Assembly: GCA_965220125.1 (NCBI GenBank) | Contig: CBDCPB010000004.1 | Coordinates: forward strand, 2,674,270 to 2,738,269 | DNA: 64,000 nt | Direction of reading: 5' to 3' | Source: Dehalococcoidia bacterium | GTDB taxonomy: Bacteria; Chloroflexota; Dehalococcoidia; UBA2979 | Program-made: the position numbers and the translations under genes | Notes under the pieces: generated by a model | What the model saw: the letters and a program-made list of their open reading frames with translations, nothing else | Told to the model about the DNA's origin: nothing | Databases searched by the model: none | Shown here: one piece after another, positions 1 through 64,000 of the stretch | Position numbering within the stretch: position 1 is the stretch's first letter | Layout: every line of letters begins with the position of its first letter

Positions 1-397
1 GTGTCTCGCCGTGCGAGTTCAGGTACGTGGTGTTCTCGAGGTTCATCGTTTTCTGCAGCCACTCGGCCGTCACGTACGTGAGCCCGTCCTCCGAGTCGTG
101 CGGCGAGTCGAAGAAGGGCCGTGTCGGCCCCCACTGCGAGCCGAGGCTGATGTGCGAGGCCTGCCCGCCCCCCGAGGAGACGACGCCGTCGACCTCGTCG
201 GGCGAGATACCGGCGTCGTCCAGCGCGGCGCGGGCGGCCTCGACGACCTTGGCGCCCAGCGTCTTGTCCATGCTGACGCCGTCCCAGCGGCGGTCCGTGT
301 TCGCCGAGTGGCCGCGGCCGGCGAGCGCGACCTTGCCGCGGTGCTCCCAGATGCCGACCGGATCCTCGTTGCGCTCCCAGTGAATCTGGCTTGCCAT
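1..397 (-). CDS. thiolase-fold (SCP-x / lipid-transfer-type) protein, N-terminal part; gene continues past the left edge
   Basis: Absent from the ORF track because it has no stop in the window. Reverse-strand ATG at 397..395 is preceded by GGGAGG. My translation MASQIHWERNEDPVGIWEHRGKVALAGRGHS...GAKVVEAARAALDDAGISPDEVDGVVSSGG looks like a thiolase-fold N-terminus. It lies directly downstream of a DUF35 gene, a common pairing. Confidence 0.5.
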   Translation of the reverse strand, partial: MASQIHWERNEDPVGIWEHRGKVALAGRGHSANTDRRWDGVSMDKTLGAKVVEAARAALDDAGISPDEVDGVVSSGGGQASHISLGSQWGPTRPFFDSPHDSEDGLTYVTAEWLQKTMNLENTTYLNSHGET

Positions 398-461
398 GAG
401 TTGTGCCTCCCTGCCTTGTGCCGAGGGGTTGTGGATGGTCTACGCCGCGTGGGCGTCAGTG

Positions 462-872
462 CTATTCGACGACCTTCCACTCGGGGATCAGTTGATCCTC
501 CGACACCGCGATGAAGTCGACCTCCACCGTGGCCCCGACGGGGACCTCGTTCACGGGTACGCCGGGCAGGTTCGAGAAGAAGTTGATCTCGGGGTATTCC
601 TCGAGGGAGATCACGGCGTTGTTGAACGGCTGCTCTTCGTGCCAGGCCATGATCCGCGAGTCGTAGGTGACCGAGTAGCCGTTGATGGTGCCGCGGCCGC
701 TGGTCTCGACCCAGTCGAGGTGGAGGTGCCAGCCGCACTCGCGGCACTCCGCCTCCGGCGGGAACTGCTTGCGGTCGCACATGGTGCAGACCTGGATGAT
801 CAGCCGGCGCTCGTTGCAGGCGTCCCAGAACGGCTTGCTCATGGCGTCGGGCACGGGAATCGGTCTTGGCAT
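462..872 (-). CDS. DUF35-type Zn-ribbon / OB-fold protein (acyl-CoA-associated)
   Basis: ORF 462..965 trimmed to Met32 (ATG 872..870), which has AAGGAGG 5 nt upstream. Four-Cys ribbon CTMCDRKQFPPEAECRECG is followed by an OB-fold-like C-terminus. Operonic with the thiolase-like gene. Confidence 0.8.
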   Translation of the reverse strand: MPRPIPVPDAMSKPFWDACNERRLIIQVCTMCDRKQFPPEAECRECGWHLHLDWVETSGRGTINGYSVTYDSRIMAWHEEQPFNNAVISLEEYPEINFFSNLPGVPVNEVPVGATVEVDFIAVSEDQLIPEWKVVE

Positions 873-887
873 ACGGGCCTCCTTGAT

Positions 888-941
888 CGGGTATCGCGTA
901 TCCGCATCGGGTATCGCGTATCCGCATCGCGTATCGCGTAT
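888..941. repeat. 2.7 copies of a 20-bp tandem repeat in the leader/promoter of the DUF35-thiolase operon
   Basis: CGGGTATCGCGTATCCGCAT occurs at 888..907 and identically at 908..927. A partial third copy CGCGTATCGCGTAT is at 928..941. This places GTATC pentamers at 891, 898, 911, 918, 931 and 938 (the last is GTATT). Confidence 0.9.
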
Positions 942-987
942 TGCGGGGCGAGGGTAACGCAGCACCGCAACCCGGCGCTACGGGCGG

Positions 988-1545
988 CTACTCGCTGTAC
1001 TCGCTCAGGTGCACGATCCGCGCCTCGAGGCCGTCGCCGTCCGCCTCGAGGATGGCAACTGTGCCGAGTTGGCGACGCTGCCACGGCAGCATCGTGCTGC
1101 CGGAATTGACGAACAGGATGCCCTGGTGCCGCTCCACCATCGGGACGTGCGTGTCGCCGAAGATCACCGCCTCGACGCGCTCGCCGAAGACCTGCTGGAG
1201 GCATTCGTCGAGCGAGGTGTCGTCGCGTACCTGGCGCTCGATGATGCCCGGCACCACCTCGAAGCCGTAGCCGATGATGATGAGGTCGTGCACCAGCCCG
1301 ACCGGACGGCCGGCGACATCGACGACACGCTTGCGGGCGACGCGCGGGTCGTCGAAACACGGCGCCGGCGGGACCTCCACCGCGAGCACGGGCGCGATCC
1401 GCTCGAGCCAGTCCAGGCACTCCGAGGTGTAGACGTCGCCGGCGTGCAGGATCAGATCGACGCCCTCGAAGGCGCGCGCGACCTCGACCGGCGGGACCTT
1501 GCCCATCGCCGGGGAGTGCGTGTCCGAGATCAGGCCTGCTCGCAC
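988..1545 (-). CDS. YfcE/MJ0936-family metallophosphoesterase
   Basis: ORF 988..1650 trimmed to GTG at 1545 (AGGA 6 nt upstream). Motifs ISDTHSP, HAGDV, FGDTH and NSGS are present. Confidence 0.8.
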   Translation of the reverse strand: MRAGLISDTHSPAMGKVPPVEVARAFEGVDLILHAGDVYTSECLDWLERIAPVLAVEVPPAPCFDDPRVARKRVVDVAGRPVGLVHDLIIIGYGFEVVPGIIERQVRDDTSLDECLQQVFGERVEAVIFGDTHVPMVERHQGILFVNSGSTMLPWQRRQLGTVAILEADGDGLEARIVHLSEYSE

Positions 1546-1725
1546 GATGATTCCTAACCGTTGCGCCGCCGGTGCCTGCCGCCAGTGTGCCGAACCGCGG
1601 CCCATCGCGCATCGCCGTCGCGCAGCTCCTCGAACAGCGGGGCGCTTCACAGCGCCCGGACGGGCTCGGCACGCGCGCCGTGCGCGAGGCCGCTGCGCCC
1701 GACAGTGGGGAATTGGCGGATCGGG

Positions 1726-1751
1726 GGAACGATCCGGCGCCCCGGCGCGTA
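1726..1751 (+). promoter_or_regulatory. ECF-type promoter candidate GGAAC-N17-CGTA upstream of the ECF sigma gene
   Basis: GGAAC at 1726..1730, a 17-nt spacer, then CGTA at 1748..1751, about 80 nt upstream of ATG 1833. The same architecture recurs at 4373..4398. Confidence 0.5.
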
Positions 1752-1832
1752 GTTACTATCAGGATGGTACTGGCGCGACTTGATGCGAGGCGCGAACACT
1801 ACCGCGGCCGGCCCGCGGAGGGTGAGGGGCGC

Positions 1833-2390
1833 ATGACCGAGGACGAGGCCGTACTGCGCTGCCAGAACGGGGACCGCGAGGCCTTCCGCTACCTGGTGGA
1901 GCAGTACAAGCACCCGCTCTTCGGCACCGCCTACCTGATGACCGGCAATGCGGCCCACGCCGAGGAGCACGTCCAGGAGGCGTTCCTGCTGGCCTGGCGA
2001 GGCATCCGGACATTCAAGCGAGGCCGCCCGATCAAGCCGTGGCTGATGCGCATCCTGGTGAACGCCGTGCTCACCCAGCAGCGGAAACGCAGGCTGGCGA
2101 CCGTCCCGCTGGAGGAGTCGGCGCCGCTGGCAGCACCTCCCGGCGCGTTTGACTCGATCGAGGCGAGCGAAGACCGCCAGGCCGTGCGGCACGTCCTCGC
2201 CCAGCTCAGCCCCGAGCACCGCGAGGTCGTGGTGCTGCGCTACTTCGCCGACCTCACGGTTCGCGAGGTGGCCCGATCCGCCGGGGTGCGGGAGGGCACC
2301 GTCAAGTCCCGGCTGCACCGTGCGCTCCGCCACATGCGTGAGCTGCTGGAGCAGTCCGGCGTCATGGAGGTAGCCGGCAATGGCGCGTAA
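1833..2390 (+). CDS. ECF (sigma-70 family group 4) RNA polymerase sigma factor
   Basis: ORF 1572..2390 trimmed to ATG 1833 (GGAGGGTGAGGGG upstream). Region 2 reads REAFRYLVEQYKHPLFGTAYLMTGN...AEEHVQEAFLLAWRG. Region 4 reads HREVVVLRYFADLTVREVARSAGVREGTVKSRLHRA. Confidence 0.92.
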   Translation: MTEDEAVLRCQNGDREAFRYLVEQYKHPLFGTAYLMTGNAAHAEEHVQEAFLLAWRGIRTFKRGRPIKPWLMRILVNAVLTQQRKRRLATVPLEESAPLAAPPGAFDSIEASEDRQAVRHVLAQLSPEHREVVVLRYFADLTVREVARSAGVREGTVKSRLHRALRHMRELLEQSGVMEVAGNGA

Positions 2391-4272
2391 CGACGGACCC
2401 GACCGGGAGCTGGAGCGCCGCCTCCGCGAACACTTCAGCGAGGAGGCTCGGGATCTGCGCGCCCCCGACGATCTCTGGTCTCGGCTGGAGGGGCGCCTGG
2501 GAAAACAGCAGGAGCCGCGCCTCGCCTTCCTGCGCCGCGGAATGGCCTTCACTAGCGGCAGGGCCTGGGTCCCGGCGGCTGCTGCGGCGCTGCTGGTTGT
2601 GGTCGTCGCGATCGGGGTCTGGGCCCTCGCCGGCCTCGGCGGCGGCGGCGGCGACGATGTCGCGGCGCCCAGGATCGCGGCCAGACCGGCCGCCACGGCG
2701 GCCCCCATGGCGGCCCCCACCGCGGCGGCCGCCACTGCCACGCCGGCGCTCGCGGCGCCGACCGCGGCGGCGATCGCCACGGCGGCCCCAACTGCCGCCG
2801 CGACCGCCAGGGCTGTCGCTACGCCGACCGCTGCCGCTACGCAGGCCTCGAGGGCGGCCCCGACTGCTGCCGCTGCGCCCACCGCTGCTCCGACCGCCGC
2901 CCCCACGGCGGCCCCCAGGCCGACCGCGGGGGCCTCCACGCCAACCGCGGCCCCTACCCCCGCGCCCGTCGCGGCCGCCACGTCGGCCGCCACCGCCACG
3001 CCCGTCGCGGCCGTCAGGCCGGCTCCCGCCGCCGAGCCCACGGCCGAGCCTGTGGCGCCAGCGGACGACGGCGGCGGCCGCGGCGGCGACGCGATGGCCG
3101 ACGCCTTCGACGATGGCGACGGGATGGCCGACGGCGACGGCATGGCCGAGCCCTCCATGGCCGACGCGGCGCCACCCGAGTCCGATGGCGCCTCCGACGA
3201 CGCGGCGGAATCCAGCTCAACCCGGGAGAGCGCCTCGGATGGAGAGCGCCAGCGAACAGCCCTGTCCGCGGGAGAGGTCAACGACAACGAGCGCTGGGAC
3301 GAGTACGTCTACTACCGAAACCAGTACGCGGGGCCCCCCATTCAGGACGTGGACGTCTCGGAACGCTACGTCATCACCGTCACGGACGCCGATGGCCGGC
3401 CGGTGCACAACGCACGGGTCCGCGTCTCCGCGGGCGAAGCCGTCCTCTTCGAGGGGCGCACCTACGCGAACGGCCAGACGCTCTTCTTCCCCCTGGCCTT
3501 CGAGGCCAGCGAGGGGGCCGAGTCCTTCACCCTGTACGTGGAGACGGATGAGGAAAGCCAGCAGCTCGAGTTTGCCCGCGGGGAGGTGTTGGACTGGGAC
3601 GTCACCCTCGATCTGGTCCAGTCCTCGTCCGGCGTCGGCGTACCGCTCGACATCCTCTTCCTGCTCGACGCGACCGGCAGCATGGATGACGAGATCGATC
3701 AGATTAAGGACACGCTGCTCTCCATCTCGTCACGGATCAGCGACTTGCCGTCGCAACCGGACCTGCGCTTCGGGATGGTCGCCTATCGCGACCGGGAGGA
3801 TGAGTTCGTGACCCGGGTGTACGACTTCGAGCCCGACGCCACTCGGTTCGTCGACACCATTCGAGGGGTCGTCGCGTACGGCGGCGGTGACTATCCGGAG
3901 TCCCTCAACGAAGCGCTGCACGTGGCCGTGCACGAGCCCAGCTGGCGCCTCGGAGACGCGATACGGCTGATGTTCCTGATCGCCGACGCGCCGCCGCACC
4001 TCAACTACGTCGAGGACTACAGCTACGCGGACGAGATGATCGAGGCGCACCAGCGGGGTATCAAGACCTTCGCCATCGCCTCGAGCGGGCTGGATCAGCA
4101 GGGCGAGTACGTGTTCCGGCAGATCGCCCAGCACACGATGGGCCGCTTCATCTTCATCGTCTACGGCGCGGGAGGAACGACCGCCCACGACGTTGGGGAA
4201 TACACGGTGGAGCGCCTCGACGACCTGCTCGTCTCGCTGGTGGAGGAAGAACTGGCCTTCCTCGCCCGCTGA
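2380..4272 (+). CDS. putative anti-sigma factor: short cytoplasmic N-terminus, one TM helix, long Ala/Pro/Thr linker, acidic segment, extracytoplasmic VWA domain
   Basis: Start overlaps the sigma gene stop by 11 nt. The N-terminus contains DLWSRLEGRL-type anti-sigma wording, then the TM segment VPAAAAALLVVVVAIGVWALAGL. C-terminal VWA domain has the MIDAS motif DILFLLDATGSMDDEI. The anti-sigma role is inferred from position and topology only. Confidence 0.7.
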   Translation: MARNDGPDRELERRLREHFSEEARDLRAPDDLWSRLEGRLGKQQEPRLAFLRRGMAFTSGRAWVPAAAAALLVVVVAIGVWALAGLGGGGGDDVAAPRIAARPAATAAPMAAPTAAAATATPALAAPTAAAIATAAPTAAATARAVATPTAAATQASRAAPTAAAAPTAAPTAAPTAAPRPTAGASTPTAAPTPAPVAAATSAATATPVAAVRPAPAAEPTAEPVAPADDGGGRGGDAMADAFDDGDGMADGDGMAEPSMADAAPPESDGASDDAAESSSTRESASDGERQRTALSAGEVNDNERWDEYVYYRNQYAGPPIQDVDVSERYVITVTDADGRPVHNARVRVSAGEAVLFEGRTYANGQTLFFPLAFEASEGAESFTLYVETDEESQQLEFARGEVLDWDVTLDLVQSSSGVGVPLDILFLLDATGSMDDEIDQIKDTLLSISSRISDLPSQPDLRFGMVAYRDREDEFVTRVYDFEPDATRFVDTIRGVVAYGGGDYPESLNEALHVAVHEPSWRLGDAIRLMFLIADAPPHLNYVEDYSYADEMIEAHQRGIKTFAIASSGLDQQGEYVFRQIAQHTMGRFIFIVYGAGGTTAHDVGEYTVERLDDLLVSLVEEELAFLAR

Positions 4273-4372
4273 CCACCACGGCCCGAGGTTCCGACCCGGT
4301 CAGACACCCGTGCATTGCGACGTGCCGGCGGCTGCGTCCCCCCGCGTGGGGGTCGGGCGGATCTGCGTGATT

Positions 4373-4398
4373 GGAACCGTTCGGCGATGACGTGCGTA
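4373..4398 (+). promoter_or_regulatory. second ECF-type promoter candidate GGAAC-N17-CGTA, upstream of the VWA lipoprotein gene
   Basis: GGAAC at 4373..4377, a 17-nt spacer, then CGTA at 4395..4398, about 105 nt upstream of ATG 4505. Same -35/-10 elements and spacing as 1726..1751. Confidence 0.5.
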
Positions 4399-4504
4399 TC
4401 TCCTGATATGAGGGCCCAGGCGACTCGCCAGCGGTTCTCTGCTGTCGACCGGCACGGGCCCGATGTCCGTCCCCCCTCAGACAGCACAGCCCAGGGAGGT
4501 TCCC

Positions 4505-6304
4505 ATGCGACTGGCAATACGGATGTACCGGATCCCCGCCGCGATCGCCGCGATCGCGATCCTCACGCTGGCGGTCGCCGCCTGCGGCGACGACGACGCT
4601 GACGAGGCGCGCGCGCCCGCCGCCACCGCCGCGCCGGCCCGTGCCGCGCCGGCCGCCACGGCGACCGCTGCCGCTACGGCGGCCCCCACCGCCGCCACGA
4701 TCCGCTCTGCCACGGCGGCCGCCACCGCTCGACCGGTACAGGCTGCCCCCTCACTGGCTACCCCCACGGCCACGGGGGCTCCCGCCGCACGGGCCACCGG
4801 CGCGCCGACCCCCGCCGCCGCGCCGGCAGAACAGCGGCCGGGGCCCACGGACACGACCTTCAGGAACTACGGGCGCACGCCGTTCGTCGATGCAGGCACG
4901 GACGCCGTCTCGACGTTCAGCCTCGACACGGACCGTACGTCCTACTTCCTCGCGCTCAACTGGGCGCAGAACGGCCTGGCGGTGGAGCCCGACTCGGTGC
5001 GTGCGGAGGAGTGGGTGAACGCCTTCGCCTACGGCTACGGCCTGCCTCGCGACGAGCGCAGCTTCGCGATCACGAGCGAGGTGGTGGAGCACCCCCTCGG
5101 AGGCGGGCGGCACCTCGCCCGCGTCGCCCTCCAGGCGCCGAGGCTGCGTGACAGCACACCCCTGAACGTGACGCTGGTGCTGGATGCATCAGGCTCGATG
5201 GCGGACGGGAACCGGGTCGCCATCGCCCGCGAGGCGGCTGAGACGATCCGCCAGAGCCTCAACTCGCGCGACCGCATCGCCGTCGTGCACTTCACTACCG
5301 ACGTGCTCAGTGCCTACACCGTGGAGCACAGCCGGCCCGACGACGGGGATGTCTCGCGCTCGATCGCGCGGCTCGGGCCGCACGGCAGCACGAACGTGCA
5401 GGCCGGGCTGAACCTCGGTGTGCGGCTCGCCGACGAGGCGCGCCGCGAGCGGCCGGACGCCTTCAACTACATCATCCTGATGTCCGACGGCGTCGCGAAC
5501 GTGGACGCGACGGACCCCTTCGCCATCCTCGAGTCGGCTCCGGACCACGACCGGCGGAACCCGTTGCGCCTGATCACGATCGGCGTGGGCATCGCCAACT
5601 ACAACGACTACCTGCTGGAGCAGCTGGCGCAGCACGGCAACGGCTGGTACCGCTACCTGGACGACACCGCGCAGGCGCGCTCGACCTTCAGCCGCGAGAA
5701 CTGGCTGACGCTGTCGACGCCCTTCGCCGACCAGGCGCGGGCGCAGGTGACCTGGGATCCGCGAGCTGTGCAGGCATGGCGCATCGTCGGCTACGAGAAC
5801 CGGATCACGCCGGACCACACCTTCGAGCAGAACCGCAGGGAGTTCGCCGAGCTTCCCTCCGGGTCCGCGACGACGGTGTTCTACGAGCTGGTGCTGCGCA
5901 ACGAAGCGCTCTACCGCTCAGCCGTGCTGGGCGAGATCGAGGCGCGCTGGGTCGATCCGTTCTCGGGCGACACGCTGAGCCAGCGGCTGGACGTGGCCGG
6001 GCGCACGGACGCGCCGTTCGACGCCGCTGACCGCCACTTCCGGCTCGGCGCGATCGTGGGGCTGGCGGCGGACCGCTACAGCGCGCTCTCGCCGCAGGTC
6101 GAGAACGCCGCGGTCGACGCCGGTGGCATCCACTTCGACCTCGCGGCACTGCTTGGGGAGCTCGACCTGCTGGGCGAGCGCTTCGGCGCCGCGCAGGCGT
6201 ACGGCGACTTCCGCTTCCTCCTGGACTGGCTGACGGCGGCCGCCGCGCAGCTGGCGCCTGCCGCGGGCTCTACCTCGGGCTCGTCCTCGGGCTACAGCCA
6301 GTGA
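4505..6304 (+). CDS. VWA-domain lipoprotein (YfbK-like: N-terminal vWF-associated region, VWA, C-terminal DUF3520-like region)
   Basis: ORF 4463..6304 trimmed to ATG 4505 (GGGAGG upstream). Lipobox LTLAVAAC is followed by an Ala/Thr/Pro linker. Contains STFSLDTDRTSYFLALNW...EEWVNAF, the MIDAS motif LVLDASGSMADGNR, and GYENR. Confidence 0.85.
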   Translation: MRLAIRMYRIPAAIAAIAILTLAVAACGDDDADEARAPAATAAPARAAPAATATAAATAAPTAATIRSATAAATARPVQAAPSLATPTATGAPAARATGAPTPAAAPAEQRPGPTDTTFRNYGRTPFVDAGTDAVSTFSLDTDRTSYFLALNWAQNGLAVEPDSVRAEEWVNAFAYGYGLPRDERSFAITSEVVEHPLGGGRHLARVALQAPRLRDSTPLNVTLVLDASGSMADGNRVAIAREAAETIRQSLNSRDRIAVVHFTTDVLSAYTVEHSRPDDGDVSRSIARLGPHGSTNVQAGLNLGVRLADEARRERPDAFNYIILMSDGVANVDATDPFAILESAPDHDRRNPLRLITIGVGIANYNDYLLEQLAQHGNGWYRYLDDTAQARSTFSRENWLTLSTPFADQARAQVTWDPRAVQAWRIVGYENRITPDHTFEQNRREFAELPSGSATTVFYELVLRNEALYRSAVLGEIEARWVDPFSGDTLSQRLDVAGRTDAPFDAADRHFRLGAIVGLAADRYSALSPQVENAAVDAGGIHFDLAALLGELDLLGERFGAAQAYGDFRFLLDWLTAAAAQLAPAAGSTSGSSSGYSQ

Positions 6305-6333
6305 GGTAGGGTCCCTCGCTCCGTGCGGGATGC

Positions 6334-6367
6334 CGGCCGCGGCGGTTATCACCAACCGCCGCGGCCG
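6334..6367. terminator. 12-bp perfect G/C hairpin between convergent genes
   Basis: CGGCCGCGGCGG (6334..6345) pairs with CCGCCGCGGCCG (6356..6367) around a 10-nt loop. It lies between the stop at 6304 (+) and the stop at 6409 (-). No clear U-tract. Confidence 0.45.
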
Positions 6368-6408
6368 TCCCTGTTTCAGGACGGTGGCGGCCGCCTGATG
6401 TGAGGAGC

Positions 6409-7641
6409 TCAGTGCGTGCTGACGAACTCATCGATCAGCGAATGGATCTGCTCGATGTCATCGGTCGGCACTGCGTGGTTCATCGGGAGGATGAGGCCGT
6501 ACTCCATGACGCGATCGGCGTTCGGGTAGCCCTCGGGAGCAGCCTTGTGGGCGGTGTCCCTGAACGCGGGCTGGCGGAGGATGTTGCCGGACCAGACCAT
6601 GCGCGTCTGGACGCCCCTGCTCTCCATGAACTGCTGGAACTCGGCCCGGTCGAAGCCGGCATCCTCGCGGATCATCAGCGGGTAGGAGATCCAGCTCGTC
6701 TTCAGCCCTTCCAGCTGCCGCGCCGGCACGAATCGCTCCCGGATGCGCTCGAGGTTGAAGAACTCCGTGTGCAGGTCGAAGCGGCGCTTGCGCGCCTCGT
6801 AGAACTCCTCGAGCCTGCCGAGTTGCACGAGCCCGAACGCGGCGTGCATCTCCGACGGCTCGAAGTTCCAGCCGACCTCGTCGAAGATGAAGTAGGTGTC
6901 GTAGGGGATGCCGTCGATCACCGCCTCGAAGCGGCCGCCCGAGCCCTGCTTCGAGCCGTACATCTGCACCTCGGAGGTGCGCCCCCAGCGGCGCAGCATC
7001 AGCGCCCGGTCCCACTCCTCCTCGCTGTTGACGGCGACCAGACCGCCGCTGCCTCCGCTGGTGATGATGTGCGAGCGGGCGAAGCTGGTCATGCTGATGT
7101 CGGTCCAGGTGCCGGTCGTCTGGCCGCGCAACTCCGCTCCGAGCGTGTCCGCCGAGTCCTCGATGACCTTGAGGTCGTGGCGGTCCGCGATCTCGCGGAT
7201 CCGCTCCCAGTCCGGCGCGTTGCCGATCAGGTTGGGGATCAGCATCGCCCGCGTGTTCGGCGTGATCATCTCCTCGATCTTGTCGACGTCGATGTTGTAG
7301 GTGTCGAACTCCACGTCCACGTACGAGGCGACGAACCCGCCGCGCACGATCGGCGCGAACGTGGCGGAGAAGCTGATGATCGAGGTGATGATCTCGCTCC
7401 CCGGCGGGAGGTCGAGGAGCTCGACGGCGAGGTACAGCGCCGAGGTGCCGGAGTTCGTCATGACGCCGTGCTTCTTGTCGAACATGGCCGCGACCCGGCG
7501 CTCCATCTCTCGCACGCGCGGGCCCACCTGCAACTCCGGCTCCGTGCGGAGCGCCTCGACGACTGCCGCGATCTCCTCCTCGCCGTAGATCGGATTCGTG
7601 TAGCGGACCGAGTACTGGCTCTCCTGACTCTCGTCTGACAT
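6409..7641 (-). CDS. DegT/DnrJ/EryC1-fold PLP/PMP enzyme, E1(RfbH)/ColD-like variant with His in place of the Schiff-base Lys
   Basis: Full-length 410-aa ORF. Contains TNSGTSALYLA, DSADTLGA, and SFARSHIITSGGSGG where aminotransferases of this fold have SFxxxK. WGR and NFEPSEMHAAFGLVQL are present as in sugar 3-dehydratases. Confidence 0.85.
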   Translation of the reverse strand: MSDESQESQYSVRYTNPIYGEEEIAAVVEALRTEPELQVGPRVREMERRVAAMFDKKHGVMTNSGTSALYLAVELLDLPPGSEIITSIISFSATFAPIVRGGFVASYVDVEFDTYNIDVDKIEEMITPNTRAMLIPNLIGNAPDWERIREIADRHDLKVIEDSADTLGAELRGQTTGTWTDISMTSFARSHIITSGGSGGLVAVNSEEEWDRALMLRRWGRTSEVQMYGSKQGSGGRFEAVIDGIPYDTYFIFDEVGWNFEPSEMHAAFGLVQLGRLEEFYEARKRRFDLHTEFFNLERIRERFVPARQLEGLKTSWISYPLMIREDAGFDRAEFQQFMESRGVQTRMVWSGNILRQPAFRDTAHKAAPEGYPNADRVMEYGLILPMNHAVPTDDIEQIHSLIDEFVSTH

Positions 7642-7842
7642 GGGGACGGCCCTTCTGCGGTGTAGCCGCGGAGTTGCGGGGGGAGCGCATGCTAGCGCGA
7701 CCGCGATGGCGCGTCGCGCCCCGCGCTCCCCCGCACAGGCGAGCGGCTCGGGCCCTCGCCGCGCGGAGCCGGGCGAGGCGGCCAGGCGCTACGCTGCCGG
7801 CGACGCCGGGCCGGCGAGGGCCGGCGCCCGAACGGAGGCGCG

Positions 7843-9123
7843 ATGCAAGCCGCCCTGGGCCGCGGAGGCGACCTCGTACGCGGCCGGCTGTTCTACGGCT
7901 GGTACATCGCGCTCGCCGGCGCGTTCACCAGCTTCCTCACGTTCGGTGTGGTCGGCTTCGGCTTCGGTGTGTTCATCGAGCCGATCCGCGAGGAGACCGG
8001 CTGGAGTCTGGCCGCGATCTCGGTGGGCTTCTCGCTGCGCAGTTTCGAGCACGGACTGCTCGCCCCCGTCACGGGCGCGCTCGTCGACCGGCTCGGAGCG
8101 CGCAGGATGGCGCTCAGCGGCGTGCTGATCGTCGGCATCGGGCTCGTGCTCTTCTCCCAGGCCCGCGTCCTCTGGGTCTACTACCTCGCGAGCCTCGTGA
8201 TCGCCTCCGGGGAGAGCCTCGGCTCCTCGACAGCGTACTCGGCGTCGCTGATGCGCTGGTTCGACCAGAAGCGAGGCCAGGCGCTCGGGCTGCTCGCCTC
8301 CGCGCGCGGGGCCGGCTACTTCATGGTGCCGGCGCTGGCAGTGCTGATCGGCGCGTTCGGCTGGCGGCCGACCCTGCTGGTCGCCGCGTTCGTCATCGTC
8401 GGCGTCGGGCTGCCGCTCTCGCTGGTGCTGCGCAACCGCCCAGAGCCGTACGGCTACCGCCCGGACGGAGAGCCGGCTCCGGCAACCCCGGCTGCCTCGC
8501 AGGCCGCAAGCTCGCTGGGCGACGGGATGACGGTCGCCGAGGCGCTGCACACGCCGGCCTTCTACCTGCTCGGGGGCGCCACCGCGATTGGCGCTGCGAC
8601 GCAGATCAGCTGGATCGTGCACCAGGTTCCGCACCTCCAGAACGTCGGCTTCTCGCTGCAGGGCGCGGCCCTGATTACCGGCGCCTACGGGCTGTTCCAG
8701 GTTCCCCTGCGCTTCATCTGCGGCTGGCTCGGCGACATCGTCGGCCGTCGCCGGCTCTACGTGATCTCCTACCTCCTGCAATGCGTCGGGATGCTGATCT
8801 TCGCGTCGCTCTCCTCCTCGCGGCTCTGGCTGCTGCCGCTCTACTTCCTCACCTACCCGTTCGCGCACGCGGCCTGGGTGGCGATGTTCATGACGCTGGT
8901 GGCCGACTACTTCGGGACGCGCTATTTCGCCACGATCCGCGGGCTGACCTCGACGCTGATGATGCCGCTCGGCTTCGCCGGGCCGGTCGTCGCCGGCTGG
9001 GCGTTCGACCAGACGGGGAGCTACCGCCTGGTGTTCACCTGCTACGCGCTGTTCACCCTCAGCGGTGCGATCTTCCTGCTGCTGATCCGGCGACCCACCT
9101 GGGCTCAGCTCGCCTCGCGCTGA
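7843..9123 (+). CDS. MFS transporter (oxalate/formate-antiporter-like subfamily)
   Basis: 426-aa hydrophobic ORF with GGAGG upstream of ATG 7843. N-terminus reads WYIALAGAFTSFLTFGVVGFGFGVFIEPIREETGWSLAAISVGFSL. Confidence 0.85.
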   Translation: MQAALGRGGDLVRGRLFYGWYIALAGAFTSFLTFGVVGFGFGVFIEPIREETGWSLAAISVGFSLRSFEHGLLAPVTGALVDRLGARRMALSGVLIVGIGLVLFSQARVLWVYYLASLVIASGESLGSSTAYSASLMRWFDQKRGQALGLLASARGAGYFMVPALAVLIGAFGWRPTLLVAAFVIVGVGLPLSLVLRNRPEPYGYRPDGEPAPATPAASQAASSLGDGMTVAEALHTPAFYLLGGATAIGAATQISWIVHQVPHLQNVGFSLQGAALITGAYGLFQVPLRFICGWLGDIVGRRRLYVISYLLQCVGMLIFASLSSSRLWLLPLYFLTYPFAHAAWVAMFMTLVADYFGTRYFATIRGLTSTLMMPLGFAGPVVAGWAFDQTGSYRLVFTCYALFTLSGAIFLLLIRRPTWAQLASR

Positions 9124-9141
9124 TCGCGAACTCGCGCGATC
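9122..9141. terminator. short hairpin between convergent MFS and lyase genes
   Basis: GATCGCG (9122..9128) pairs with CGCGATC (9135..9141) around a 6-nt loop, inside the 27-nt gap between the two stop codons. Confidence 0.3.
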
Positions 9142-9150
9142 GAGGACCGC

Positions 9151-10524
9151 TCAGTCCGCGGCCAGCGCCTCGCGCAGCTCCGCCGCCACGCGCAGGGCGC
9201 GCGCAGCCTGCTCCGAGGCCTGGCGTGCGCTGTCGCCCGTGTAGCGCGTGGGATCGAGCATCTCCGCCAGGCGCTCCGCGCCGAGGCGCGCGGCGATCTC
9301 CTCGTCTCTCGCGAGCAGCGAGGCGAACGCCTCCCCGCTGGTGGCGGCTTCCTGCGCCGCCTCGTAGACGGCGTCGTGCGCGCGCTGCCGCCCGATCTCG
9401 CGCCCCAGCGCCAGCATGAGACTCTCCGACATGATCAGCCCGCCCGAGAGATCGAGGTTGCGCCGCATCCGCTCCGGGAAGACGCGCAGTCCCGCCGCCA
9501 CGTCGAGCAGGCGCACGAGGATGTCGCCGCTCAGTTCGAGCGCACGGCGCAGCGCGCGGTCGATCATCATCGAGCGGCTGCCGTCGGCCTCGTGATCGCC
9601 GAGCATCGCCTCGATCGCGAGCGGGACGAGCGATCGCAGCTCGGTCTCGTCCGCGATGATGTCCTGGCAGAGCTTCGGATTGCGCTTCTGGGGCATCGTG
9701 CTGCTGCCGACGGTGCCGGGCGAGACGGGCTCCTCGACCTCCGCGAACTCCTCCGACATGAGCGTGCGCACCTCGCGTGCGGCCTTGCCGCAGCTCGTGC
9801 CGAGCAGCGCGAGCGCGAGGACGTACTCCGTCATGTGGTCGTAGCTGGTGCGGCCGGGCAGCGGCATCGAGCCGAGCCCCAGCAGCTCGCCCATGCGGCG
9901 CTGCAGCGCGGGGCCGTGGCCCTCGAACGACGCGGCCGTGCCCGCGCCGCCGCCGAGCATCGCGACGAAGAGTCGCGGCTCGATCTGCCGTAGCCGCTCC
10001 GTGTGCCGGCACAGCTCGTCGATCCACACGGCGACCTTCGCGCCGAAGGTCGCCGGCACCGCGTGCTGGCCGTGCGTGCGGCCGGCGATCGCGTCGTCCT
10101 TCGTACGCTCGGCGAGGTCGGCGAACGCCTCGAGCAAGCCCGCGATCTCCGCGAGCACGATGCGGTGGGCCTTGCGGACCTGCAGCAGCAAGCCCGTCTG
10201 GGTGATGTTCTGCGTGGTCGCGCCCCAGTGCACGTAGCCCCCGGCGTCACCTTCGCAGAGCCGGTCGAGCTCCCAGACCAGCGGGACGAGGCCGTGCCCG
10301 GTCACGCGCAGCCCCTCGGTCACGCGATCGAGGTCGAACAGCTCGAGCCGCGCCTTGCGCTCGATCTCCGTCGCGGCCGAGGCGGGAATCATGCCGATCT
10401 CGGCCTGCGCCCGGGCCAGCGCGACCTCGACGTCGAGCCACGCCTGCCAGCGCGCGTCGCGCGCGAGGAGCTGCCGGATGCCGGGGTCGCGGACGCGCAG
10501 CGCGCTCGGTCGTTCTCCGCTCAT
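9151..10524 (-). CDS. fumarase/aspartase-superfamily lyase (adenylosuccinate lyase / 3-carboxymuconate cycloisomerase-like)
   Basis: ORF 9151..10638 trimmed to ATG 10524 (GAGGAG upstream). Signature GSSTMPQKRNP is present, plus TQNITQT and GRTHGQHAVPATFG. Confidence 0.88.
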   Translation of the reverse strand: MSGERPSALRVRDPGIRQLLARDARWQAWLDVEVALARAQAEIGMIPASAATEIERKARLELFDLDRVTEGLRVTGHGLVPLVWELDRLCEGDAGGYVHWGATTQNITQTGLLLQVRKAHRIVLAEIAGLLEAFADLAERTKDDAIAGRTHGQHAVPATFGAKVAVWIDELCRHTERLRQIEPRLFVAMLGGGAGTAASFEGHGPALQRRMGELLGLGSMPLPGRTSYDHMTEYVLALALLGTSCGKAAREVRTLMSEEFAEVEEPVSPGTVGSSTMPQKRNPKLCQDIIADETELRSLVPLAIEAMLGDHEADGSRSMMIDRALRRALELSGDILVRLLDVAAGLRVFPERMRRNLDLSGGLIMSESLMLALGREIGRQRAHDAVYEAAQEAATSGEAFASLLARDEEIAARLGAERLAEMLDPTRYTGDSARQASEQAARALRVAAELREALAAD

Positions 10525-10781
10525 CGTGTGCTCCTCGGCGCGCGCCGATGCTACGCGATCGGCGCTGCGCGTTCGGCGAGCCCGTCCGGTCCGAGGCATG
10601 ACGGCGGGTATGCGGCCGCTGCAGCCCGGCACGTCCACGGCCTGACGCCCCGCCGAAGCGGGCCTGCGTCGCCGGATCGCGCGCCCCCCGCTCGCCGGGC
10701 AGGCTCACCGCGCAACGAGTAGGATCGGGCGGCGCCGCGCCTGACTCGTAGCGCACGACCAGCCTCGAAGGAGCCGGAGCC

Positions 10782-12524
10782 ATGACGAACAGCAACGAGG
10801 GAGGCCGCTACCGGGTGGTCTGGCCGCGCAGCGCGAGGCAACTCCAGCCTCAGCCGCTCGCGCCACGGCTGGACACGCTGGCCGGCAAGACGGTCGCCCA
10901 GCTCTGGGACTACGTCTACCGCGGCGACGAGATCTTCGACCTGCTGGAGCCACAGCTCGAGGCGCGCTACCCCGGGGTCCGCTTCGTGAGCTGGCGCGAG
11001 TTCGGCTCCACGCACGGCTCCGAGGAGCGCGAGATTCTCGCCTCGCTGCCGCAGCGCTTCAAGGAGATGGGGGTCGACGCCGTCATCTCCGGGATGGGCT
11101 GCTGAGGGAGCTGCACGCCCGCCGTGATGCGGGCAAGTGCGGCGTGCGAGTTCGCGGGCGTCCCCACCTCGTCGCTCGTCTGCGAGGGGTTCATCGGCCA
11201 GGCCGGCACCACCTCGGAGGGCCTCGGACTGCCGAACCTGCCGCTCGCGCTGGTGCCGGGGCATGTCGGCAACCAGAGCGAGCAGGAGATGGAGCGCAAC
11301 GTCCGCGAGGTGACGCTGGACGCGGTCGTCGCGAATCTGCTCGAGGCGCCCGCGGACGCACCGGCCGTCGCCGAGCCCTCGCCGCGCGAGATCGTCTTCG
11401 ACGGCACGTTCGAGGAGGTCAACCGCTACTTCTACGAGTGCGAGTGGAGCGACGGGCTGCCGGTCGTGCCGCCGACCGTCGAGAAGGTCGCGGAGTTCCT
11501 CGGCTTCACCGATCGCGACCCCGACGAGATGATCGGCGTGATCCTGCCCGACAACCGCGCGGTCACCGTCTGGAGCGTCGCGGTCAACGGCGTGATGGCG
11601 GGCTGCCGGCCCGAGTACATGCCGGTGCTGCTCGCCCTCGCCGAGGCGATGGCCGATCCCGAGTACGGCGTGGAGCACAGCGGCAACACGCCGGGCGCCG
11701 AGACGCTGATCACGATCAACGGACCGATCGCGAGGGAGCTCGGCTTCAACTTCGAGCAGGGCGTCCTGCGCGACGGCTTCATCGCGAACACCTCGATCGG
11801 CCGCTTCTGGCGGCTCTACCTGCGCAACGTCGCCGGTTTCCTGCTGCACAAGAACGACAAGGGGACCTTCGGCAACACCTGGCGCGTGGTGCTGGCCGAG
11901 AACGAGGACGTGCTCGCCGAGATCGGCTGGCCGCCCACCAGCGTCGAGATGGGCTTCGAGGCGGGCGACAACACCGTCACCATCGCGCGCTACACCGGCG
12001 GCGACATGATGGCCTCGGTCTACGGCGATACGCCGGAGCTTGTCCTGCCGTACATCGCCGACGCGGTGCTGAAGCAGAACACCTGGCAGCTGATCTTCAC
12101 CGTCGGCAAGTCGATGGGCTCGCTGCGCCCGCTGCTGGTGCTGAGCCCGATCCTGGCGCAGACGATCGCGAAGGCCGGGTGGAGCAAGCAGGACGTCAAG
12201 CAGTACCTCTTCGACCACGCGCGGCTGCCCGCCTGGGAGTTCGAGCGCTACCTCGGCGACTGGACCGATCACGTGATCCGGTCGCTGGAGTCCGAGGTCA
12301 ACCTCGGCAGGATCCCGAGGGTGTTCCTCGAATCGGATGATCCGAACCGGCTCGTGCCGATCGTGTTCGAGCCCGACGACTTCATGATCGGGGTCGCCGG
12401 CGACCCGCTGCGCAACAACGCCTGCACCTTCGCGCACAACGGCAGGCTCGGCTACCCGGTGGCGAAGCAGATCCGTCTGCCCGCCGATTGGGAGACGCGG
12501 CTCGCCGGCGCGCAAACGGGCTGA
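10782..12524 (+). CDS. candidate selenoprotein: N-terminal domain with a C-U-G-S-C motif (UGA 11103..11105 read as Sec) fused to a ~470-residue domain of unknown family
   Basis: Track ORFs 10782..11105 and 11124..12524 share one frame and are separated only by TGA 11103..11105. AAGGAG precedes ATG 10782. Read through, the peptide is ...DAVISGMGC-U-GSCTPAVMRASAAC.... A SECIS-like hairpin follows the UGA. The alternative is two coupled genes, restarting at GTG 11124. Confidence 0.6.
11110..11143 (+). promoter_or_regulatory. SECIS-like stem-loop immediately 3' of the in-frame UGA
   Basis: GCU-GCAC-GCCCGC-[CGUGAU]-GCGGGC-AA-GUGC-GGC. 11117..11122 pairs with 11129..11134. 11113..11116 pairs with 11137..11140. 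11110..11112 pairs with 11141..11143 (one G.U). There is an AA bulge at 11135..11136. Pairing checked by hand. Confidence 0.55.
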
Positions 12525-12538
12525 CGGGACGGTCCGGG

Positions 12539-13462
12539 ATGGTGCGCCGCCGCGGCAGGTACGACGTCCTCGTGATCGGCGCTGGCGTCAGCGGCCTCAC
12601 GGCCGCGCACCACGCCGTCCGCTACGGCCTCAGCACCGCCTTGATCGAGGGCGAGCCGCTGTTCGGCGGGCAGATCGTGAACGTCGATCAACTCGACGGC
12701 TATCCGGCCGACGGCGAGCTCTCCGGCGTGTCGCTCGCCGTCGGCCTCTTCGAGGGGTGCCGCTCGCTTGGCGTCTCGATCATCCAGGCCCCGGTCGAGG
12801 CGCTCTCGGTCGAGGACGGAGGGCATCTCGCGATCGCGGGCGGCGAGCGGCATCGCGCGCGGGCGGTGGTCGTGGCCTCGGGCGCACGGCTCAAGCGGCT
12901 GGGCGTGCCCGGGGAACGCGAGTTGATCGACCGGGGCGTCTCGCAGTGCGCCTCGTGCGACGCGCCGCTGTTCCGCGACCAGGACGTCGCCGTGATCGGA
13001 GGCGGGGACGCGGCGGCGCAGGAGGCGCTCGTTCTGGCCGGCTTCTGCCGCAGGGTCTACGTCGTCGCCCGCAGCTCGCTCAGGGCGAAGGCGGACTACG
13101 TCAACCGGCTCTCGAGGCTCGACAACGTCGAGTTCGTCTGGGGCTGCGAGGTCGACGAAGTCCTCGGAAGCGGCCAGGTCGAGGGCGTGCGATTGCGCGG
13201 CGTCGGGGACGGCAGCGTCTCGGAGTTGGCCTGCACGGCCGTCTTCCCGTTCATCGGCTCCACCCCGAACAGCGAGTTCCTGCCGCCCGAGCTGGAGCGC
13301 GAGGACGGCTACATCGTCACCGACACGGCGTTCGCGACCTCGCTGCCGGGTGTCTTCGCCGCCGGCGCCGTGAGGCGCGGCTACGGCGGCCATGTCGCCG
13401 AGGCAGTCGGCGAGGCCGTCTCCGCGGCGAGCGCCGCTGTCCGCTACGTTCGAGGCGAGTGA
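12539..13462 (+). CDS. low-molecular-weight thioredoxin-reductase-like flavoprotein disulfide reductase
   Basis: ORF 12488..13462 trimmed to ATG 12539. FAD motif DVLVIGAGVSG, redox-active C-A-S-C (VSQCASCDAPLF; TrxB has CATC), NAD(P)H motif VAVIGGGDAAAQEA, and C-terminal GVFAAGAV. Confidence 0.85.
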   Translation: MVRRRGRYDVLVIGAGVSGLTAAHHAVRYGLSTALIEGEPLFGGQIVNVDQLDGYPADGELSGVSLAVGLFEGCRSLGVSIIQAPVEALSVEDGGHLAIAGGERHRARAVVVASGARLKRLGVPGERELIDRGVSQCASCDAPLFRDQDVAVIGGGDAAAQEALVLAGFCRRVYVVARSSLRAKADYVNRLSRLDNVEFVWGCEVDEVLGSGQVEGVRLRGVGDGSVSELACTAVFPFIGSTPNSEFLPPELEREDGYIVTDTAFATSLPGVFAAGAVRRGYGGHVAEAVGEAVSAASAAVRYVRGE

Positions 13463-13499
13463 TCGGCGGAGCCGGAGCGAGCTACCGCGAGCACGGGGC

Positions 13500-14441
13500 T
13501 CAGTAGCCCTCCTCGATGTCCACGACCCCTTCGAGCGGTTCGCCCGCCAGGTAGTGGCGCAGATTCGCGATGAAGATATCGACGATCCGATCGCGCCCCG
13601 CCGGCATGCTCCATGAGAGGTGGGGGGTGATCCGCGCGCGCGGGTGCGAGTAGAGCCAGTGCCCGGCCGGCAGCGGCTCCGGCTCGACCGTATCGAGCGA
13701 GGCCATCGCGACGCGCCCGTCATCGAGCGCCTCGCGCAGTGCCTCCTGGTCGACCAGCGTCCCGCGCGCGACGTTGACCAGGTGCACGCCCGGCTTCAGC
13801 TGCGCGAGGGCGGCTCGGTCGATCAGGTGGTGGGTGGCGGCGGTCGCCGGGGCGGCGAGCACGAGGTGGTCCGCCTCCCGCAGCAACTCACCGAGGTCGC
13901 TTGCCAACTCGACGCCTGGCGCCTCGCTCGGCCGCGGGCGGCGGCGCAGGGCGAGCACCCGCATCCCGAAGGGCAGCGCCCGCTCGGCGAGGGCGGCGCC
14001 GATGCCGCCCAGCCCCACCAGTCCCAGCGTCTTTCCGGACAGCGTCCCGAGCCCCGGGTCGACGCGTCGATCGGGTCGCTCGTGGATCCACGTCTGCGGC
14101 AGCCGCTTCTCGAAGGCGAGCATCGTGGCCATCACCCACTCGGCGATCGGCACGCCGCTCGCGCCGCGTGAGCAGCTGAGGGTCTGACCGTCATCGAGCA
14201 GCTCGATCGGGAACTCGTCGACGCCGGTGCCGTAGATGTGGATCCAGCGAACGCCGCTGCGCAGCGCCTCCTCCATGATCGGCACGCTGCGCGCGCCCAC
14301 CAGCAGCACCTCGCCGTCGGCGTCCTCCGGGAACGGGCCACGCGCCGGGATGTGGATCAGCTCGACGCCCTCGACCTCGCGCGTCACGCGTTCGGTCATC
14401 TCGGGTGGCATCCATGTCAGCACGCGGAGGGGAGCGCTCAC
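13500..14441 (-). CDS. D-isomer-specific 2-hydroxyacid dehydrogenase family, NAD-binding
   Basis: 313-aa ORF with a GTG start and AAGGAG upstream. Contains GKTLGLVGLGGIGAALA, LVNVARGTLVD and ITPHLS. Confidence 0.88.
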   Translation of the reverse strand: MSAPLRVLTWMPPEMTERVTREVEGVELIHIPARGPFPEDADGEVLLVGARSVPIMEEALRSGVRWIHIYGTGVDEFPIELLDDGQTLSCSRGASGVPIAEWVMATMLAFEKRLPQTWIHERPDRRVDPGLGTLSGKTLGLVGLGGIGAALAERALPFGMRVLALRRRPRPSEAPGVELASDLGELLREADHLVLAAPATAATHHLIDRAALAQLKPGVHLVNVARGTLVDQEALREALDDGRVAMASLDTVEPEPLPAGHWLYSHPRARITPHLSWSMPAGRDRIVDIFIANLRHYLAGEPLEGVVDIEEGY

Positions 14442-14572
14442 GCGTCACGACTCCTTCGTACGCTGCCGACGCGTTTCGCCCCGGCATGGCGAGCGCGATC
14501 ATAGCGCGTCGCGCGGCGGGTTCGTCGCCGGCCGCATTCGAGAGAGGCGACCAACGGGAGATCGAGGGTTTC

Positions 14573-14600
14573 TTGACAATCCGGTGCCCCGACCTATAGT
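14573..14600 (+). promoter_or_regulatory. sigma-70-like promoter candidate (TTGACA-N16-TATAGT) with a ~150-nt leader before the amidohydrolase/ABC operon
   Basis: TTGACA at 14573..14578 and TATAGT at 14595..14600, in a locally AT-richer intergenic region. Confidence 0.45.
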
Positions 14601-14754
14601 CAACAGCAGTGATATAGCGAGGGTGATAGGGCGAAGGGGGAACGCCCGCTCCGATCACCAACGGTCATCCCAGACCCCGTGGACCGGCGTTCCCGGTCCG
14701 GCGCGTTCGCGAGGCTACGCCCTCCCCCGGTCAGCGCCTCGTGTTGGAGGCAGC

Positions 14755-15966
14755 ATGATCACGGACGAGATCAAGGTCATCGACGTTGACACGCACGTAA
14801 CGGAGCCGTACGACCTCTTCACGTCGCGCGTCTCGACGAAGAAGTGGGGCGACATGGTGCCCCACGTTCGCAACATCCCCTGGGAGACGGCGAGGCACTG
14901 GGATCCGAGCGCGGACCCGGAGATGCCGCGTGACATCTGGATCCTCAACGGACAGCCCTCGTCGCCGATCGGCATCACGGCGATGGCCGGCTGGCGCGAG
15001 TGGCCTCCGGCCCACCCGTCGACCCTCGAGGACTTCGACCCCGGCTCCTACGACTCGACGAAGCGCCTGGAGCGCATGGACGAGTACGGGATGTACGCCC
15101 ACATCATCTACCCGAACGTGGCGGGCTTCGGGAATCAGAACTTCCTCAAGCTTGAGGACCCCGAGCTCATGCTCGCCTGCGTCCGCGCCTACAACGACTT
15201 CCTGCACGAGTGGTCCGCCGTCGATCCGAAGCGGCTGCTGCCGATCATGGCCGTCCCCTTCTGGGACATTGATGCGACGGTCGAGGAGATCAACCGCTGC
15301 TTCAAGCTCGGCCACAAGGGCGTGCTGTTCCCGCAGCAGCCGCACCTCTTCGGCGATTCGCCGATGCTGGCCGACCCGCACTGGAACCCCGTGTGGCACA
15401 CGGCCGAGGACCTGGGCCTGAGCATCAACTTCCACATCGGCTCCGGTAACCCGGTCGAGGTGCACGGCGGCTTTGCCGGCAACGGCTCGCAGGCGAACTA
15501 CTCCGCGGGCACCGTGCGCTTCTTCATGGACAACATGAACGGCATCATGGAGATCCTGATCTCCGGCATCTGCCACCGCCACCCCAACCTCAACTTCGTC
15601 TCCGTCGAGAGCGGCATCGGCTGGGTTCCCTACGTCCTCGAGGCGCTGGACTGGCAGTGGATGAACGCGGGCGCCCGCGAGGAGCACCCGGAGATGGAGT
15701 TGCTGCCCAGCGAGTACTTCAAGCGCCAGGTCTATGCCTGCTTCTGGTTCGAGCGTGACATCGCGCTCCGGACCATCGACCTGCTGCCCGACAACGTGCT
15801 CTACGAGACGGATTTCCCGCATCCCACGAGCATGTCGCCGGGTCCGGCATCGATCGCGGACGTGCCGAAGGACTTCATCGAGCGGAACCTCAGCTCGCTG
15901 CCGAGGGAGACGCTCGAGAAGGTCCTCCACGACAACGCGGCGCGCGTGTACCACCTCGACTACTAG
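14755..15966 (+). CDS. amidohydrolase_2 family (ACMSD-like metal-dependent hydrolase/decarboxylase)
   Basis: ORF 14236..15966 trimmed to ATG 14755 (GGAGG upstream). Contains IDVDTHVTEP, HKGVLFP, SINFHIG and ETDFPHP. Confidence 0.88.
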   Translation: MITDEIKVIDVDTHVTEPYDLFTSRVSTKKWGDMVPHVRNIPWETARHWDPSADPEMPRDIWILNGQPSSPIGITAMAGWREWPPAHPSTLEDFDPGSYDSTKRLERMDEYGMYAHIIYPNVAGFGNQNFLKLEDPELMLACVRAYNDFLHEWSAVDPKRLLPIMAVPFWDIDATVEEINRCFKLGHKGVLFPQQPHLFGDSPMLADPHWNPVWHTAEDLGLSINFHIGSGNPVEVHGGFAGNGSQANYSAGTVRFFMDNMNGIMEILISGICHRHPNLNFVSVESGIGWVPYVLEALDWQWMNAGAREEHPEMELLPSEYFKRQVYACFWFERDIALRTIDLLPDNVLYETDFPHPTSMSPGPASIADVPKDFIERNLSSLPRETLEKVLHDNAARVYHLDY

Positions 15967-16077
15967 CCGGCGAACGCGGGCGGGGCGCGTCCCTTCGCGG
16001 GCGCTCCCCCGCCGCGCGGTGTGCCGGAGGGCCGAACGGAGCAACGCCAGGGATCAGATCCGCAAGGGGGGCATCGG

Positions 16078-17961
16078 ATGAACGACGAACGCGAGCTTGC
16101 ACGGCTCATGGGGGTGCTCACCACCCGACGATCCCTGCTGCGCGGCGCGGCGCTCGGCGGCGCCGGGCTCGCCGCCGCGGCGCTGATCGGCTGCGGCGAC
16201 GAGGAAGAGGAGCCGCCCGCCCCAGCCGCGACGGCCACACAAGCCGCGGCCGCCACGCCCACGGCCACACAAGCCGCGGCCGCCACGCCCACGGCTACAC
16301 AGGCCGCAGCCGCCGCGCCCACGGCCACGCCGACCGAGGCGGCGCCCGCGGAGCCGGACTACGCCGCGCAGGCACTCGCAGACGGCGCGCCCTTCCCGTA
16401 CGGCTACGCCGAGCCCGAGGGGGCGCCGAAGGCCGGCGGGATACTGCGTATCTCCCTCCTCTATCGCGGGACGCCAGCGACGTTTGACACAGGAAAGCAG
16501 CTTGAGCTTGCGGCCTCGACGGCGACGTTCTCAGCGGACCGCCTGGTTGGGTTCGCGACCGGGCAGGATCTGGGTAAGTACGTTCCGAAGACTCAGCCGG
16601 AGCTCGCGAAGTCCTGGGAGGTGAGCCCAGACGGTCTCGAATTCACGTTCGATCTGGAGCCGAACGTCAACTACCAGAATGTGGCGCCGGTCAACGGCAG
16701 GCCGTTCATCGCGCAGGACGTAAAGCTGACCTACGAGCGGCATGCGGCAGGGGGCCTGAACCAGGCCTTCTTCGCGTACGCGGACTCCTTCACCGTGGTC
16801 GACGACCAGACGTTCACCATCCAGATGAGATCGCCGGACGCGGACCTGCCCGTGGCGCTCGCCAGCCGCCAACTACCGATCTACGCGCCTGAGCTGTGGG
16901 ACGACGGGTCGATCGACACGATGGCCATCGGCACAGGCCCCGCGATACTCACGGACGTGGAGAAGGAAGCGCAGGTGACCTTCGAGTCGAACCCCGACTA
17001 TTGGCAGGGGAAACCGTACCTCGACGGCGCGGAGCTGGTCATCATCCCCGATGTCGCCGCGCGGCTCGCCGAGTACCGGGTGGGCAGGCTCGATCATGCC
17101 AATAGCATCGTCAGAAACAAGGATCAGGCCGACGGGCTGATCGAGAGCAACCCCGGCACGCGGATCACGTCGGATCCGATTACGAACGCCATCAGCTTCT
17201 TCGCGTTCAACACCGATCACCCGAAGCTGCAGGACGACAGGGTGCGTCAAGCGATGTCGCTGGCGCTGGACCGGGAAGAGATGGTCCAGATTCTGTCCGG
17301 AGGCCTGGGCAGGGTGCTCCCGGTGTTCCTCTGGCCGCTGGTATTCGACGAGGAGCCGTCGGGGGACGAGCTCGGTCGCTGGTGGCGGCACGACCCAGCC
17401 GAGGCGAAGAAGCTCGTGCAGGCGGCCGGCGCGGACGGCGTCAGCTTGACGACCTTGTTTACGCCGTCGTACGGGGCCAGCCAGCCCAACAACATCGCGT
17501 TCGTGAGTTCGCCCTGGAAAGAGATCGGCATCAATCTCGAGTCCCAGGACGTGGACTTCCAGACATTCTCCGCGTTGCGCTTCACGAGCAAGTTCAGGGA
17601 TGACCCTGACAGCCAGATGATGCAGGGGTACTCGACGGCCGCGCCGACGGCAAAGGGCTCGTTCTTCGATCTGGTGCACTCGCAGTCCTCACAGAACGTG
17701 CACACGGTCAAGGATCCGGACATCGATACCTGGGCTGAGCAGGCGGTCGGCGAATTCGACCCGGAGGCGCGTCGCGAGCTGCATCGCAAGATCTGGGACC
17801 GCGAGCTGGACCGGGTGCTCCGCCTGTCCATGTCTCAGACGTTCAACTACACGCCGGTGCAACCGTGGCTCAGGTACTACCGGTGGAATGGAGCATTCAT
17901 TTCCGTGTACCACACCTTCGATTGGGGCTTTGGCTACCACAAGGCGTGGCTGGACAAGTAG
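16078..17961 (+). CDS. ABC transporter substrate-binding lipoprotein, family 5 (peptide/nickel/opine type)
   Basis: ORF trimmed to ATG 16078. Tat motif TRRSLLRG, lipobox AALIGC, Ala/Thr/Pro linker, then a family-5 SBP body (WQGKPYLDG..., FNTDHPKLQDDRVRQA). Confidence 0.9.
   Translation: MNDERELARLMGVLTTRRSLLRGAALGGAGLAAAALIGCGDEEEEPPAPAATATQAAAATPTATQAAAATPTATQAAAAAPTATPTEAAPAEPDYAAQALADGAPFPYGYAEPEGAPKAGGILRISLLYRGTPATFDTGKQLELAASTATFSADRLVGFATGQDLGKYVPKTQPELAKSWEVSPDGLEFTFDLEPNVNYQNVAPVNGRPFIAQDVKLTYERHAAGGLNQAFFAYADSFTVVDDQTFTIQMRSPDADLPVALASRQLPIYAPELWDDGSIDTMAIGTGPAILTDVEKEAQVTFESNPDYWQGKPYLDGAELVIIPDVAARLAEYRVGRLDHANSIVRNKDQADGLIESNPGTRITSDPITNAISFFAFNTDHPKLQDDRVRQAMSLALDREEMVQILSGGLGRVLPVFLWPLVFDEEPSGDELGRWWRHDPAEAKKLVQAAGADGVSLTTLFTPSYGASQPNNIAFVSSPWKEIGINLESQDVDFQTFSALRFTSKFRDDPDSQMMQGYSTAAPTAKGSFFDLVHSQSSQNVHTVKDPDIDTWAEQAVGEFDPEARRELHRKIWDRELDRVLRLSMSQTFNYTPVQPWLRYYRWNGAFISVYHTFDWGFGYHKAWLDK
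16231..16320 (+). repeat. 30-bp tandem repeat (3 copies) inside the SBP linker
   Basis: ACGGCCACACAAGCCGCGGCCGCCACGCCC at 16231..16260 is identical at 16261..16290. The third copy (16291..16320) has a few substitutions. Encodes TATQAAAATP three times. Confidence 0.9.
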
Positions 17962-18150
17962 CGCTCGCTCGGTGGCGGGACGATCGCCAGGGTGCGACAT
18001 CCCCCGGCGATCGTCGCCGTGCGGAGCTGGCGCAGGGTTTCGTAGGCCCCGGCCTCTGCAGGACGAGGGGCGCCGGTTGTCGTCAGCCCCGGATGAGCGC
18101 GCCCAGCGATCTCATCGTGCGCGCATCGCGCGTTTGGATTGAACGGGACG

Positions 18151-19113
18151 ATGGGTAAGTACATCATCCAGCGGGTTCTGGCCTCGATTCCGTCGCTCCT
18201 CGTGGTGTCGGTAGTCATCTTCGGGCTGCTGCGACTGATCCCGGGCGATGTGGTGATGGCGCGGCTCGCGGACACCGGGGGTGGCCGCGCATACGTCTCC
18301 CAGGAAGACCTGGACAGGATGCGGCACGAGCTTGGGCTCGACCGCAACCCGGTGGTCGAATATGTCGATTGGGTGACCGGCGTGGTCAGGGGGGACTTCG
18401 GGAACTCGCTCTGGACGTCGGATGACGTGCTCTCGACCATGATTGATCGCATGGGCGTCTCGCTGCAGATCGCCGTCATGGCGATGGTGATCGCGATCGT
18501 CATCGCGATTCCCATCGGGATAATCTCCGCGGTGAACCAGGACACCTGGCTCGACTATGGCGCCCGGCTGTTCTCCATCATGGGCCTCTCGATCCCGGAC
18601 TTCTGGATCGCCACCGTGCTGCTGCTGGTGCTGTCGCTCTACATCGGTTGGCTTCCGCACTTTGGATGGTATGCACCCTGGGAGGACCCGTGGAGGAACT
18701 TCCAGGCGCTCATCTTTCCCGCGCTCATCGTCGGCTATCGCTTCTCCGCGGTAAGCGCACGCATGATGCGGTCGGCCATGCTCGAGGTGTTGCGCGAGGA
18801 CTACGTGCGAACCGCGCGGGCCAAGGGCCTCGGCGAACGAACCGTGATCATGAAGCACGCGATGCGAAACGCGGTGATCCCGGTGCTCACGATCATGGGC
18901 ACGCAGGTGAGCTTCCTGATCGGCGGCCTTGTGATCATCGAGCAGATCTTCCGTCTGCCGGGGATGGGAAGACTTGCGTTCGACGCAGTCGAGCGCCGCG
19001 ACTACCCGGTCGTGCAGGGGACGGTGATGCTGATGGCCGGAATCTTCATTTTCGTGAATCTGGCCGTCGATCTGACGTACGCCGTCATCGACCCCCGCAT
19101 CCGCTACTCCTGA
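18151..19113 (+). CDS. ABC transporter permease (DppB/OppB-like)
   Basis: MGKYIIQRVLASIPSLLVVSVVIFGLLRLIPGD N-terminus, and the EAA-loop region EDYVRTARAKGL. Confidence 0.9.
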   Translation: MGKYIIQRVLASIPSLLVVSVVIFGLLRLIPGDVVMARLADTGGGRAYVSQEDLDRMRHELGLDRNPVVEYVDWVTGVVRGDFGNSLWTSDDVLSTMIDRMGVSLQIAVMAMVIAIVIAIPIGIISAVNQDTWLDYGARLFSIMGLSIPDFWIATVLLLVLSLYIGWLPHFGWYAPWEDPWRNFQALIFPALIVGYRFSAVSARMMRSAMLEVLREDYVRTARAKGLGERTVIMKHAMRNAVIPVLTIMGTQVSFLIGGLVIIEQIFRLPGMGRLAFDAVERRDYPVVQGTVMLMAGIFIFVNLAVDLTYAVIDPRIRYS

Positions 19114-19154
19114 GGGCGGCGGCCGGACCAGACTGACGAAGAAGGCAGCAGCCA

Positions 19155-20057
19155 ATGCGAACAGCGACCACGGCGGCGCCACCCGAGATCAGGGAGTTCG
19201 CGCGGAAGCAACGTCACCCTGCGGCCGACGTGTTCATCCGCATCATCAGGCAGCCGTTCGGGGCGGTCTTCGGGCTCATGATTCTCGGGCTCATCTTCAT
19301 GGCGATTACTGCTCCGTGGATTGAACCGTACGATCCCCTCGATCTCTCGGTAGACATATTCACGGGCCCGAGTCTCAGGCACCCGTTCGGCACTGACGAT
19401 CTCGGACGTGATCAGCTGAGCCGCATCATCGACGGCTCGCGCATGTCCCTCTACGTGGGTCTCCTCTCGGTATTCGCAGGCACCCTGACTGGATCGTTCG
19501 TGGGGCTGGTGAGCGGGTTCCTGGGCGGCAAATTCGATCTCGCGGTGCAGCGCGTGGTCGACGGCATGCTCTCCTTTCCCGGCATCGTCCTTGCGATGGC
19601 GCTGGTGTCCGTGCTGGGCACGAACACCACGAACGCCGTGCTCGCGATCGCCATCGTCATCGCGCCGAGCAACTCTCGCGTCATCCGCTCGGCCGTACTG
19701 TCCGTGAAGCAGAACGTCTTCGTGGAGGCGGCGCGGGCGACGGGTGCGAGCGACAGGCGCGTGATGTTCCGCCACATCCTCCCGAACGTCGTGGCGCCGA
19801 TCCTGATCCTGGTCTCCGCCCTGCTCGGGGCCGCGATCCTGATCGAAGCGTCGTTGAGCTTCCTCGGGCTCGCGACGCAGCCACCAGACTCCTCGTGGGG
19901 GCTGATGCTGTCGACGTCCGGCCGGGAATACATGGAGATCGCGCCCTGGCTCGCGATCTTCCCCGGCCTCGCGATCAGCCTGACGGTGCTCTCCTTCAAC
20001 CTGTTTGGTGACGTAGTGCGCGACGTCCTCGACCCCCGGCTGCGCGGCGCGAGATAG
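19155..20057 (+). CDS. ABC transporter permease (DppC/OppC-like)
   Basis: HPFGTDDLGRDQLSRI, FVEAARATGAS and FNLFGDVVRDVLDPRL. Confidence 0.9.
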   Translation: MRTATTAAPPEIREFARKQRHPAADVFIRIIRQPFGAVFGLMILGLIFMAITAPWIEPYDPLDLSVDIFTGPSLRHPFGTDDLGRDQLSRIIDGSRMSLYVGLLSVFAGTLTGSFVGLVSGFLGGKFDLAVQRVVDGMLSFPGIVLAMALVSVLGTNTTNAVLAIAIVIAPSNSRVIRSAVLSVKQNVFVEAARATGASDRRVMFRHILPNVVAPILILVSALLGAAILIEASLSFLGLATQPPDSSWGLMLSTSGREYMEIAPWLAIFPGLAISLTVLSFNLFGDVVRDVLDPRLRGAR

Positions 20058-20100
20058 CTGCCGCCGGCGACGGGCCGGAGGCTGAAAAGGAGACCGAGGC

Positions 20101-21300
20101 ATGCCAGGACCGCTCGATGGAATCCGCATCCTGGACTTCACCCGCTACCAGAACGGCCCCCACGCCACGGCGATGCTGTCCGACATGGGCGCCGACGTGC
20201 TCAAGGTCGAACTGCCGGGCGACGGTGATCCGGGGCGCTCGCTCGGCCGCCTGCCGGACGGCTTCTGCTCCTACTTCGAGGGCAACAACCGCGGCAAGCG
20301 CAGCATCACGCTCGACCTCCGCAAGCCCGAGGCGCGCGAGATCGTCTGCAAGCTCGTGGCCGAGGTCGACGTCGTCACCGAGAACTTCCGGCAGGGCGTG
20401 ATGGACGGACTCGGACTGGGCTACGAGGAACTGCGCAAGCACAACGAGCGGCTGATCTACGGCTCCACCACCGGCTTCGGGCCGATAGGTGAGTGGGCGC
20501 GGCGCGCCTCCTTCGATCACATCGCGCAGGGCATGAGCGGCGCCCTGATCGCCCAGGGCGGCGGGCCCGGCAAAGAGCCGCAGGCCGTGCAGTGGGGCCT
20601 CGCCGACCAGTCGGGGAGCATTGTCTTCGCCTACGGGATCATGGCGGCGATCGTCGCGCGCGAGCGCTTCGGCACGGGCCAGCGGGTCGACGCCTCGCTG
20701 CTCGGCAGCATGATGACCGTGCAGAACCTGACGCTGGCGAACTTCCTGCACACCAAACACCAGGAGGTCCGCGAGGGCTCCGGGGGCTACAACCAGGCCG
20801 CCTTCGGCTGGCACCAGGCCGGCGACGGCAAGTGGCTGACCGTCGGCGTCCTCGATCCGAAGGACTGGCCCGGCCTCTGCCGCGCGATCGGCCGCGAGGA
20901 CCTGATCAGCGACGAGCGCAGCGCCGACGCGTTCGCCCGCCGCGAGCACGCCGAGTGGCTCCTGGCGGAGGTGAAAGGGACGCTGCTGACCAGGCCGAGG
21001 CAGTACTGGCTGGACCGGATGCTGGCGGAGGGCGTGCCCTGCGGCCCGGTCCTCGAGTACGCGGAGGTGCTCGACGAGCCGCAGTTCTGGGAGAACGGCT
21101 ATATCGTCGAGGTCGAGCACCCCCAGTTCGACGACTACCTGTCGGTGGGCGTGCCCGTCCGCTTCAGCGAGACCCCGGGCGCCGTGCAGGGCGCGGCGCC
21201 GGAACTCGGCCAGCACACCGAGGAGGTGCTGCTGAGCCTCGGCTACGACTGGACGGAGATCGAGCGGCTGCACGACGAGCGCGTGATCGCCGCGGGCTGA
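20101..21300 (+). CDS. family III CoA-transferase (CaiB/BaiF/Frc family)
   Basis: GIRILDFTRYQNGPHATAMLSDMGADVLKVE and NRGKRSITLDL. 399 aa. Confidence 0.9.
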   Translation: MPGPLDGIRILDFTRYQNGPHATAMLSDMGADVLKVELPGDGDPGRSLGRLPDGFCSYFEGNNRGKRSITLDLRKPEAREIVCKLVAEVDVVTENFRQGVMDGLGLGYEELRKHNERLIYGSTTGFGPIGEWARRASFDHIAQGMSGALIAQGGGPGKEPQAVQWGLADQSGSIVFAYGIMAAIVARERFGTGQRVDASLLGSMMTVQNLTLANFLHTKHQEVREGSGGYNQAAFGWHQAGDGKWLTVGVLDPKDWPGLCRAIGREDLISDERSADAFARREHAEWLLAEVKGTLLTRPRQYWLDRMLAEGVPCGPVLEYAEVLDEPQFWENGYIVEVEHPQFDDYLSVGVPVRFSETPGAVQGAAPELGQHTEEVLLSLGYDWTEIERLHDERVIAAG

Positions 21301-21356
21301 GCACCACAAGGGAGCGCTTGCCGGCCCGCCGGCCGCCGCTCGCGAGAAGGGATCGA

Positions 21357-23042
21357 ATGATGTCCGGGATTTCCGGGAACATGCTGGTTGCGCAGGCGCT
21401 GCAGGATCAGGGGGCCGATGCGGTCTTCACGATCGTCGCCGGCCCGGTCACCAACGTGATCGGCGCCTGCGGCGAGATCGGCGTGCGGCCGATCGGAGTG
21501 AGGCACGAGCAGGCCGCCTCGATGATGGCGATCGCCCACGGCTACGTCGCCGGCAAGGTCGGCGTCGCGATGACGGGCTCCGGCCCCGCCGTCACGAACG
21601 CGATCACCGGCGTCCACGTGGCGTGGGACAGCGGCTACCCGCTGCTGGTCCTCGGCGGCTCCGCGGCGCTGCACCAGCGCGGGCGAAATACGTTCCAGGA
21701 AGCCGACTCGGTCGCGATGATGCAGCCGATCACGAAGTGGGCGATCCAGGCCGACAGCGCCGAGCGCATCCCCGAGCTGATCGCGATGGGCTTCCACAAG
21801 GCGCTCAGCGGCCGCCCCGGCCCCGTCTACATCGACCTCCCCCTCGACGTGCTGCGCGAGGAGATCGAGGAGATCGAAGTCCGCCCGTCCATCCGCGGCG
21901 CAGCGCCGGCGCGGCCGCAGGGGGATCCGATGCTCATCGAGCAGGCAGCGGAACTGCTGCTCAACGCGGAGCGCCCGCTGCTGATCGTCGGCAAGGGCAT
22001 ACGCTGGGCCGGCGATGATGCGTTCGGGGACCTCCGGCAACTCGTCGAGGACCTCGGCGTGCCGTTCCTCGCTTCCCCCATGGGGCGCGGCTACATCCCC
22101 GACGACCACCCGCTCAACGTCGCCGCCGCCCGCAGCCAGGCGATACGCGGCGCCGACGTGGTGGTGGTGCTGGCGGCGCGACTCAACTGGATGTTCCAGA
22201 TGGGACAGGGCTTCGCCGCCGACGCGAAGCTGATCCAGGTGGACATCGAGGCGGAGGAGATCGGCGTCCAGCGCGACGTCGACGTGGGCATCGCCGGCGA
22301 CGCCGGCCACGTGCTGCGGCAGCTCAACGCGGCGCTCGCCGGCCGCACGGAGGGCCTCGCCGAGGAGCGCGCCGAGTCGCCCTGGCGGCACGAGCTGCGT
22401 GAGACGCTCGCGAGGAACGAGGAGCGCCTCGCGCCGATGCTCGCATCCGACAAGGAGCCGATCTCGCACTACCGGCTGATGTCCGAGATCCGCAACGCCG
22501 CCCCCCGCGACGCGATCATCACCGTCGACGGCGAGATCACGATGGCGACCGCGCGCCAGGTGCTGCAGAGCTACGGGCCGGCCACCCGCCTCAACTCCGG
22601 GACCAACGCCTGCATCGGCACGGGCGTGCCGTTCGCGATCGGCGCCAAGCTCGCTCGGCCCGAAGCCACGGTGATCAGCGTGAACGGCGACAGCGCCTTC
22701 GGCTTCAACGGCATGGAGATCGAGACCGCGTTGCGCCACAGCCTGCCGGTCGTCTTCATCGTCGACAACAACCAGGGGATCCTCGGCAGCACGCTCGAGG
22801 GCGCCCTGTTCCCCGAGGACTACCCCGAGCGGGTCGGGATGTACGTGCCGGAGGCGCGCTACGACAAGATCATGGAGGCCTTCGGCGGACACGCCGAGCA
22901 CGTCGAGCGGCCCGAGGAGATCGCTCCTGCCCTCGAGCGCGCCCTCGCTTCCGGCCGCGCGTCGCTGATCGACGTGGCGATCGACCCGGAGGAGCGGCAG
23001 ATGGGCCGCACCGTCAGCCAGCTGCGCGACATGGGCTACTAA
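21357..23042 (+). CDS. ThDP-dependent oxalyl-CoA decarboxylase / 2-hydroxyacyl-CoA lyase-like enzyme
   Basis: ORF 20493..23042 trimmed to ATG 21357. By eye it aligns along its length with E. coli Oxc as I remember it (HPLNVAAARS...ARLNWM, NGDSAFGFNGMEIETALRH, ARYDKIMEAFGG, IDVAIDP). Confidence 0.85.
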   Translation: MMSGISGNMLVAQALQDQGADAVFTIVAGPVTNVIGACGEIGVRPIGVRHEQAASMMAIAHGYVAGKVGVAMTGSGPAVTNAITGVHVAWDSGYPLLVLGGSAALHQRGRNTFQEADSVAMMQPITKWAIQADSAERIPELIAMGFHKALSGRPGPVYIDLPLDVLREEIEEIEVRPSIRGAAPARPQGDPMLIEQAAELLLNAERPLLIVGKGIRWAGDDAFGDLRQLVEDLGVPFLASPMGRGYIPDDHPLNVAAARSQAIRGADVVVVLAARLNWMFQMGQGFAADAKLIQVDIEAEEIGVQRDVDVGIAGDAGHVLRQLNAALAGRTEGLAEERAESPWRHELRETLARNEERLAPMLASDKEPISHYRLMSEIRNAAPRDAIITVDGEITMATARQVLQSYGPATRLNSGTNACIGTGVPFAIGAKLARPEATVISVNGDSAFGFNGMEIETALRHSLPVVFIVDNNQGILGSTLEGALFPEDYPERVGMYVPEARYDKIMEAFGGHAEHVERPEEIAPALERALASGRASLIDVAIDPEERQMGRTVSQLRDMGY

Positions 23043-23061
23043 CGCGGCTGGCGGGCCGTCA

Positions 23062-23470
<409 letters not shown>

Positions 23471-23776
23471 GCCGGCTCTCCTCGCCGCACGCTCTCAGGC
23501 CTGTCCGGCTGACGGCAGAGCGGGGTGGTGGGTGCGGTCACAGGTGAAGCGATGGCGTTTGATCCGTGGCCGCCAGGTCCGTGGAGCGACGCCTGCATTG
23601 TAGTGCAGCGAGCAACGCCTCCCGCCGCGTCCCTGCCGTGGGTAACGCGGACCGGATGGCAGCGCCCTTCCGGCAATCTCGTCCCCTGGGGCGGCTGCGT
23701 CAGAGAACGGGAGGGCGTCGACGTTGAGGTCTCCGGTGTCGACGCGGGTCGACGGGCGCCGGGAGGCCGGCGTTCG

Positions 23777-24199
23777 TTACGGCATCCGCCCCTGGCTGTG
23801 CTTGCGGTACGAGAAGAAGTCGTCCGCGGCGTGCTGATCCGCGTGGAAGGTCCACGCCTCGACGACCTGCCCGTCGCGCATGTGGTAGGTCGTGGTCGCG
23901 TTCATCGCGAGTTCCCTGCGCGCGCGCCTTCCGGTCATGTGCACGAGCGCGACGGCGTGCTCGTCGTTCGCCAGCACGTCGTGCAGCTCGATGGCGAGCG
24001 AGTCGTTGGTGAACTCCCGCAGCTTGCGGAAGTAGGTGAAGATCGCGTCGCGCCCCTGGTAGGTGTCGGAGAACAGGTTGCGCCCTCCCACGTGCCAGAC
24101 GGCGTCCTCGGCGATCAGCGCGGCGAGGGTCTCAGCGTCGCCTGAGGCGAACGCCTCGTAGCCCCGCCTCACGACCGCCGCGTTCGAATGCTCCGGCAT
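23777..24199 (-). CDS. SnoaL-like / NTF2-fold protein
   Basis: 140 aa. Contains NAAVVRRGYEAFASGDAETLAALIAEDAVWHV...GQVVEAWTF. Confidence 0.75.
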   Translation of the reverse strand: MPEHSNAAVVRRGYEAFASGDAETLAALIAEDAVWHVGGRNLFSDTYQGRDAIFTYFRKLREFTNDSLAIELHDVLANDEHAVALVHMTGRRARRELAMNATTTYHMRDGQVVEAWTFHADQHAADDFFSYRKHSQGRMP

Positions 24200-24356
24200 C
24201 GCGCCCTCCTCACAACGCCCGCGCCTTGATTCCGCTCCCCGTCCGCGGGCCCCGCACGGCCATCATAGACATTGTGAGCAGCGGGGCCGTCTACGGGCCC
24301 TCCGCGTGGGAGCCGAACGTGACGGCGTTCCATCGAAGGCGGACAGCGCCGCCCGA

Positions 24357-24662
24357 TCAGTAGCGCTGCTCGTACCAGCCGTCGCCGGGCGGCTGCGTCT
24401 CGTCGTGGAAGAGCGTGAGCGTGCCGCCGCCCTCGAGGACGACGCGGTAGTAGCTGCGCCGCAGCGGCGGCTCGCGCCACCACTCGTCCGCGATGCGCCA
24501 CGCCTCCGCGACGCGCTCGACGGCGAGCGGTGCGTCCCGCACGCCGCGCCGCGTCCGCCGCAACTCGCGCGGCTCGCCCTCGGGGCCGGGACGCACCTCG
24601 ATCGGCCGTGGCAGGCCCAGCGGGCTGAGCGCGCCGTCCGCCGGCTGCCGCTCCGCGCTCAC
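24357..24662 (-). CDS. ImuB C-terminal domain encoded as a separate ORF in the -1 frame (GTGA overlap with the imuB stop)
   Basis: GTG at 24662..24660 overlaps the imuB TGA (24661..24659). 101 aa. VERVAEAWRIADEWWREPPLRRSYYRVVLEGGGTLTLFHDE...GWYEQRY resembles the C-terminal WW...YY...W motif region of full-length ImuB proteins as I recall them. Confidence 0.6.
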   Translation of the reverse strand: MSAERQPADGALSPLGLPRPIEVRPGPEGEPRELRRTRRGVRDAPLAVERVAEAWRIADEWWREPPLRRSYYRVVLEGGGTLTLFHDETQPPGDGWYEQRY

Positions 24663-25861
24663 GGCTCGTAGTCGGCGAGGGCGTAGCGGCGCTCGGGGAT
24701 GCGGCTCTGCGGAGCGAGCGCGACGACACGGCGCAGCGCCGCCTGCCCGTAGCGCAGCCGCAGGTGGCGGGCCATCTCGTCCAACTGCTCGCGACGCCGC
24801 GCGCCGCCCTCGCGCAGCAGCCGGGCCTGGCGGCCACGCTCGGCGGTCAGGCCGCCGAGCTCCAGCGTCAGCTCGGCCACCGGCCCGCCGAACTCCGCCG
24901 CCTCGATCGAGGGCGCGAGCGCGGTCCACAGCCGCGTGCGGTCGCCGGTCGGCTCGGTCAGCACGCGACGGCGCTCCCAGACCCGCTCGTCCTCCATCAC
25001 GGCGTTGAGCTGGACGGCGCGCACGAGACGGCCGCGCGCCACGGGCCGTGCGAGCGCGCGTCCCAGCAGTTGCCCGAAGGTGTGCAGCAGCGCCTCGCGG
25101 CCGATCAGCGGCGGCTCGGCCTGCGCGCGCTCCAGCACGCGCTCGCGCTGCGCGATGGGCGCGAGCGGCGTCGGATCTTCGCCGCGCGCGGCCAGCCAGG
25201 CGCGCCCGCCCGCCTCCCCGAGCTGCGCCTCGACGGCGTGTCGCGGCAGCGCCGCGAGGTCGCCGAGCGTGGCGATGCCGAGCAGCGCGAGCCACTCCCG
25301 CGCCGCCTGCTCCAGCGGCAGCAGCGCGGTCGGCCGCGGCGCGAGGAAGGCGCGCGCCTCGTCGCCGTCGATGCGCAGCCACGCCCCCGGTTGCGCGGCG
25401 AAGGCGGCCACGCGCGCCGTGAAGCGGCTGTCCGCCACTCCCAGCCGCGCGCCGAACTCGCGCGGAGCCGCCTCCAGCAGCGCCCGGGCGAGTGCGTCCT
25501 GCTGCGGGTAGAGGCCCTCGAGGCCGCGCAGGTCGGCGTAGACCTCGCCCGGCGCCGCCTCCTCGACCAGCGGGCTGACGGCGGCGGCGGCCTCGACGAG
25601 CTGCGAGGCGGCGCGCCGCACGCGCGCCGGCCGCGCCTCGATGACGGCGAGCGCGGGGCAGCAGGCCAGCGCCTCGCTGAGCCGCTGTCCCGGCCGCACC
25701 CCGCGCGCGGCGGCGGCCTCGCTGGCCTCGGCCACGCGCCGCCCGGAGTCATCGCTGACGGCGACGGGCCGCCCGTGCAGCTGCGGACGCGCCGCCAGCT
25801 CGGCGGCGAGCGCCGGCGATGGCACGAGCAGGCATGCGATCCGTGAGCGTCGAATCCTCAT
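24659..25861 (-). CDS. imuB: ImuB-like Y-family polymerase homologue (body, 400 aa)
   Basis: N-terminus RIACLLVPSPALAAE...GRPVAVSD...VRPGQRLSEALACCPAL, without an obvious catalytic acidic triad. Divergent from dnaE2 across a LexA box. Confidence 0.8.
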   Translation of the reverse strand: MRIRRSRIACLLVPSPALAAELAARPQLHGRPVAVSDDSGRRVAEASEAAAARGVRPGQRLSEALACCPALAVIEARPARVRRAASQLVEAAAAVSPLVEEAAPGEVYADLRGLEGLYPQQDALARALLEAAPREFGARLGVADSRFTARVAAFAAQPGAWLRIDGDEARAFLAPRPTALLPLEQAAREWLALLGIATLGDLAALPRHAVEAQLGEAGGRAWLAARGEDPTPLAPIAQRERVLERAQAEPPLIGREALLHTFGQLLGRALARPVARGRLVRAVQLNAVMEDERVWERRRVLTEPTGDRTRLWTALAPSIEAAEFGGPVAELTLELGGLTAERGRQARLLREGGARRREQLDEMARHLRLRYGQAALRRVVALAPQSRIPERRYALADYEP

Positions 25862-25888
25862 GGTTCACCCCCGCCAAGAGGCTTGCGC

Positions 25889-25918
25889 ATGGTAGCAGAA
25901 CGCACGTTCTGTTACCAT
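25889..25918. promoter_or_regulatory. LexA (SOS) box GAAC-N4-GTTC inside a 30-bp near-perfect palindrome between imuB and dnaE2
   Basis: ATGGTAGCAGAAC GCAC GTTCTGTTACCAT has 13-bp arms with one mismatch. The core GAACGCACGTTC is at 25898..25909. TACCAT hexamers lie on both strands at the palindrome ends (25913..25918 on +, complement of 25889..25894 on -). Confidence 0.7.
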
Positions 25919-25947
25919 GCCTCCCGGTGCGGCGAGGGGGTGACGCC

Positions 25948-28900
25948 GTGGCGCGTATACGCCGCGATCAGCAGCCCGGCTACATGGAGCGCTGGGACGA
26001 GTTCGAGGCCCGGCAGGCTCGGGCCGTGCCGGACACCCCGCGCTCGCGTGCGCCTCGCGATCCGGCCGCGCCCCTCGTCGGCGACGCGCTCGACGGCGTG
26101 CCCTACGTCGAACTGCACGCGCATAGCCACTACTCGTTGCTGGAGGGCGCATCGAGCCCCGGCGAGCTGGTGCGGACCGCCGTCGAGCAGGGTCACGCCG
26201 CGCTGGCGCTGACCGACCACGACGGCATGTTCGGGGCGATGGAGTTCGCGCGCGCCGCCCGCGAGGCGGGACTGCGGCCGATCAGCGGCCTCGAGCTCAC
26301 TGTCTCCGAACCGGCGGCGTCGGGCGACGACGACTGCGACGGCGGCGAGGTGCGCTCGCACCTCACGCTGCTGGCGGAGACGCGGCAGGGCTACGCCAAC
26401 CTCTGCCGGCTCTCCAGCTACGCCTTCGGGCTGCGCGAGAGCGATCGCCGTGCGCAGGAGGCGCGGCGGCTCGACCCCGTACTCCCGCTCGCCGATCTGG
26501 AGCGGCACGCGGACGGGCTGATCGTGCTCAGCGGCTGCCGCGAGGGCCGCATCCCCCGCCTCGTGCAGGCGGGACGCCGGGCCGAGGCGGCCGCGGCGCT
26601 CGAGCGCCTCGCCGGCTGGTTCGGGGCGGACCGGGTCTTCGTCGAGCTGCAGGACAACGACGTGCACGGCGACCGCCCGCGCAACGAGGCGCTGGTCGCG
26701 CTCGCGGAGCGGGCGGGCGTGGGCGTGGTCGGCACCGGCAACGTCCACTACCACGTGCGCGAGCGGCACCGGCTGCAGGACGTGCTGGTCGCGATCCGCC
26801 ATCGCGCGAGCCTCGACGAGTCCCACGCCGAGCGGCGGCCGAACGCCGAGTTCTGGCTGCGCAGCCCGCGGGAGCAGGCCGAGCGCTTCGCGCGCTACCA
26901 CCCGCAAGCGGCGGCGAACACGCTGCGGATCGCGCGCCGTTGCCGCTTCGACCTGACAGCCGACCTCGGCTACCGGCTGCCCTCGCCGCCCCTGCCCGGA
27001 GGCGTCACGCCGCTCGAGGAGCTGGAGCGGCTCTGCCGCGAGCGTCTGGGGGAGCGCTACCGCTCGCCGGCCGAGCGCGGCAAGGCCGAGGCGCAACTGG
27101 TCGAGGAGCTGCGGCTGATCGGACTGCACGACCTGGCCGGGTTCTTTCTCATCTACCACGAGATCTTCAAGCTGGCGCAGGAGGTGGCCCGCGAGGTGCG
27201 CGGGCCCGGCGCCGCCCGCAGCGTCACCAACCTGCCGCCCGGGCGCGGCCGCGGCTCCTCGGTCTCCTCGCTGGTCTGCTACCTGATCGGGCTCTCGCAC
27301 ATCGACCCGATTCGCCATCGCCTCTTCGTCGGGCGCTTCCTCAACGAGGAGATGGAGTCGCTGCCCGACATCGACCTCGACTTCCCGCGCGACATCCGGG
27401 CGGAGCTGATCGAGCGCGTCCACGAGCGCTGGGGCCGCGAGCGCAGCGCGCTCGTCGCCGCCTTCGCCACCTACCGGCTGCGCAGCGCGGTGCGCGACGT
27501 CGGCAAGGCGCTGGGGCTGCCCTCGGCGGAGCTGGACCGCCTCGCCGGGCTGGCCGGCCCCTACGACGGGCCCGGCCAGCTGCCCGAGGAACTCGCGCGC
27601 TCGCCGCAGTTCCGGGACCGCGCGGAGGCGCGAGGCTGGCGGGAGCTGGCCGCGCTCGTGCCGCAGCTCGCGGGCGTGCCGCGCCACCTCTCGCAGCACC
27701 CCGGGGGCATGGTGATCTCCTCGGGGCCGCTGATCGACTGCGTACCCTGCCAGCCGGCGGCGATGGCGGGCCGCTACCTCTGCCACTGGGACAAGGACTC
27801 CGTCGACGACGCGCGGATGGTGAAGATCGACTTCCTCGCGCTCGGCATGCTCTCGGTCGTCGAGGAGACGATCGACCTGATCGCCGACGGGCGCGGGCGC
27901 ATCGTCGACCTCTCGCGTATCGACTTCGAGGACGAGGCGGTCTACGACGCGATCTGCCGCGGCGACACGGTCGGCGTCTTCCAGATCGAATCGCGCGCGC
28001 AGATCGCGATGCTGCCGCGGACGCAGCCGCGCAACCTCGAGGATCTCACCGTGCAGGTCTCGATCGTGCGGCCGGGGCCGATCGTCGGCGGCGCGGTGAA
28101 CCCCTACGTGCGGCGTCGCGAGCAGCAGCGCCGCAACCCCGGCTACCGCCCCGCCCCGCCGCACGAGTGCGTGCGCGAGGTGCTGGAGGAGACGCTGGGG
28201 GTGGTGATCTTCCAGGAGCAGGTGCTGCAGGTCGCCCGCCACATGGGCGGCTTCACGCCCGGCGAGGCCGATCGCTTCCGCCGCTCGCTGGGCCGCAGGC
28301 GCGCGCACGAGGAACTCGATGCCTGGCGCGCGCGCTTCATGGCGGGCGCGGCGGAGCGCGGGGTGCCGCTCACGGTAGCGGAGCAGGTCTTCGGCAACCT
28401 CGCGGGGTTCGCGGAGTTCGGCTTCCCGAAGAGCCACGGCGCGGCCTTCGCGCTGCTCGCCTACCAGTCGAGCTGGCTCAAGCAGCGCTACGGCCCCGAG
28501 TTCCTGTGCGCGCTCTTCAACCAGCAGCCGATGGGCTTCTACCCGCCGCACGTGCTGACCAACGACGCCAAGCGCCACGGCGTCGCCGTCGAGCGGCCCG
28601 ACATCAACGTCAGCGCCGCCCGCTGCACGGTCGAGCTGCCCGAGGGCGCGATCCGCGTCGGCCTTGGCTACGTGCGGGGCCTCGGCGCCGCCTGGGCCGA
28701 GCGCATCGAGGAGGAGCGCGAACGCGCGGGCGAGTACCGCTCGCTGTTCGGCTTCGTGCAGCGCACGGGGCTGGGCCGGCAGGCGACGGCGCGCCTCATC
28801 CAGGTCGGCGCCTTCGACGGCTTCGGGCTGCAGCGCCGCGAGCTGCTCTGGCAGCTCGGGCTGTTCACGGGCGGGGCCGTCGCCGGGACGGCGGGCGCAC

Positions 28901-29397
28901 CCGCGGCGGAGGTGGCCGGGCGTCAGTTACGCCTCGATCTGCCGACGGCGCAAGACATGGTGACGCTGCCGGACTTCGGCCCCTACCAGCGGATGGCCGC
29001 CGACTACGCGCTGCTGGGCCTCTCGCCGGACCGCCACCCGATGCGCTTCCTGCGCCGCGCGCTCGGCGAGGGCGTCGCCTCCAGCCGCCACCTGCAGGCG
29101 CTGCCGGCCGGGCGCACGGTGGAGGTCGCGGGGCTGGTGGTCTGCCGCCAGCGCCCGCTCACCGCGCGTGGCATCGTCTTCCTGCTGCTCGAGGACGAGT
29201 ACGGCCTGATGAACATCCTCGTGCGGCGCGAGCTGGCCGAGGAGCGGCGCGACGTCGTGCGCACGGCGGCCTTCGTGCGCGCGCGCGGCGTGCTCGACGA
29301 GCGCGCCGGCGAGCAGCGCACGCTCATCGCCGGCGCCCTCGACGAGATCACGCCGGCGGGCGCGCTGCCGATGCCGTCCGGCAAGTCCTGGGCCTGA
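25948..29397 (+). CDS. dnaE2: error-prone DNA polymerase III alpha subunit DnaE2
   Basis: ORF 25819..29397. Proposed start is GTG 25948 (GAGGGGG 7 nt upstream); ATG 25984 is an alternative. PHP domain YVELHAHSHYSLLEGAS. Pol III alpha core (GRGSSVSSLVCYLIGLSHIDP, PDIDLDF, HPGGMVI). Context with imuB and the LexA box. Confidence 0.9.
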   Translation: MARIRRDQQPGYMERWDEFEARQARAVPDTPRSRAPRDPAAPLVGDALDGVPYVELHAHSHYSLLEGASSPGELVRTAVEQGHAALALTDHDGMFGAMEFARAAREAGLRPISGLELTVSEPAASGDDDCDGGEVRSHLTLLAETRQGYANLCRLSSYAFGLRESDRRAQEARRLDPVLPLADLERHADGLIVLSGCREGRIPRLVQAGRRAEAAAALERLAGWFGADRVFVELQDNDVHGDRPRNEALVALAERAGVGVVGTGNVHYHVRERHRLQDVLVAIRHRASLDESHAERRPNAEFWLRSPREQAERFARYHPQAAANTLRIARRCRFDLTADLGYRLPSPPLPGGVTPLEELERLCRERLGERYRSPAERGKAEAQLVEELRLIGLHDLAGFFLIYHEIFKLAQEVAREVRGPGAARSVTNLPPGRGRGSSVSSLVCYLIGLSHIDPIRHRLFVGRFLNEEMESLPDIDLDFPRDIRAELIERVHERWGRERSALVAAFATYRLRSAVRDVGKALGLPSAELDRLAGLAGPYDGPGQLPEELARSPQFRDRAEARGWRELAALVPQLAGVPRHLSQHPGGMVISSGPLIDCVPCQPAAMAGRYLCHWDKDSVDDARMVKIDFLALGMLSVVEETIDLIADGRGRIVDLSRIDFEDEAVYDAICRGDTVGVFQIESRAQIAMLPRTQPRNLEDLTVQVSIVRPGPIVGGAVNPYVRRREQQRRNPGYRPAPPHECVREVLEETLGVVIFQEQVLQVARHMGGFTPGEADRFRRSLGRRRAHEELDAWRARFMAGAAERGVPLTVAEQVFGNLAGFAEFGFPKSHGAAFALLAYQSSWLKQRYGPEFLCALFNQQPMGFYPPHVLTNDAKRHGVAVERPDINVSAARCTVELPEGAIRVGLGYVRGLGAAWAERIEEERERAGEYRSLFGFVQRTGLGRQATARLIQVGAFDGFGLQRRELLWQLGLFTGGAVAGTAGAPAAEVAGRQLRLDLPTAQDMVTLPDFGPYQRMAADYALLGLSPDRHPMRFLRRALGEGVASSRHLQALPAGRTVEVAGLVVCRQRPLTARGIVFLLLEDEYGLMNILVRRELAEERRDVVRTAAFVRARGVLDERAGEQRTLIAGALDEITPAGALPMPSGKSWA

Positions 29398-29412
29398 CGG
29401 CGGGACGGCCTC

Positions 29413-30174
29413 TCAGGCGGTGAGGTGGCGTGCGAGGAAGGCGATCGAGCCTTCGAGCGCCTCGGGCGTGGTCACGGCGTGCTCGCCGGGGAAGGCGTGC
29501 AGCTCCTTCTCGGCGGCGCCGATCATGTCGAAGAGGAAGAGCGAGCTGTAGCGGTCGAATCGCTCGTCGTCCCACTGCACATGGAAATACGTGGGGCAGG
29601 CGACCTTTGGCGCCGCCGCTCGCAGGTGCGGCGCGATCTTGCTGCGGTCGACGCTGCTGCCGGTGAGCCCCACCTTGCCCAGGACGGCGGCCCGGATCCG
29701 CGGTTCGGCGGCGACGAACGGCAGCCCGAACATCGTGCCCATCGACATGCCCCAGTAGCCGACGCGGGCCTGGTCGATCGCGTCCAGTTCGCTCAGCGCG
29801 TCGAGCGTCGCCTGCCAGTCGGCGACCATGCTCGGGACGTTGTTGGGTCGCTGCCAGATCGCGCGGTAGGCGGGGTCGGTGGTCGCGGTCAGGCCGCCGC
29901 GGTCGCCGTGGCCGGGGCCGTCGATCGCCGCCGCGGCAAAACCGCGATCGCGTGCGAAGCGCACGCCGAGCGCCAGCATCCGGTCGTTGCGCTTGTGCCC
30001 GCTGCCACCGTGGCCGAGCAGCACCAGCGGCGCCGCCCCAACACGCGCGGCCGGCGTCCAGAGGATGCCGGGAATCGCCTCGCCGCCGCGCGTCACCTCG
30101 AAGCGGCGCTCGCAGACGCGGTCCTCGATCACGGGCTCGCCGGGGAACTCGAGGGCGCTGGCGGTGGTGGTCAT
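29413..30174 (-). CDS. alpha/beta hydrolase (dienelactone-hydrolase-like)
   Basis: LVLLGHGGSGHK and the nucleophile elbow GMSMG. 253 aa. Confidence 0.8.
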   Translation of the reverse strand: MTTTASALEFPGEPVIEDRVCERRFEVTRGGEAIPGILWTPAARVGAAPLVLLGHGGSGHKRNDRMLALGVRFARDRGFAAAAIDGPGHGDRGGLTATTDPAYRAIWQRPNNVPSMVADWQATLDALSELDAIDQARVGYWGMSMGTMFGLPFVAAEPRIRAAVLGKVGLTGSSVDRSKIAPHLRAAAPKVACPTYFHVQWDDERFDRYSSLFLFDMIGAAEKELHAFPGEHAVTTPEALEGSIAFLARHLTA

Positions 30175-30193
30175 CGAAGACTCCCTGTCGCCG

Positions 30194-31072
30194 CTACTCG
30201 TCGAGCTTGAAGACGCGCACCGCGTTCTCGCGCAGGAACTTCGGCCAGACGCGGTCGCGGAACGGGACCTCCGCCAGCTCGGCGAAGATCCGCTCCAGCG
30301 AGAGGCCCGTCGGGAAGTAGCCGGCGTAGATCACCTTGTCCGCGCCTCGGGTGTTCGCGAAGTCGATGATGTCCTGGGGGTAGTGGCGGGGCGCGAAGGC
30401 GCTGGTCGAGTAGTAGAGGTTCGGCCACTTGAGCAGCAGCTTCACGGCCAGCGCCGTCCACGGCTCACCGCCGTGGCGCATCACGAAGCGCAGCTCCGGG
30501 AAGAACCAGCAGACCTCGTCGATCAGCGCCACGTCCTGCGCCTGCATCGGCACGCGCGGGCCGGGCACGCCCGTGGTGACCGTGACCGCGATGTCCAGCT
30601 CGACGCACTTGGCGTAGACCGGGTAGACCCGCTTGTCGTTGATCGGCGCCTGCGGGTGGACGAAGGCCGGCGTCACGCTCGCCGCCTTCACGCCCAGCTC
30701 CCGGACGGCGTGCTCCAGCTTGCGCAGGGCCGGGACGCCCTCGTTGGGGTCGACGGTGTACGCGCCGGCGAAGCGGTCCGGGTGCAGCTCGAGGGCGCGC
30801 CGGCCGGCGCTCTCCTCGCCGGTCACGTCGACGAGCGCACGCCAGATCCCGTGCGTGTCCATCTCCGTGAGCGTGAAGTCGACCATCTCCTCCAGGCTCC
30901 CGGCCTGCGGGAGGTCCGGGCGGTTGCGGTACTGGTACTCCACCGGGTGCTCGAAGACCTCGAGCGACTCGTAGTCGCGCAGCATCGGCCGGAACGAGGT
31001 GTACGCCTTGTGGCCGGGCGTGGGGATGCCGAGCAGCGTGTCGACGACGCCGATGTCGCTGGGCATGGGCAT
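30194..31072 (-). CDS. amidohydrolase_2 family protein
   Basis: ORF 30194..31117 trimmed to ATG 31072 (GGGAG upstream). Contains DIGVVDTLLGIP, VMRHGGEPW and FLRENAVRVFKL. Confidence 0.82.
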   Translation of the reverse strand: MPMPSDIGVVDTLLGIPTPGHKAYTSFRPMLRDYESLEVFEHPVEYQYRNRPDLPQAGSLEEMVDFTLTEMDTHGIWRALVDVTGEESAGRRALELHPDRFAGAYTVDPNEGVPALRKLEHAVRELGVKAASVTPAFVHPQAPINDKRVYPVYAKCVELDIAVTVTTGVPGPRVPMQAQDVALIDEVCWFFPELRFVMRHGGEPWTALAVKLLLKWPNLYYSTSAFAPRHYPQDIIDFANTRGADKVIYAGYFPTGLSLERIFAELAEVPFRDRVWPKFLRENAVRVFKLDE

Positions 31073-31242
31073 CGCGCTACTCCCGCATCTCGCCGGCGTT
31101 GCTGGTAGTGCATTCATAGCAGAGACGGCGGCGAGCGCGTCGGCCTCGCGGGCCGGATGGCGGATCGCGAGGCCCTCGTGGCGCGGGGAGGCCGGTGCTG
31201 CGCGTGTATAGTCGGGCGGCGTACGCGACCGGGGTGTGACCG

Positions 31243-32190
31243 ATGCAGGAGTACGTGATGCGGCGGGTCCTGCTGGTCCCGCCCACGGTGTTCATCATCT
31301 CCCTGATCGTCTTCGGCTCGATCCGGCTGCTGCCGGGTGACGCCCTTGACGACCGGCTGGCCGAGGCCGGTGTGCCGAAGGACGATCGCACAAAGATCCG
31401 CGCCGATCTCGGGCTCGACCGGCCCCTGCTGCAGCAATACTTCGAGTGGATGGGCGGGCTGGTACAGGGCGACCTCGGCGACTCCATATTCAGTAAGGAG
31501 AGCGTGCGAGCGCGCGTCTGGCGGGCGCTGCCGATCACGGTCGAACTCGACGTGCTCTCGATCCTCTTCGCGGTCATCCTCGGCATCCCCACGGGCCTGA
31601 TCTCGGCGCTCAAGCCGGGCTCGTTCATCGATCTGACCGTCCGCTCGCTCGCGATCGGCGGGCTGTCGATCCCTAACTTCTGGCTGGCGACGCTGCTGAT
31701 CGTGCTGCCGGCGATCTGGTGGGGGTGGACACCGTTGCGCCAGTACGTCTCGTTCGCCGAGGATCCCACCGAGAACATCAAGCTCCTTCTGCTGCCCGCG
31801 CTGGTGCTCTCGCTACGGCTCGGCGCCACAGTGATGCGCATGGTCCGTTCGGAGATGCTGGAGGTGATCCGCGCGGACTACGTGCGGACGGCCCGCGCGA
31901 AAGGCCTGACGGAGTACCGCGTGGTCACGAGGCACGCCTTCAGGAACGCGGCGATCCCCGTGGTCACGGTGATCGGGCTATCGGTCGCCACCCTGCTCGG
32001 CGGCAGCGTGATCATCGAGTCGATCTTCGGCCTGCCGGGACTGGGGCGCCTGATGCTGGAGGCGATTCGTGAGCGGGAGTTCGAGATGATCCAGAGCGTG
32101 GTGCTCCTCTTTGGCGTGTTCGTGATGCTCGTCAACCTGGGAGTCGACCTCCTGTACGGGTTCCTCAACCCGCAGATCCGTTACGGATGA
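31243..32190 (+). CDS. ABC transporter permease (DppB/OppB-like)
   Basis: MQEYVMRRVLLVPPTVFIISLIVFGSIRLLPGD and ADYVRTARAKGL. Confidence 0.9.
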   Translation: MQEYVMRRVLLVPPTVFIISLIVFGSIRLLPGDALDDRLAEAGVPKDDRTKIRADLGLDRPLLQQYFEWMGGLVQGDLGDSIFSKESVRARVWRALPITVELDVLSILFAVILGIPTGLISALKPGSFIDLTVRSLAIGGLSIPNFWLATLLIVLPAIWWGWTPLRQYVSFAEDPTENIKLLLLPALVLSLRLGATVMRMVRSEMLEVIRADYVRTARAKGLTEYRVVTRHAFRNAAIPVVTVIGLSVATLLGGSVIIESIFGLPGLGRLMLEAIREREFEMIQSVVLLFGVFVMLVNLGVDLLYGFLNPQIRYG

Positions 32191-32242
32191 GCGGCGCACG
32201 AGGCGGGAGACGGGGAGCGGTGAGTGCGATGGGCGACTGGCG

Positions 32243-33133
32243 ATGACGGCTGCGGAGAGCCTCTCCCGTCCGCGCGGCCGCGTGCTCTCGCTGCGACGAA
32301 ATCTGTGGCGCTTCCCGCGCAAGCAGCCGCTGGGTACCTTTGGCGCCGTGGTCGTGGTCATCTTCATCGTGCTCGGCGCCATCGGTCCCTACATCGTGCC
32401 GTTCGATCCGTCGGCGATCGCCATCGGGCCCCGCCTCTCCGGCCCCACGCTGGACCACCCCTTCGGGACGGACGCGTTCGCACGCGATCAGTTCAGCCGC
32501 ATCATCGTCGGCGCGCGACTCTCCGTGTTCATCGGCTTCGGGGCAGTCGCGATCGGAACGGGTGCGGCCACTGTCCTCGGGCTCTGGGTAGGGTACGTCG
32601 GCGGAAAGGTCGACATGGTGATCCAGCGCGTGGTGGACGGCGTGATGGCTTACCCGCCGCTTGTGCTTGCGCTGGTGGCGGTCGCCGTGCTGGGGCCGAG
32701 CGCCCTGAACGTCATGCTCGTACTCGGCGTGCTGATGATCGCGAGCAACTCCCGCGTGGTCCGCGGCTCCACCCTCGCGATCAAGGAGTCGACCTACGTC
32801 GAGGCGGCGAGGGTGGTGGGCGCCAGCACGCCGCGCGTGATCATCCGGCACGTCCTGCCGAACGTGGTCTCGCCGCTGATCGTGATCGCGACGGTCAGCC
32901 TCGGCAGCGTCATCCTGGCGGAGGGCGCGCTCAGCTTCCTCGGCCTGGGCGTCCCGCCGCCCACACCCTCGTGGGGGCGGATGATCGGCGGCGAGGAGTC
33001 GCGGTTCTACTTCGCGTCGAACCCCTCGCTCGTGCTGTTCCCGGGAATGGCTCTCACGCTGGTGGTGTTCGCCTTCAACATGTTCGGCGACGCGCTGCGC
33101 GACGTCCTCGATCCGCGGCTCCGTGGCGAGTGA
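32243..33133 (+). CDS. ABC transporter permease (DppC/OppC-like)
   Basis: HPFGTDAFARDQFSRI, YVEAARVVGAS and FNMFGDALRDVLDPRL. Confidence 0.9.
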   Translation: MTAAESLSRPRGRVLSLRRNLWRFPRKQPLGTFGAVVVVIFIVLGAIGPYIVPFDPSAIAIGPRLSGPTLDHPFGTDAFARDQFSRIIVGARLSVFIGFGAVAIGTGAATVLGLWVGYVGGKVDMVIQRVVDGVMAYPPLVLALVAVAVLGPSALNVMLVLGVLMIASNSRVVRGSTLAIKESTYVEAARVVGASTPRVIIRHVLPNVVSPLIVIATVSLGSVILAEGALSFLGLGVPPPTPSWGRMIGGEESRFYFASNPSLVLFPGMALTLVVFAFNMFGDALRDVLDPRLRGE

Positions 33134-33312
33134 TCGCGAACGCGCGGGGTTGTCTCCGCTCGACCTTGTGGGATAACGTCCAGCGTTGCGAGGCTGTGGA
33201 CACTGCCTCCGTGTTGTTGTCGGCCCCCGGGGTTCGGCCAGAGGGGATCTGGCTGCGGCGCGCATCGCTATGATAGTGACGACGACGGCGCGAGAGATGC
33301 CCGGGCATATGG

Positions 33313-35574
33313 ATGCCCGAGCATACAGGGAGGACGAGCTACGGCATGCCGGAAGCGGGATCTGACGCTGCGTTCGAGGGCGTCATCGGTCGATACATGC
33401 ACGAGTCAATACCGTGGTGGCCGCGCCCGGTAGAGGCCAAGGCGGGCAGTCCGAACTTCCTGATCATCGTGCTGGACGACGTCGGCTTCGCTCACCTGGG
33501 CTGCTACGGGTCGCCGATCGAGACCCCGAACATGGACCGGCTCGCCGAGGCGGGCGTGCGCTACACGAACTTCCACGTGCCGCCGGTCTGCGCCGCTTCC
33601 CGGGCGAGCCTGCTGACCGGGCGGAACCACCACTCGGTCGGGATGGGCAACAATCCGAACTGGAACTCGGGCTTCCCCCGCGGCCGAGGCGCGATCTCGC
33701 CCGCGGCGGCGACCCTGGCGCAGATGCTGCAGTCCAACGGGTACAGCACCTTTGCGGTCGGCAAGTGGCACCAGGCCCCGATCGCTGAGACGTCCGCGGT
33801 CGGGCCCTTCCACAACTGGCCGCTGCAGAAGGGCTTCGAGCGCTACTACGGGTTCCTCGATTCCCTCACCGACCACTTTGAGCCCGTGCTGACGGAGGAC
33901 AACCACCCCAGGCCACGCCCGGAGGGCGAGGGCTACCACCTGAGCGAGGATCTGGTGGACCAGGGCATCTCCATGGTCCGCAACCAGCGCTCGCTCATGC
34001 CCAACAAGCCGTTCTTCCTCTACCTGGCGTTCGGCGCCTGCCACGCCCCGCTGCAGGCGCCTCCGGAGTGGCTGGCGAAGTACCGCGGGCGGTTCGACCG
34101 GGGGTGGGATGTAGAACGGCAGGAGGTCTACGAGCGACAGCTGGAGATGGGGATCATCCCGCCCGGCACCGAGCTCGCCCCCAGAAACGACGACGTGCTC
34201 CCCTGGGACGAGCTTTCAGCCGGCGACCAGCGTGTCTCCGCCCGCTTCCAGGAAGCTTTCGCCGCGATGCTCGACCACACCGATGCGCAAATCGGACGAC
34301 TGCTCGACTACCTCGAATCGATCGGCGATCTCGAGAACACGCTCACGATCCTTGTTTCCGACAATGGGGCCAAGGCAGGCTCGCCGACCGGAACATTCAT
34401 CGTGAACTACAATCAGATCCCGGTCGATCATTCGGTGAACCTGCCCAACATCGACAAGATCGGCGGGCCGGATTCCCACTCCTTCTCGGCGTACGGCTGG
34501 TCTCAGGTCGGGAACACGCCGCTCAAGCGCTACAAGATCAACACGCACGGAGGCGGCGTCCGCGTTCCGATGATCGTCAGTTGGCCCGCGCGGATCGAGG
34601 ACGCCGGAGCGACACGCAGCCAATTCCACCACATGACGGATGTCACGCCGACGATCATCGAGCTCCTCGATCTGGAGGCGCCGACCACGTATCAGGGCGC
34701 CCGCCAGATGCCGATCCACGGCACCAGCATGGCGTACACGTTCGATCAGCCGCGCGCACCCACCAGGAAGCGCACGCAGTACTTCGAGACGGCGGGTCAC
34801 CGCGCCATCTGGCACGAGGGCTGGAAGGCCGTCGCCTACCATGACCCCGCCACCGAGTTCGAGGCGGACCAGTGGGAACTTTATCACCTGGACGAGGACT
34901 TCTCGGAGTGTCAGGACCTCGCGGTTGAGCACCCGCCGAAGCTGCGGGAGTTGATGGAGCGATGGTGGGTAGCTGCGGGCCTCTACGACATCCTGCCGCT
35001 GGACACCCGCCTCGACGGCACGCTGTCGCTCCCCCCGCCCCCGGGCACTCCGGCTGAACAGCGCCGCTTCCGTTGCTACGCTGACATCGCTCACATCCCG
35101 GCGAACGCGGCTCCGGATACTCGCAACCGCTCATACACGATCACGGCGGCGATCGAGCGACAGACCGCGGACGACGATGGCGTGATCGTTGCGCGCGGCG
35201 GCATCACGGGGGGATACAGCTTCTTCATCCAGGGTGGTCGCCTGATCTTCGAGTACAATCACCAACCCGGACGTACCCGGATCGTCTCCGAAGCGGACGT
35301 GCCCCCCGGCCGCGCCAGCGTGAGCATTCGTTTCGAGAAGACCGGAGACCTGACCGGCGAAGCGAGCCTCCACATCGGCGGCGCCCTCGTCGGCGGCGGT
35401 CCCATCGCCGGGACGTTTGCCGGCTTGTTTGCGATCGAGGGTTTGGACATCGGCCAGGACTCGAAGACCGCCGTGAGCGATCTCTACCGCGCGCCATTCC
35501 CGTTCGGCGGAACCATCCACCATGTGGACTTCGAGCTTGGGGATGACCAGAGCGATCCGGACCAGGCGCGGTGA
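33313..35574 (+). CDS. arylsulfatase (type I sulfatase with a long C-terminal extension)
   Basis: FLIIVLDDVGFAHLGCYGS, the formylglycine motif region PPVCAASRASLLTGRNHH, and GKWH. The start is uncertain: ATG 33313, or ATG 33346 with GGGAGGA upstream. Confidence 0.88.
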   Translation: MPEHTGRTSYGMPEAGSDAAFEGVIGRYMHESIPWWPRPVEAKAGSPNFLIIVLDDVGFAHLGCYGSPIETPNMDRLAEAGVRYTNFHVPPVCAASRASLLTGRNHHSVGMGNNPNWNSGFPRGRGAISPAAATLAQMLQSNGYSTFAVGKWHQAPIAETSAVGPFHNWPLQKGFERYYGFLDSLTDHFEPVLTEDNHPRPRPEGEGYHLSEDLVDQGISMVRNQRSLMPNKPFFLYLAFGACHAPLQAPPEWLAKYRGRFDRGWDVERQEVYERQLEMGIIPPGTELAPRNDDVLPWDELSAGDQRVSARFQEAFAAMLDHTDAQIGRLLDYLESIGDLENTLTILVSDNGAKAGSPTGTFIVNYNQIPVDHSVNLPNIDKIGGPDSHSFSAYGWSQVGNTPLKRYKINTHGGGVRVPMIVSWPARIEDAGATRSQFHHMTDVTPTIIELLDLEAPTTYQGARQMPIHGTSMAYTFDQPRAPTRKRTQYFETAGHRAIWHEGWKAVAYHDPATEFEADQWELYHLDEDFSECQDLAVEHPPKLRELMERWWVAAGLYDILPLDTRLDGTLSLPPPPGTPAEQRRFRCYADIAHIPANAAPDTRNRSYTITAAIERQTADDDGVIVARGGITGGYSFFIQGGRLIFEYNHQPGRTRIVSEADVPPGRASVSIRFEKTGDLTGEASLHIGGALVGGGPIAGTFAGLFAIEGLDIGQDSKTAVSDLYRAPFPFGGTIHHVDFELGDDQSDPDQAR

Positions 35575-35592
35575 GCGGAGCGCGTTGCTCGC

Positions 35593-35748
35593 CGGATGAT
35601 CGGCGGCGAGGAGTCGCGCTGCTACTTCGCGACGAACCTGTCGCTCGTGCTGTTCTCAGGGATCGCGCTCGCGCTGGTGGTGTCCGCCTTCAACGTGTTC
35701 GGCGACCCGGTCCGCGACGTCCTCGATCCGCGGCTGAGCGGTGAGTGA
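35593..35748 (+). pseudogene. orphan 3'-terminal fragment of a DppC-like permease gene (diverged copy of 32978..33133)
   Basis: Encodes RMIGGEESRCYFATNLSLVLFSGIALALVVSAFNVFGDPVRDVLDPRLSGE plus stop. It is collinear with the last 51 codons of the permease at 32243..33133. About 20 mismatches in 156 nt and no indels, by hand alignment. Similarity stops abruptly at 35593. Confidence 0.8.
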
Positions 35749-35875
35749 TGCGTCGCCACGCGCATCTCCTCGCTTGATCCGCTAAAGTACTGTTCATTAC
35801 GTCCGTCGCCGCGCATGCCGATCGGGGTATTCGCGGCCCTGGTATGGCGAGGCGATTGGCACAGAGGGGGGAACA

Positions 35876-37687
35876 ATGCCAGACAGTCTGATTGAAGGAC
35901 GAGGGATCTTCAGCCGCCGTGCGCTACTGCGAGGCGGCGCCGTGGGCGCGACCGGGCTGGTAGCCGCCGCGCTCATCGGCTGCGACGACGACGACGACGA
36001 GCCCGCGCCGGCCCCGGCCGCGGCTACGGCCGCTCCGGCCACGCCTGCTCCGACGCCGACGGCCACGGAGGCGCCTGCGGCGACACCGACGGCCACGCCG
36101 AGGGCCCCGGCGACGCGGGCCACGCCGCCGCCAACGCCAACGCCCACGCCCACGCCCACACCTGACCCCGACGAGGCGAAGCGGGGCGGCGAGATCGTCA
36201 CGGTCTTCTTCCGCGCCCGCACCTCATGGGATCCGCACCGCGCGACATCGCCGATCCAGACGAACGACCACTGGGGCCTGGTCGGCAACAACCTGTTCGT
36301 GCCGGATCCGGGGACGCTGCTCGCCGCCGGCGACCTCGTCACCGACTGGGAGTGGAGAGGCGATACCACGCTCGTTGCGAGGCTGGACCCGGCTGCGAAG
36401 TGGCAAAACCTCCCGCCCGTCAACGGACGTCCGTTCACGGCCCAGGACGCCAAGATCAACGTGGAGCGCATCGCCTTCAGGGACTGGTCGCCTCGTGCCT
36501 TCATATTCTCGTCGCTCGAGAGCGTCGACGCCGTCGACGAGGGCACCATCCAGTTCAACCTCAGTGGCCCGGACGCCAACTTCCTCGACGCGCTGGCCTC
36601 GCTCTACAACGCGATGGTCGCGCCCGAGGTCATTGGGTTTTCCGGGGACGACCTGAACGACACAGCGGCCTTGATCGGCACCGGACCGTTCCTCTCCGAG
36701 TCGCACGAGGAGGGCGTCGGCGGACGCTACGTCAGGAACCCCGACTACTGGCGGGCCGGCCGTCCCTACCTCGACGCGGTCGAGTACCGGATCGTCCCGG
36801 ACGACTCGGTGCAGTTCGGCCTCTTCAAGGCGGGTGAGATCGATGGGCCGGCGCGCGTCTGGCCGAACAGCTTCGGCATCCAGCTGCAGGAGGATGAGGA
36901 TCTGACCGTCCGGCACTCCAACGGCGATTTCCGCGGCTACAGCGGCGCCGTCTTCGCCGTCCAGAAGGAGCCGTTCAACGACATCCGGCTGCGCGGGGCC
37001 GTACACCTCGTGTTCAACCGCCAGGCGCTCGCCGAGTTCCAGTACGAAGGGTTCGCCTCGCTGTCGACTCCCGGCGGCCGCGACCCGTACTTCACCCTCC
37101 CCGACGAGGAGATCATCCAGGCGCCGGGCTACCGCCCGGAGAAGGAGGCGGACATCGCGCAGGCCGCGCAGCTGGTGCAGGCCGCCGTCGGCGGCGAGCT
37201 CAAGGTGCCCCAGCACACCGGCGAGTTCTACGTGGTGCAGAACGAAGTGCTGCAGGCGGAGCTCGCCGGGATCGGCATCAAGACCGAGCTCAAGATCCTG
37301 CCCAGGGGCGGAATCATCTCCACCGAACACGCCGACGCGAACGAGGACTTCGTCTTCCAGTCGACGACGCGTGGCGGCGGCGACACCGTGGACCACTCGC
37401 TCCTGCAGACCTTCCACCCCGGCGGGTCGCAGAACCCCTACGGCATCGACGACCCCGTGCTGACCGAGATGATCGATCAGCAGCGCGGGATCCTCGACCT
37501 CGAGGCGCGGCGCGAGGTGTACCACAACGTCGAGCGCCACATCCTCCAGAACGTCTACATCGCACCGGGCCTGCGTGGTCAGGGCTTCATGTTCTGGAAG
37601 AACAGGGTCAAGGGGTACCGCTTCGGTCTCTCCGGAGGCGGCAACGTCAAGGCGCACCTCTTCGAGGAGATCTGGGTCGAGGACTAG
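35876..37687 (+). CDS. ABC transporter substrate-binding lipoprotein, family 5
   Basis: GAGGGGGG upstream of ATG 35876. Tat motif SRRALLRG, lipobox AALIGC, Ala/Pro/Thr linker including a TPTPTPTPTP run, then a family-5 SBP body. Confidence 0.9.
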   Translation: MPDSLIEGRGIFSRRALLRGGAVGATGLVAAALIGCDDDDDEPAPAPAAATAAPATPAPTPTATEAPAATPTATPRAPATRATPPPTPTPTPTPTPDPDEAKRGGEIVTVFFRARTSWDPHRATSPIQTNDHWGLVGNNLFVPDPGTLLAAGDLVTDWEWRGDTTLVARLDPAAKWQNLPPVNGRPFTAQDAKINVERIAFRDWSPRAFIFSSLESVDAVDEGTIQFNLSGPDANFLDALASLYNAMVAPEVIGFSGDDLNDTAALIGTGPFLSESHEEGVGGRYVRNPDYWRAGRPYLDAVEYRIVPDDSVQFGLFKAGEIDGPARVWPNSFGIQLQEDEDLTVRHSNGDFRGYSGAVFAVQKEPFNDIRLRGAVHLVFNRQALAEFQYEGFASLSTPGGRDPYFTLPDEEIIQAPGYRPEKEADIAQAAQLVQAAVGGELKVPQHTGEFYVVQNEVLQAELAGIGIKTELKILPRGGIISTEHADANEDFVFQSTTRGGGDTVDHSLLQTFHPGGSQNPYGIDDPVLTEMIDQQRGILDLEARREVYHNVERHILQNVYIAPGLRGQGFMFWKNRVKGYRFGLSGGGNVKAHLFEEIWVED

Positions 37688-37779
37688 CCGTCGCGCGGAC
37701 AGCGCGGACGGTCATCACGCGGCGCACGCCCGGCACCTGCCGGCGTGCGCCGCGCTGATCACGGGGAGGATGGCGTGCC

Positions 37780-38808
37780 ATGAGTCTTGACGTGCAGAAG
37801 GCCCAGTGGGAGCGCTCGGCCGCCGTGCCGGGGCAGCTCACCGAGCCGTTCACGCGCTGGGTCCGCACGCCGGACACCGTGTTCGGCGAAGGGGCGCACC
37901 GCTACCGGGTGATCGATAACTGGGCGCGACGCCCTCGCGGCTGGCCGCTCGGCGACGTCGCCGGCGTGGCCGTCGACGCCGACGACAACCTCTTCGTCTA
38001 CAACCGCTCGACCCGCCCGATCCATATCTACGACCGGGACGGCAACTTCCTCGACTGGTGGGGCGACGACGAGCACACCACCCCGCACGGGATCACGATC
38101 GACCCGGCGGGCGATGTCTGGCTCGCCGACACGGGCGATCACCTCGTCAAGAAATGCACGGCGGACGGCAAGCTGCTGCTCGCGATCGGCCGGCGGCACA
38201 TCAACATGCCGGACATGGGCGGAATACCGTTCAACCGGCCGACGCGCGTGGCGGTCGCCGCGAACGGCGACCTCTACGTCAGCGACGGCTACGGCAATAG
38301 CCACATCCACGTATTCGACGCCGGCGGCGACCACAAGTTCACCTTCGGCAGCCCGGGAGACGGGCCCGGCCAGTTCAGCACGCCCCACGCGATCTTCATC
38401 GACCACAACCAGCGCGTGTACGTCTGCGACCGCATGAACAGCCGCATCCAGCTGTTCGACCTCGACGGCGAGTACCTCGAGGAGTGGCGCGGCGTGCACC
38501 TGCCGGACGATCTGGTGGTCGGCCCGGACGGCACGGTCTACATCGCAGAGCTGCTGCACCGGATCACGATCTGGAGCCCCGAGGGCGAGCGGATCGCGGG
38601 CTGGGGCGACGAGGGCTGCGAGTGCCCGCAGGACGCGCTGCCGATCGTGCAGTGCCCGGCGGAGAGCTTGGACGCCGGGATGGTGATCGGTCCGCACGGC
38701 CTCACGCTCGACTCCGAGGGCAGCATCTACGTGGGCGACCTCGCCGACACCTACCGCGGCATCGATCGCGGCTCGCGCGCGGTCCAGAAGTTCGTGCGCG
38801 TGGACTGA
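37780..38808 (+). CDS. NHL-repeat beta-propeller, peptidyl-alpha-hydroxyglycine alpha-amidating lyase (PAL)-like, no signal peptide
   Basis: GGGGAGGA upstream. LYVSDGYGNSHIHVF and VYVCDRMNSRIQLF resemble the PAL motifs VSDGYCNSRIVQF and VADRENGRIQCF as I remember them. Confidence 0.8.
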   Translation: MSLDVQKAQWERSAAVPGQLTEPFTRWVRTPDTVFGEGAHRYRVIDNWARRPRGWPLGDVAGVAVDADDNLFVYNRSTRPIHIYDRDGNFLDWWGDDEHTTPHGITIDPAGDVWLADTGDHLVKKCTADGKLLLAIGRRHINMPDMGGIPFNRPTRVAVAANGDLYVSDGYGNSHIHVFDAGGDHKFTFGSPGDGPGQFSTPHAIFIDHNQRVYVCDRMNSRIQLFDLDGEYLEEWRGVHLPDDLVVGPDGTVYIAELLHRITIWSPEGERIAGWGDEGCECPQDALPIVQCPAESLDAGMVIGPHGLTLDSEGSIYVGDLADTYRGIDRGSRAVQKFVRVD

Positions 38809-38833
38809 GCGTCCGGCAGGCAGGGCCGCGGAG

Positions 38834-39637
38834 ATGGACTACGAGGGCTACGAGTTCCTCAAGATCGAACTCGACGACGAGGGCATCCTCACGATCACGC
38901 TCAACCGCCCGGACCGGCTCAACGCCGCGCACCCGCCGATGCTCGATGAGCTCGAGCGCATCTTCCACGACGTGAACCGCGACCCGGCCGTGCACGTCGT
39001 CGTGCTCACGGGCGCCGGGCGCGCCTTCTGCGCGGGCGGCGACATCAAGGCGATGTCGGACCGCAACAGCGGCGACGAGGATCACGCCTGGGCGATCCCG
39101 AAGCCGGGCCGCCATGACATCATCCGCGGCCTGCTCGCCCTCGAGCCGCCGATCATCGCCGCCGTCAACGGCGCGGCGGTCGGCGTCGGCGCGACCCTCG
39201 CGCTGTTCTGCGACATCGTGATCGCCGCCGAGACGGCGCGCATCGGCGACTCGCACATCAAGCTGGGGATGGTGCCAGGCGACGGCGGTACGGTGATCTT
39301 CTCGCACCTGCTCGGCCTGCCGAAGGCGAAGCAGCTGCTGCTCACCGGCGACCTGATCGACGCGGCGGAGGCGGAGCGGATCGGCCTGATCAGCGAGGCT
39401 GTCCCCGGCGACCAGCTGATGGCGCGCGCGCGCGACCTCGCGCGGCGGATCGCGGCGAACCCGCGCCTCGCCGTGCGCTGGACCAAGATGTCGCTCAACC
39501 GCCGCCTGGAGGAAGAGGTGCTGCTCGGTCAGGTTCCTGCCTCGGCGCTGGAGTGGCTCTCGCTGCAGATGGACGACCACAAGGAAGCGATTCGGGCCTA
39601 CGAGGAGAACCGTCCGCCGCAGTACACCGGGCGCTGA
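38834..39637 (+). CDS. enoyl-CoA hydratase/isomerase (crotonase) family
   Basis: ITLNRPDRLNA and VVLTGAGRAFCAGGDIK. Confidence 0.9.
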   Translation: MDYEGYEFLKIELDDEGILTITLNRPDRLNAAHPPMLDELERIFHDVNRDPAVHVVVLTGAGRAFCAGGDIKAMSDRNSGDEDHAWAIPKPGRHDIIRGLLALEPPIIAAVNGAAVGVGATLALFCDIVIAAETARIGDSHIKLGMVPGDGGTVIFSHLLGLPKAKQLLLTGDLIDAAEAERIGLISEAVPGDQLMARARDLARRIAANPRLAVRWTKMSLNRRLEEEVLLGQVPASALEWLSLQMDDHKEAIRAYEENRPPQYTGR

Positions 39638-39666
39638 CGCCGCCGCCCCTGCGACACGCCCGTCCG

Positions 39667-40749
39667 TCAGACCGCCGGCAGGCGGTCCTCAATGCCCAGC
39701 TCGGCGAGGATGCCCCGGAACCACTCGATCACCTCGGGGTGGTAGGGGATGCCGAGCTCGCGGCGGATCGCCTCTTCCTCGTGCTCGGGCAGGCCGGCGT
39801 AGTAGACGCGCTCCTCGCCGGGCGCGGTCTTCGCCTCGCGCAGCCGCCGCAGGTAGGCGGCCATGTCGTCCTTGAATCCCTCGAGGTCCGTGAACGCGTC
39901 GATGCGGTAGGCGAGCAGGTGGTGCGCCTGGCGGGCGCGACGGTCCGGCCCGGCGGCGCCGCCCGAGAGCAGGCTCGTCAGCACCTCGACCATGACGGCG
40001 AGGCCGTAGCCCTTGTGAGAGCCGATCTCACGCGTGCCGCCGAGCGGCAGCATCATGTACGGCTCCGGGATCGGCTGCTCCTCCATGATCGGCTCGCCGT
40101 CCTCGCCGGCGATCCAGCCCGGCATCGTGTCGCGCCCGAGGCGCTGCACGAGCCGCACCTTGTTGCCGGCGATCGAACTCATCGACCCGTCGAAGATGAA
40201 CGGGGCCTCCTCGCGGGTGGGTACCGCCATCGCGATCGGGTTGAGGCCGATCAGCGGCTCGGCGCCGAACGTCGGCGTGACGTTGACGCCGCCGGCGGTC
40301 ATCGAGACGCCGATCATGTCGTGCTCGAGGGCCATCGCGGCGGTGTAGGCGGCGGCGCCATAGTGGCCGCCGTTGTAGACGGCGACCGAGCCGATCCCGT
40401 ACGCGCGCGCCCGTTCGATCGCGATGCGCATCGCCTCGGGCCCGATCACCCCGCCGTGCGCGCCGTCCGAGTCGATCGTGCAGGCGGCAGGGCTGTCGTG
40501 GGTGATGCGCCACTGCGGCTGCAGGTTGATGGTGCCGTTGCGGATCGAGTCGACGTAGCGGCGCAGCATGTTCGAGGCGCCGTGCGAGTCGATCCCGCGG
40601 ATGTCCGCGTAGAGCAGCACGTCCGTCGACTGCTCGGCGTGATCGCGCGGCATGCCGAGGGCGACGAACAGGTCCTCGACCGTGGCGCGCATCACCCCCG
40701 GATCGACGCGCACCTCGATTTCGGACGGGACGTGGAAGCGCTCCAGCAT
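39667..40749 (-). CDS. Ldh_2 family (malate/L-lactate/sulfolactate-type) NAD(P)H-dependent oxidoreductase
   Basis: GIDSHGASNMLRRYV, NPIAMAVP and GSHKGYGLAVMVEVL. The start ATG shares 1 nt with the upstream gene's stop. Confidence 0.88.
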   Translation of the reverse strand: MLERFHVPSEIEVRVDPGVMRATVEDLFVALGMPRDHAEQSTDVLLYADIRGIDSHGASNMLRRYVDSIRNGTINLQPQWRITHDSPAACTIDSDGAHGGVIGPEAMRIAIERARAYGIGSVAVYNGGHYGAAAYTAAMALEHDMIGVSMTAGGVNVTPTFGAEPLIGLNPIAMAVPTREEAPFIFDGSMSSIAGNKVRLVQRLGRDTMPGWIAGEDGEPIMEEQPIPEPYMMLPLGGTREIGSHKGYGLAVMVEVLTSLLSGGAAGPDRRARQAHHLLAYRIDAFTDLEGFKDDMAAYLRRLREAKTAPGEERVYYAGLPEHEEEAIRRELGIPYHPEVIEWFRGILAELGIEDRLPAV

Positions 40750-41666
40750 CAGGAGCTCGCCGTGTGGAAGACCGGCAGGACGTCCTCGATGTAGGCCTCG
40801 TAGGCGTCCCAGTTGATCGGCGGCCGGAAGGCGATGTTCAGCCCCTGCACGCCCGTCTCCACGTACTCGCCGATGCGGTCGATGGCCTGCTGGGCCGTGC
40901 CCGTGATCGAGCCGGGGACGAAGTTGGCGGGCGGATCGGCAGCGCTGTCATCGGCGTGGGCGCGCATGTGGAAGCGGAGATTGACGCTGGTCTCGATCTC
41001 CCCGGGGTCGCGGCCCAGCCGCTCGCACGCTTCCTCCAGCGCGTCCAGCCGCTCGCGGATGATCTCGGGCGGCTGGTAGGGGACGTTGTAGCCGTCGGCG
41101 TACTGGGCTGCGAGCCGGGGCGTCCGCCTCGGGCCGTTGCCGCCGACCCAGATGCGCATGCCCGGGTTGAGCGGCCTGGGGCTGCAGACCGCGCCGGAGA
41201 GCTGGTAGTGCTTGCCGTCGAAGTCCGTCACCGGATCGCGCCACAGCGAGCGCACGATCTGCAACGTCTCCTCGAGTTGCTCGAAGCGCTGCCCCAGCGG
41301 CGGGAAGTCGTAGCCGAACTCGCGGAACTCCTCCTCGAACCAGCCGGCGCCGATGCCGATCTCCGCCCGTCCGCCGGAGAGGTGGTCGATGGTGACCGCG
41401 GCTTTGGCAAGCAGGGAGGGGTTGCGGAACAGCGCGCAGAAGACGAGGCAGCCGACGCGCATGTTCGAGGTCGCCCCGGCCAGCGCGGCCAGCGAGGCGA
41501 CGCCCTCGAAGCAGGGGTCTTCCCGCAGGTTCAGGGGATTGGCGTAGAAGTGGTCCCAGACCGAGGCCCAGTGGAAGCCGGCCTCGTCGGCGCGCCGCCA
41601 GACCTGGAGCAGCTCGTCCATCGCGAGGTCTTGCGGGCCGGTATGGATGCCGAGCTTCAGGGTCAT
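40749..41666 (-). CDS. luciferase-like monooxygenase (LLM) class flavin/F420-dependent oxidoreductase
   Basis: GFHWASVWDHF, GRAEIGIGAGW and GPRRTPRLAAQYADGYN. Confidence 0.85.
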   Translation of the reverse strand: MTLKLGIHTGPQDLAMDELLQVWRRADEAGFHWASVWDHFYANPLNLREDPCFEGVASLAALAGATSNMRVGCLVFCALFRNPSLLAKAAVTIDHLSGGRAEIGIGAGWFEEEFREFGYDFPPLGQRFEQLEETLQIVRSLWRDPVTDFDGKHYQLSGAVCSPRPLNPGMRIWVGGNGPRRTPRLAAQYADGYNVPYQPPEIIRERLDALEEACERLGRDPGEIETSVNLRFHMRAHADDSAADPPANFVPGSITGTAQQAIDRIGEYVETGVQGLNIAFRPPINWDAYEAYIEDVLPVFHTASS

Positions 41667-41739
41667 CGGGCGCCTCGTCTCACCACGCGAGCGGCTGGCT
41701 GGCGGCGATGCTATCAGGCGCGCTCGCGACAGTGCCCAC

Positions 41740-42033
41740 TTACGACGCGCGTGCCGACGCCTTGAGCTTCTGCCGGGCCATCACGAGGTCATAGTCTGCC
41801 TGCAGACCAAGCCAGATGTACGCCCTCGTCCCGAACTCGGCCTCAAGCTGCAGGGCGGTCTCGGCGGTGATTGCCTTGCGGCCGCGCACGATCTCGTTCA
41901 CCACCTGATACGGTCGCCCGATGCGTCGCGCCAGCTCGCGCTGCGACATCCCGCGGACCTCCAACTCCTCGGCGAGCAACCAGCCGGGGTGGGAGACAGA
42001 GTCAGGCTCCACGTAGGGAAACGTCTCAGTCAT
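41740..42033 (-). CDS. higA: HigA-family antitoxin (XRE HTH)
   Basis: HPGWLLAEELEVRGMSQRELARRIGRPYQVVNEIVRGRKAITAETALQL. Overlaps the upstream toxin gene by 8 nt. Confidence 0.88.
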   Translation of the reverse strand: MTETFPYVEPDSVSHPGWLLAEELEVRGMSQRELARRIGRPYQVVNEIVRGRKAITAETALQLEAEFGTRAYIWLGLQADYDLVMARQKLKASARAS

Positions 42034-42319
42034 GGTAGTCCACCACCTCCTCGACGGTGACGGTCCGTTCGTCCTCGACCGTCACGATCATCCGCATTCG
42101 CCCCGTCAACCGAAGCGAGTGTTGCCCTCTCCGGTCGCCCGTCAGCGGGTGGAAGTCCAGCGGACGGATATCGTACAGGTGCTCAACACGCTCGGTGCGC
42201 CGGAGTGCTCGCACGAGATCGACGTACCGCTGCCCCGTGACCGGGCCCCACTCGCGCACTGCGCGGTTGCGCTGCTCTAAGGCCCGCTGCAAGCGGCGGG
42301 TGCGGAAGCGAAGCTCCAC
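42026..42319 (-). CDS. higB: HigB-type (plasmid maintenance system killer, RelE/ParE superfamily) toxin
   Basis: These are the last 97 codons of track ORF 42026..43297, starting at GTG 42319. VELRFRTRRLQRALE...FHPLTGDRRGQHSLRLTGRMRMIVTVED...VEEVVDYH. The rest of the long ORF is antisense to the SDR gene. Confidence 0.75.
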   Translation of the reverse strand: MELRFRTRRLQRALEQRNRAVREWGPVTGQRYVDLVRALRRTERVEHLYDIRPLDFHPLTGDRRGQHSLRLTGRMRMIVTVEDERTVTVEEVVDYHD

Positions 42320-42394
42320 GAACCGAGCGTACGAGCAGTGGGTGAACGCGTCAATCGAGGGGTGAATACGCGGCCCGCCCCGCGCTCCTCTAGT

Positions 42395-43324
42395 ATGGCG
42401 CCCATGACGAAACCACTCGAGGGCAAGGTCGCCGCCGTTACCGGCGCGGGGCGCGGCATCGGCCGCGGGATCGCACTGCGGCTCGCCGAGGAGGGCGCGA
42501 AGGTCATCGTCGCCGACTACGGCGGGCCCGTGGACGGCGCGGGCGGCCCGGAGGCGGACGTCGCCCAGGTCGTCGCGAACGAGATCATCGCCGCCGGCGG
42601 CGAGGCCGCCGCGAGCCGGTCCGATGTCTCGACGATGGAGGGCGGCGAGCAGATCGTCGCGACCGCCCTCGAGAGCTTCGGGCGGCTGGACGCGATGATC
42701 TGCTGCGCCGGCATCCTCGTCGACGGCGGCGTGCTCGAGGTCAGTCCCGAGGCCTGGGACCGGGCGATCGCGGTGCACCTGCGCGGGCACTACTCCTGCG
42801 CGCGGGCGGCGGCGAACGTCATGCGCGAGCAGGGCAGCGGCCGCATCATCTCCTTCTCGTCGAGCACCGCCCTGGCCGGCGCGGGCGCCCGCGTCGCCTA
42901 CGCGACGGCGAAGGCGGGCGTGATCGGCTTCGCGCTCAGCCTCGCCGAGGAGCTCGAGCCGCTCGGGATCACCTCGAACTGCATCGTCCCCGTCGGGGCG
43001 ACGCGCATGCACGACATCGTCGCGCAGCAGGCGGGACAGGTCGGCGAGGGCGACCCACTGCCGAGCGAGCAGGCGATCGGCGGCGTCATGGACCCGGCGA
43101 ACGTCGCGCCGATCGTCGCCTACCTGCTGACCGACGAGGCCACCTCGATCAACGGGCAGGTCTTCGGCGCGGTCGGCCGGCGGGTCTACCTGCTCAACCA
43201 CCGCGAGTGGGTGTCGCACATCGGCAGCGAGGGGCCGTGGACGCTGGACGCGCTGATCGAGCGCGTGCCGGCGGAGCTGGGGCCGGACCTCGACCATCGC
43301 CGGGTGCCGTGGCCCGGCAGGTAG
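42395..43324 (+). CDS. SDR-family oxidoreductase
   Basis: TGAGRGIGRG and YATAK (YxxxK). The start is ATG 42395 or 42404, with no clear SD. Confidence 0.85.
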   Translation: MAPMTKPLEGKVAAVTGAGRGIGRGIALRLAEEGAKVIVADYGGPVDGAGGPEADVAQVVANEIIAAGGEAAASRSDVSTMEGGEQIVATALESFGRLDAMICCAGILVDGGVLEVSPEAWDRAIAVHLRGHYSCARAAANVMREQGSGRIISFSSSTALAGAGARVAYATAKAGVIGFALSLAEELEPLGITSNCIVPVGATRMHDIVAQQAGQVGEGDPLPSEQAIGGVMDPANVAPIVAYLLTDEATSINGQVFGAVGRRVYLLNHREWVSHIGSEGPWTLDALIERVPAELGPDLDHRRVPWPGR

Positions 43325-43346
43325 CGGGCCGAAGGGCGGAACCTCG

Positions 43347-44372
43347 ATGGTGAACGTGACGCGGCTCGAGCATCACGGCTGGGCGAACGGCGACGGGCGC
43401 TGGGGCGCCCCCGCGACCCGCTCCCGGGGGATCGTCGAGGAGCCGCTCGGCTGCGGCGAGCACACGTATCACGTCGTCGACAACTGGGCGAGGCGACCTC
43501 GGGGCTGGGTGATGACGGACGTGGCCGGCGTCGCCGTCGACGCCGAGGACCGCGTCTTCGTCTTCTCGCGCTCGCCGCGCCCGGTCCAGGTCTACGACCG
43601 CGACGGCTACTTCCTCGACTGGTGGGGCGACGACGTGACGACGACGGCGCACGGCATCAGCGTGGACGCCGAGGGCAACGTCTGGCTCGCCGACACGGGC
43701 GACCACACCGTGCGCAAGTTCACGCCCGAGGGGAAGCCGCTGCTCAGCCTCGGAACTCCGAACCAGTGCGCGCCCTTCATGAGCGGTGAGCCGTTCAACC
43801 AGCCGACGCGCGTGGCGGTGGCCGCGAACGGCGACCTCTACGTCAGCGACGGCTACGGGAACGCGCGCATCCACGTCTTCAGCGCCGACGGCGAGTACCG
43901 CTTCGGCTGGGGCAGTCCCGGCTCCGGGCCGAGCCAGTTCTCGAACCCGCACGCCGTCACGATCGGCCCCGACGGCCGCGTTTACGTCTGCGACCGCTCG
44001 AACCGCCGCATCCAGGTCTTCGCCCTCGACGGGACGTACGAGGAGGAGTGGTCCGGCGTGAACCTGCCGGACGACCTCGCCTTCGGCCCGGACGGCAACG
44101 CCTACGTCGCCGAGCTGCTGCACCGCATCAGCATCTGGAGCCCCGAGGGCGAGCGCATCACCGGCTGGGGCGACGAGGGCTGCCAATGCCCGGAGCAGCC
44201 GCCGATCCCGCCCTGCCCGGCAGAGCGGCAGGACGCGGGCCAGGTGATCGGCCCGCACGGCCTTGCCGTGGACTCACAGGGCAGCATCTACGTCGGCGAC
44301 CTCGCGGAGACCTACCGCGGCATCGACCGCGGCTCGCGCGCGCTCCAGAAGTTCGTGCGGGCCGACGCGTAA
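43347..44372 (+). CDS. NHL-repeat PAL-like beta-propeller, paralogue of 37780..38808
   Basis: Collinear with the first copy over almost the full length; many identical blocks, e.g. VVDNWARRPRGW, DWWGDD, NVWLADTGDH, NQPTRVAVAANGDLYVSDGYGN, IWSPEGERI.GWGDEGC.CP, SIYVGDLA.TYRGIDRGSRA.QKFVR. Confidence 0.82.
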   Translation: MVNVTRLEHHGWANGDGRWGAPATRSRGIVEEPLGCGEHTYHVVDNWARRPRGWVMTDVAGVAVDAEDRVFVFSRSPRPVQVYDRDGYFLDWWGDDVTTTAHGISVDAEGNVWLADTGDHTVRKFTPEGKPLLSLGTPNQCAPFMSGEPFNQPTRVAVAANGDLYVSDGYGNARIHVFSADGEYRFGWGSPGSGPSQFSNPHAVTIGPDGRVYVCDRSNRRIQVFALDGTYEEEWSGVNLPDDLAFGPDGNAYVAELLHRISIWSPEGERITGWGDEGCQCPEQPPIPPCPAERQDAGQVIGPHGLAVDSQGSIYVGDLAETYRGIDRGSRALQKFVRADA

Positions 44373-44395
44373 CCCGCGGCGCAACAACATTAGAC

Positions 44396-44423
44396 TTGAC
44401 TTATAGTAGAAAAGGCTTATACT
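44396..44423 (+). promoter_or_regulatory. near-consensus sigma-70 promoter (TTGACT-N16-TATACT) placed for a leaderless toxin mRNA
   Basis: TTGACT at 44396..44401 and TATACT at 44418..44423. The GTG start of the toxin gene is at 44428, 4 nt after the -10. This is the only clearly AT-rich patch in this part of the window. Confidence 0.55.
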
Positions 44424-44427
44424 CCGC

Positions 44428-44799
44428 GTGTGGGAAGTCGAGTACACGGATCAGTTCGAGGGCTGGTGGCAGCAACTGAGCGTCGGGCAGCAAGAGGCGC
44501 TCGACGATCGCGTGATGCTGCTGGCGGAGACTGGTCCGGGACTCGGGAGGCCGGTGGTAGGGACGATCACGGGCTCCCGCCATTCCAACATGAAGGAGTT
44601 GCGGGTCTCACAGGGTGGCGCGCTGCGTGTGCTGTTCGCCTTTGATCCGCGCCGCTACGCCATCCTGCTGCTGGGCGGTGACAAGTCCGGGCAGTGGAAT
44701 GAGTGGTACAGGCGGGCGATTCCCGAGGCGGACGCGCTCTATGGCGACCATCTCGAGGCACTGCGCGCGGAAGGGTTGATCGGGAGCGGGGACGGGTAA
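44428..44799 (+). CDS. RelE-superfamily toxin of the Gp49/HigB-2 type
   Basis: MWEVEYTDQFEGWW...NMKELRVSQGGALRVLFAFDPRRYAILLLGGDKSG. Followed by an XRE antitoxin 13 nt downstream. Confidence 0.75.
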   Translation: MWEVEYTDQFEGWWQQLSVGQQEALDDRVMLLAETGPGLGRPVVGTITGSRHSNMKELRVSQGGALRVLFAFDPRRYAILLLGGDKSGQWNEWYRRAIPEADALYGDHLEALRAEGLIGSGDG

Positions 44800-44812
44800 G
44801 GGAGTCGGTGTC

Positions 44813-45181
44813 ATGGCCAGGAACTATCGAGACCTCCACGAGAAGGTCGTAGCCCGCCCGGGCGCACCCGAGCGGCTCGCCGCGCTGCGTGAGGCGACCG
44901 TGGCGGAGATCGGCCTGTACGAACTCCGCCGCGCGCTCGACCGCTCCCAGGCCGAGTTGGCGGTGAGCATGGGCAGCAGCCAGCCCGCGGTGTCCCAGTT
45001 CGAACGTGGCGATGACATCCGGCTGTCGTCGCTCCGGAGGTATCTCGAGGGGCTGGGCGCTCGCCTGCGGATCGTCGCCCTCTTTGGTGATGGCGAGGCA
45101 GAGACGGCGATTCCACTACGGATCGGGAGCAGGGGATCGCTGCAGGTCGCGGACGAGGAGCCTGACTACCTCGCCGAGTAG
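44813..45181 (+). CDS. XRE-family HTH antitoxin (HigA-2-like)
   Basis: LRRALDRSQAELAVSMGSSQPAVSQFERGDDIRLSSLRRYLEGLG. Confidence 0.78.
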   Translation: MARNYRDLHEKVVARPGAPERLAALREATVAEIGLYELRRALDRSQAELAVSMGSSQPAVSQFERGDDIRLSSLRRYLEGLGARLRIVALFGDGEAETAIPLRIGSRGSLQVADEEPDYLAE

Positions 45182-45233
45182 GCGGCGCGGCCCGACCCTC
45201 CGAGCCACTCAATCACCGAGTACCCGGGATCCC

Positions 45234-46172
45234 CTAGAACACGATCACGCAGCGGCCGCGGGCGCCTCCGGCCTCGAGGCGGGCGTGGGCGTCCGCCGCC
45301 TGTTCCGCCGGGTACGTCTGGTACACGCGCAGAGTCAGCTGCCCGTCCTCGGTCTGCTGGCGCAGCCGGTCGAGCAGGTCCGCCCGGTGGTCGTACGTGC
45401 GCACCGAGGTGACGTGGAAGGCGATCCCGCGCTCGCCGGTGCCGCCCCAGCCGCGCACCGCGGCGTAGGCGCCGCCGTCGCGGATCGCGCCCACCGCGAG
45501 CTCGTTCTGCACCGCACCGTCGGCGAGCCCGTCGACGCCCCCGGCCGCGACCTTGCGGATCTGCTCTGAGATGTCGTCGCCTCGAGGCACGACGATGTCG
45601 GCGCCGAGGTCGCGGACGAGCTGCTCGTCGGCGGCTGAGGCGTCGGCGATGACGCGCAACCCCTCCGCCTTGGCGAGTTGCACGACGTAGCCGCCGTAGC
45701 AGCCGGCCGCGCCGGTGACGCCGAGGGTCTGACCCGGCTGCAGCGCGAGCTGGTCGAGCGACTGGCGAGCCGTGAGCCCGTTCATCGGCAGCGTGGACGC
45801 CTCGGCGTGGCTGCCGCCTGCCGGGGCCCGGACGACGGAGTCGGCGGAGAGCACGATGCTCTCGCGGTAGGCGCCGTGGCTGCCGCCCGGGAGCACCATC
45901 GCCATCACCGCGTCGCCGACGGCGAGGTCGGTCTCCGTGCCGGGGCCGATCTCGTCGATGACGCCGGCGGCGTCCATGCCGGGGACGTGCGGCCCCGCTA
46001 CGTCACGCAGCGCGTCGGCGCGGGAGCCGTTGCGCAGCATCGTGTCCGTTGGGCTCACCGCGGCGGCGTGGACGCGAATGCGAACCTCGCCGGGACCGGC
46101 GTGGACCTCGGGCAGATCGACGACCCGCAGTACCTCCGGGCCCCCGAACTCGACGACTCCGACTCCTCGCAT
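45234..46172 (-). CDS. MDR-superfamily NAD(P)H:quinone oxidoreductase-like
   Basis: [18 protein letters not shown] and [18 protein letters not shown]. Confidence 0.85.
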
Positions 46173-46286
46173 GGCTCCCTGCCTCTCTCATGCATCGGCT
46201 GCAGACACGCCTCGCGCCGGGCGTGATCCCCGGCGCGAGGTGTGCGATCAGTTCGCCGAGGCGTGCGCTGGCGCCCCGACGTGTGG

Positions 46287-47135
46287 TTAGCGGCCGGCGG
46301 CGGCGGCGATCGCGCGGCCCGTGAAGACCCGCGTCATCGCCCGCCGGTACTCCTCCGAGCCCGCCAGGTCCGCGTTCAGGTCCTCCAGGCTGTCGGCCGC
46401 CGCGGCGGCGGCGGAGATCGCCTCTTCGTCCAGCGCCGAGCCGGTCAACGCGTCCTCGACCGCCCCGAGCCGCTGCGCGTGCGTCGAGGCGCCCGTCACG
46501 GCCACGCGGGCGCCCGTGCAGACGCCGCCCTCGACGGTCAGCGAGGCCGCCACACCGACGATCGCGAAGTGCGAGGCCGGGTGGCGAAGCTTCGCGTAGG
46601 CCGCCTGCGAGGGAGCGTCGAAGCTGACCGAGGTGATCAACTCCTCCTCCGCGAGGTCGACCTCGAAGAGGCCGCTGAAGAAGTCGCCGGCAGCGACCGT
46701 GCGCTCGCCGCCCGGACCGGCGATGTGGATCGACGCGTCGAGCGCGACCACCACGGCCGGGAGGTCGGACGCCGGGTCGGCGTGCGCCAGGCTCCCGCCG
46801 ATCGTGCCGCGGTTGCGCACCTGCTGGTCGCCGATCTCGCCCGCCGCCTCGGCGACGACGGGCGCGGACGCCAGCAGGACCGCGTCGTCCTCGAGTTCGG
46901 CGTGCGTGGTGAGCGCGCCGATCGAGATCCGTCCGCCGTCCTCGCTGACGCCGGAGAGGCCGGGGATGCGGCTGATGTCGATGAGCAGCGACGGCTCGGC
47001 GAGGCGCAGCTTCATCAGCGGGATCAGGCTGTGACCCCCGGCGATGAAGCGGGCGTCGCCTTCCGCCTGCTGCTTGAGCGCGATCGCCTCCTCGACGGAG
47101 CCGGCGCGCTGGTACTCGAACGCTGAGGGGATCAT
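46287..47135 (-). CDS. coxM: molybdenum hydroxylase FAD-binding (medium) subunit
   Basis: FEYQRAGSVEEAIAL...ARFIAGGHSLIPLMKLR and RNRGTIGGSLAHADP. Confidence 0.9.
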   Translation of the reverse strand: MIPSAFEYQRAGSVEEAIALKQQAEGDARFIAGGHSLIPLMKLRLAEPSLLIDISRIPGLSGVSEDGGRISIGALTTHAELEDDAVLLASAPVVAEAAGEIGDQQVRNRGTIGGSLAHADPASDLPAVVVALDASIHIAGPGGERTVAAGDFFSGLFEVDLAEEELITSVSFDAPSQAAYAKLRHPASHFAIVGVAASLTVEGGVCTGARVAVTGASTHAQRLGAVEDALTGSALDEEAISAAAAAADSLEDLNADLAGSEEYRRAMTRVFTGRAIAAAAGR

Positions 47136-49507
47136 GCGTCGCCTCCATGGATCAGACGCCAGAGCTTCTCCGGACGCAGCATCATGTCGATGTGCTCCAC
47201 GCCGAACTCGCTGAGCGCGTCAACGGCGGCGCTGACGATGCAGGGAGTGGACCCGATCGTGCCGGCCTCGCCGATGCCCTTCACGCCCAACGGGTTGAGC
47301 GGCGAAGGCGTCACGGTGTGGTCCAGCTCGAAGCGCGGGAAGTCCCGCGCGCGCGGGATCGCGTAGTCCATGAACGAGGCGGTCACGAGCTGACCGCTCG
47401 CCTCGTCGTAGACCGCCTCCTCGGTCATCGCCTGGCCCACGCCCTGGGCGATGCCGCCGTGGATCTGCCCGGTGACGATCAGCGGGTTGACGATGTTGCC
47501 GCAATCGTCCACGCCCACGAAGCGCTGCAGTTCCAGCTCGCCGGTGTCGCGGTCGATCTCCACCTGGGAGATGTAGCAGCCGAAGGGCCAGGTGAAGCCC
47601 TCGGGCTCCCAGAAGGCCTCGTCGCTCAGTCCCGGCTCGGTGTCCGGGGGCAGCGGAATCGGGGCGTAGGCGAAGGCCGCCACGTCCGTGAACGGGACGC
47701 CGGTCTCCTCCTGGCCCGCGGGCCCGATCATGCCGTCCTTGAAGGCGAGGTCGCCGGGCTGCAGCTCCAGCATCGGCGCCGCGAAGCGGCGCATCTTGTC
47801 CTGCACCTTGCCGGTGGCGAGCAGCAGCGCCGTGCCGCCGACCACCTGCGAGCGGCTGCCGAACGTGCCGGTACCGCCTCGCACCTGGCCGGTGTCGCCG
47901 TGGACGATAGTGATGTCGTCCATCGGGATGCTGAACTCGTCGGCGAGCATCTGCGCGAAGGTCGTCTCGTGACCCTGGCCGTGCGAAGAGACGCCGGTGG
48001 TGGCGCGCACCTTGCCGTCGCGCTCCACGCTCACGCTCCCGTGCTCCCAGAGGCCCACGCTCGGCATCGCCGCCGAGGGCCCGAAGCCGCAGATCTCGGT
48101 GTAGAAGGACATCCCGAGGCCGACCAGGCGGCCTTCCGCCCGGGCGGCGTCGCGGTCCGCCTTCATCTGCTCCCAGCCGGCGTTCTCCAGCGCCTTGTCG
48201 AGCGCGGTCTCGTACTCGCCGGAGTCGTAGACCATCCCGCCCGCGGTGGTGTACGGGAACTGCTCCGGCTGGATGAAGTTCACCCGCCGCACCTCGGCCG
48301 GGTCCATGCCCAGCTTCACACCCAGCATTTCCATGCCGCGCTCGAGGAAGTAGATGCCCTCGGGCCGTCCCGCACCGCGGTAGGCGTCGGTCGGCATCTT
48401 GTTGGTGAAGACCTCGGTCAGGTCGCAGCGCACGACGGGGATGTCGTAGACGCCGCTGATCATGAACGCGACCAGCGTGGGGATCGCGGCCGTCAGCACC
48501 ATCTCGTAGGCGCCGATGTCGGCCACCAGCCGCATCTTGACGGCCAGCACCTTGCCCTGGTTGCTGGCCGCGAGGTCGAGGTAGCAGATCACGTCGCGGC
48601 CGTGGATCGTGGTCAGGAACGCCTCGGAGCGGTCCTCGATCCACTTGACCGGCAGGCCGAGGCGGCGCGAGATCGCCGCCGCGACGAAGTCCTCGCCGTA
48701 GACGTTGATCTTGCTGCCGAAGCCGCCGCCGACGTCCGGGGCGATGACGCGCACCTGGTGCTGGCCCATGCCCAGGATCGCCGCCAGCAGCGTGCGCGCG
48801 ATGTGCGGGTTCTGGGTCGTCGACCAGACCGTCAGCTCGTCGTTGCCCGGCTCGAAGCGCGCGATCACGCCTCGAGGCTCCATCGCGTTCGGCACCAGTC
48901 GCTGGCTGACCATGCGCTGCGAGACGACGACGTCGGCCCGCTCGAACGCCGCATTGAGCGCCGACTCGTCCTCGACCTCGAGTGTCGCCGCGTTCACGCC
49001 GGTGCCGGACGGGGCGAACGGGACGGCGAGGTTGTTCTCGAACGCCTCGTGGAGGACGGCCGGGTCGCCGCTCATCGCCCGCTCCGGGTCGACGACGGCG
49101 GGCAGTTCCTCGATGTCCACCATGATCGCGTCGGCGGCGTCGGCGGCCAGGAAGCGATCGGTCGCCACGACGACTGCGACCGGCTCACCGACGTAGCGCA
49201 CGCGCTCCGGCGGGACGGAGTGGTGATCCGGCGCCGGGAACGGCGTGGCGACGGGCATCGGCGGGATCATCTCGGCGAGCTGCGCGCCGGTGAGCACCAG
49301 CTCGACGCCGGGCATCGCCTCGGCGGCGCTGGTGTCGATCGAGCGGATGATGCCGTGCGCCACGTCGCTGCGCTTGAAGGCCAGGTGCAGCATGCCCGGC
49401 AGCTTCATGTCGTCGACGTAGTTACCGCGGCCCTTGACCAGGCGCGGGTCCTCGCGACGGCGAACGCGCTGTCCGACGAGCTGGCCCGGTGTTGCCTGCA
49501 TGGTCAT
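47132..49507 (-). CDS. coxL: molybdopterin-binding large subunit, form II CoxL-like (AYRGAGR motif)
   Basis: 791 aa. The active-site loop reads [13 protein letters not shown], not the AYRCSFR of bona fide CO dehydrogenases. 4-nt overlaps with both neighbours. Confidence 0.9.
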
Positions 49508-49971
49508 GGCGCACCTCCCGCCGCCGTCTTCACGGCGTTGATGATGTGCTCGTAGCCCGTGCAGCGGCAGAGGTTCCCGTCCAGCCCTCGGCGGATCTCA
49601 TCGTCCGAGGGGTCCGGGGAGCGCTCCAGCAGGTCGACGCCGGACATGATCATGCCCGGCGTGCAGTAGCCGCACTGCAGCCCGTGCTCGTCCCAGAAGG
49701 CCTGCTGCAGCGGATGCATCTCGCCGTCCGCGCTCAGGCCCTCGATGGTGGTGACGGATGCGCCGTCGGCCTGCACCGCGAGCACGGTGCAGGACTTGGC
49801 GGACGCGCCGTCGAGCGTCACGGTGCAGGCGCCGCACTGACTGGTGTCGCAGCCCACATGCGTGCCGGTCAGGTTCAGCTCCTCCCGCAGGAGATGCACC
49901 AGCAGCGTGCGAGGCTCCACCTCCAGTTCGTGGAGCCGTCCGTTCACGGTCACTGAAATCGGTACGGTCAT
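49504..49971 (-). CDS. coxS: [2Fe-2S] small subunit of the molybdenum hydroxylase
   Basis: [12 protein letters not shown] and [11 protein letters not shown]...NLCRCTGY. Confidence 0.92.
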
Positions 49972-50429
49972 ATCGCCGCACTCCTCTCTGTTGCCGCCTT
50001 TGCCTCTTGCTCGATCGCATCGAAGAACTGCCGCGCCATCGTACGCGCCGAGCCGGTCAGCAACCGGCCACCGACGCGCGCAATCGTGCCGCGGACCGTC
50101 ACCTCGGCCTCGTAGCGCAGGCGCGTCCCGTCCCCGTCGTCCGCCAGACTGATCGCGGCCTCGCCCGTGCCGCCGCCGGGCCGTCCCCGGCCCGAGGCGA
50201 TCAGCGTGTAGCGTGTTTCCGGCTCCCGGTTACGCACTTCGACGCGGCCCGTGAAGGTTCCGCGCACCGGTCCCACGCCCACCTTGGCGGTCAGTTCCCA
50301 GGTGTCGGGGGCGACCTCGTCGAAGGCCTCGCAGCCCGGGATCGCCGCTTGCAGCGAGTCCGGGTTCAGCAGGTGCTCCCACATCACGGAGCGGGGGAGC
50401 TCGAAGCGGTGTTCACCGTCTACCCGCAC
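49968..50429 (-). CDS. coxG: SRPBCC-fold CoxG-like subunit
   Basis: 153 aa. Contains [19 protein letters not shown]...[13 protein letters not shown]. First gene of the cox-like operon. Confidence 0.8.
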
Positions 50430-50654
50430 GCGTCACCCCCTCGCGAGCCGGGCGGATGATAGCACCGATGCGGTGCGCCCTGCCGCCACGCGTCGCGGTG
50501 GTCCCGGGTCCTGTGGCACACTGTGAAAGGAGGATCCGACGCAGGCTTCTCACGAGAACCATTCTGTGAGGGTGGCGGTGACAGACAAGAGTCCGAGTGC
50601 CGAAAGTTCCTCGCGCGAGGCTTCGGCCACGCCCACGCTCGCCGGGCCGGTTCC

Positions 50655-50683
50655 TTGACATGCTTGTATAACGCTGCTAATAG
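50655..50683 (+). promoter_or_regulatory. sigma-70-like promoter candidate (TTGACA-N17-TAATAG) upstream of the third ABC locus
   Basis: TTGACA at 50655..50660 and TAATAG at 50678..50683, about 130 nt upstream of ATG 50813. Confidence 0.4.
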
Positions 50684-50812
50684 CGGACGAACGGTTGTGA
50701 TCCGAATGCGGTCGCCGACCGTGGGCGCACGCCCCGGTTCGGTGCATGGCGGTTGGGCGCGATTGGCGACGGCGTGAAGCCGGGTAGTCGCTCGGAAGCA
50801 GGAGGAGTGAGC

Positions 50813-52651
50813 ATGAGTAACGAAACTTTGGAGAAGTGGGCAGCGAACAGCCTCTGGACGAGGCGGCGTTTGATCGGTGCTGCGGGCGTCGCGGGCCTTG
50901 GCCTCGGTGCTGCGGCATTGATCGGGTGTGGCGGCGATGACGATGACGATGACGGCGCCGCCGCGCCGGCTGCGGCCACGACTGCTGCCACGGCTGCCGC
51001 CACTGCCACGGCTGCCGCGACGACTGCTGCCACTGCTGCCACTGCTGCCGCCGCCACGGCCACTGCCGCCGCCACGGCTGCTCCAACCCCTGCTGCGGTG
51101 GAGCCACCGCTCAGCGAGTTGCTGTCGGTCCACTGGGGTACGCGCGAGCACCCTGATCCGCACACCGGTTCGGTCTCCTCGCCCTGGACCCACGTCGGCG
51201 ATGTGGCTCTGGACATCAAGCGGGACACGTTCGAGGTGCAGCCGCGGCTCTTCGAGTCATGGGAGCAACCGAGCGCGACGGAGTACGTGTTCACGATGGT
51301 GCAGGGCGTATTGACGCATGATCGCGCGCCGAGCAACGGTCGCGTCTACACCACTGAAGACGCGGCCTACAGCATCGAGCGAATCACGGGCAAGTACGAC
51401 CCGGACAACGTCACGCTCTATCAACGGCGGACGGAGCTTGGGCCACTGATCTCGGCGGAGGCAGTGGACGAGTCGTCCGTGCGCGTGCTGCTCGACAGCC
51501 CGTTCAGCCCGTTCCTGATCGGCCTGGCGAACCACCGCAACCCGCTGGTGCCGAAGGACTTTGCCGAGAGCGGCGGGTTCAGCGGCAATATCTCGGAGGC
51601 GCTTCCTGTCGGCACCGGGCCGTACGTCCTTGAGGAGCTGCGGAATGGCGAGGGCGCCACGTTCAACCGCTTCCCGAACTACTGGCGAGGGAAGGGCGCT
51701 CCGTACTTCGAGCGCGTCGAGTGGTCCGTGTTGCCGGACGATGCGGCGCGCGCCAGCGCGTTCGCCGCGGGGGCTATCGACTTCTACACGACCTTGTCCA
51801 AGGCGGGGCGACAGACCATCGAGACCCTCGCGGACGACTACAACCTGATCAGCTTCCCATCGAACCGCATCCAGCACCTGGACTTCAACATATCGCGCAA
51901 GCCGGTCGATGACGTCCGGATTCGCCGGGCGATCCAGCGCGTCCTCGACTACGCCGGGATGGGTGCCGAGGAGTACGGGGACGGCTTCTGGGACTACAGC
52001 GGGCCTGCCGGTTCGGCGTATCCCGACGCGTTCCAGGCCGAGGACATCAAGAAGATGCCCGGATGGAACCCGGACACCAAGGACGCCGACGTCGCCGAGG
52101 CCAGGCAACTGATGTCTGCGGCGGGCTTCCCCGACGGGAGCATCTCGCTCCCGATCACGTCCGTCGCGCCCGGTGGGGGCAACGTCGCCGCGATCATGGC
52201 GTCGCAGGCCGTCCGCATCCAGCACACGCTGAAGCAGATCTGGCCCGCCATGGATGTGACCATCCAGGTCGTCGACCGCAGCGAGCAGGGCCAGCGGCGA
52301 GGAAGCGGCGAGTTCGTCGCGCTCGCCCAGGGGCTGTTCGGGCCGCTCGACGTGGTGCTCGGCCTGCTCCAGAACTTCGGCTCCGACGGCAGCAGGAACT
52401 GGCGGGAATACAGCAACCCGGAGGTCGACGGCTTGCTGGCGAAAGCGGTGCAGGAGACCGATCCGGACACACGCAGGGAACAGATCCGATCGGCCGAGGG
52501 CATGGTCATCGACGATACGCCGATGCTGATCGTGGCCCGGCTGCCGGTGACCCACTACGTCAACCCGGCGATCATGGGCTACTACCCGGGTCCGGCCGGG
52601 CTGGTCGACTTCGACCTGCTGCTGCTGGCGGATCGCTATTGGAAGGCATAG
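50813..52651 (+). CDS. ABC transporter substrate-binding lipoprotein, family 5
   Basis: ORF trimmed to ATG 50813 (AGGAGG upstream). Tat motif TRRRLIG, lipobox AALIGC, an Asp run, then an Ala/Thr linker. Confidence 0.9.
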   Translation: MSNETLEKWAANSLWTRRRLIGAAGVAGLGLGAAALIGCGGDDDDDDGAAAPAAATTAATAAATATAAATTAATAATAAAATATAAATAAPTPAAVEPPLSELLSVHWGTREHPDPHTGSVSSPWTHVGDVALDIKRDTFEVQPRLFESWEQPSATEYVFTMVQGVLTHDRAPSNGRVYTTEDAAYSIERITGKYDPDNVTLYQRRTELGPLISAEAVDESSVRVLLDSPFSPFLIGLANHRNPLVPKDFAESGGFSGNISEALPVGTGPYVLEELRNGEGATFNRFPNYWRGKGAPYFERVEWSVLPDDAARASAFAAGAIDFYTTLSKAGRQTIETLADDYNLISFPSNRIQHLDFNISRKPVDDVRIRRAIQRVLDYAGMGAEEYGDGFWDYSGPAGSAYPDAFQAEDIKKMPGWNPDTKDADVAEARQLMSAAGFPDGSISLPITSVAPGGGNVAAIMASQAVRIQHTLKQIWPAMDVTIQVVDRSEQGQRRGSGEFVALAQGLFGPLDVVLGLLQNFGSDGSRNWREYSNPEVDGLLAKAVQETDPDTRREQIRSAEGMVIDDTPMLIVARLPVTHYVNPAIMGYYPGPAGLVDFDLLLLADRYWKA

Positions 52652-52732
52652 CGCCTGGGAGGCCCGCTGCGCAGCTGGCGGCCGCCTCGCTCTCCTCGTG
52701 ATTGAGGAGCAGGCGGGAACTCGGGAGATGCC

Positions 52733-53698
52733 TTGCTTGGTTACATCATCAGGAGGATCGTCGGCATCTTGCCGACGCTCCTCGTCATGCTCGTGCTCGT
52801 CTCGGGCATGCTGAGGCTGCTTCCGGGCGACATCATCGACACGCTGTTCGAGGAGAATCCGATCCTGTTGTCCGAGGATGAGCGGGATCAACTCGAAGAG
52901 CAGTTGGGCCTCGATCGCTCGCTCGCCGAAGAGGTGCTGCAGTACTCCTGGAATGCGCTCCGGGGCGACTTCGGGCGGTCGCTGTTCACCAGGGTGCCGG
53001 TCGCCGAGTCGATCAAGAACCGGGCGCCGATCACTGCGATGCTTGGCGTGTATACGCTGGTGGTGTCGGTCATCGTGGGCATACCGCTCGGCGTGATATC
53101 AGCGGTGAGGCAGGATACGTTCCTCGACTATGGGCTGCGAGCCGTCGCGCTGGTCGCCCTCAGCGTCCCGAACTTCGCGCTGGCGATCATGGCGATCGTG
53201 CTGCCGGTGCTGTGGTTCGGGTGGATCCCGCCGCTCAGGTATGTGCGACTCGAGGACGACGTGAGCGGGCATCTGGGGCAGTTCATCCTGCCCGCCGTCG
53301 TGCTCGGACTCGCGCTGTCCGCCTCGCTCACACGAATGACGCGCACGACGATGCTGGAGGTGCTGCGACAGGACTACGTGCGCACCGCGCGCGCGAAGGG
53401 GGCGACCGAACCCCGCGTCGTCGTTCGGCACGCGATGCGAAACGCGATGATCCCCGTGGTTTCCATCGTCGGGCTCCAGGTCGTCGCCCTGTTTTCCGGC
53501 ACGGTGATCATCGAGAACGTGTTCGCGCTGCCGGGCCTGGGGCGGCTGCTGCTGGAGGCGGTGAACAGCCGTGACTATCCGGTCATTCAGGGCCTTGTGC
53601 TGGTCCTCGGTGTGCTCGTCATGTTGACGAATCTCATGGTGGATTTCTCCTATGGCCTCCTCGATCCGCGGATCCGGCTCGCGGAGATGGGGCAGTAG
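52733..53698 (+). CDS. ABC transporter permease (DppB/OppB-like)
   Basis: TTG start with GGGAG upstream. LGYIIRRIVGILPTLLVMLVLVSGMLRLLPGD and QDYVRTARAKGA. Confidence 0.88.
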   Translation: MLGYIIRRIVGILPTLLVMLVLVSGMLRLLPGDIIDTLFEENPILLSEDERDQLEEQLGLDRSLAEEVLQYSWNALRGDFGRSLFTRVPVAESIKNRAPITAMLGVYTLVVSVIVGIPLGVISAVRQDTFLDYGLRAVALVALSVPNFALAIMAIVLPVLWFGWIPPLRYVRLEDDVSGHLGQFILPAVVLGLALSASLTRMTRTTMLEVLRQDYVRTARAKGATEPRVVVRHAMRNAMIPVVSIVGLQVVALFSGTVIIENVFALPGLGRLLLEAVNSRDYPVIQGLVLVLGVLVMLTNLMVDFSYGLLDPRIRLAEMGQ

Positions 53699-54596
53699 CG
53701 AAGTGGCGGCGGAGATCGCGTCCTTGTCCCCTACGGCCTCCACGGCGCTCCCGCTGCGCTGGCTGCGGGTTCTTCGCACGCTGCTCGCGCGCAAGCCCGT
53801 CGCGGGCGTATCGGCGCTCATATTGCTCGCATTCGGGCTCGCCGCGTTGCTGGCGCCGCTGCTGGCGCCGTATCCGCCCAACCTCAACAGCGTCGGCCCG
53901 ACGCTCGAGGGACCCGCGCTGGGCTATCCGGCCGGCACGGACCAGTTCGGCCGGGACATGCTGAGCCGGCTGATGTTCGGCGGGCGGGTCTCGCTCTCGA
54001 TTGCCGCCGTCGGCAGCACGCTCTCGATCCTCGGGGCGCTGCTGATCGGAGTCACGAGCGGCTACTTCGGCGGCGCCCTGGACTACCTGCTGCAGCGCCT
54101 CGTGGACACGGTGCAGGCCATCCCCGGGCTGGTGCTGCTGCTTACGGTGATCGCGCTTATGGGCTCGAGCTGGCTGAACGTCGTGCTGGCGATTAGCGGG
54201 CTCTTCGCGTTCAGCCAGTCGCGCGTGGTCCGCGGCGCCGTCCTGTCGCTGAAGTCCGAGACCTACATCGAGGCGGCGATTGCCATCGGATGCAGCCCGT
54301 TTCGGGTAGTGGTCCGGCACATGCTGCCGAACCTCTTCCCCGTGCTGATGGTGGTTGCGAGCCTGCTGGTCGGCGTGATCATTCTCGCGGAGGCGTCGCT
54401 CAGCTTCCTGGGCTTCGGAATCCCGCCGCCGAACCCAACCTGGGGCGGGATGCTCAGCGTGGAGGGCCGCACCTACATGATCATCGCGCCGTGGATGCTG
54501 ATTGGCCCGGTCATCGCGCTCAGCGTTGTGGTGTTCGCGGCGAACATGCTGGGCGACGGCATACGCGACCTGATGGACCCGCGGCTGAGGGAGTAA
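53652..54596 (+). CDS. ABC transporter permease (DppC/OppC-like)
   Basis: YPAGTDQFGRDMLSRL, YIEAAIAIGCS and ANMLGDGIRDLMDPRL. The start is uncertain; ATG 53652 overlaps the upstream gene by 47 nt, and GTG 53703 is possible. Confidence 0.85.
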   Translation: MASSIRGSGSRRWGSSEVAAEIASLSPTASTALPLRWLRVLRTLLARKPVAGVSALILLAFGLAALLAPLLAPYPPNLNSVGPTLEGPALGYPAGTDQFGRDMLSRLMFGGRVSLSIAAVGSTLSILGALLIGVTSGYFGGALDYLLQRLVDTVQAIPGLVLLLTVIALMGSSWLNVVLAISGLFAFSQSRVVRGAVLSLKSETYIEAAIAIGCSPFRVVVRHMLPNLFPVLMVVASLLVGVIILAEASLSFLGFGIPPPNPTWGGMLSVEGRTYMIIAPWMLIGPVIALSVVVFAANMLGDGIRDLMDPRLRE

Positions 54597-54737
54597 CCCC
54601 GCGCCGCTGCACTCGTTCCCGCATGGCGGCGGGCGGGGAGCATCCGGAGGCGGGCCTCGATCCCGCCGGACCGGCGGCACGTACCCTGGCAAGCGCTGTA
54701 GGCGGGCGCTGACAGCGCCTGGTTCGGGAGGGACCGA

Positions 54738-56048
54738 GTGGAGCCAGCGGCCGAGGGCGTCTACCAGTTCCGTATCCCCATGCCGGCGAACCAGATCCGG
54801 CCCAGCAGCCGCGAGCGCTACACGCTCGTCTACGCCATCGAGACCTCCGACGGCTGGCTCATGGTCGACGCGGGCATGGACAGCGAGGCGGGCCTCGAGG
54901 CGCTGCGACGGCAGATCCCGGAGGCAGGCCTGGACCCGCGCGACTTCTCGCTGATCGTCGTGACCCACGGCCACACCGATCACTTCGGGCTCGCCGCGAA
55001 GGCGCGCGAGTTCACCGGCGCCCCGATCGCCATCCACCGCGCCGACGCGACCAATCCGTACGTGCTCACCTTCGATCCCGGCGCCGGCCCGCCCGAGGTG
55101 GACCTGCTCCTCGAGGGCGGCGAGGAACTCGTGCCCGGCTCCGGCCTGTGGACGATCTGGACTCCCGGACACACGCCCGGCCACACCTGCATCCACGACC
55201 GCGAGCGCAGGCTGCTCTTCGCTGGCGACCACGTGCTGCCGGTCACCACGCCCAACGTCAGCCGCTACCCGACCGATACCGGCAACCCGCTGCAGGACTT
55301 CATCGACGCCCACCGGGCGCTCGCGGACCTCGATGTGGAGATGGTCCACCCTGCCCACGAGTACTCGTTCGCCGACCTGCGGACGCGGGTCGACGAGATC
55401 ATCGAGCATCACCACGAGCGCGCCGGCGAGATCCTCGCGGCCGCCGCCGAGGGCCCGCGCAGCGCCGCCGGGATCGCCTCGCGCATCAGCTGGAACGTGG
55501 GGACGTGGCAGGAGATGAACGCGGACACGCGGAACATGGCGATCTGGGAGACCAGCGCTCACCTCCACTACCTCGTGCGCGAGGGACGGCTGATCGAGCA
55601 GGAACGCGGCCCGCAGGCGCTGACCGAGGCGTTCGAGGCGGCGTTCGGCGGGCAGCCGCTGAGCCCGATCGCGCTGGTCGGCTGCGGCCGCCTCGGCCGG
55701 CCGACGCTGGCGAGCGAGCAACTCGCGCAGGCCGGCTATGAGATCACGGCGGCCTTCGATGCCGACCCCCGCCAGACCGGCCACACGATCCGCGGACTGA
55801 CAGTCGAGTCCGTCGATGGCCTGGAAGACGCCCTCGACGCGTCCGGCATCGCGGCGGCGATCGTCGCGGTGCCGCCGAGGTACGCCGCGGGCGTGGCGGA
55901 CCGCCTGATCGCCGCCGGCGTGCGCACGATTGTCGACTACACCGGGACCATCGAGGACGCGCCCGCGCACGTCCGCGTGGTGCATGTGGACGCCATCCGC
56001 GCGTTCCAGTCCTCGGCCTACGTGCAGGCCCCGCCCGCCGCGAGCTGA
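54738..56048 (+). CDS. fusion protein: MBL-fold metallohydrolase + helical/wHTH-like middle + Rex-type (CoA_binding) NAD(H)-binding Rossmann domain
   Basis: GTG start with GGGAGGG upstream. MBL motif VVTHGHTDH, then TPGHTPGH. The C-terminal ~120 aa, IALVGCGRLGR...AAFDADPRQTG...AAIVAVPPRYAAGVADRLIAAGVRTIVDYT...VVHVD, align by eye with the Rex C-terminal domain. Confidence 0.8.
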   Translation: MEPAAEGVYQFRIPMPANQIRPSSRERYTLVYAIETSDGWLMVDAGMDSEAGLEALRRQIPEAGLDPRDFSLIVVTHGHTDHFGLAAKAREFTGAPIAIHRADATNPYVLTFDPGAGPPEVDLLLEGGEELVPGSGLWTIWTPGHTPGHTCIHDRERRLLFAGDHVLPVTTPNVSRYPTDTGNPLQDFIDAHRALADLDVEMVHPAHEYSFADLRTRVDEIIEHHHERAGEILAAAAEGPRSAAGIASRISWNVGTWQEMNADTRNMAIWETSAHLHYLVREGRLIEQERGPQALTEAFEAAFGGQPLSPIALVGCGRLGRPTLASEQLAQAGYEITAAFDADPRQTGHTIRGLTVESVDGLEDALDASGIAAAIVAVPPRYAAGVADRLIAAGVRTIVDYTGTIEDAPAHVRVVHVDAIRAFQSSAYVQAPPAAS

Positions 56049-56244
56049 CGCGGCGCCGACACGTCAGCGCGGCGCACGCGACGCCACGGAATACGCCGGA
56101 TGCCCTGTTCGTTCACGAGACGGTCGTCGCAGTACCCGATGCCGGCGATCGGGAGCGCCGATCCCGCCAGGGTCAGCTAGGCCTGATCGAGTTGGGGCGC
56201 AGCGCTCGGGCCGGCGCTCCCCGCAGCCGCGCTGCTGAGCGTGC

Positions 56245-57492
56245 CTACCCGGTGACGCCGCTTGCGACGAGCGCCGCGATCTCCTCGTCGGGCATGCCGA
56301 TCACCTCGCTCAACACCTGCCCGGTGTGCTCCCCCATCACCGGGCTCGGCTCAAAGCTCACGGGATTCCGCGAGAGCTTGAATCCCGGTGCGGAGTCGAT
56401 GACCTCGCCCATGACTGGATGCTGGACCTTCCCGAAGAAGCCCCGATGCTGCAGCTGGGGATCCTCGGCGATCTCGTCGGCGGAGCACAGCGGCGAGACC
56501 GGTACTCCCGCCTCGCGCAGCATCCGCACGACATCGTCCACCAGCAGCGCTCCGGTCCACTGCGAGACAAACTCGTCGAGGTCGTCCTGCGCGCCGAGGC
56601 GGCCTTCCAGGCTGGCAAACCGTTCGTCCCCCGCCCACGCCGGATGCCCCATCACGCGCGTCAGCGCCGCCCACCGCTCCTCGCTGTCCACGGCTATGGC
56701 GCACCAGACATCGGGCTCGGCCGTGGGGTAGACGCCGTGCGGCGCCGCCGTCCGCGAGCGGTTGCCGATCCGCGTCCAGTTGTTGCCGTTCGCCGACGCC
56801 TCAAGCAGCGGCGCGGCCAGCAGCAGCGCCGCGGCCGCGGACTGCGAGAAGTCGATCCACTGGCCCTGCCCCGTCCGCTTTCGGTGCAGCAGCGCAGCGA
56901 GGAGCACGCTGGCGGCGATCGGCGGGACCGTCTGATCCGTGTAGGCGCCCGGCACGAGCGGCGGCCGGCCGGGCCACCCATTGAGTTCCGCGAACCCCAT
57001 CAGGCTCGCGAGGCCCATCCCGTATCCGGGGATGGCGCGCCACGAACCCGTCTGGCCGAACATGCCGAGGCTCAGGACGACGATGTCCGGCTTCACCTTC
57101 CGGAGTACCTCGTAGCCCAGCCCCATGCGCTCCAGCGTGCCGCCCGTGTAGTTCTCCAGCACGGCGTCCGAGCGGGCGATCAGTTTCAGCGCGACCTCGC
57201 GCCCGGCGTCCGTCGAGAGGTCGACCGCGAGGCTTCGTTTCCCGGCGTTCTGGGCGTTGAAGGACAGGCTCGAATCGAGGCTCCGCTCGCCGAGGAACGG
57301 CGGCGTGACCCGCAGCGTGTCGAGACGCTTCGAGCTTTCGACGCGGATGACGTCCGCGCCGCACTTCGCGAGGTAACGCGATACGGATGGGCCGGCGATG
57401 ATCCAGGAGAGGTCCGTGACCCGGATGCCTTCGAGCGCCCCCGGCGCCGGGGCTGCCCCAGCGCCGGTTGGCGAGCCACGATCTTCCCCCAC
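56245..57492 (-). CDS. family III CoA-transferase, subunit/paralogue 2 of a tandem pair
   Basis: ORF 56245..57528. Preferred start is GTG 57492 (AGGAGG 5 nt upstream). Contains GIRVTDLSWIIAGPSVSRYLAKCGADVIRVE and NAGKRSLAVDL. Confidence 0.88.
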   Translation of the reverse strand: MGEDRGSPTGAGAAPAPGALEGIRVTDLSWIIAGPSVSRYLAKCGADVIRVESSKRLDTLRVTPPFLGERSLDSSLSFNAQNAGKRSLAVDLSTDAGREVALKLIARSDAVLENYTGGTLERMGLGYEVLRKVKPDIVVLSLGMFGQTGSWRAIPGYGMGLASLMGFAELNGWPGRPPLVPGAYTDQTVPPIAASVLLAALLHRKRTGQGQWIDFSQSAAAALLLAAPLLEASANGNNWTRIGNRSRTAAPHGVYPTAEPDVWCAIAVDSEERWAALTRVMGHPAWAGDERFASLEGRLGAQDDLDEFVSQWTGALLVDDVVRMLREAGVPVSPLCSADEIAEDPQLQHRGFFGKVQHPVMGEVIDSAPGFKLSRNPVSFEPSPVMGEHTGQVLSEVIGMPDEEIAALVASGVTG

Positions 57493-57528
57493 GAGCGCCT
57501 CCTGACCTTTCGTCTCTGGACCCGACAC

Positions 57529-58797
57529 CTAGATGACACCGGATTGCCGAGCCGCTTCCAGCTCGTCGCGCGTCAGGCCGATCTCTCCGCCGTACACATC
57601 CTGATTGTGTTCGCCGGGCGCTGGCGCCCGCAGGCCCTCGCCCCAGTCGAGGAGCGAGGAGAAGAAGTACCGCCCCGGCGCGGCGATGCCCTCGTCGTCT
57701 TCGCCGCGGCCGAGGGGCTGGCGCGGCATCTGCCCAAGTTCGGTCAGCGGCTCCAGGACGAGGATGTCCGAGGGGCGCGAGATCGGAAAGATCATCAGCC
57801 TGTGCTGCAGGCTGTCGCGCAGCAGTTCGGCGCTGGTCTTCGTGAGGAAGAACTGCTCGAACTGCTCCTCCGCGGCCACCAGTTCGTCGCTGTCGAGGAC
57901 GCCGTACTCGTAGGCCATCCAGTCCATCCCGGTGACATTGCTGGTCCAGCCGCTCTCCCTCATCCAATCGGCGAGGTTCTGTACGAATTTGCTGTTCACG
58001 CCACCGAGAATCTGGAAGTTGATGTAGCCGTCGGCGCAGCGGAAGACGCTCCTGCGTCCGGTCAGCCCCAGCGACGCCATCGCCTGATCGCCCTGGCGGG
58101 CGAAGTTGGTCCGCTCGGCCTGCCACTTCGCGAGGGCGGCGCGGCCGAACAGCTCGACGATCACGTCGTGGACGGCGACGTCGACGTGCTGGCCGTATCC
58201 GGACTGCTCCCGCGCCATGAGGGCCGTCAGCGTCCCCGTCGAGGCCTCCGCGGCGGCGAGCAGCACCGCCTGGTCGACGCTGAGCCGGTTCGGCGGCAGA
58301 TCGGGGTAGCCGTTGGAAGCGACGTAGCCCGCCATCGCCATGCTGATGAGGTCGGTAGCCGGGAACTCCGCGTACGGACCGCTGGTTCCAAACGGGGTAA
58401 TTGAAGTGACGATCAGCTCCGGGAACTCACTGCAGAGCTGTTCGTGATCAAGCGCCCGCGGATGCATGGCGCCGGGCGGGGAGGATTCGATCAGCACATC
58501 GACTCGGCCGAGCAATTCGCTGAACAGCCGACGTCCATATTCGTCGCCCAAATTCAGGGTGATGCCGCGCTTGTTCAGATTCAGGAAGTTCCAGGAGAGG
58601 CTGACCTCCTGCTGCCCTGCGGCATCCGGGGCGTCGCCGCCCGGCGCGTGGGGCGGGAGCGCCCGCTCCTCCTCCCCGCCTGGCGGCTCGGCCTTGATCA
58701 CATCGGCGCCGAGATCTCCGAGGATGCGCCCGCAGAAGGCTGCATCGCCGGAGGTGATGTCGAGGACGCGAACGCTGCTCAGTACCGGGATGCGCAT
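57529..58797 (-). CDS. family III CoA-transferase, subunit/paralogue 1 of a tandem pair
   Basis: VRVLDITSGDAAFCGRILGDLGADVIKAE and NLNKRGITLNL. 422 aa. Confidence 0.88.
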   Translation of the reverse strand: MRIPVLSSVRVLDITSGDAAFCGRILGDLGADVIKAEPPGGEEERALPPHAPGGDAPDAAGQQEVSLSWNFLNLNKRGITLNLGDEYGRRLFSELLGRVDVLIESSPPGAMHPRALDHEQLCSEFPELIVTSITPFGTSGPYAEFPATDLISMAMAGYVASNGYPDLPPNRLSVDQAVLLAAAEASTGTLTALMAREQSGYGQHVDVAVHDVIVELFGRAALAKWQAERTNFARQGDQAMASLGLTGRRSVFRCADGYINFQILGGVNSKFVQNLADWMRESGWTSNVTGMDWMAYEYGVLDSDELVAAEEQFEQFFLTKTSAELLRDSLQHRLMIFPISRPSDILVLEPLTELGQMPRQPLGRGEDDEGIAAPGRYFFSSLLDWGEGLRAPAPGEHNQDVYGGEIGLTRDELEAARQSGVI

Positions 58798-58982
58798 GAA
58801 CTGACAGTCCTCGTCGTGGAGGTCCAGGCCGCCGACCAGGCATCGGACGAATGAAATGCTGCCTGCTGCGTCGGCCGCGACACCCCGGGTTCGCTGAGCA
58901 GGTGCTCACTCTGGATCAGGCTGCCGCCGGGGTCAATCTGCCGGCGGGACTCGCCCGCCTCTCCAGAGACGCCTCGTCGCCG

Positions 58983-59708
58983 CTACGGCGGTCGCACGGG
59001 CGCGATGGTGACGGTTGCGGGCGTGCCCGGCTCAAGGCGGACGAGGTTCACGCTGCCGCACAGCGCGGGCGATCCGGAATAGTAGGCCGGGGTCGGCGGC
59101 CCGCTCACCTGCGTCGGGACGTCCCAGTGCCCCAGAGCCAGATAGTCGGTATCGAGGCGGGCCACGTCGCCAAGCGTGAACCGCCAGCCCCGATGTCTGT
59201 CGGCAGGGCCGCGCTCCCAGTGGCCATGGGCGACGGTGACGCGCCAGCGGGTCGTCCGCGGGGGAGCGGGCATGCCGAGCGGCGCCTGGTCACCGTATCC
59301 GCGATGCGGGCGGCCGCAGACCTCCAGGTCGTGTTCTCCGAAGACGGCCGAGCCACCGTTGTGCATCCCGAACACGGTCACGTTGCGCAGGCGGGCGGTG
59401 TCCAGCCGCTCGTAGACGGAGTCCGGTCCCAGGCAATCGTGGTTGCCGGGCAGCAGCACGACGGGAGCCGGGAGGGAGTCGAGGCGGGCCATCACGCGCT
59501 TGGCAAGAGACGGCGCAACCCGGTTGTTCTCGAACACATCGCCGGCCACTACGACCACGTCCGGCTCCATCCGGGACACGGCGCTGGCGAGGAGATCGAG
59601 ATTGGAAGCGCTGCCTCGTTCGAGCGCGTCTCCGAGATGCAAGTCGGACGTATGCAGGATCAGCGGACTCACCGACTGTTCACCATGCTGGACAAAGGCA
59701 TGGAGCAT
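58983..59708 (-). CDS. calcineurin-like metallophosphoesterase
   Basis: HTSDLHLG, VAGDVFEN, LPGNHD and AHGHW. Confidence 0.8.
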   Translation of the reverse strand: MLHAFVQHGEQSVSPLILHTSDLHLGDALERGSASNLDLLASAVSRMEPDVVVVAGDVFENNRVAPSLAKRVMARLDSLPAPVVLLPGNHDCLGPDSVYERLDTARLRNVTVFGMHNGGSAVFGEHDLEVCGRPHRGYGDQAPLGMPAPPRTTRWRVTVAHGHWERGPADRHRGWRFTLGDVARLDTDYLALGHWDVPTQVSGPPTPAYYSGSPALCGSVNLVRLEPGTPATVTIAPVRPP

Positions 59709-59954
59709 CGCCGTCCCTGCATGTCGGGAAATCTCTCATATCGGCTGTCTTTGACTCATGAGGAGGGTTGCTGAACCAGTACCTCCGGCTCGCCGAACTG
59801 CACACATCCGTGATTGACAGCGGTCACGGTCGGATGGTACTGATCCGGCATTCGGCGGGCAAATGCCAGCCCCCCCGGGCCCTGCGTGACCAACGGGCCT
59901 GTATGCGTGTGCGTGCATGCACGCTGCGCGGGCATCAGGACAGGCGGGACATGT

Positions 59955-60866
59955 ATGACCGGGCAGCAGAGTGATCAGCTAGGCGCGGACTTCCGGACAG
60001 GCGAAGAGGAAAATCCCGAGCAGCTTGTCCTGTACGAAAAGGTCGACAAGCACATCGCGCTGATTACGCTCAACAGACCCGAGCGTCTCAATGCGATGTT
60101 GGCACCCTGGAGTTTCAACGAGCTGAGCAACAAGATCCAGCGGGCAGAGGATGACGACGAGATCAAGGCGATCATCCTCACGGGGGCAGGGCGAGCCTTC
60201 TGCGCCGGCGTGGACCTGCGCCGCACCCCGGTTGAGGTTTCGGGACTTCGCCCCGGGCAGCGGCTTCCGCAGTCCCTGCGGATGCATCGGCCGGGCCAGT
60301 GGGGCGGGGGCAGGAACCTGCTCAACTGCGACAAGACCGTGATTGCCGCCGTCAACGGCGCCGCGGTCGCAGCCGGATTCCACTACGTCATCCAGTGCGA
60401 CATCGTCGTGGCGAGCGAGACCGCGACGATGGGCGAGCCGGAATCGCGCATCGGCTTTGCCGGCTTCACGCCGGACATGGTGGTGATGCTGCAGAAGCTC
60501 GGGATCAATCGCGGTCGCGAGGCGATCCTCACGGGGCGGATGATGCCGGCGCAGGAACTCAAGGAGTGGGGCTTCGTCGCATCGGTCGTTCCGCCGGACC
60601 AGCTGATGGACGAGGCGATGCGCTACGCGAAGATGGTCGCGTGGCACTCGACCGACAACCTGATGCTGGGGCGACGCTCGATGCGTCTGTTCTGGGATCT
60701 GATGGGCGTGCCGGCCTACAACACCTGGACCAGCATCGCGCACCCGCTGTTCACCAACCTGGTGTGGCGGGACGACGAGTTCAACTTCCTGCGTGAGCGG
60801 AACAAGCGCGGGCTGCGCGGCGCCCTGGACGAGATGGGGCGCCAGTGGGACGAGCTCGGGTTCTAG
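59955..60866 (+). CDS. enoyl-CoA hydratase/isomerase (crotonase) family
   Basis: ORF 59886..60866 trimmed to ATG 59955. Contains ITLNRPERLNA and ILTGAGRAFCAGVDLR. Confidence 0.88.
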   Translation: MTGQQSDQLGADFRTGEEENPEQLVLYEKVDKHIALITLNRPERLNAMLAPWSFNELSNKIQRAEDDDEIKAIILTGAGRAFCAGVDLRRTPVEVSGLRPGQRLPQSLRMHRPGQWGGGRNLLNCDKTVIAAVNGAAVAAGFHYVIQCDIVVASETATMGEPESRIGFAGFTPDMVVMLQKLGINRGREAILTGRMMPAQELKEWGFVASVVPPDQLMDEAMRYAKMVAWHSTDNLMLGRRSMRLFWDLMGVPAYNTWTSIAHPLFTNLVWRDDEFNFLRERNKRGLRGALDEMGRQWDELGF

Positions 60867-60941
60867 AGCGCCCAGGGTCCAGGCCGATGGTACGCTCCCG
60901 ATCGCGGGGGCGCGCAGCCAGTGCTGCGCAGGGAGGACGAG

Positions 60942-62186
60942 ATGACGACTGACGTGGACCGCGCTGTGGACGATGCCGAGCTGGAGGCCTTTCGCCGCGA
61001 AGTCGTCGGCTGGCTCGACGCACACCTCGACGGTGTGGGCTCTCCGCCCGACGGCAACGACGCGAGCGAGGAGGAGTACCAGCGCAATCACCAGTTCCTG
61101 CGCGAACTCGCGCAGCAGGGCTGGTACGGCCCCGGCTGGCCCACCGAGTACGGCGGCGGCAGTCTCCCACGCGAGAAGGTCGAGATCATCCATGACGAGC
61201 TTCTCCACAACGTCCCCGCATTCCAGAACGTCCGCCTCCCCGGGGACATTGGCGGCAGCCTCGCCGCTGCTACCTGGCAGCTCGGTACCGATGAGCAGAA
61301 GCAGCGCTTTGTGCCGCCGATCCTGCGCGCGGACGTGGTGACCTGGGAGCTGTTCACCGAGCCGGACCACGGTTCTGACCTCCCGGGCATGCAGGCGCAG
61401 GCGGTGCGCCATGGCGATGAGTACGTGCTCAACGGCTCCAAGATCTTCGTCGGCGGCAACTTCAGAGCCGACCAGTACTTCGTCCTCGCGGTTACCGCCC
61501 CGAACGGGAGCCGCCATGCGAATCTCAGCGCGTTCGTTACGCCTTCGGACGCGCCCGGGCTGACCGTGATGCCGATGGAGATGATGGCGGGCCACAAGAA
61601 GAACCTGATCACGCTCGACAACGTCGTCGTCCCGGCCGAGAACCGCATCGGCAACGAGGGGGACGGCTGGAGCTGCTTCATGATCAGCGTCCCCGAGTTC
61701 GGCTCGGTGGGATTGCCCGCCTCCGGCGGGCGGACGCCGTTTGTCCTCGACATGCTCATGGAGTACGCGCGGACCACCACCCGCGGTGGGAAGCGGCTGA
61801 TCGACAGCCCGCGCCAGCGCTCGGCAGTGACGAAGGCCTGGATCGGCGGGCAGGTGAACCGCCTGCTGCTCGAGCGCAACCAGAGGCGTCAGGCCGACCC
61901 TCGCGCAGCAACGCACCAGCTCAACACCTACCAGGGCTCGCAGGGGGCGATGCTCGGCAAGCTCTACGCCGTTGAGCTGTCGGAAGCGATTCAGCAGGTG
62001 TTGGGGCCGCTCTCGATCATCGGCGACACTGCCTGGGCGCCGTACGAGGGCGAGCTTGAGTACTTCCAGCGCCAGGCAATCGTGAACACGCACCCCGGAG
62101 GCACCATCGAGACGCAGAAGACGCGCATGTTCCGTGGCATGGCCTCGGACCGCAGCCTGCAGGAGATCAAGGCGGAGCGAAGATGA
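60942..62186 (+). CDS. acyl-CoA dehydrogenase family protein (divergent), first of a tandem pair
   Basis: ORF trimmed to ATG 60942 (GGGAGGA upstream). Contains WELFTEPDHGSDL and YVLNGSKIFVGG. Confidence 0.82.
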   Translation: MTTDVDRAVDDAELEAFRREVVGWLDAHLDGVGSPPDGNDASEEEYQRNHQFLRELAQQGWYGPGWPTEYGGGSLPREKVEIIHDELLHNVPAFQNVRLPGDIGGSLAAATWQLGTDEQKQRFVPPILRADVVTWELFTEPDHGSDLPGMQAQAVRHGDEYVLNGSKIFVGGNFRADQYFVLAVTAPNGSRHANLSAFVTPSDAPGLTVMPMEMMAGHKKNLITLDNVVVPAENRIGNEGDGWSCFMISVPEFGSVGLPASGGRTPFVLDMLMEYARTTTRGGKRLIDSPRQRSAVTKAWIGGQVNRLLLERNQRRQADPRAATHQLNTYQGSQGAMLGKLYAVELSEAIQQVLGPLSIIGDTAWAPYEGELEYFQRQAIVNTHPGGTIETQKTRMFRGMASDRSLQEIKAERR

Positions 62187-63319
62187 CCCCTGCCGACAGC
62201 AACGGGAGCCGCGAGCAGCAGGAACTCCTCAGCCGCGCCGCGCGTGATTTCATCGAGGAGCGCTTCACGCGCGAACGCCGGCTCGAAGCCGATCTCGAGG
62301 GCGACGACGGCGTGGACCTCGAGGCCTGGCAAGCACTGGCCGGGATGCAGTGGACCGGCACGCTGATCCCGGAGGCCTACGGCGGCGTTGGCGGCAGCCT
62401 CGAGGACGCCGCGACGATTTACGAAGAGATGGGGCGGCAACTCGTGCCCGGACCGCACCTCTCGTGCGCTGTGCTCGCGGCGCAGATCCTGCAGGAGGGC
62501 GGCACGGAGGAGCAGAAGCGCGAGTACCTCGGCGCGATCGCCCGCGGCGCCCGCGTCATCGTCCCGGCCATCAGCGAGGAGCAGGACGACTGGACGGCCG
62601 ACAACGTCCAGCTCCGCGCGACGCCCGCCGGCGACGGGTATCGGCTCGACGGGACAAAGCTCTACGTACCGGACGCGGCGGTGGCAGACGTGCTGATCGT
62701 GGCCGCACGCGCTGCCGAGGGCGTCACGCTCTTCCTCGTCGACGCGAACGCTGCCGGTGTCACGACGCGGCGCATGAGCGGCTGGACGGCTCAGCCACTG
62801 TTCGAGATTCGCCTGGAGGGCGTGACTGTTCCCGCATCGGCCGTGATCGGGTCTGTCGGCGAGGGCTGGGACGTGCTGGAGCCTGCGTTCCGCGTCGGAG
62901 CCGTCGTGCTCTGCAGCTACATGATCGGCGCAGCCGAGCGCGTGTACGAGATGACCATCGACTACTCACACCAGCGCGTGCAATTCGGGCAATCGATCTC
63001 GCGTTTCCAGCGGGTGGCCGACCGCGTCATCGAACAGCGCAACCTGATCGATGCGGCCCGCCTCACCACGCAGGAGGCGCTCGACCTCCTCGCACGGGAC
63101 GATCCCGAGGCACCCAAGTACGTCTCCGTTGCCAAGGCGCTCACCAGCCAGGGCTTCTACATGACGTGCGAGGAAGCGCACCACGTGCATGCCGGTATCG
63201 GCTCGACCAAGGAGTTCGGGCTGTATCTGTACACGCAGGCGTCCCACTCGCTCTACCACTACCTCGGGTCGCCGGACGTGCACGAAGAGCGCGTCGGGGC
63301 GCTTCTGGCTGCCGAGTAG
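62183..63319 (+). CDS. acyl-CoA dehydrogenase family protein, second of a tandem pair
   Basis: ATGA overlap with the upstream ACAD. Contains YRLDGTKLYVPDA and YSHQRVQFGQSISRFQ. Confidence 0.85.
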   Translation: MTPADSNGSREQQELLSRAARDFIEERFTRERRLEADLEGDDGVDLEAWQALAGMQWTGTLIPEAYGGVGGSLEDAATIYEEMGRQLVPGPHLSCAVLAAQILQEGGTEEQKREYLGAIARGARVIVPAISEEQDDWTADNVQLRATPAGDGYRLDGTKLYVPDAAVADVLIVAARAAEGVTLFLVDANAAGVTTRRMSGWTAQPLFEIRLEGVTVPASAVIGSVGEGWDVLEPAFRVGAVVLCSYMIGAAERVYEMTIDYSHQRVQFGQSISRFQRVADRVIEQRNLIDAARLTTQEALDLLARDDPEAPKYVSVAKALTSQGFYMTCEEAHHVHAGIGSTKEFGLYLYTQASHSLYHYLGSPDVHEERVGALLAAE

Positions 63320-63372
63320 CCCGGGCCTGCTGCTCGCGCGTCAGCGGGAGCCTGCCGGGCTTTGCGCGGGCC

Positions 63373-64000
63373 TCACTCCGGCGCTTCGAGGTACCCGGCA
63401 TCGGCGGGCTCGAGCAGGGCGCCGGCGTCGATGCGTTCGCGAGCCTCGGTGATCGCTGCCTCGATCACGGCCGGCTCCAGCACCGTGAGTTCTCCGCTGC
63501 GCAGCCAGAGCAGGCCCGCGCTCGCCGGTGCTCCGACGGCCGCCTCGATGGCGCGCTGGTAGAGCCCGATCTGCACGGCGTAGCGGCTCGCCGCCTCCTG
63601 CGCCGTGGTCCCGTCCAGCCGGTCGCTCTTGAAGTCGATGACGCTCCAACCGCTCCCGTCGCGGTAGACGAGATCGATGCTGCCGTGGACCGGCACGCCG
63701 TCCCAGTCCCAGGCGAACGGCAACTCGAACCAGCGCTCGACGGCCGCTCCGGCCAGCCTGGCGGCCAGCGGCGATTGCGCGAAGCGATCGAGCATCTCGC
63801 GGACCTCGGCAGCCAGCGCGCGCGCCGTCGCATCGTCCAGCGCGCGTTCGCTCTGCTCGCGCGCGAGATCGGCCAGCGCGGCATCGTCGAGGGAACCCGG
63901 CTGGCCGCCTGAAACCTCGAGCGCGCGGTGCACGACCCGCCCGCGCAGGGCGGCGAGGCCGTCGCCGCGCTCGCGTGACCGCGGGGCCGACTCGGGAGGT
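63373..64000 (-). CDS. C-terminal PD-(D/E)XK nuclease domain of a UvrD/AddA-type helicase-nuclease; gene continues past the right edge
   Basis: The frame stays open to position 64000. Contains GRVVHRALE, HGSIDLVYRDGSGWSVIDFKSD (D...D-x-K) and YAVQIGLY. Confidence 0.75.
   Translation of the reverse strand, partial: PPESAPRSRERGDGLAALRGRVVHRALEVSGGQPGSLDDAALADLAREQSERALDDATARALAAEVREMLDRFAQSPLAARLAGAAVERWFELPFAWDWDGVPVHGSIDLVYRDGSGWSVIDFKSDRLDGTTAQEAASRYAVQIGLYQRAIEAAVGAPASAGLLWLRSGELTVLEPAVIEAAITEARERIDAGALLEPADAGYLEAPE

Follow-up and report, generated by a model that had tools for sequence, protein, structure and literature searches.

UGSC-containing proteins are an established family of predicted selenoproteins, in which forms with selenocysteine (Sec) outnumbered forms with cysteine by 255 to 21 in the GOS sequences (PMC2398784). 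Both the family and a fusion of UGSC to an unknown domain date from the GOS analysis that Zhang & Gladyshev published in 2008; the extra domain of this "UGSC/Unknown_1" fusion is described there as carrying a conserved Cys and as also occurring alone (PMC2398784). No experimental data on any member of the family were found in the literature searched. Other well-known systems provide points of reference. The grd operon encodes a thioredoxin/thioredoxin-reductase pair that re-reduces the glycine reductase system, and the thioredoxin reductase of E. coli, TrxB, uses C-A-T-C as its redox motif. The geometry of the fdhF SECIS hairpin is the basis on which RNA elements are compared below.

The protein encoded by 10782..12524 in the 64-kb window analyzed here (the whole stretch of DNA) is a new, mis-annotated member of this already known kind of selenoprotein. 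The favored reading, to which a probability of roughly 0.88 is attached, is that 10782..12524 is one 580-residue selenoprotein gene, with the Sec insertion and the flavoprotein-driven redox relay proposed below.

Gene Structure and Reading Frame

The features of the gene that concern its reading frame are as follows.

10782..12524, forward strand: predicted full-length selenoprotein gene, 580 codons plus stop, with ATG start and TGA stop at 12522..12524
10768..10773, forward strand: Shine-Dalgarno-like AAGGAG, 8 nt upstream of the ATG, read from the sequence
11103..11105, forward strand: UGA, predicted Sec codon, residue 108 of the U-G-S-C motif; Cys in homologues, TGA in DNA copies
11112..11114, forward strand: Cys111 codon, presumed resolving Cys of U-x-x-C by its position; invariant in alignment A2

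A preliminary description of this locus had held that two open reading frames share one frame with a single TGA as their only interruption, that a coding-like codon habit persists past it, and that gene callers would split the gene; each of these points is borne out. Direct reading places ORF 10782..11105 and ORF 11124..12524, both on the forward strand, in a common frame, and across the 1,743 nt the sole in-frame stop ahead of the terminal one is the TGA at 11103..11105, which is followed by the codons GGG AGC TGC ACG CCC GCC. With the TGA read through (asterisk), the peptide runs ...DAVISGMGC*GSCTPAVMRASAAC... GC3 is 0.93–1.0 on both sides of the TGA, with GC2 at about 0.45, and falls to non-coding values upstream of 10782. 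The window contains a single in-frame TGA flanked on both sides by at least 25 coding-like codons, namely this one, and the ORF pair is thus not a chance juxtaposition. An in-frame UGA inside an otherwise continuous coding-like frame, as found here, is one mark of a selenoprotein gene.

The position of the ATG is identical across five Dehalococcoidia orthologues, and the AAGGAG upstream of it probably acts as the Shine-Dalgarno sequence. Within the window's own lineage, dN/dS is 0.15–0.23 upstream of the UGA and 0.08–0.22 downstream, which shows, at the level of codon comparison, that purifying selection acts on both halves of the gene. In public records the exact 107-aa and 465-aa pieces are entered individually, and a related MAG carries them side by side as "hypothetical proteins", F4Z25_13015 and F4Z25_13010. 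A cluster of 47 members, present on many contigs, includes the 107-aa piece.

Selenocysteine and the SECIS-Like Hairpin

The column under the TGA is occupied by Cys in 13/13 full-length homologues aligned, all of them continuous proteins of 578–607 aa, and by TGA in 163/163 other DNA copies from Chloroflexi, Proteobacteria, Acidobacteria and metagenomes. Counted with the window, TGA stands there in 83/83 copies from it and 80 named genomes, and in 80/80 metagenome loci. A metagenome scan seeded with Cys forms returned Sec forms alone. A Cys column under the UGA, flanked on either side by conserved sequence, is a second mark of a selenoprotein gene, and this homologue column was among the checks that the preliminary description had proposed. 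Across all loci, a search for further genes with in-frame TGA turned up only adjacent same-frame genes without a redox motif.

A hairpin lies directly 3' of the UGA.

11110..11143, forward strand: SECIS-like hairpin, from the MFE fold and comparative pairing

Its lower stem pairs 11110–11116 with 11137–11143, and its upper stem, separated by an AA bulge at 11135–11136, pairs 11117–11122 with 11129–11134 around the loop CGUGAU (11123–11128). The upper stem-loop begins 11 nt past the UGA, and the G-U of the loop is invariant (columns 22–23 from the U of UGA). Folding energy alone is not significant in this 70% GC sequence (z = -1.5), and comparative tests were therefore relied on. Hairpin cells are paired in 92.3% of cases across 79 distinct sequences, against 24–51% in slid controls; these sequences are related, so that Fisher p-values are not independent probabilities. 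Two pairs have changed on both sides, GC to AU and CG to UA, this modest covariation reflecting the placement of the element in a highly conserved peptide. A search of Rfam at gathering and at permissive thresholds found neither a SECIS nor any other meaningful match.

Third-position entropy averages 1.25 bits over the 148 degenerate codon columns that are conserved, and it is close to zero in just four of them, codons 114–117, the top of the hairpin. Ala114 is GCC, Val115 is GTG and Arg117 is CGG in 163/163 UGA genes each, whereas the Cys-encoding genes (n = 7) use these codons in 1/7, 5/7 and 1/7, respectively. Similarly, 94% of UGA genes retain an intact upper stem, while Cys genes keep 3–5 of its 6 pairs. 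A codon freeze in UGA genes but not in Cys genes is, on this comparative evidence, the behavior expected of a bacterial SECIS, and a stem-loop of this kind directly 3' of the UGA, here a predicted SelB site, is a further mark of a selenoprotein gene. By these lines of evidence the in-frame UGA of the 580-residue gene almost certainly encodes Sec, and the proposal that it fuses the two ORFs into a candidate selenoprotein is upheld by the Cys column, the Pfam UGSC match described below and the hairpin. SelB-GTP-Sec-tRNA(Sec) would bind the hairpin and insert Sec, giving a U108-G-S-C111 redox center.

Selenocysteine Machinery and Alternative Readings

No selA, selB, selD or tRNA-Sec was detected within the 64-kb window, in which ARAGORN found no tRNA, and the 8 kb around the gene contain none of the four in the five Dehalococcoidia loci closest to the window's. 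Among the 80 homologous genome loci, tblastn and a tRNA scan located selA, selB or selD homologues or tRNA-Sec within about 8 kb in 20. tRNA-Sec accounts for five of the eight tRNAs found across the 80 loci, and three of these sit 22–65 nt from the stop of the gene. In loci L017 and L051 the order is selD, selA, selB, flavoprotein, UGSC-fusion gene, tRNA-Sec. In L020, which carries a tRNA-Sec, systematic tblastn places selD and selA upstream, and no sel genes are among the scanned ORFs flanking tRNA-Sec.

The locus can be read in more than one way. If the UGA were a genuine stop, a 107-aa protein would be followed by one of about 465 aa restarted at GTG 11124 or ATG 11127. This is exactly the split that gene callers output, GTG 11124 has a GGGAG 13 nt ahead of it, and the window lacks Sec machinery as such a reading would have it. 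However, the split would cut one Pfam domain, separating a strand from the helix that follows in the modeled fold, at a point through which the Cys homologues run continuously. The GGGAG is not conserved, being replaced by GGCAGC, GGCTCC or GGAAGC in other loci; the supposed start GTG falls within the invariant loop of the SECIS-like hairpin, codon 116 is Leu (TTG or CTG) in most loci, and RNA constraint is confined to genes that contain the UGA. Two separate proteins are consequently very unlikely. Somewhat less so, though still improbable, is a history in which relatives encode a true selenoprotein while Sec machinery has been lost from the organism of the window, leaving the gene as a recent relic with truncated products. 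The absence of such machinery from the window and from within 8 kb in the closest Dehalococcoidia loci would suit this account, but six Dehalococcoidia copies (the window, L001–L004 and L009; 88–96% aa identity to the window) all retain TGA, hairpin and ATG, dN/dS upstream of the UGA at pS of up to 0.29 points to sustained purifying selection, and the wide occurrence of the 107-aa piece on many contigs also argues against a relic.

A sequencing or assembly error, a pseudogene, or recoding of UGA under a non-standard code would each account for nothing beyond a bare in-frame stop. Error and pseudogene alike sit poorly with a TGA that recurs in every other copy from independent assemblies. UGA serves as a normal stop here, since TGA terminates most of the window's genes, and the homologue column is Cys rather than Trp or Gly. 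The Cys column, the normal TGA stops and the conservation of the TGA effectively refute all three, and a single Sec-encoding gene is the reading followed from here on.

Domain Organization

The protein consists of a UGSC domain followed by a larger C-terminal domain.

10815..11330, forward strand: UGSC domain, residues 12–183, spanning the UGA (Pfam PF24696)
11364..12521, forward strand: C-terminal domain, residues ~195–580, with motifs WSDGLPxxPPT and NGVMAGC(R)P
11604..11606, forward strand: Cys275 codon, one near-invariant Cys of the C-terminal domain (alignments A2/A4/A7)

Pfam PF24696, "UGSC family", matches with 107.6 bits (E = 1e-30), well above its gathering threshold of 25, and aligns residues 12–183 with profile positions 2–167 of 172, across the TGA; the HMM search suggested earlier therefore comes out in favor of the domain. 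The U/C-G-S-C motif, conserved throughout the family, is present as U108-G-S-C111. The best NCBIfam match is NF041046, "UGSC family (seleno)protein", with 53.7 bits against a cutoff of 125. This profile (length 147) describes a single-domain architecture, whereas the present protein has 580 aa, made up of a UGSC module at residues 35–183 and a domain of about 380 aa, and 14/14 full-length relatives match it about as weakly (best E = 1.9e-15). With PF24696 passed and NF041046 far below its cutoff, the protein is a UGSC-domain protein and not a member of the ~147-aa equivalog. The preliminary description had pointed to a family named "UGSC family (seleno)protein"; that family exists and the kinship holds at the level of the domain, but membership in NF041046 does not.

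In an AF2 model, made on the Cys homologue P0024 and not on the window's own protein, the UGSC domain has an alternating beta/alpha arrangement with the redox motif between strand 97–103 and helix 108–121. Weak Foldseek matches of this domain in the PDB are of flavodoxin/Rossmann type.

C275 is invariant in alignments A2 and A4, at least 90% conserved in A7 (30–66% identity), and retained in 24/25 standalone paralogues of the C-terminal domain, for which 4,391 cluster representatives were collected at E ≤ 1e-3. This domain has no Pfam, NCBIfam or PDB-sequence match; Pfam searches over 69 diverse family members yielded nothing for it, and two profiles searched against PDB sequences produced no credible match. 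Its AF2 model is confident (pLDDT 85.4), and Foldseek searches of the PDB with the full-length and C-domain models returned no match at E < 1e-3. The best Foldseek match of the C-domain, a class-I fumarate hydratase, was rejected as insignificant (TM 0.24, rmsd 15.7 Å).

Flavoprotein Neighbor and a Possible Redox Relay

A flavoprotein gene follows on the same strand.

12539..13462, forward strand: thioredoxin-reductase-like flavoprotein, 307 aa, 14 nt downstream of the selenoprotein gene (Pyr_redox_2, E = 6e-38)
12947..12958, forward strand: C-A-S-C redox motif, residues 137–140 of the flavoprotein, the CxxC of its NADPH domain

TIGR01292 aligns with this protein end to end at 254.4 bits, below the equivalog cutoff of 343.45. 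Such a neighbor occurs in 38/80 genome loci, mostly less than 260 nt away and on either side, and in at least 6/9 Cys-form loci; C-A-x-C-D is kept in 38/38 of the neighboring copies. Given its synteny with the selenoprotein gene rather than a thioredoxin gene, it is probably a dedicated reductase paralogue for the selenoprotein. Gene adjacency and motif conservation suggest a relay from NAD(P)H through the flavoprotein to the Sec/Cys pair and on to the C-terminal domain. The flavoprotein (FAD, NAD(P)H, C-A-S-C) would reduce a U108–C111 selenenylsulfide, and the selenolate would then react with either a substrate or C275, in the C-terminal domain, the two proteins forming a dedicated NAD(P)H-driven reductase system.

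Implications

Two adjacent "hypothetical proteins" in this genome should become one 580-residue selenoprotein, and the same merge applies to hundreds of database entries, since most homologues of about 465 aa are truncated, their called starts lying within the SECIS loop. Few bacterial selenoprotein families have far more Sec than Cys forms; the UGSC family is one of them, and it is abundant in environmental bacteria. Cultured hosts of the family include Steroidobacter flavus CGMCC 1.10759 and Novosphingobium sp. MW5.

Several handles make the function experimentally approachable: the thioredoxin-reductase-like partner gene, the frequent embedding of the UGSC-fusion gene in a cluster of Sec-machinery genes, and a fused domain without known structural relative. 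A broader, tentative reading, on balance doubtful when its parts are taken jointly, is that the fusion protein and the flavoprotein, joined in some genomes by a free C-domain, constitute a previously uncharacterized NAD(P)H-dependent selenoenzyme system. Such a system would be widespread in aerobic Proteobacteria and in marine and sponge Dehalococcoidia. Its Sec domain would be distantly related to the B proteins of glycine/proline reductase, and its catalytic domain of about 380 residues would have a fold without a solved relative. Since the gene lies inside a selD-selA-selB-selC cluster in several lineages, it may, on this reading, be the main reason those bacteria keep the Sec machinery.

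Comparison with Known Systems

Selenoprotein B of the glycine, betaine, sarcosine and D-proline reductases (GrdB/GrdH/GrdF/PrdB) shares the UxxC motif with the present protein. The PrdB model gives a weak local match around the Sec in 12/14 family members (best E = 4e-4), and the GrdB, GrdH and GrdF models do so in 3–5/14. TIGR04483 scores 16.2 bits over about 50 residues round the Sec, against the selenoprotein B cutoff of 300. Neither a PrdA/GrdE-type partner nor GrdA was present among the neighbors scanned (the window, L006, L012, L017, L020, L025 and L041). The thioredoxin reductase of the grd operon parallels the neighbor found here, but hosts of the UGSC fusion are aerobic heterotrophs and not Stickland fermenters. 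The likeness to selenoprotein B may serve as a lead on mechanism, not as membership. Compared with TrxB, the 307-aa neighbor aligns with TIGR01292 over its whole length and has C-A-S-C where the E. coli enzyme has C-A-T-C; it differs in scoring below the TIGR01292 cutoff and in its gene association.

The hairpin resembles the SECIS of E. coli fdhF type in its position within the coding sequence, just 3' of the UGA, in the 11-nt distance of its upper stem-loop and the G-U of its apical loop, and in the unpaired bulge on its 3' side. It differs in sequence and in matching no Rfam model, and its binding by SelB is predicted. With the UGSC family described from the GOS data the protein shares the U-G-S-C motif, the Pfam match and a large excess of Sec over Cys forms, but the alternating beta/alpha model departs from the Trx-like fold suggested for the family (PMC2398784). 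The C-terminal domain, with its near-invariant C275 and standalone copies, agrees with the extra domain of the "UGSC/Unknown_1" fusion as far as the published description of that fusion goes.

Reading Frame and Gene Structure

The preliminary description joined ORF 10782..11105 and ORF 11124..12524 into one candidate selenoprotein gene. The two do share a frame, and the sole stop in their 1,743 nt is the TGA at 11103..11105. Translated through, frame 10782..12524 reads ...DAVISGMGC-*-GSCTPAVMRASAAC..., in which the TGA is codon 108. The coding habit is kept across the TGA, as had been proposed, with third-position GC of 0.93-1.0 and second-position GC near 0.45 in the joint frame (window GC, 69.7%). 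This coding-type pattern collapses 5′ of ATG 10782, which is preceded at 8 nt by an AAGGAG sequence on the + strand. When both strands of all 64 kb were scanned for in-frame TGA codons flanked on either side by 25 or more coding-like codons, this was the only site returned. The joint frame is no chance juxtaposition. The Pfam UGSC family (PF24696) matches residues 12-183 of the read-through protein with 107.6 bits (threshold, 25), and the domain thus runs across codon 108. Within the window's own lineage, the 107 codons 5′ of the UGA have a dN/dS of 0.15-0.23 and those 3′ of it 0.08-0.22, indicating that selection maintains both gene halves.

Homologs and the TGA Column

A search of 5.8 billion proteins recovered 5,258 relatives. 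The majority are about 465 residues long and start just past the TGA column; proteins of 578-607 residues with 97-99% query cover are a minority of the best 120 of the 5,258. Gene callers do split the gene, as anticipated: the ~465-residue database entries begin at the equivalent of GTG 11124 or at the next codon, and the window's own 465-residue entry starts at ATG 11127. A Cys under the TGA column, the pattern sought in homologs, was found in all 13 full-length proteins aligned, within the motif G-x-G-[AC]-C-G-S-C-T-P-A-V. TGA itself occupies the column in 83/83 copies (80 named-genome loci, the window and two paralogs included) and in 80/80 further metagenome loci. The named-genome loci include Dehalococcoidia, at 88-96% identity to the window protein, and, at 64-76%, Acidobacteria and Alpha-, Beta-, and Gammaproteobacteria; the cultured Steroidobacter flavus and Novosphingobium sp. 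MW5 are among the hosts.

The conservation of the TGA column together with the dN/dS values on both sides of it is not accounted for by a genuine stop, a pseudogene, or a sequencing error. The preliminary observation is real and its reading correct: judged from sequence, the UGSC-fusion gene 10782..12524 is predicted to encode a selenoprotein, with a probability of about 0.9.

Two loci carry two UGA-containing copies a few kb apart, each with its own hairpin (L013, at 8322 and 11830; L045, at 5365 and 1616). Two alphaproteobacterial copies (L005 and L006) are 76% identical to the Dehalococcoidia protein, and most other proteobacterial copies are 64-70% identical; the former value is high across phyla and suggests horizontal transfer. 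Eight loci (L035, L038, L042, L058, L059, L065, L071, and L075) belong to MAGs titled 'Bordetella parapertussis', in which the gene context, with many TctC receptors, is typical of environmental Burkholderiales. These species labels look doubtful.

A SECIS-Like Hairpin

A computed fold places the following elements just downstream of the UGA.

11110-11116/11137-11143 (+), lower stem, with an AA bulge
11117-11122/11129-11134 (+), upper stem of six base pairs
11123-11128 (+), loop CGUGAU

GTG 11124..11126, the called start of the 466-residue ORF, is the G-U-G of this apical loop. Single-sequence stability is unremarkable at the window's GC (z = -1.5), and three kinds of comparative test were therefore used instead. 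Over 79 distinct sequences the 13 hairpin pairs form in 92.3% of cells, compared with 24-51% in a slid control with the 3′ partners moved by 1-3 columns. Double-sided changes occur at two pairs, G-C to A-U in seven sequences and C-G to U-A in seven; the former costs the protein an Ala-to-Val replacement. Third-position entropy averages 1.25 bits over 148 conserved codon columns of at least four-fold degeneracy and is essentially zero only at codons 114-117, the top of the hairpin. In what serves as the decisive control, Ala114 GCC, Val115 GTG, and Arg117 CGG each occur in 163/163 UGA-containing copies; the Cys-encoding homologs use the same codons in 1/7, 5/7, and 1/7 cases, respectively. Of the UGA genes, 94% have an intact upper stem, whereas Cys genes keep only 3-5 of its six pairs. 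By these comparisons, constraint on the putative element is tied to the UGA codon, which is SECIS behavior. The upper stem-loop starts 11 nt after the UGA and the loop G-U is invariant, both in agreement with the arrangement of the E. coli fdhF element.

Selenocysteine Machinery

The 64-kb window contains no tRNA gene, and no SelA, SelB, or SelD was found among the ~45 window genes scanned with Pfam. Across ~1.2 Mb of homologous-locus flanks, five of the eight tRNA genes are tRNA-Sec, three of them 22-65 nt past the stop of the UGSC-fusion gene (L017, L020, and L051). Searching within 8 kb by tblastn with E. coli SelA, SelB, and SelD, and counting tRNA-Sec, placed at least one Sec-machinery gene in 20 of the 80 loci; the fetched flanks of the five Dehalococcoidia loci held none (0/5). 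Gene order in L017 and L051 is selD, selA, selB, flavoprotein, UGSC-fusion gene, tRNA-Sec. A compact selD/selA/selB/tRNA-Sec cluster encloses the fusion gene in several Gamma- and Alphaproteobacteria (L017, L020, L051, L027, and L036). In those bacteria the fusion protein may be the chief selenoprotein, or the only one, for which the machinery is kept, and the gene may travel with the machinery as an island.

Domains and Flavoprotein Partner

The protein matches PF24696 but falls short of the NF041046 equivalog, the RefSeq family named in the preliminary description: residues 35-183 cover the whole ~147-residue UGSC module of NF041046, and the score of 53.7 bits, below the cutoff of 125, means that the protein is not an equivalog member. 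A confident AlphaFold2 model (pLDDT 87.4, pTM 0.89) of the Cys homolog P0024, 67% identical to the window protein, alternates strands and helices in its N-terminal half, and the redox motif falls between strand 97-103 and helix 108-121. Its PDB fold matches are weak and to flavodoxin/Rossmann-type domains.

The C-terminal domain (residues ~195-580; 4,391 cluster representatives) gave no Pfam, NCBIfam, or PDB-sequence match, 69 diverse members included, and its confident model (pLDDT 85.4) gave no match in a PDB fold search. It carries the hallmark motifs WSDGLPxxPPT and NGVMAGC(R)P. Conservation of Cys275 is at least 90% among relatives of 30-66% identity, and 24 of 25 standalone paralogs of the domain keep this residue. 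The UGSC domain is also present in 55 of 69 representatives; fusion is thus the rule. A free copy lies between the fusion and flavoprotein genes in about ten alphaproteobacterial loci. Standalone paralogs, ~31-36% identical, occur immediately downstream of the fusion gene (L006, 9744..10928; L041, 10448..11557; also L005, L029, L048, L052, L054-L057, L063, and L070). One homologous protein, P0077 (861 residues), looks like a merged call of a truncated Sec-form gene and a standalone copy.

12539..13462 (+), flavoprotein gene, 307 residues, starting 14 nt past the UGSC-fusion stop

The flavoprotein gives a full-length alignment to thioredoxin-disulfide reductase at 254 bits, under the equivalog cutoff of 343, and has C-A-S-C at residues 137-140. 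In 38 of the 80 genome loci a homolog adjoins the selenoprotein gene, on either side and mostly no more than 260 nt away, and at least six of nine Cys-form loci also have one as a direct neighbor; C-A-x-C-D is retained in 38/38 neighboring copies. Electrons would pass from NAD(P)H through FAD to the flavoprotein dithiol, then to a U108-C111 selenenylsulfide, and from there to substrate or to C275. Such a relay is plausible, at roughly even odds: its components and their conservation are observed, and we infer the electron path and substrate. Neighbors include TctC receptors, family III CoA-transferases, acyl-CoA dehydrogenases, and amidohydrolases, and no neighboring gene scanned points to a specific substrate.

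Other Genes of the Window

The window's closest relatives are Dehalococcoidia/Chloroflexi MAGs, and it has the genes of a versatile organic-acid degrader.

14236 and 30194, two amidohydrolase_2 genes
20086, 56245, and 57529, three family III CoA-transferases
about 21.4-23.0 kb, TPP enzyme
24659..25864 (-), Y-family polymerase-like gene (impB/mucB/samB family), adjoining the DnaE-type gene
25759..29397 (+), DNA polymerase III alpha (DnaE-type), 1,212 residues
33280, sulfatase
46287-49597, xanthine-dehydrogenase-family Mo enzyme
14236..15966 / 15967..17961, amidohydrolase, then solute-binding protein
59844..60866 / 60867..62186, ORF outside the Pfam scan, then acyl-CoA dehydrogenase

Three SBP_bac_5 ABC transporter sets, two NHL-repeat proteins, and a luciferase-like monooxygenase are also present. 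The last two pairs listed are same-frame ORFs with a single TAG between them and appear to be ordinary adjacent genes, not recoding candidates. At 24.6-25.9 kb two long ORFs, one on each strand, overlap; the polymerase pair 24659..29397 resembles an ImuB/DnaE2 mutagenesis cassette.

Comparison With Known Systems

The 'UGSC-containing protein' has long been known as a predicted selenoprotein family and ranks among the most abundant of the GOS metagenomes, where 255 of its sequences have Sec and 21 have Cys (PMC2398784); later reviews list the UGSC family, with NF041046, as functionally uncharacterized (PMC9312934, PMC13188914). The thioredoxin-like fold proposed for it in 2008 (PMC2398784) is not supported by the P0024 model, whose weak PDB matches are of flavodoxin/Rossmann type. 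Around Sec, the PrdB (D-proline reductase) model gave weak local matches from 12 of 14 family members, and the GrdB, GrdH, and GrdF models were matched by three to five of the 14; remote kinship with 'selenoprotein B' reductases would be a lead, not membership. A 'UGSC/Unknown_1' fusion has also been reported, with an additional domain that contains a conserved Cys and is found alone as well (PMC2398784); as described, this may be the C-terminal domain seen here.

Since the family and a UGSC fusion of this description are already published, the window gene is a mis-annotated addition to a known family, and such annotation correction is routine for selenoproteins. As far as our literature search shows, the fused domain without any structural relative, the embedding in a sel gene cluster, and the conserved thioredoxin-reductase-like partner may go beyond published work. 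What is worth pursuing is the biology of a large, Sec-dominant, uncharacterized enzyme family.

Follow-up and report, generated by a model that had tools for sequence, protein, structure and literature searches.

The hairpin 11110..11143, which directly follows the in-frame UGA codon at position 11103 of the window (the whole stretch of Dehalococcoidia DNA that was analyzed, 64,000 nucleotides), is very probably a bacterial SECIS element, and this UGA would then be read as selenocysteine (Sec) in a UGSC selenoprotein of 580 residues. The observations behind this assignment are a single reading frame, the Sec/Cys pairing among the homologs, a selection at the nucleotide level that is confined to the hairpin and to the UGA forms, the fit to the consensus model of bacterial SECIS elements (bSECIS), and the gene neighborhood.

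A single gene with an in-frame UGA codon

Two open reading frames, 10782..11105 with 107 amino acids and 11124..12524 with 466 amino acids, lie in a common frame on the two sides of the TGA and are, judging from the sequence, one gene and not two. GC3 amounts to 0.92 upstream and to 0.96 downstream of the TGA within the 580-residue gene. The N-terminus starting from the ATG at 10782 lines up with the N-termini of full-length homologs, and the full-length homologs with Cys are collinear with the read-through product. The two strands of the window contain 1374 TGA triplets, and the TGA at 11103 is the only one of them that has a strong coding signal on both sides. The sole other candidate for a Sec-UGA in this window-wide survey, at position 9121, is the true stop codon of an MFS gene and faces an antisense gene. 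The coordinates of all features are compiled in Table 1.

Table 1. Features of the predicted UGSC selenoprotein gene and its surroundings (positions counted from the first letter of the window)
Feature	Position	Strand	Remarks
Shine-Dalgarno-like AAGGAG	10768..10773	+	8 nt upstream of the start ATG 10782; seen in the sequence
Predicted UGSC-family selenoprotein gene, single, 580 residues	10782..12524	+	start ATG 10782; Sec-UGA = codon 108; stop TGA 12522-12524
Sec-encoding UGA (predicted)	11103..11105	+	position U in the redox motif C-U-G-S-C; 80/80 loci have TGA here
Complete hairpin (predicted SECIS)	11110..11143	+	13 bp including the lower-stem extension; MFE fold
Apical minihelix, predicted SelB-binding part	11117..11134	+	6-bp GCCCGC/GCGGGC closing the CGUGAU loop
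Apical loop C-G-U-G-N-U	11123..11128	+	6 nt; G at loop position 2, then U
Bulge, 2 nt (AA), 3' strand	11135..11136	+	first base varies freely (A/G/C/T)
Thioredoxin-reductase-like flavoprotein gene	12539..13462	+	start ATG 12539; 14 nt downstream of the UGSC gene

The UGSC domain and its relatives

The read-through product matches the Pfam family PF24696 (UGSC) with residues 12-183. This match runs across codon 108 and reaches 107.6 bits (E = 1e-30), with the gathering cutoff of the family at 25 bits. According to the earlier note, the hairpin could be a bacterial SECIS located within the coding sequence directly 3' of the UGA, and this is borne out by the position of the UGA, which lies in frame inside PF24696 and is aligned with Cys. 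The NCBIfam equivalog NF041046, which describes the standalone UGSC protein of about 147 amino acids, was not reached (53.7 bits, cutoff 125). The protein is therefore a member of a divergent, fused UGSC subfamily and not an NF041046 equivalog, and the score below the cutoff explains why annotation pipelines miss this fused subfamily.

A homology search with the 580-residue product revealed more than 5,000 relatives. Among the best 120 of these, most have a length of about 465 amino acids, match the query over its last 80% only and start with M(L)RASA; they are what a gene caller produces when it restarts after the in-frame stop. Thirteen of the best 120 are about 580 amino acids long, and all 13 carry Cys at the position of the TGA, where the motif reads G-[A/C]-C-G-S-C in place of the C-U-G-S-C of the window. 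A pairing of Sec and Cys among homologs is the usual hallmark of selenoproteins.

The gene belongs to a known selenoprotein family, so that the kind is not new, but the member is. In the GOS metagenomes, UGSC-containing proteins rank among the selenoprotein families of highest abundance, with 255 Sec and 21 Cys forms (PMC2398784), and the family has also been treated in PMC9312934 and PMC13188914. Since a "UGSC/Unknown_1" fusion was described by Zhang and Gladyshev in 2008 (PMC2398784), the fused architecture of this gene has probably been reported already in that year. The protein of the window shares the U-G-S-C motif encoded with UGA with the family (PF24696, NF041046), and its Cys homologs are a minority, as in the published family (PMC2398784). 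It differs from the standalone protein of about 147 amino acids by an additional C-terminal domain of about 400 amino acids.

There is also some resemblance to PrdB and GrdB, the selenoprotein B subunits of D-proline and glycine reductase, which have the U-x-x-C arrangement in common with the protein of the window. With the TIGR04483 model for PrdB, the surroundings of the Sec residue (residues 88-139) give a weak local match (E = 0.0054). However, its score is 16 bits against a cutoff of 300 bits, and there are no partners of the PrdA/GrdA type near the gene. From the sequences, this similarity would be a lead only.

The C-terminal domain has no recognizable relative in family or fold, neither in Pfam nor in the PDB nor with Foldseek. 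No Pfam match was obtained for the approximately 400 C-terminal residues even at E-values up to 5, a sequence-profile search with them gave no match in the PDB, and when the AF2 model was compared with the PDB by Foldseek, nothing but generic alpha/beta matches (TM ≤ 0.18) came up. In this AF2 model of the protein (pLDDT 86.2, pTM 0.87), Sec108 is placed between the strand 100-106 and the helix 111-124. Such a placement at the transition from strand to helix is the usual geometry for C/U-x-x-C centers.

The hairpin and its fit to the bSECIS model

The hairpin begins at the 5th nucleotide after the UGA (11103-11105) and reads GCUGCAC GCCCGC CGUGAU GCGGGC AA GUGC GGC. Its apical stem is formed by six pairs, all of them G/C, between 11117-11122 and 11129-11134 and starts at the 12th nucleotide after the UGA, with 11 nucleotides between. 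The lower stem, in which 11113-11116 pair with 11137-11140, comprises 4 bp, and the pairs U.G, C-G and G-C can prolong it. The loop begins 20 nucleotides after the U of the UGA, which corresponds to a UGA-to-loop spacing of 17 nucleotides. Sequence, stems, AA bulge, loop and the 20-nucleotide offset agree base for base with the description given in the earlier note.

RNAfold returns the hairpin as the MFE structure, with -23.0 kcal/mol for the hairpin alone. For DNA with 70% GC this fold is unremarkable, as dinucleotide shuffles gave a z of -0.72 and 44 of 200 shuffled sequences fold as well. The folding energy of the 45 nucleotides after the TGA at 11103 ranks in the top 1.5% when all 1374 TGA triplets of the window, from either strand, are compared. 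Taken from the single sequence, the evidence against a chance structure is weak, whereas the comparative data described below argue for a hairpin far beyond chance. The element is not represented in Rfam 15: a permissive scan around the site gave an unrelated sRNA at E = 0.96 as the best match, and a scan of the whole window gave no match that reached the gathering score.

The bSECIS consensus model (Zhang and Gladyshev 2005, summarized in PMC13188914) allows loops of 3-9 nt, upper stems of 4-16 bp, UGA-to-loop distances of 16-37 nt and an MFE of -7.5 kcal/mol or lower, and it expects that loop position 1 or 2 (or both) is a G, as a rule with G or U as the next base (PMC13188914). The 16-37 nt and the G in the loop had been given correctly in the earlier note. 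With a loop of 6 nt, an upper stem of 6 bp, a spacing of 17 nt and an MFE of -23.0 kcal/mol, the hairpin of the window lies within all of these limits, and the same is true for 81 of 82 homologs. A loop of 6 nt together with a stem of 5-7 bp is found in 81 of the 82, and the hairpin MFE of the homologs averages -19.8 kcal/mol (range -23.7 to -12.1). The stem-loop is placed inside one ORF directly 3' of the in-frame UGA, and it is kept in the UGA homologs (82/82) but dispensable in the Cys homologs (1/19), just as the model describes it. There are also two deviations. The commonest sub-pattern of the model, N1-G-[G/U]-N-N2 with pairing of N1 and N2, does not apply to the loop of the window (C...A/U/C). 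Moreover, bSECIS elements of different genes are little alike according to the literature, whereas here the primary sequence hardly changes from phylum to phylum.

For comparison, the SECIS of fdhF from E. coli was measured on NC_000913.3 in the same way as the hairpin of the window. In both cases an apical helix of 6 bp begins at the 12th nucleotide after the UGA, and both loops contain GU, the loop beginning after 18 nt in fdhF and after 17 nt in the window. However, the loop of fdhF is the 4-nt GGUC and not the 6-nt CGUGAU, and the apical helix of fdhF contains a bulged U in its 5' strand, whereas that of the window is unbulged and has instead the 2-nt AA bulge below it in the 3' strand. 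The two hairpins are not similar in sequence, and fdhF is not matched by the covariance model that was derived from the Sec forms. An 11-nt spacing and a minimal SECIS of 17 nt were reportedly described for fdhF by Liu and colleagues in 1998.

Conservation of the hairpin in Sec forms and its loss in Cys forms

A genomic scan with one genome per species resulted in 80 loci from Dehalococcoidia, Alpha-, Beta- and Gammaproteobacteria, Acidobacteria and Myxococcota. Every one of these has TGA at the homologous codon; counting the window and all loci, 83 UGA sites were found. The wobble positions were numbered from the T of the TGA (= 0) and compared in the 82 distinct Sec-form sequences. Position +17 is fixed to 95%, and positions +20, +23, +26 and +29 are fixed to 100%; they correspond to 11120, 11123, 11126, 11129 and 11132 and lie under the apical stem and the loop. 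At +14 the major base accounts for 84%, at the flanking wobble sites for 43-71%, and at the bulge position +32 for only 43%. The loop bases C, G, U and G do not vary among the 82 sequences, including the unpaired wobble bases C11123 and G11126. Invariant bases that do not pair would argue for a sequence-specific recognition and not for mere stability.

As a gene-wide control, we analyzed the wobble positions of 138 conserved-codon columns in 81 genes. Only five columns have a wobble base fixed to at least 95%, and these are the consecutive codons P-A-V-L-R at 11118-11132. In the other 131 conserved-codon columns, the mean wobble fixation is 0.62 and the maximum 0.93. Since only the codons of the hairpin are wobble-fixed within the whole gene, shared ancestry cannot explain the conservation.

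The contrast with the Cys forms points in the same direction. Cys-form genes were fetched with a degenerate pattern in which all wobble positions were left open, resulting in 19 distinct sequences that encode the same peptide. In these, the same wobble positions have an entropy of 1.2-1.9 bits, and the core CCY-GCC-GTG-NTG-CGG-G, present in 82 of 82 Sec forms, occurs in 1 of 19 (Fisher p = 5e-19). The mean MFE is -23.8 kcal/mol for the Sec forms and -16.1 kcal/mol for the Cys forms (a gap of 7.7, p = 2e-9) at equal GC content (0.71 and 0.72, respectively), and at least 5 of the 6 apical pairs are part of the MFE fold in 81 of 82 Sec forms but only in 1 of 19 Cys forms. The covariance model from the Sec forms scores the site of the window with 71.3 bits and the Cys-form sites with 15-38 bits, while its next best match in the window reaches 18.5 bits.

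In an alignment of 77 distinct rows, 92.5% of the cells of the 13-bp structure are paired, compared with 23-51% in a control with the 3' partners slid by 1-3 columns. The pair G11117-C11134 is replaced by A-U in 7 sequences, by a synonymous Thr codon (ACA) together with an exchange of Ala to Val, and C11111-G11142 is replaced by U-A in 8 sequences. Conservation with compensatory changes in those homologs that keep the UGA was what the earlier note had predicted for a real element; both changes from a G/C pair are of this kind, and the hairpin is kept in the 82 UGA homologs and lost in the Cys forms. For the five innermost apical pairs, no double-sided change was found among the Sec-form sequences. 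This is to be expected, because each of these pairs contains at most one wobble base and the partner is fixed by the peptide. Support for five of the six apical pairs would therefore come from conservation and not from covariation. The lower stem is looser: its A-U pair is not intact in 24 of the 77 rows, and for this part another register of two pairs is favored by RNAalifold.

Split-type UGSC paralogs, present at eight loci in Burkholderiales, possess a hairpin with a differing sequence (11 nt, 8-bp stem, GUG loop). Despite the different sequence, its geometry is the same as that of the hairpin in the window. The long match spans in homologs from Burkholderiales looked like an insertion or an intein, but the additional length comes from a second copy of the two modules, which is split. 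Members of the subfamily share the sequence signature ACG CCY GCC GTG NTG CGG GC, which begins 9 nt after the TGA.

The neighboring flavoprotein gene and the Sec machinery

The product of the gene directly downstream matches Pyr_redox_2 with E = 7.5e-38 and is covered end to end by TIGR01292 with 254 bits, which is below the equivalog cutoff. In 32 of the 80 loci, spread over different phyla, a homolog of this flavoprotein is encoded at a distance of ≤ 3 kb from the UGSC-fusion gene. This linkage suggests that the thioredoxin-reductase-like flavoprotein is probably the redox partner of the UGSC selenoprotein.

ARAGORN found no tRNA, and hence no tRNA-Sec, in the 64-kb window, and there is no selA, selB or selD among the 40 ORFs of the window that were scanned, which comprise all but about 15 smaller ones. 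The capacity of the host for Sec insertion is therefore assumed here.

Alternative explanations

The earlier note had itself raised the caveat that the UGA at 11103 might be a true stop codon and GAGGGAG (11104-11110) a Shine-Dalgarno sequence for a restart at GTG 11124 or ATG 11127. Two proteins of 107 and 465-466 amino acids would be the result, and the hairpin would be incidental or would modulate the restart. The purine run and the start codons do exist in the window, and it is the 465-aa ORF that has been annotated by gene callers for most of the relatives (among the best 120 of more than 5,000). However, GAGG arises automatically from the codons UGA-GGN, and the extended GGGAG is specific to the window and not conserved, as the wobble base of the Gly codon is C in 65%, G in 16%, A in 11% and T in 9% of the sequences. 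The GTG is 16 nt away from GAGG and is located inside the loop of a hairpin of -23 kcal/mol, and at 11127 only 7 of the 82 sequences have ATG, the other 75 having TTG or CTG. A restart would also leave the G-S-C-T-P-A codons untranslated and split the UGSC domain with its redox motif in two, whereas the Cys-form homologs are continuous proteins, and it leaves the wobble fixation limited to the UGA forms unexplained. Termination followed by reinitiation is thus very unlikely, and the caveat was not retained.

One could also assume that the hairpin is a mere by-product of the conserved peptide T-P-A-V-L/M-R-A in GC-rich DNA and that the TGA stems from a sequencing error or is a lesion in a pseudogene. 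The single sequence indeed folds no better than its shuffles (z = -0.72), and codon positions 1 and 2 already supply half of every base pair. In contrast, the 19 Cys-form genes use all synonymous codons for the same peptide at equal GC without forming the hairpin, and the fixation of wobble bases within the gene is limited to the hairpin codons. The TGA, in turn, occupies this codon in each of 80 independent assemblies that represent several phyla, and the coding signal is intact on both sides, so that we regard this explanation as extremely improbable. A recoding independent of SelB, in which the hairpin would stimulate a pause or the near-cognate read-through of the UGA (by Trp, Cys or Arg, for example) and not the insertion of Sec, has a small probability. 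It is known that downstream structures can stimulate stop-codon read-through in general, and the failure to see the Sec machinery in the 64-kb window would be in line with it. But the UGA aligns strictly with Cys in the redox motif U/C-x-x-C, the invariant unpaired loop bases C-G-U-G argue for recognition by a sequence-specific protein, spacing and loop fit the SelB-dependent model as well as fdhF, and UGSC proteins are a recognized selenoprotein family (PMC2398784, PMC13188914).

Proposed mechanism

The reading as a SECIS element would imply the following course of events, in which we infer the binding of SelB, the insertion of Sec and the electron flow from the flavoprotein. During decoding of the mRNA of 10782..12524, SelB carrying Sec-tRNA(Sec) would bind the apical minihelix 11117..11134. 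As this minihelix starts 11 nt after the UGA, Sec-tRNA would be placed at the A site just when the UGA at 11103 arrives, and the codon would be decoded as selenocysteine and not as a stop. The expected product is a selenoprotein of 580 residues that combines an N-terminal UGSC domain with the redox center C-U-G-S-C and an uncharacterized C-terminal domain. The redox center would probably be kept reduced by the flavoprotein encoded directly downstream.

A more far-reaching idea can only be put forward as a tentative one. The protein with the UGSC and C-terminal domains might form, together with the linked flavoprotein, an uncharacterized but widespread selenoenzyme system driven by NAD(P)H, which would occur in marine Dehalococcoidia and many Proteobacteria. 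Sec108-x-x-Cys111 might act on the C-terminal domain, either by relaying electrons to it or by attacking a substrate bound in it, and this domain, with its invariant Cys275, would have a previously unseen fold. The near-invariant SECIS could then be understood as a "portable" element that suits the SelB proteins of very different bacteria and might thereby have allowed a horizontal spread.

Conclusions

What is known about Sec decoding itself is not changed by this case. It provides a clean example of how a SECIS may be laid over a conserved peptide by means of wobble positions only. The consequences are rather a matter of annotation. The region should be annotated as one selenoprotein of 580 residues and not as two ORFs. 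Most of the best 120 relatives, with about 465 amino acids, are deposited as N-terminally truncated "hypothetical proteins" that lack the redox center, and the NCBIfam model that could rescue such truncated entries scores below its cutoff on the fused subfamily. The nucleotide signature given above can be used for the identification of further members of this subfamily. Moreover, the probable flavoprotein partner and the C-terminal domain, for which no relatives have been seen, would be worth characterizing.

Annotation of the relatives and possible exchange of the Sec codon

Among the more than 5,000 database relatives of the read-through protein, the best 120 include approximately 105 whose entries lack the N-terminus: these are truncated ORFs of roughly 443-470 amino acids, which start just 3' of the Sec-UGA. 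NCBIfam NF041046, the equivalog model of the standalone UGSC protein, reaches only 53.7 bits on the fused subfamily (cutoff: 125 bits) and, therefore, the truncated relatives would not be rescued by annotation pipelines.

The SECIS core is largely kept in two genes with a Cys codon (TGC) at the Sec position, located in the homologous loci L085 (1583-1630) and L104 (1487-1534). They score 32.5 and 37.8 bits, respectively, with the covariance model built from the Sec forms, compared to 15-26 bits for other Cys forms, and GCC GTG TTG CGG GC is still present in the gene of L085. These two genes may be recent Sec-to-Cys conversions. Two fused-type UGSC genes occur a few kb apart in L013 (at 3322 and 6830) and in L049 (at 3863 and 114). 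Since each of them has its own TGA and they share the SECIS core, they look like local paralogues.

Gene neighbourhood

A gene encoding a thioredoxin-reductase-like flavoprotein starts 14 nt 3' of the selenoprotein gene in the window. A homologue of this flavoprotein is found upstream or downstream of the UGSC-fusion gene, at a distance of no more than 3 kb, in 32 of the 80 loci with TGA at the Sec codon, and these belong to several phyla.

Elsewhere in the window, a Y-family polymerase-like gene and a DnaE2-type gene adjoin in divergent orientation, which looks like a mutagenesis cassette. In three pairs of neighbouring genes, the open frame runs on in-frame past a single TAG. This shared frame is probably a coincidence by chance, because the genes belong to different families.

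Features of the window and of locus L040
Feature	Position	Strand	Remarks
C-terminal domain	11370..12521	+	residues ~190-580
Thioredoxin-reductase-like flavoprotein	12539..13462	+	full-length match to TIGR01292 at 254 bits, short of the equivalog cutoff
Amidohydrolase / SBP_bac_5	14236..15966, 15967..17961	+	TAG-joined
Y-family polymerase-like	24659..25861	-	Pfam IMS
Error-prone DnaE2-type polymerase	25819..29397	+	NF004225, 985 bits
Two CoA-transferases	56245..57528, 57529..58905	-	TAG-joined
ECH / acyl-CoA dehydrogenase	59844..60866, 60867..62186	+	TAG-joined
Split UGSC version, L040	5028-5474, 5662-6492		Sec-TGA at L040:5253

The C-terminal domain and its split counterpart

The C-terminal domain belongs to no Pfam family and has neither a sequence relative in the PDB nor a convincing Foldseek match. 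Its AF2 model is confident, and many residues are invariant, for instance Cys275 within A-V-N-G-V-M-A-G-C; further motifs are S-G-N-T-P-G, R-D-G, T-W-R-V-V and E-N-E.

A split version adjoins the fused gene in the Burkholderiales loci L027, L037, L040, L042, L046, L050, L053 and L055. Its first ORF encodes a standalone UGSC-type selenoprotein ('SGD*GSCSSWSVHD'), whose SECIS shares the geometry of the fused-gene element but differs in sequence, and is followed by a separate ORF whose product shares about 33% identity with the C-terminal domain of the fused protein. The two modules are thus fused in one gene and neighbours in another, which links the UGSC module to the C-terminal module.

Follow-up and report, generated by a model that had tools for sequence, protein, structure and literature searches.

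Among the clostridial reductases for glycine, betaine and sarcosine (Grd) and for D-proline (Prd), the grd operon carries trxB–trxA, and both systems place the gene of a U-x-x-C selenoprotein (GrdB/PrdB) beside that of a thioredoxin reductase (TrxR)-type flavoprotein. The same arrangement is found in the locus described here, which lies in a 64-kb stretch of Dehalococcoidia DNA (64,000 nucleotides; hereafter, the window), and the logic common to both, as proposed here, would be that NAD(P)H drives the reduction of a selenenylsulfide. With TrxB of the TrxB–TrxA system, the flavoprotein of this locus shares the two-domain FAD/NAD(P)H architecture, with a CxxC at the canonical site in the pyridine-nucleotide domain. 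The alkyl hydroperoxide reductase AhpF–AhpC offers a further parallel: its flavoprotein, a TrxR homologue, serves a single redox protein other than thioredoxin whose gene lies alongside, as we propose here.

The selenoprotein itself is not new. It belongs to the known UGSC family, in the UGSC/Unknown_1 fusion form described by Zhang & Gladyshev in 2008 (PMC2398784; earliest mention in PMC1976440), with which it has in common the U-G-S-C motif and the fusion to an Unknown_1 domain with a conserved cysteine. Selenocysteine (Sec) forms are far commoner than Cys forms, as reported for the family, and a 'Trx-like fold' was put forward for UGSC in 2008 (PMC2398784). The initial annotation knew of no described system with this composition. 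The fusion had been described; of the partnership with the flavoprotein and of the embedding in sel operons we found no mention in the searchable literature.

The locus also differs from Grd/Prd. It is without GrdA, the GrdE/PrdA pyruvoyl subunit, PrdC and a thioredoxin gene; GrdA, a GrdE/PrdA pyruvoyl proprotein and thioredoxin were found neither among the window neighbours nor among recurrent neighbour clusters. Although the Sec region shares a weak, local similarity with PrdB (TIGR04483; 16 bits, E = 0.005, residues 88–139), the selenoprotein has no match to Pfam GRDB (PF07355), and for Unknown_1 no resemblance to any of the Grd or Prd components could be detected. The sampled carriers are mostly Proteobacteria and Dehalococcoidia, not amino-acid-fermenting Firmicutes.

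A selenoprotein gene with a conserved SECIS element

The features of the selenoprotein gene are:

10767–10773, + strand: Shine–Dalgarno-like GAAGGAG, 8 nt 5′ of the ATG at 10782, from direct reading of the sequence
10782–12524, + strand: selenoprotein gene of the UGSC–Unknown_1 fusion type, 580 residues including Sec108, a single frame with one internal TGA
10815–11330, + strand: UGSC domain, residues 12–183 (Pfam PF24696, 107.6 bits)
11103–11105, + strand: UGA codon for Sec108, in the motif U108-G-S-C111
11110–11143, + strand: SECIS-like hairpin from folding, with a 7-bp lower stem, a 2-nt bulge, a 6-bp upper stem and the loop CGUGAU
11379–12506, + strand: Unknown_1 domain, approximately residues 200–575, with the conserved motifs DGLP(V/I)VPPT and NGVMAGC275RPEY

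The frame ends at the TGA at 12522–12524, and the sole in-frame TGA before it, at 11103–11105, lies within the codons for C107-U108-G-S-C111 (C111 at 11112–11114). As expected of a bacterial selenoprotein, full-length homologues have Cys (TGT/TGC) where this in-frame UGA falls and are continuous across the position. TGA is present at the Sec108 position in 80/80 related genome loci (the best 80 of at least 594 matches), and homologues of ~580 aa with Cys at this position make up about 13 of the best 120. A C-U-G-S-C centre had been proposed for the protein in the initial annotation; C107 is not conserved, being Ala in most Cys forms, so the redox centre is U108-x-x-C111.

A conserved SECIS element follows the TGA. 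Across the alignment, 88.8% of the hairpin cells are paired; sliding the partner gives 52.8% or less. Compensatory changes are seen at two pairs. Among Sec forms (n = 42), pairing in the upper stem reaches 98%, and the third codon positions of the apical loop and of the 3′ arm of that stem are invariant; among Cys forms (n = 5), upper-stem pairing is 57% and the corresponding third codon positions vary. The element has the properties of a SECIS: it lies shortly 3′ of the UGA, its apical loop contains a G, and the stem-loop is conserved and shows covariation. Its energy z-score is uninformative by itself, the sequence being GC-rich.

Gene callers split the locus at TGA 11103, an Rfam search at the hairpin locus returned no SECIS family or any other match, and most of the matches listed, out of more than 5,000 homologues, are entries of ~465 aa that correspond to the downstream open reading frame, because they are called from a start codon 3′ of the TGA. 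Taken at face value, these observations would make the TGA a true stop, and 10782–11105 and 11124–12524 two genes or a pseudogene. We give this reading practically no credence, as both sides of the TGA share one frame with an equally high GC3 (0.94 on the 5′ side and 0.96 on the 3′ side), Cys-form homologues read straight through, TGA and hairpin are kept across phyla with synonymous sites frozen only in Sec forms, and tRNA-Sec, selA, selB and selD adjoin in many related loci (selA, selB, selC and selD lie beside the orthologue in proteobacterial ones). The single frame with its TGA, the Cys in homologues and the conserved hairpin thus confirm the annotated selenoprotein candidate.

Domain architecture and predicted fold

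The score against PF24696 (gathering cut-off 25 bits) and the U/C-G-S-C motif, which reads C-G-S/A-C in homologues, place the protein in the UGSC family. The NCBIfam equivalog NF041046 (~147 aa) gives 53.7 bits against a cut-off of 125, and the protein therefore belongs to a long, fused subfamily and is not the ~147-residue stand-alone protein.

UGSC and Unknown_1 are obligate partners, encoded either as a fusion or by neighbouring split genes, and the long members of the family contain extra copies of these two domains only. Unknown_1, a family of 4,393 clusters at 50% identity, has no match in Pfam or NCBIfam, even at E ≤ 10, and no sequence or fold match in the PDB. Cys275 (codon 11604–11606) is one superfamily-wide conserved cysteine of the domain and, like R341, R344, E373 and other residues, is conserved in 46 paralogues as well.

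The AF2 model of the UGSC domain, made for a Cys homologue (P0024; pLDDT 83.7), predicts a parallel α/β, flavodoxin-like fold with the U-x-x-C at the N terminus of a helix, and a fold search with this model gave weak matches to CheY-like and flavodoxin-like domains. The model thus suggests a fold different from that proposed in 2008.

The adjacent flavoprotein

The features of the second gene, placed by alignment to solved TrxRs, are:

12539–13462, + strand: TrxR-like flavoprotein gene, 307 residues, with a Pyr_redox_2 match
12578–12595, + strand: FAD motif GAGVSG
12947–12958, + strand: C137-A-S-C140, aligned with the redox-active CxxC of solved TrxRs
12998–13015, + strand: NAD(P)H motif GGGDAA
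13064–13087, + strand: VARSSLRA, in place of HRRxxxRA
13364–13375, + strand: GAVR, in place of the FAD GD motif

The ATG at 12539 is on the same strand as the selenoprotein gene, 15 nt past the last base of its stop (14 nt lie between the genes), and we found no terminator-like site in the spacer; spacing, strand, FAD and NAD(P)H motifs and C-A-S-C are all as initially annotated. The flavoprotein aligns with solved TrxRs over its full length at ~40% identity (best E = 4 × 10^−56) and has the CxxC and the FAD and NAD(P)H glycine motifs of TrxB. However, unlike TrxB, it has neither HRRxxxR (NADPH 2′-phosphate) nor the C-terminal GD, where solved TrxRs have hRRdxLRA and GDVR, and it scores 254.4 bits against TIGR01292 (TrxB), for which the curated cut-off is 343.45. 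The motif changes extend to the best 120 homologues, in which HRR is never found (0/120), G-A-x-R replaces GD in 115 and CxxCD is invariant (120/120). By sequence, the flavoprotein is a low-Mr TrxR homologue of a distinct clade and not a canonical TrxB.

The AhpF model matches the flavoprotein across its TrxR-like part (190 bits), but the N-terminal double-Trx-fold domain of AhpF is missing and the system has no peroxiredoxin. The change of the aspartate of the FAD GD motif to Ala counts against the reductase role proposed below. Relatives are named only 'FAD-dependent oxidoreductase' by NCBI and 'thioredoxin reductase (NADPH)' by JGI.

Conservation of the gene pair

Two sets of loci were compiled, each a sample of the best 80 matches (of at least 594 and at least 441 confirmed, respectively) and not a census: 80 independent species-level genome loci seeded with UGSC, the best matches of many more, and 80 metagenome loci seeded with the flavoprotein, 34 of which have adequate flanks (≥1.5 kb on both sides). 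Among the best 80 UGSC-seeded loci, the flavoprotein gene lies within 7 kb in 36, nearly always directly adjacent, and in 30 of 36 when Betaproteobacteria are left out. By taxon, it is present in Chloroflexi (5/5), Alphaproteobacteria (18/22), Gammaproteobacteria (6/8), Acidobacteria (1/1) and Betaproteobacteria (6/41), the last accounting for most of the 44 loci in which it was not found within that distance. Of the 65 loci with both genes, 58 have them on one strand (the flavoprotein gene downstream in 31, upstream in 27) and 7 on opposite strands, typically separated by 14–130 nt. Chance cannot explain a pairing this frequent and this consistent in strand; by a rough, uncomputed estimate, fewer than 1% of random loci would have a TrxB-like gene of any kind close by.

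Cys forms show the same pairing. Five of the six Cys-form proteins looked up have an adjacent Pyr_redox_2 flavoprotein and no nearby sel genes, and the four such neighbours with DNA belong to the same flavoprotein clade (45–50% identity, CxxCD, GAVR). The UGSC and flavoprotein genes are therefore genetically linked, and the neighbourhood conservation on which the initial reading depended is found in Chloroflexi, Alpha-, Beta- and Gammaproteobacteria and Acidobacteria, in several gene orders and with Cys forms also.

Seen from the flavoprotein, UGSC/Unknown_1 (20 loci) and/or selA–selB (28 loci) are present in all 34 loci with adequate flanks, and in the sampled loci the GAVR clade was found only beside UGSC/Unknown_1 or Sec-machinery genes. 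The initial annotation had allowed for the flavoprotein being a housekeeping TrxB. On this reading its adjacency would be incidental, and the identity to solved TrxRs and the JGI name would fit such an enzyme. We regard this as very improbable given the score under the TrxB cut-off, the clade's own signature with its loss of HRR and GD, an adjacency that recurs across four or more phyla and in several different gene orders, and the UGSC or Sec context in 34/34 loci with adequate flanks.

Thioredoxin search and flanking genes

No thioredoxin or glutaredoxin gene had been noticed nearby, and three kinds of search agree. Using tblastn, an E. coli TrxA sequence gave a best E of 0.03 over the 64-kb window, for a short match of 44 residues outside any Trx-like gene; no protein with a WCGPC or CPYC-type motif was found in the window; and neither Trx nor Grx is among the Pfam-annotated neighbours within ~8 kb or among the recurrent neighbour families of the best 80 loci. 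The pair is flanked by:

9151–10524, − strand: adenylosuccinate-lyase/CMLE-family lyase, divergent from the pair (Lyase_1 and ADSL_C, NCBIfam matches)
13500–14441, − strand: D-2-hydroxyacid dehydrogenase, convergent with the pair (Pfam 2-Hacid_dh_C)

Positions and identities of both genes are as first annotated, but they are lineage-specific neighbours and not conserved parts of the system. The lyase occurs in 2 of the best 80 loci, at differing positions, and is rearranged even among the closest Dehalococcoidia relatives; the position of the dehydrogenase is kept only in Dehalococcoidia relatives (L001, L002, L004 and L009).

Association with the selenocysteine machinery

The flavoprotein clade is linked to selA–selB–selC at least as tightly as to UGSC. 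Among the best 80 flavoprotein-seeded loci, 48 contain selA or selB; in the 28 of 34 with selA–selB close by, these genes are usually ~20–350 nt upstream. tRNA-Sec follows directly in many loci (selA–selB–flavoprotein–selC), which is the order in probably betaproteobacterial contigs, and compact islands of the form selD / selA selB flavoprotein UGSC–Unknown_1 / selC exist (L017, L020 and L052). Fourteen of the 34 loci have selA–selB and no UGSC within 6 kb, with the flavoprotein gene wedged between selB and tRNA-Sec, and these fit a role in selenium metabolism equally well.

This tight linkage gives rise to another reading, in which the flavoprotein serves the selenocysteine trait as an accessory, and not the UGSC protein, and is found near UGSC only by way of 'Sec islands'. 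It might, for example, supply SelD with selenide made from selenite, selenotrisulfides or Se(0); thioredoxin systems can produce selenide from selenite in vitro. We consider such a role unlikely, because Cys-form loci have the flavoprotein without sel genes (5/6, four confirmed as the same clade) and because in Chloroflexi, the window included, the flavoprotein accompanies UGSC and not sel genes: selA, selB, selC and selD are absent from the 64-kb window, and no sel genes lie within 7 kb in Dehalococcoidia relatives. Moreover, we know of no canonical sel operon in other bacteria that includes a TrxR-like flavoprotein gene.

Proposed mechanism

Our preferred reading, which we consider probable, is that the flavoprotein is a dedicated reductase of the UGSC–Unknown_1 selenoprotein. 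Electrons would pass from NAD(P)H to the FAD of the flavoprotein and on to its C137/C140 disulfide; the C137/C140 dithiol would then reduce the Sec108–Cys111 selenenylsulfide directly, without a separate thioredoxin, and the resulting selenolate/thiol pair, possibly together with Cys275, would reduce a substrate bound by Unknown_1. It is synteny that suggests electron transfer from the flavoprotein to the UGSC centre, and we infer that the transfer is direct, its direction and its nucleotide specificity. As a whole, the pathway from NAD(P)H through flavoprotein and Sec/Cys centre to a substrate, as set out in the initial annotation, is partly supported.

In contrast to TrxB–TrxA, no thioredoxin gene is present here, and the presumed substrate is a Sec domain with a predicted non-Trx fold. 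This predicted, flavodoxin-like fold counts against direct reduction, since it would require a TrxR homologue to dock in a new way. The 44 UGSC loci without the flavoprotein gene within 7 kb and the 14 flavoprotein loci with selA–selB and no UGSC within 6 kb also weigh against the dedicated-reductase reading. To our knowledge, every low-Mr TrxR characterised so far has a Trx-fold protein or domain as its substrate, and the CxxC and overall architecture of the flavoprotein are fully TrxR-like; it might reduce a thioredoxin-like mediator encoded elsewhere, which would in turn reduce the UGSC centre, as in clostridial TrxB–TrxA–GrdA. We doubt this, as no Trx or Grx gene was found in the window or among the recurrent neighbour families of the 80 loci, and the clade-specific substitutions suggest an altered partner.

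Returning to the dedicated reductase, we tentatively extend the proposal, at a little short of even confidence: UGSC–Unknown_1 and the GAVR-clade flavoprotein may form an unrecognised, widespread two-component reductase, NAD(P)H-driven and selenocysteine-based, in which a flavodoxin-like Sec domain would have replaced thioredoxin as the target of a TrxR homologue, and with which, in many Proteobacteria, selD, selA, selB and selC would travel as a compact island. If this is true, these Proteobacteria would maintain Sec decoding largely to serve this one enzyme. The conserved pairing offers a concrete route to testing the role of the abundant, functionally uncharacterised UGSC selenoprotein.

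Selenocysteine decoding in the selenoprotein gene

The selenoprotein gene and the flavoprotein gene are co-oriented, as the initial annotation had described, with the flavoprotein start 15 nt past the selenoprotein stop codon and no terminator-like site found between them.

Features of the gene pair and its flanks (window coordinates)
9151–10524 (−): adenylosuccinate-lyase-family gene flanking the pair
GAAGGAG, 8 nt before ATG 10782 (+): Shine-Dalgarno-like sequence, read from the sequence
10782 (ATG) to 12522–12524 (TGA) (+): selenoprotein ORF, one frame with a single internal TGA
11103–11105 (+): internal TGA, in the codon context Cys107-UGA-Gly-Ser-Cys111
11110–11143 (+): hairpin 3′ of the UGA; stems of 7 bp and 6 bp separated by a 2-nt bulge, loop CGUGAU
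12539–13462 (+): flavoprotein gene, start ATG 12539, 14 nt after the selenoprotein gene; 307 residues with GAGVSG, C137-A-S-C140 and GGGDAA
13500–14441 (−): D-2-hydroxyacid dehydrogenase gene flanking the pair

GC3 is 0.94 upstream of the internal TGA and 0.96 downstream of it. The selenoprotein has more than 5000 homologous matches. Most of the best 120 homologues are about 465 residues long, with the start codon called 3′ of the TGA; about 13 of these 120 are about 580 residues long and carry Cys at the Sec position (A-C-G-S-C or C-C-G-A-C). TGA occupies this position in all of the best 80 related loci from species-representative genomes (80/80). In an alignment of 47 sequences, the hairpin is paired in 88.8% of cells, whereas sliding the 3′ partner yields 52.8% or less, and compensatory changes are found at two of its pairs. 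The Sec forms (n = 42) have the upper stem paired in 98% of cells and invariant third codon positions at alignment columns 21, 24, 27 and 30, whereas in the Cys forms (n = 5) upper-stem pairing is 57% and the same third positions are free to vary. This contrast is the footprint expected of a SECIS element within coding sequence. Rfam yielded no relevant SECIS family, either for the region at E ≤ 10 or for the whole window at gathering thresholds, a result that we did not count against the element. Single-sequence folding energy compared with shuffles gave z = 0.01, a measure that is uninformative in DNA of 70% GC; we therefore relied on comparative pair counts and on the Sec-versus-Cys contrast instead. 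The case for UGA 11103–11105 coding for Sec is strong. A C-U-G-S-C centre had been proposed at this site: the codons around the TGA are as described, but Cys107 is not conserved, and the redox centre is therefore U108-x-x-C111.

The UGSC and Unknown_1 domains

Residues 12–183 of the selenoprotein match the Pfam UGSC family (PF24696) with 107.6 bits. Against NF041046, the NCBIfam equivalog of the short UGSC protein, the selenoprotein scores only 53.7 bits (cut-off 125), and a faint local match to PrdB is seen near the Sec (E = 0.005). The protein belongs to the UGSC Pfam family, in a long, fused form. The fusion of UGSC to Unknown_1 was reported from the GOS selenoproteome, where UGSC-containing proteins account for 255 Sec sequences, form the top family in non-marine samples and rank among the most abundant aquatic (metagenome) selenoproteins (PMC2398784). 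In 2007 the family was termed ‘a selenoprotein of unknown function’ (PMC1976440), and a 2026 review still places UGSC-containing proteins among the uncharacterised selenoproteins (PMC13188914).

An AlphaFold2 model of P0024, a full-length Cys homologue (pLDDT 83.7, pTM 0.86), predicts a parallel β-α-β pattern for the UGSC domain, with U/C-x-x-C placed between a strand and the N terminus of a helix. The weak PDB neighbours of this modelled domain are CheY-like and flavodoxin-like, thioredoxins not being among them. The remaining ~390 residues, Unknown_1, have no match in Pfam or NCBIfam, even with Pfam relaxed to E ≤ 10 for the domain and four paralogues, and a PDB profile search returned one chance match only (E = 0.41). 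A separate model of Unknown_1, built from the window sequence, has pLDDT 84.9; Foldseek found no PDB fold neighbour of the domain at E ≤ 1e-3 with either the full-length or the domain-only model. The top-ranked Foldseek entries, class I fumarate hydratases, have E ~0.01, TM ≤ 0.32 and r.m.s.d. 13–19 Å; these values are not significant and are no evidence of a relationship.

The Unknown_1 superfamily comprises 4393 clusters at 50% identity (E ≤ 1e-3), and a search of these for informative domain fusions found just more UGSC/Unknown_1 units and one Cu_amine_oxidN1 tail. Repeats of several UGSC and/or Unknown_1 units make up P0077 (861 aa), P0295 (1254 aa), P0306 (845 aa) and P0307 (1226 aa, with a C-terminal Cu_amine_oxidN1 domain); none of the four shows a fusion to a domain with a known catalytic role. 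In Burkholderiales, locus L042 (8745–12576) has a split version immediately 3′ of the fused gene, in the order stand-alone D-U-G-S-C selenoprotein (~220 aa), stand-alone Unknown_1-like protein and selB, and similarly in L036, L039, L050 and L060. The divergent subfamily of this split version also occurs as a second fused subfamily, in L082 (5236–6870). Among the residues conserved across the fused proteins as well as 46 paralogues are D224-G-L-P, N269, G274-C275, N336, G340-R341, R344, N349, E373 and W383; Cys275 is the sole universally conserved cysteine beyond the UGSC motif. Because the long members contain only UGSC and Unknown_1 units, split versions stay adjacent and residues are shared with the 46 paralogues, the two domains form an obligate functional pair.

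A distinct clade of thioredoxin-reductase-like flavoproteins

From end to end, the flavoprotein can be aligned to low-Mr thioredoxin reductases of solved structure (best E = 4e-56), and its CxxC falls on the catalytic position. Its TIGR01292 score of 254 bits is below the cut-off of 343. In the UGSC-linked flavoproteins, x-R-S-x-L-R/K-A replaces the hRRdxLRA of solved thioredoxin reductases, and G-A-V-R replaces G-D-V-R, the FAD ‘GD’ motif. Among the best 120 homologues in the protein collection, CxxCD is found in 120, HRR in none and G-A-x-R in 115; the Ala-for-Asp exchange shared by these 115 lies at 13364–13375 in the window. NCBI names members of the clade ‘FAD-dependent oxidoreductase’ only, and JGI ‘thioredoxin reductase (NADPH)’. 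These motifs define a thioredoxin-reductase-like clade within what automated annotation labels either as thioredoxin reductase or by the generic name.

A TrxR-type flavoprotein with one dedicated redox partner would resemble the thioredoxin system and AhpF–AhpC. However, the window protein falls below the TrxB model cut-off and departs from two TrxB motifs, and the system has neither the AhpF N-terminal domain nor a peroxiredoxin. There is also a likeness to clostridial Grd and Prd, the U-x-x-C selenoproteins of which are fed by an operon-encoded TrxB–TrxA pair, but GrdA, GrdE/PrdA and thioredoxin genes are absent here. The window system belongs to none of the three. In line with the initial annotation, the 64 kb yielded neither a thioredoxin nor a glutaredoxin gene, whether by Pfam annotation of the neighbours or by tblastn with E. 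coli TrxA; SelD served as a further tblastn query.

Linkage of the two genes across loci

Related loci were collected from UGSC and flavoprotein seeds, each set being the best 80 of a larger set and no census, and genes were called with our own GC3-filtered ORF picker. The flavoprotein lies within 7 kb in 36 of the best 80 UGSC-seeded genome loci and is nearly always directly adjacent, confirming the expected conservation of the neighbourhood across genomes, in several gene orders: directly downstream, as in the window; downstream past an Unknown_1 paralogue; directly upstream on the same strand; or divergent. By record title, it is present among these best 80 in Chloroflexi (5/5), Acidobacteria (1/1), Alphaproteobacteria (18/22), Gammaproteobacteria (6/8), Betaproteobacteria (6/41) and contigs labelled Streptomyces or Streptomycetaceae (0/3). 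The last are UGSC-bearing MAG contigs (L023, L044 and L054), two of them short, with proteins 66–68% identical to proteobacterial forms, and their labels may be binning errors. Where both genes are present they share a strand in 58 of 65 loci, and the closest spacings are mostly 14–130 nt. Divergence of the two proteins is correlated (r = 0.52), but the value is uncorrected for phylogeny and we rest no conclusion on it. The initial annotation knew of no described system of this composition; the selenoprotein and its Unknown_1 fusion were already known, but neither the flavoprotein–UGSC partnership nor the GAVR clade inside sel operons was found in the literature searchable here.

Searching metagenomes with the alignment of the clade gave the best 80 flavoprotein loci (42–61% identity); 34 of them have flanks of 1.5 kb or more on each side. 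Among these 34, the flavoprotein is accompanied by UGSC/Unknown_1 and selA–selB in 14, by selA–selB only in 14 and by UGSC/Unknown_1 only in 6; none has neither. The order selA–selB–flavoprotein–tRNA-Sec is common where Bug-family genes are neighbours; such contigs probably come from Betaproteobacteria. Loci with this order and no UGSC gene within 6 kb include L084, L094, L108, L135, L140, L149, L152 and L156; no description of a non-machinery gene between selB and tRNA-Sec was found in the searchable literature. Compact ‘Sec islands’ are seen in Gamma- and Alphaproteobacteria (L017, 1698–8879; also L020, L052 and L110), which suggests that the machinery and a single client enzyme are inherited together, perhaps transferred, as islands.

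Examples of the two arrangements (locus coordinates)
L108: selA 2445–3884, selB 3973–5982, flavoprotein 5995–6906, tRNA-Sec 7024–7118
L017, ~7 kb: selD (−); selA, selB, flavoprotein and UGSC-Unknown_1 (+); tRNA-Sec (−)

Partner of UGSC or of selenium

The many selA–selB–flavoprotein–selC operons with no UGSC gene nearby would fit a flavoprotein that serves selenium assimilation, and we keep this explanation under consideration. Against it, in five of the six loci looked up for natural, full-length Cys forms (P0046, P0024, P0078, P0058 and P0045), a co-oriented Pyr_redox_2 flavoprotein gene is the direct neighbour, and sel genes are absent from the surrounding 6–7 kb; in the four with DNA, tblastn places the neighbour in the same clade (45–50% identity, CxxCD, GAVR). 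The sixth is without a flavoprotein. P0046 is encoded at 7001–8755 of L161 and its downstream neighbour at 8800–9717. In addition, the flavoprotein sits beside UGSC in the window and in its Chloroflexi relatives, and neither sel genes nor tRNA-Sec turned up in the whole 64 kb or, for the relatives, within 7 kb. Such pairs argue that the partnership is independent of selenium, and therefore favour a role for the flavoprotein as dedicated reductase of the UGSC protein over one in selenium assimilation. Since many betaproteobacterial UGSC loci are without a flavoprotein, the genomes with selA–selB–flavoprotein–selC operons may well hold UGSC elsewhere.

As dedicated reductase, the flavoprotein would pass electrons from NAD(P)H to its FAD, from FAD to the C137/C140 disulfide, and from the resulting dithiol to a selenenylsulfide between Sec108 and Cys111 in the UGSC domain. 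Once reduced, this centre, possibly relayed via Cys275, would then act on a substrate bound by Unknown_1. The comparisons show Sec decoding, the pairing of the domains, a distinct flavoprotein clade and a conserved operonic linkage, whereas direct transfer, its direction, the nucleotide preference and the chemistry are inferred; with HRR lost, NADPH and NADH are both candidate donors.

Genomic surroundings

The window has a GC content of 69.7%, and its closest relatives are Dehalococcoidia/Chloroflexi MAGs (88–96% protein identity). No tRNA genes or Rfam matches were found in it. The flanking lyase and dehydrogenase were rejected as parts of the pathway, since conservation of the two genes is limited to the nearest Dehalococcoidia relatives, among which the lyase is itself rearranged. 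Recurrent neighbours in the best 80 UGSC loci are SelB, Bug/TctC, SDR, CoA-transferase III, TauD, acyl-CoA dehydrogenase, 2-hydroxyacid dehydrogenase and amidohydrolase_2. As clues to the substrate, Bug/TctC, SDR, CoA-transferase III, TauD, acyl-CoA dehydrogenase and amidohydrolase_2 were rejected, being generic catabolic-island genes with nothing specific.

Catabolic and uptake genes are densely packed in the window, but the uptake, sulfatase and amidohydrolase_2 genes are not conserved beside UGSC elsewhere. The window holds at least three SBP_bac_5/Opp-type ABC uptake systems (16021–20054, 31243–37687 and 50753–54596; Pfam basis for the first only), a sulfatase (33313–35571; Pfam) and amidohydrolase_2 genes. 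A CoA-transferase family III gene (20101–21300, +; Pfam, 377 bits) is followed 3′ by a putative thiamine-diphosphate enzyme (~21390–23042, +; from translation), and 20101–23042 may resemble pairs of formyl-CoA transferase with oxalyl-CoA decarboxylase or 2-hydroxyacyl-CoA lyase. Further putative CoA-transferase III genes, judged by N-terminal sequences, lie at 56245–57528 (−) and 57529–58797 (−). Four genes clustered at 46290–50429 (−; Pfam) represent a molybdenum hydroxylase of the CO-dehydrogenase/xanthine-dehydrogenase type: one is CoxG-like, and the others encode the [2Fe-2S] small, molybdopterin large and FAD-binding medium subunits. At 24662–29394, an ImpB/MucB/SamB-family (Y-family polymerase-like) gene (−) abuts a gene for a 1192-residue DNA polymerase III alpha (DnaE-type) (+); these look like a damage-inducible mutagenesis pair, yet are divergent. 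At 44428–45178 (+), a Gp49-like gene of the HigB-type toxin family and the HTH_3 gene after it are a likely toxin–antitoxin pair, and a lone HTH_3 gene lies at 41743–42033 (−).

Implications

A dedicated, conserved flavoprotein partner would supply the missing electron donor for the uncharacterised UGSC proteins, and makes possible a simple reconstituted assay with flavoprotein, NAD(P)H and either U108C or a natural Cys-form protein. For genetics, cultured carriers of the gene set are Steroidobacter flavus CGMCC 1.10759 (locus L019) and Novosphingobium sp. MW5 (locus L028). The presence of a non-machinery gene within selA–selB–selC operons bears on the spread and retention of the Sec trait.
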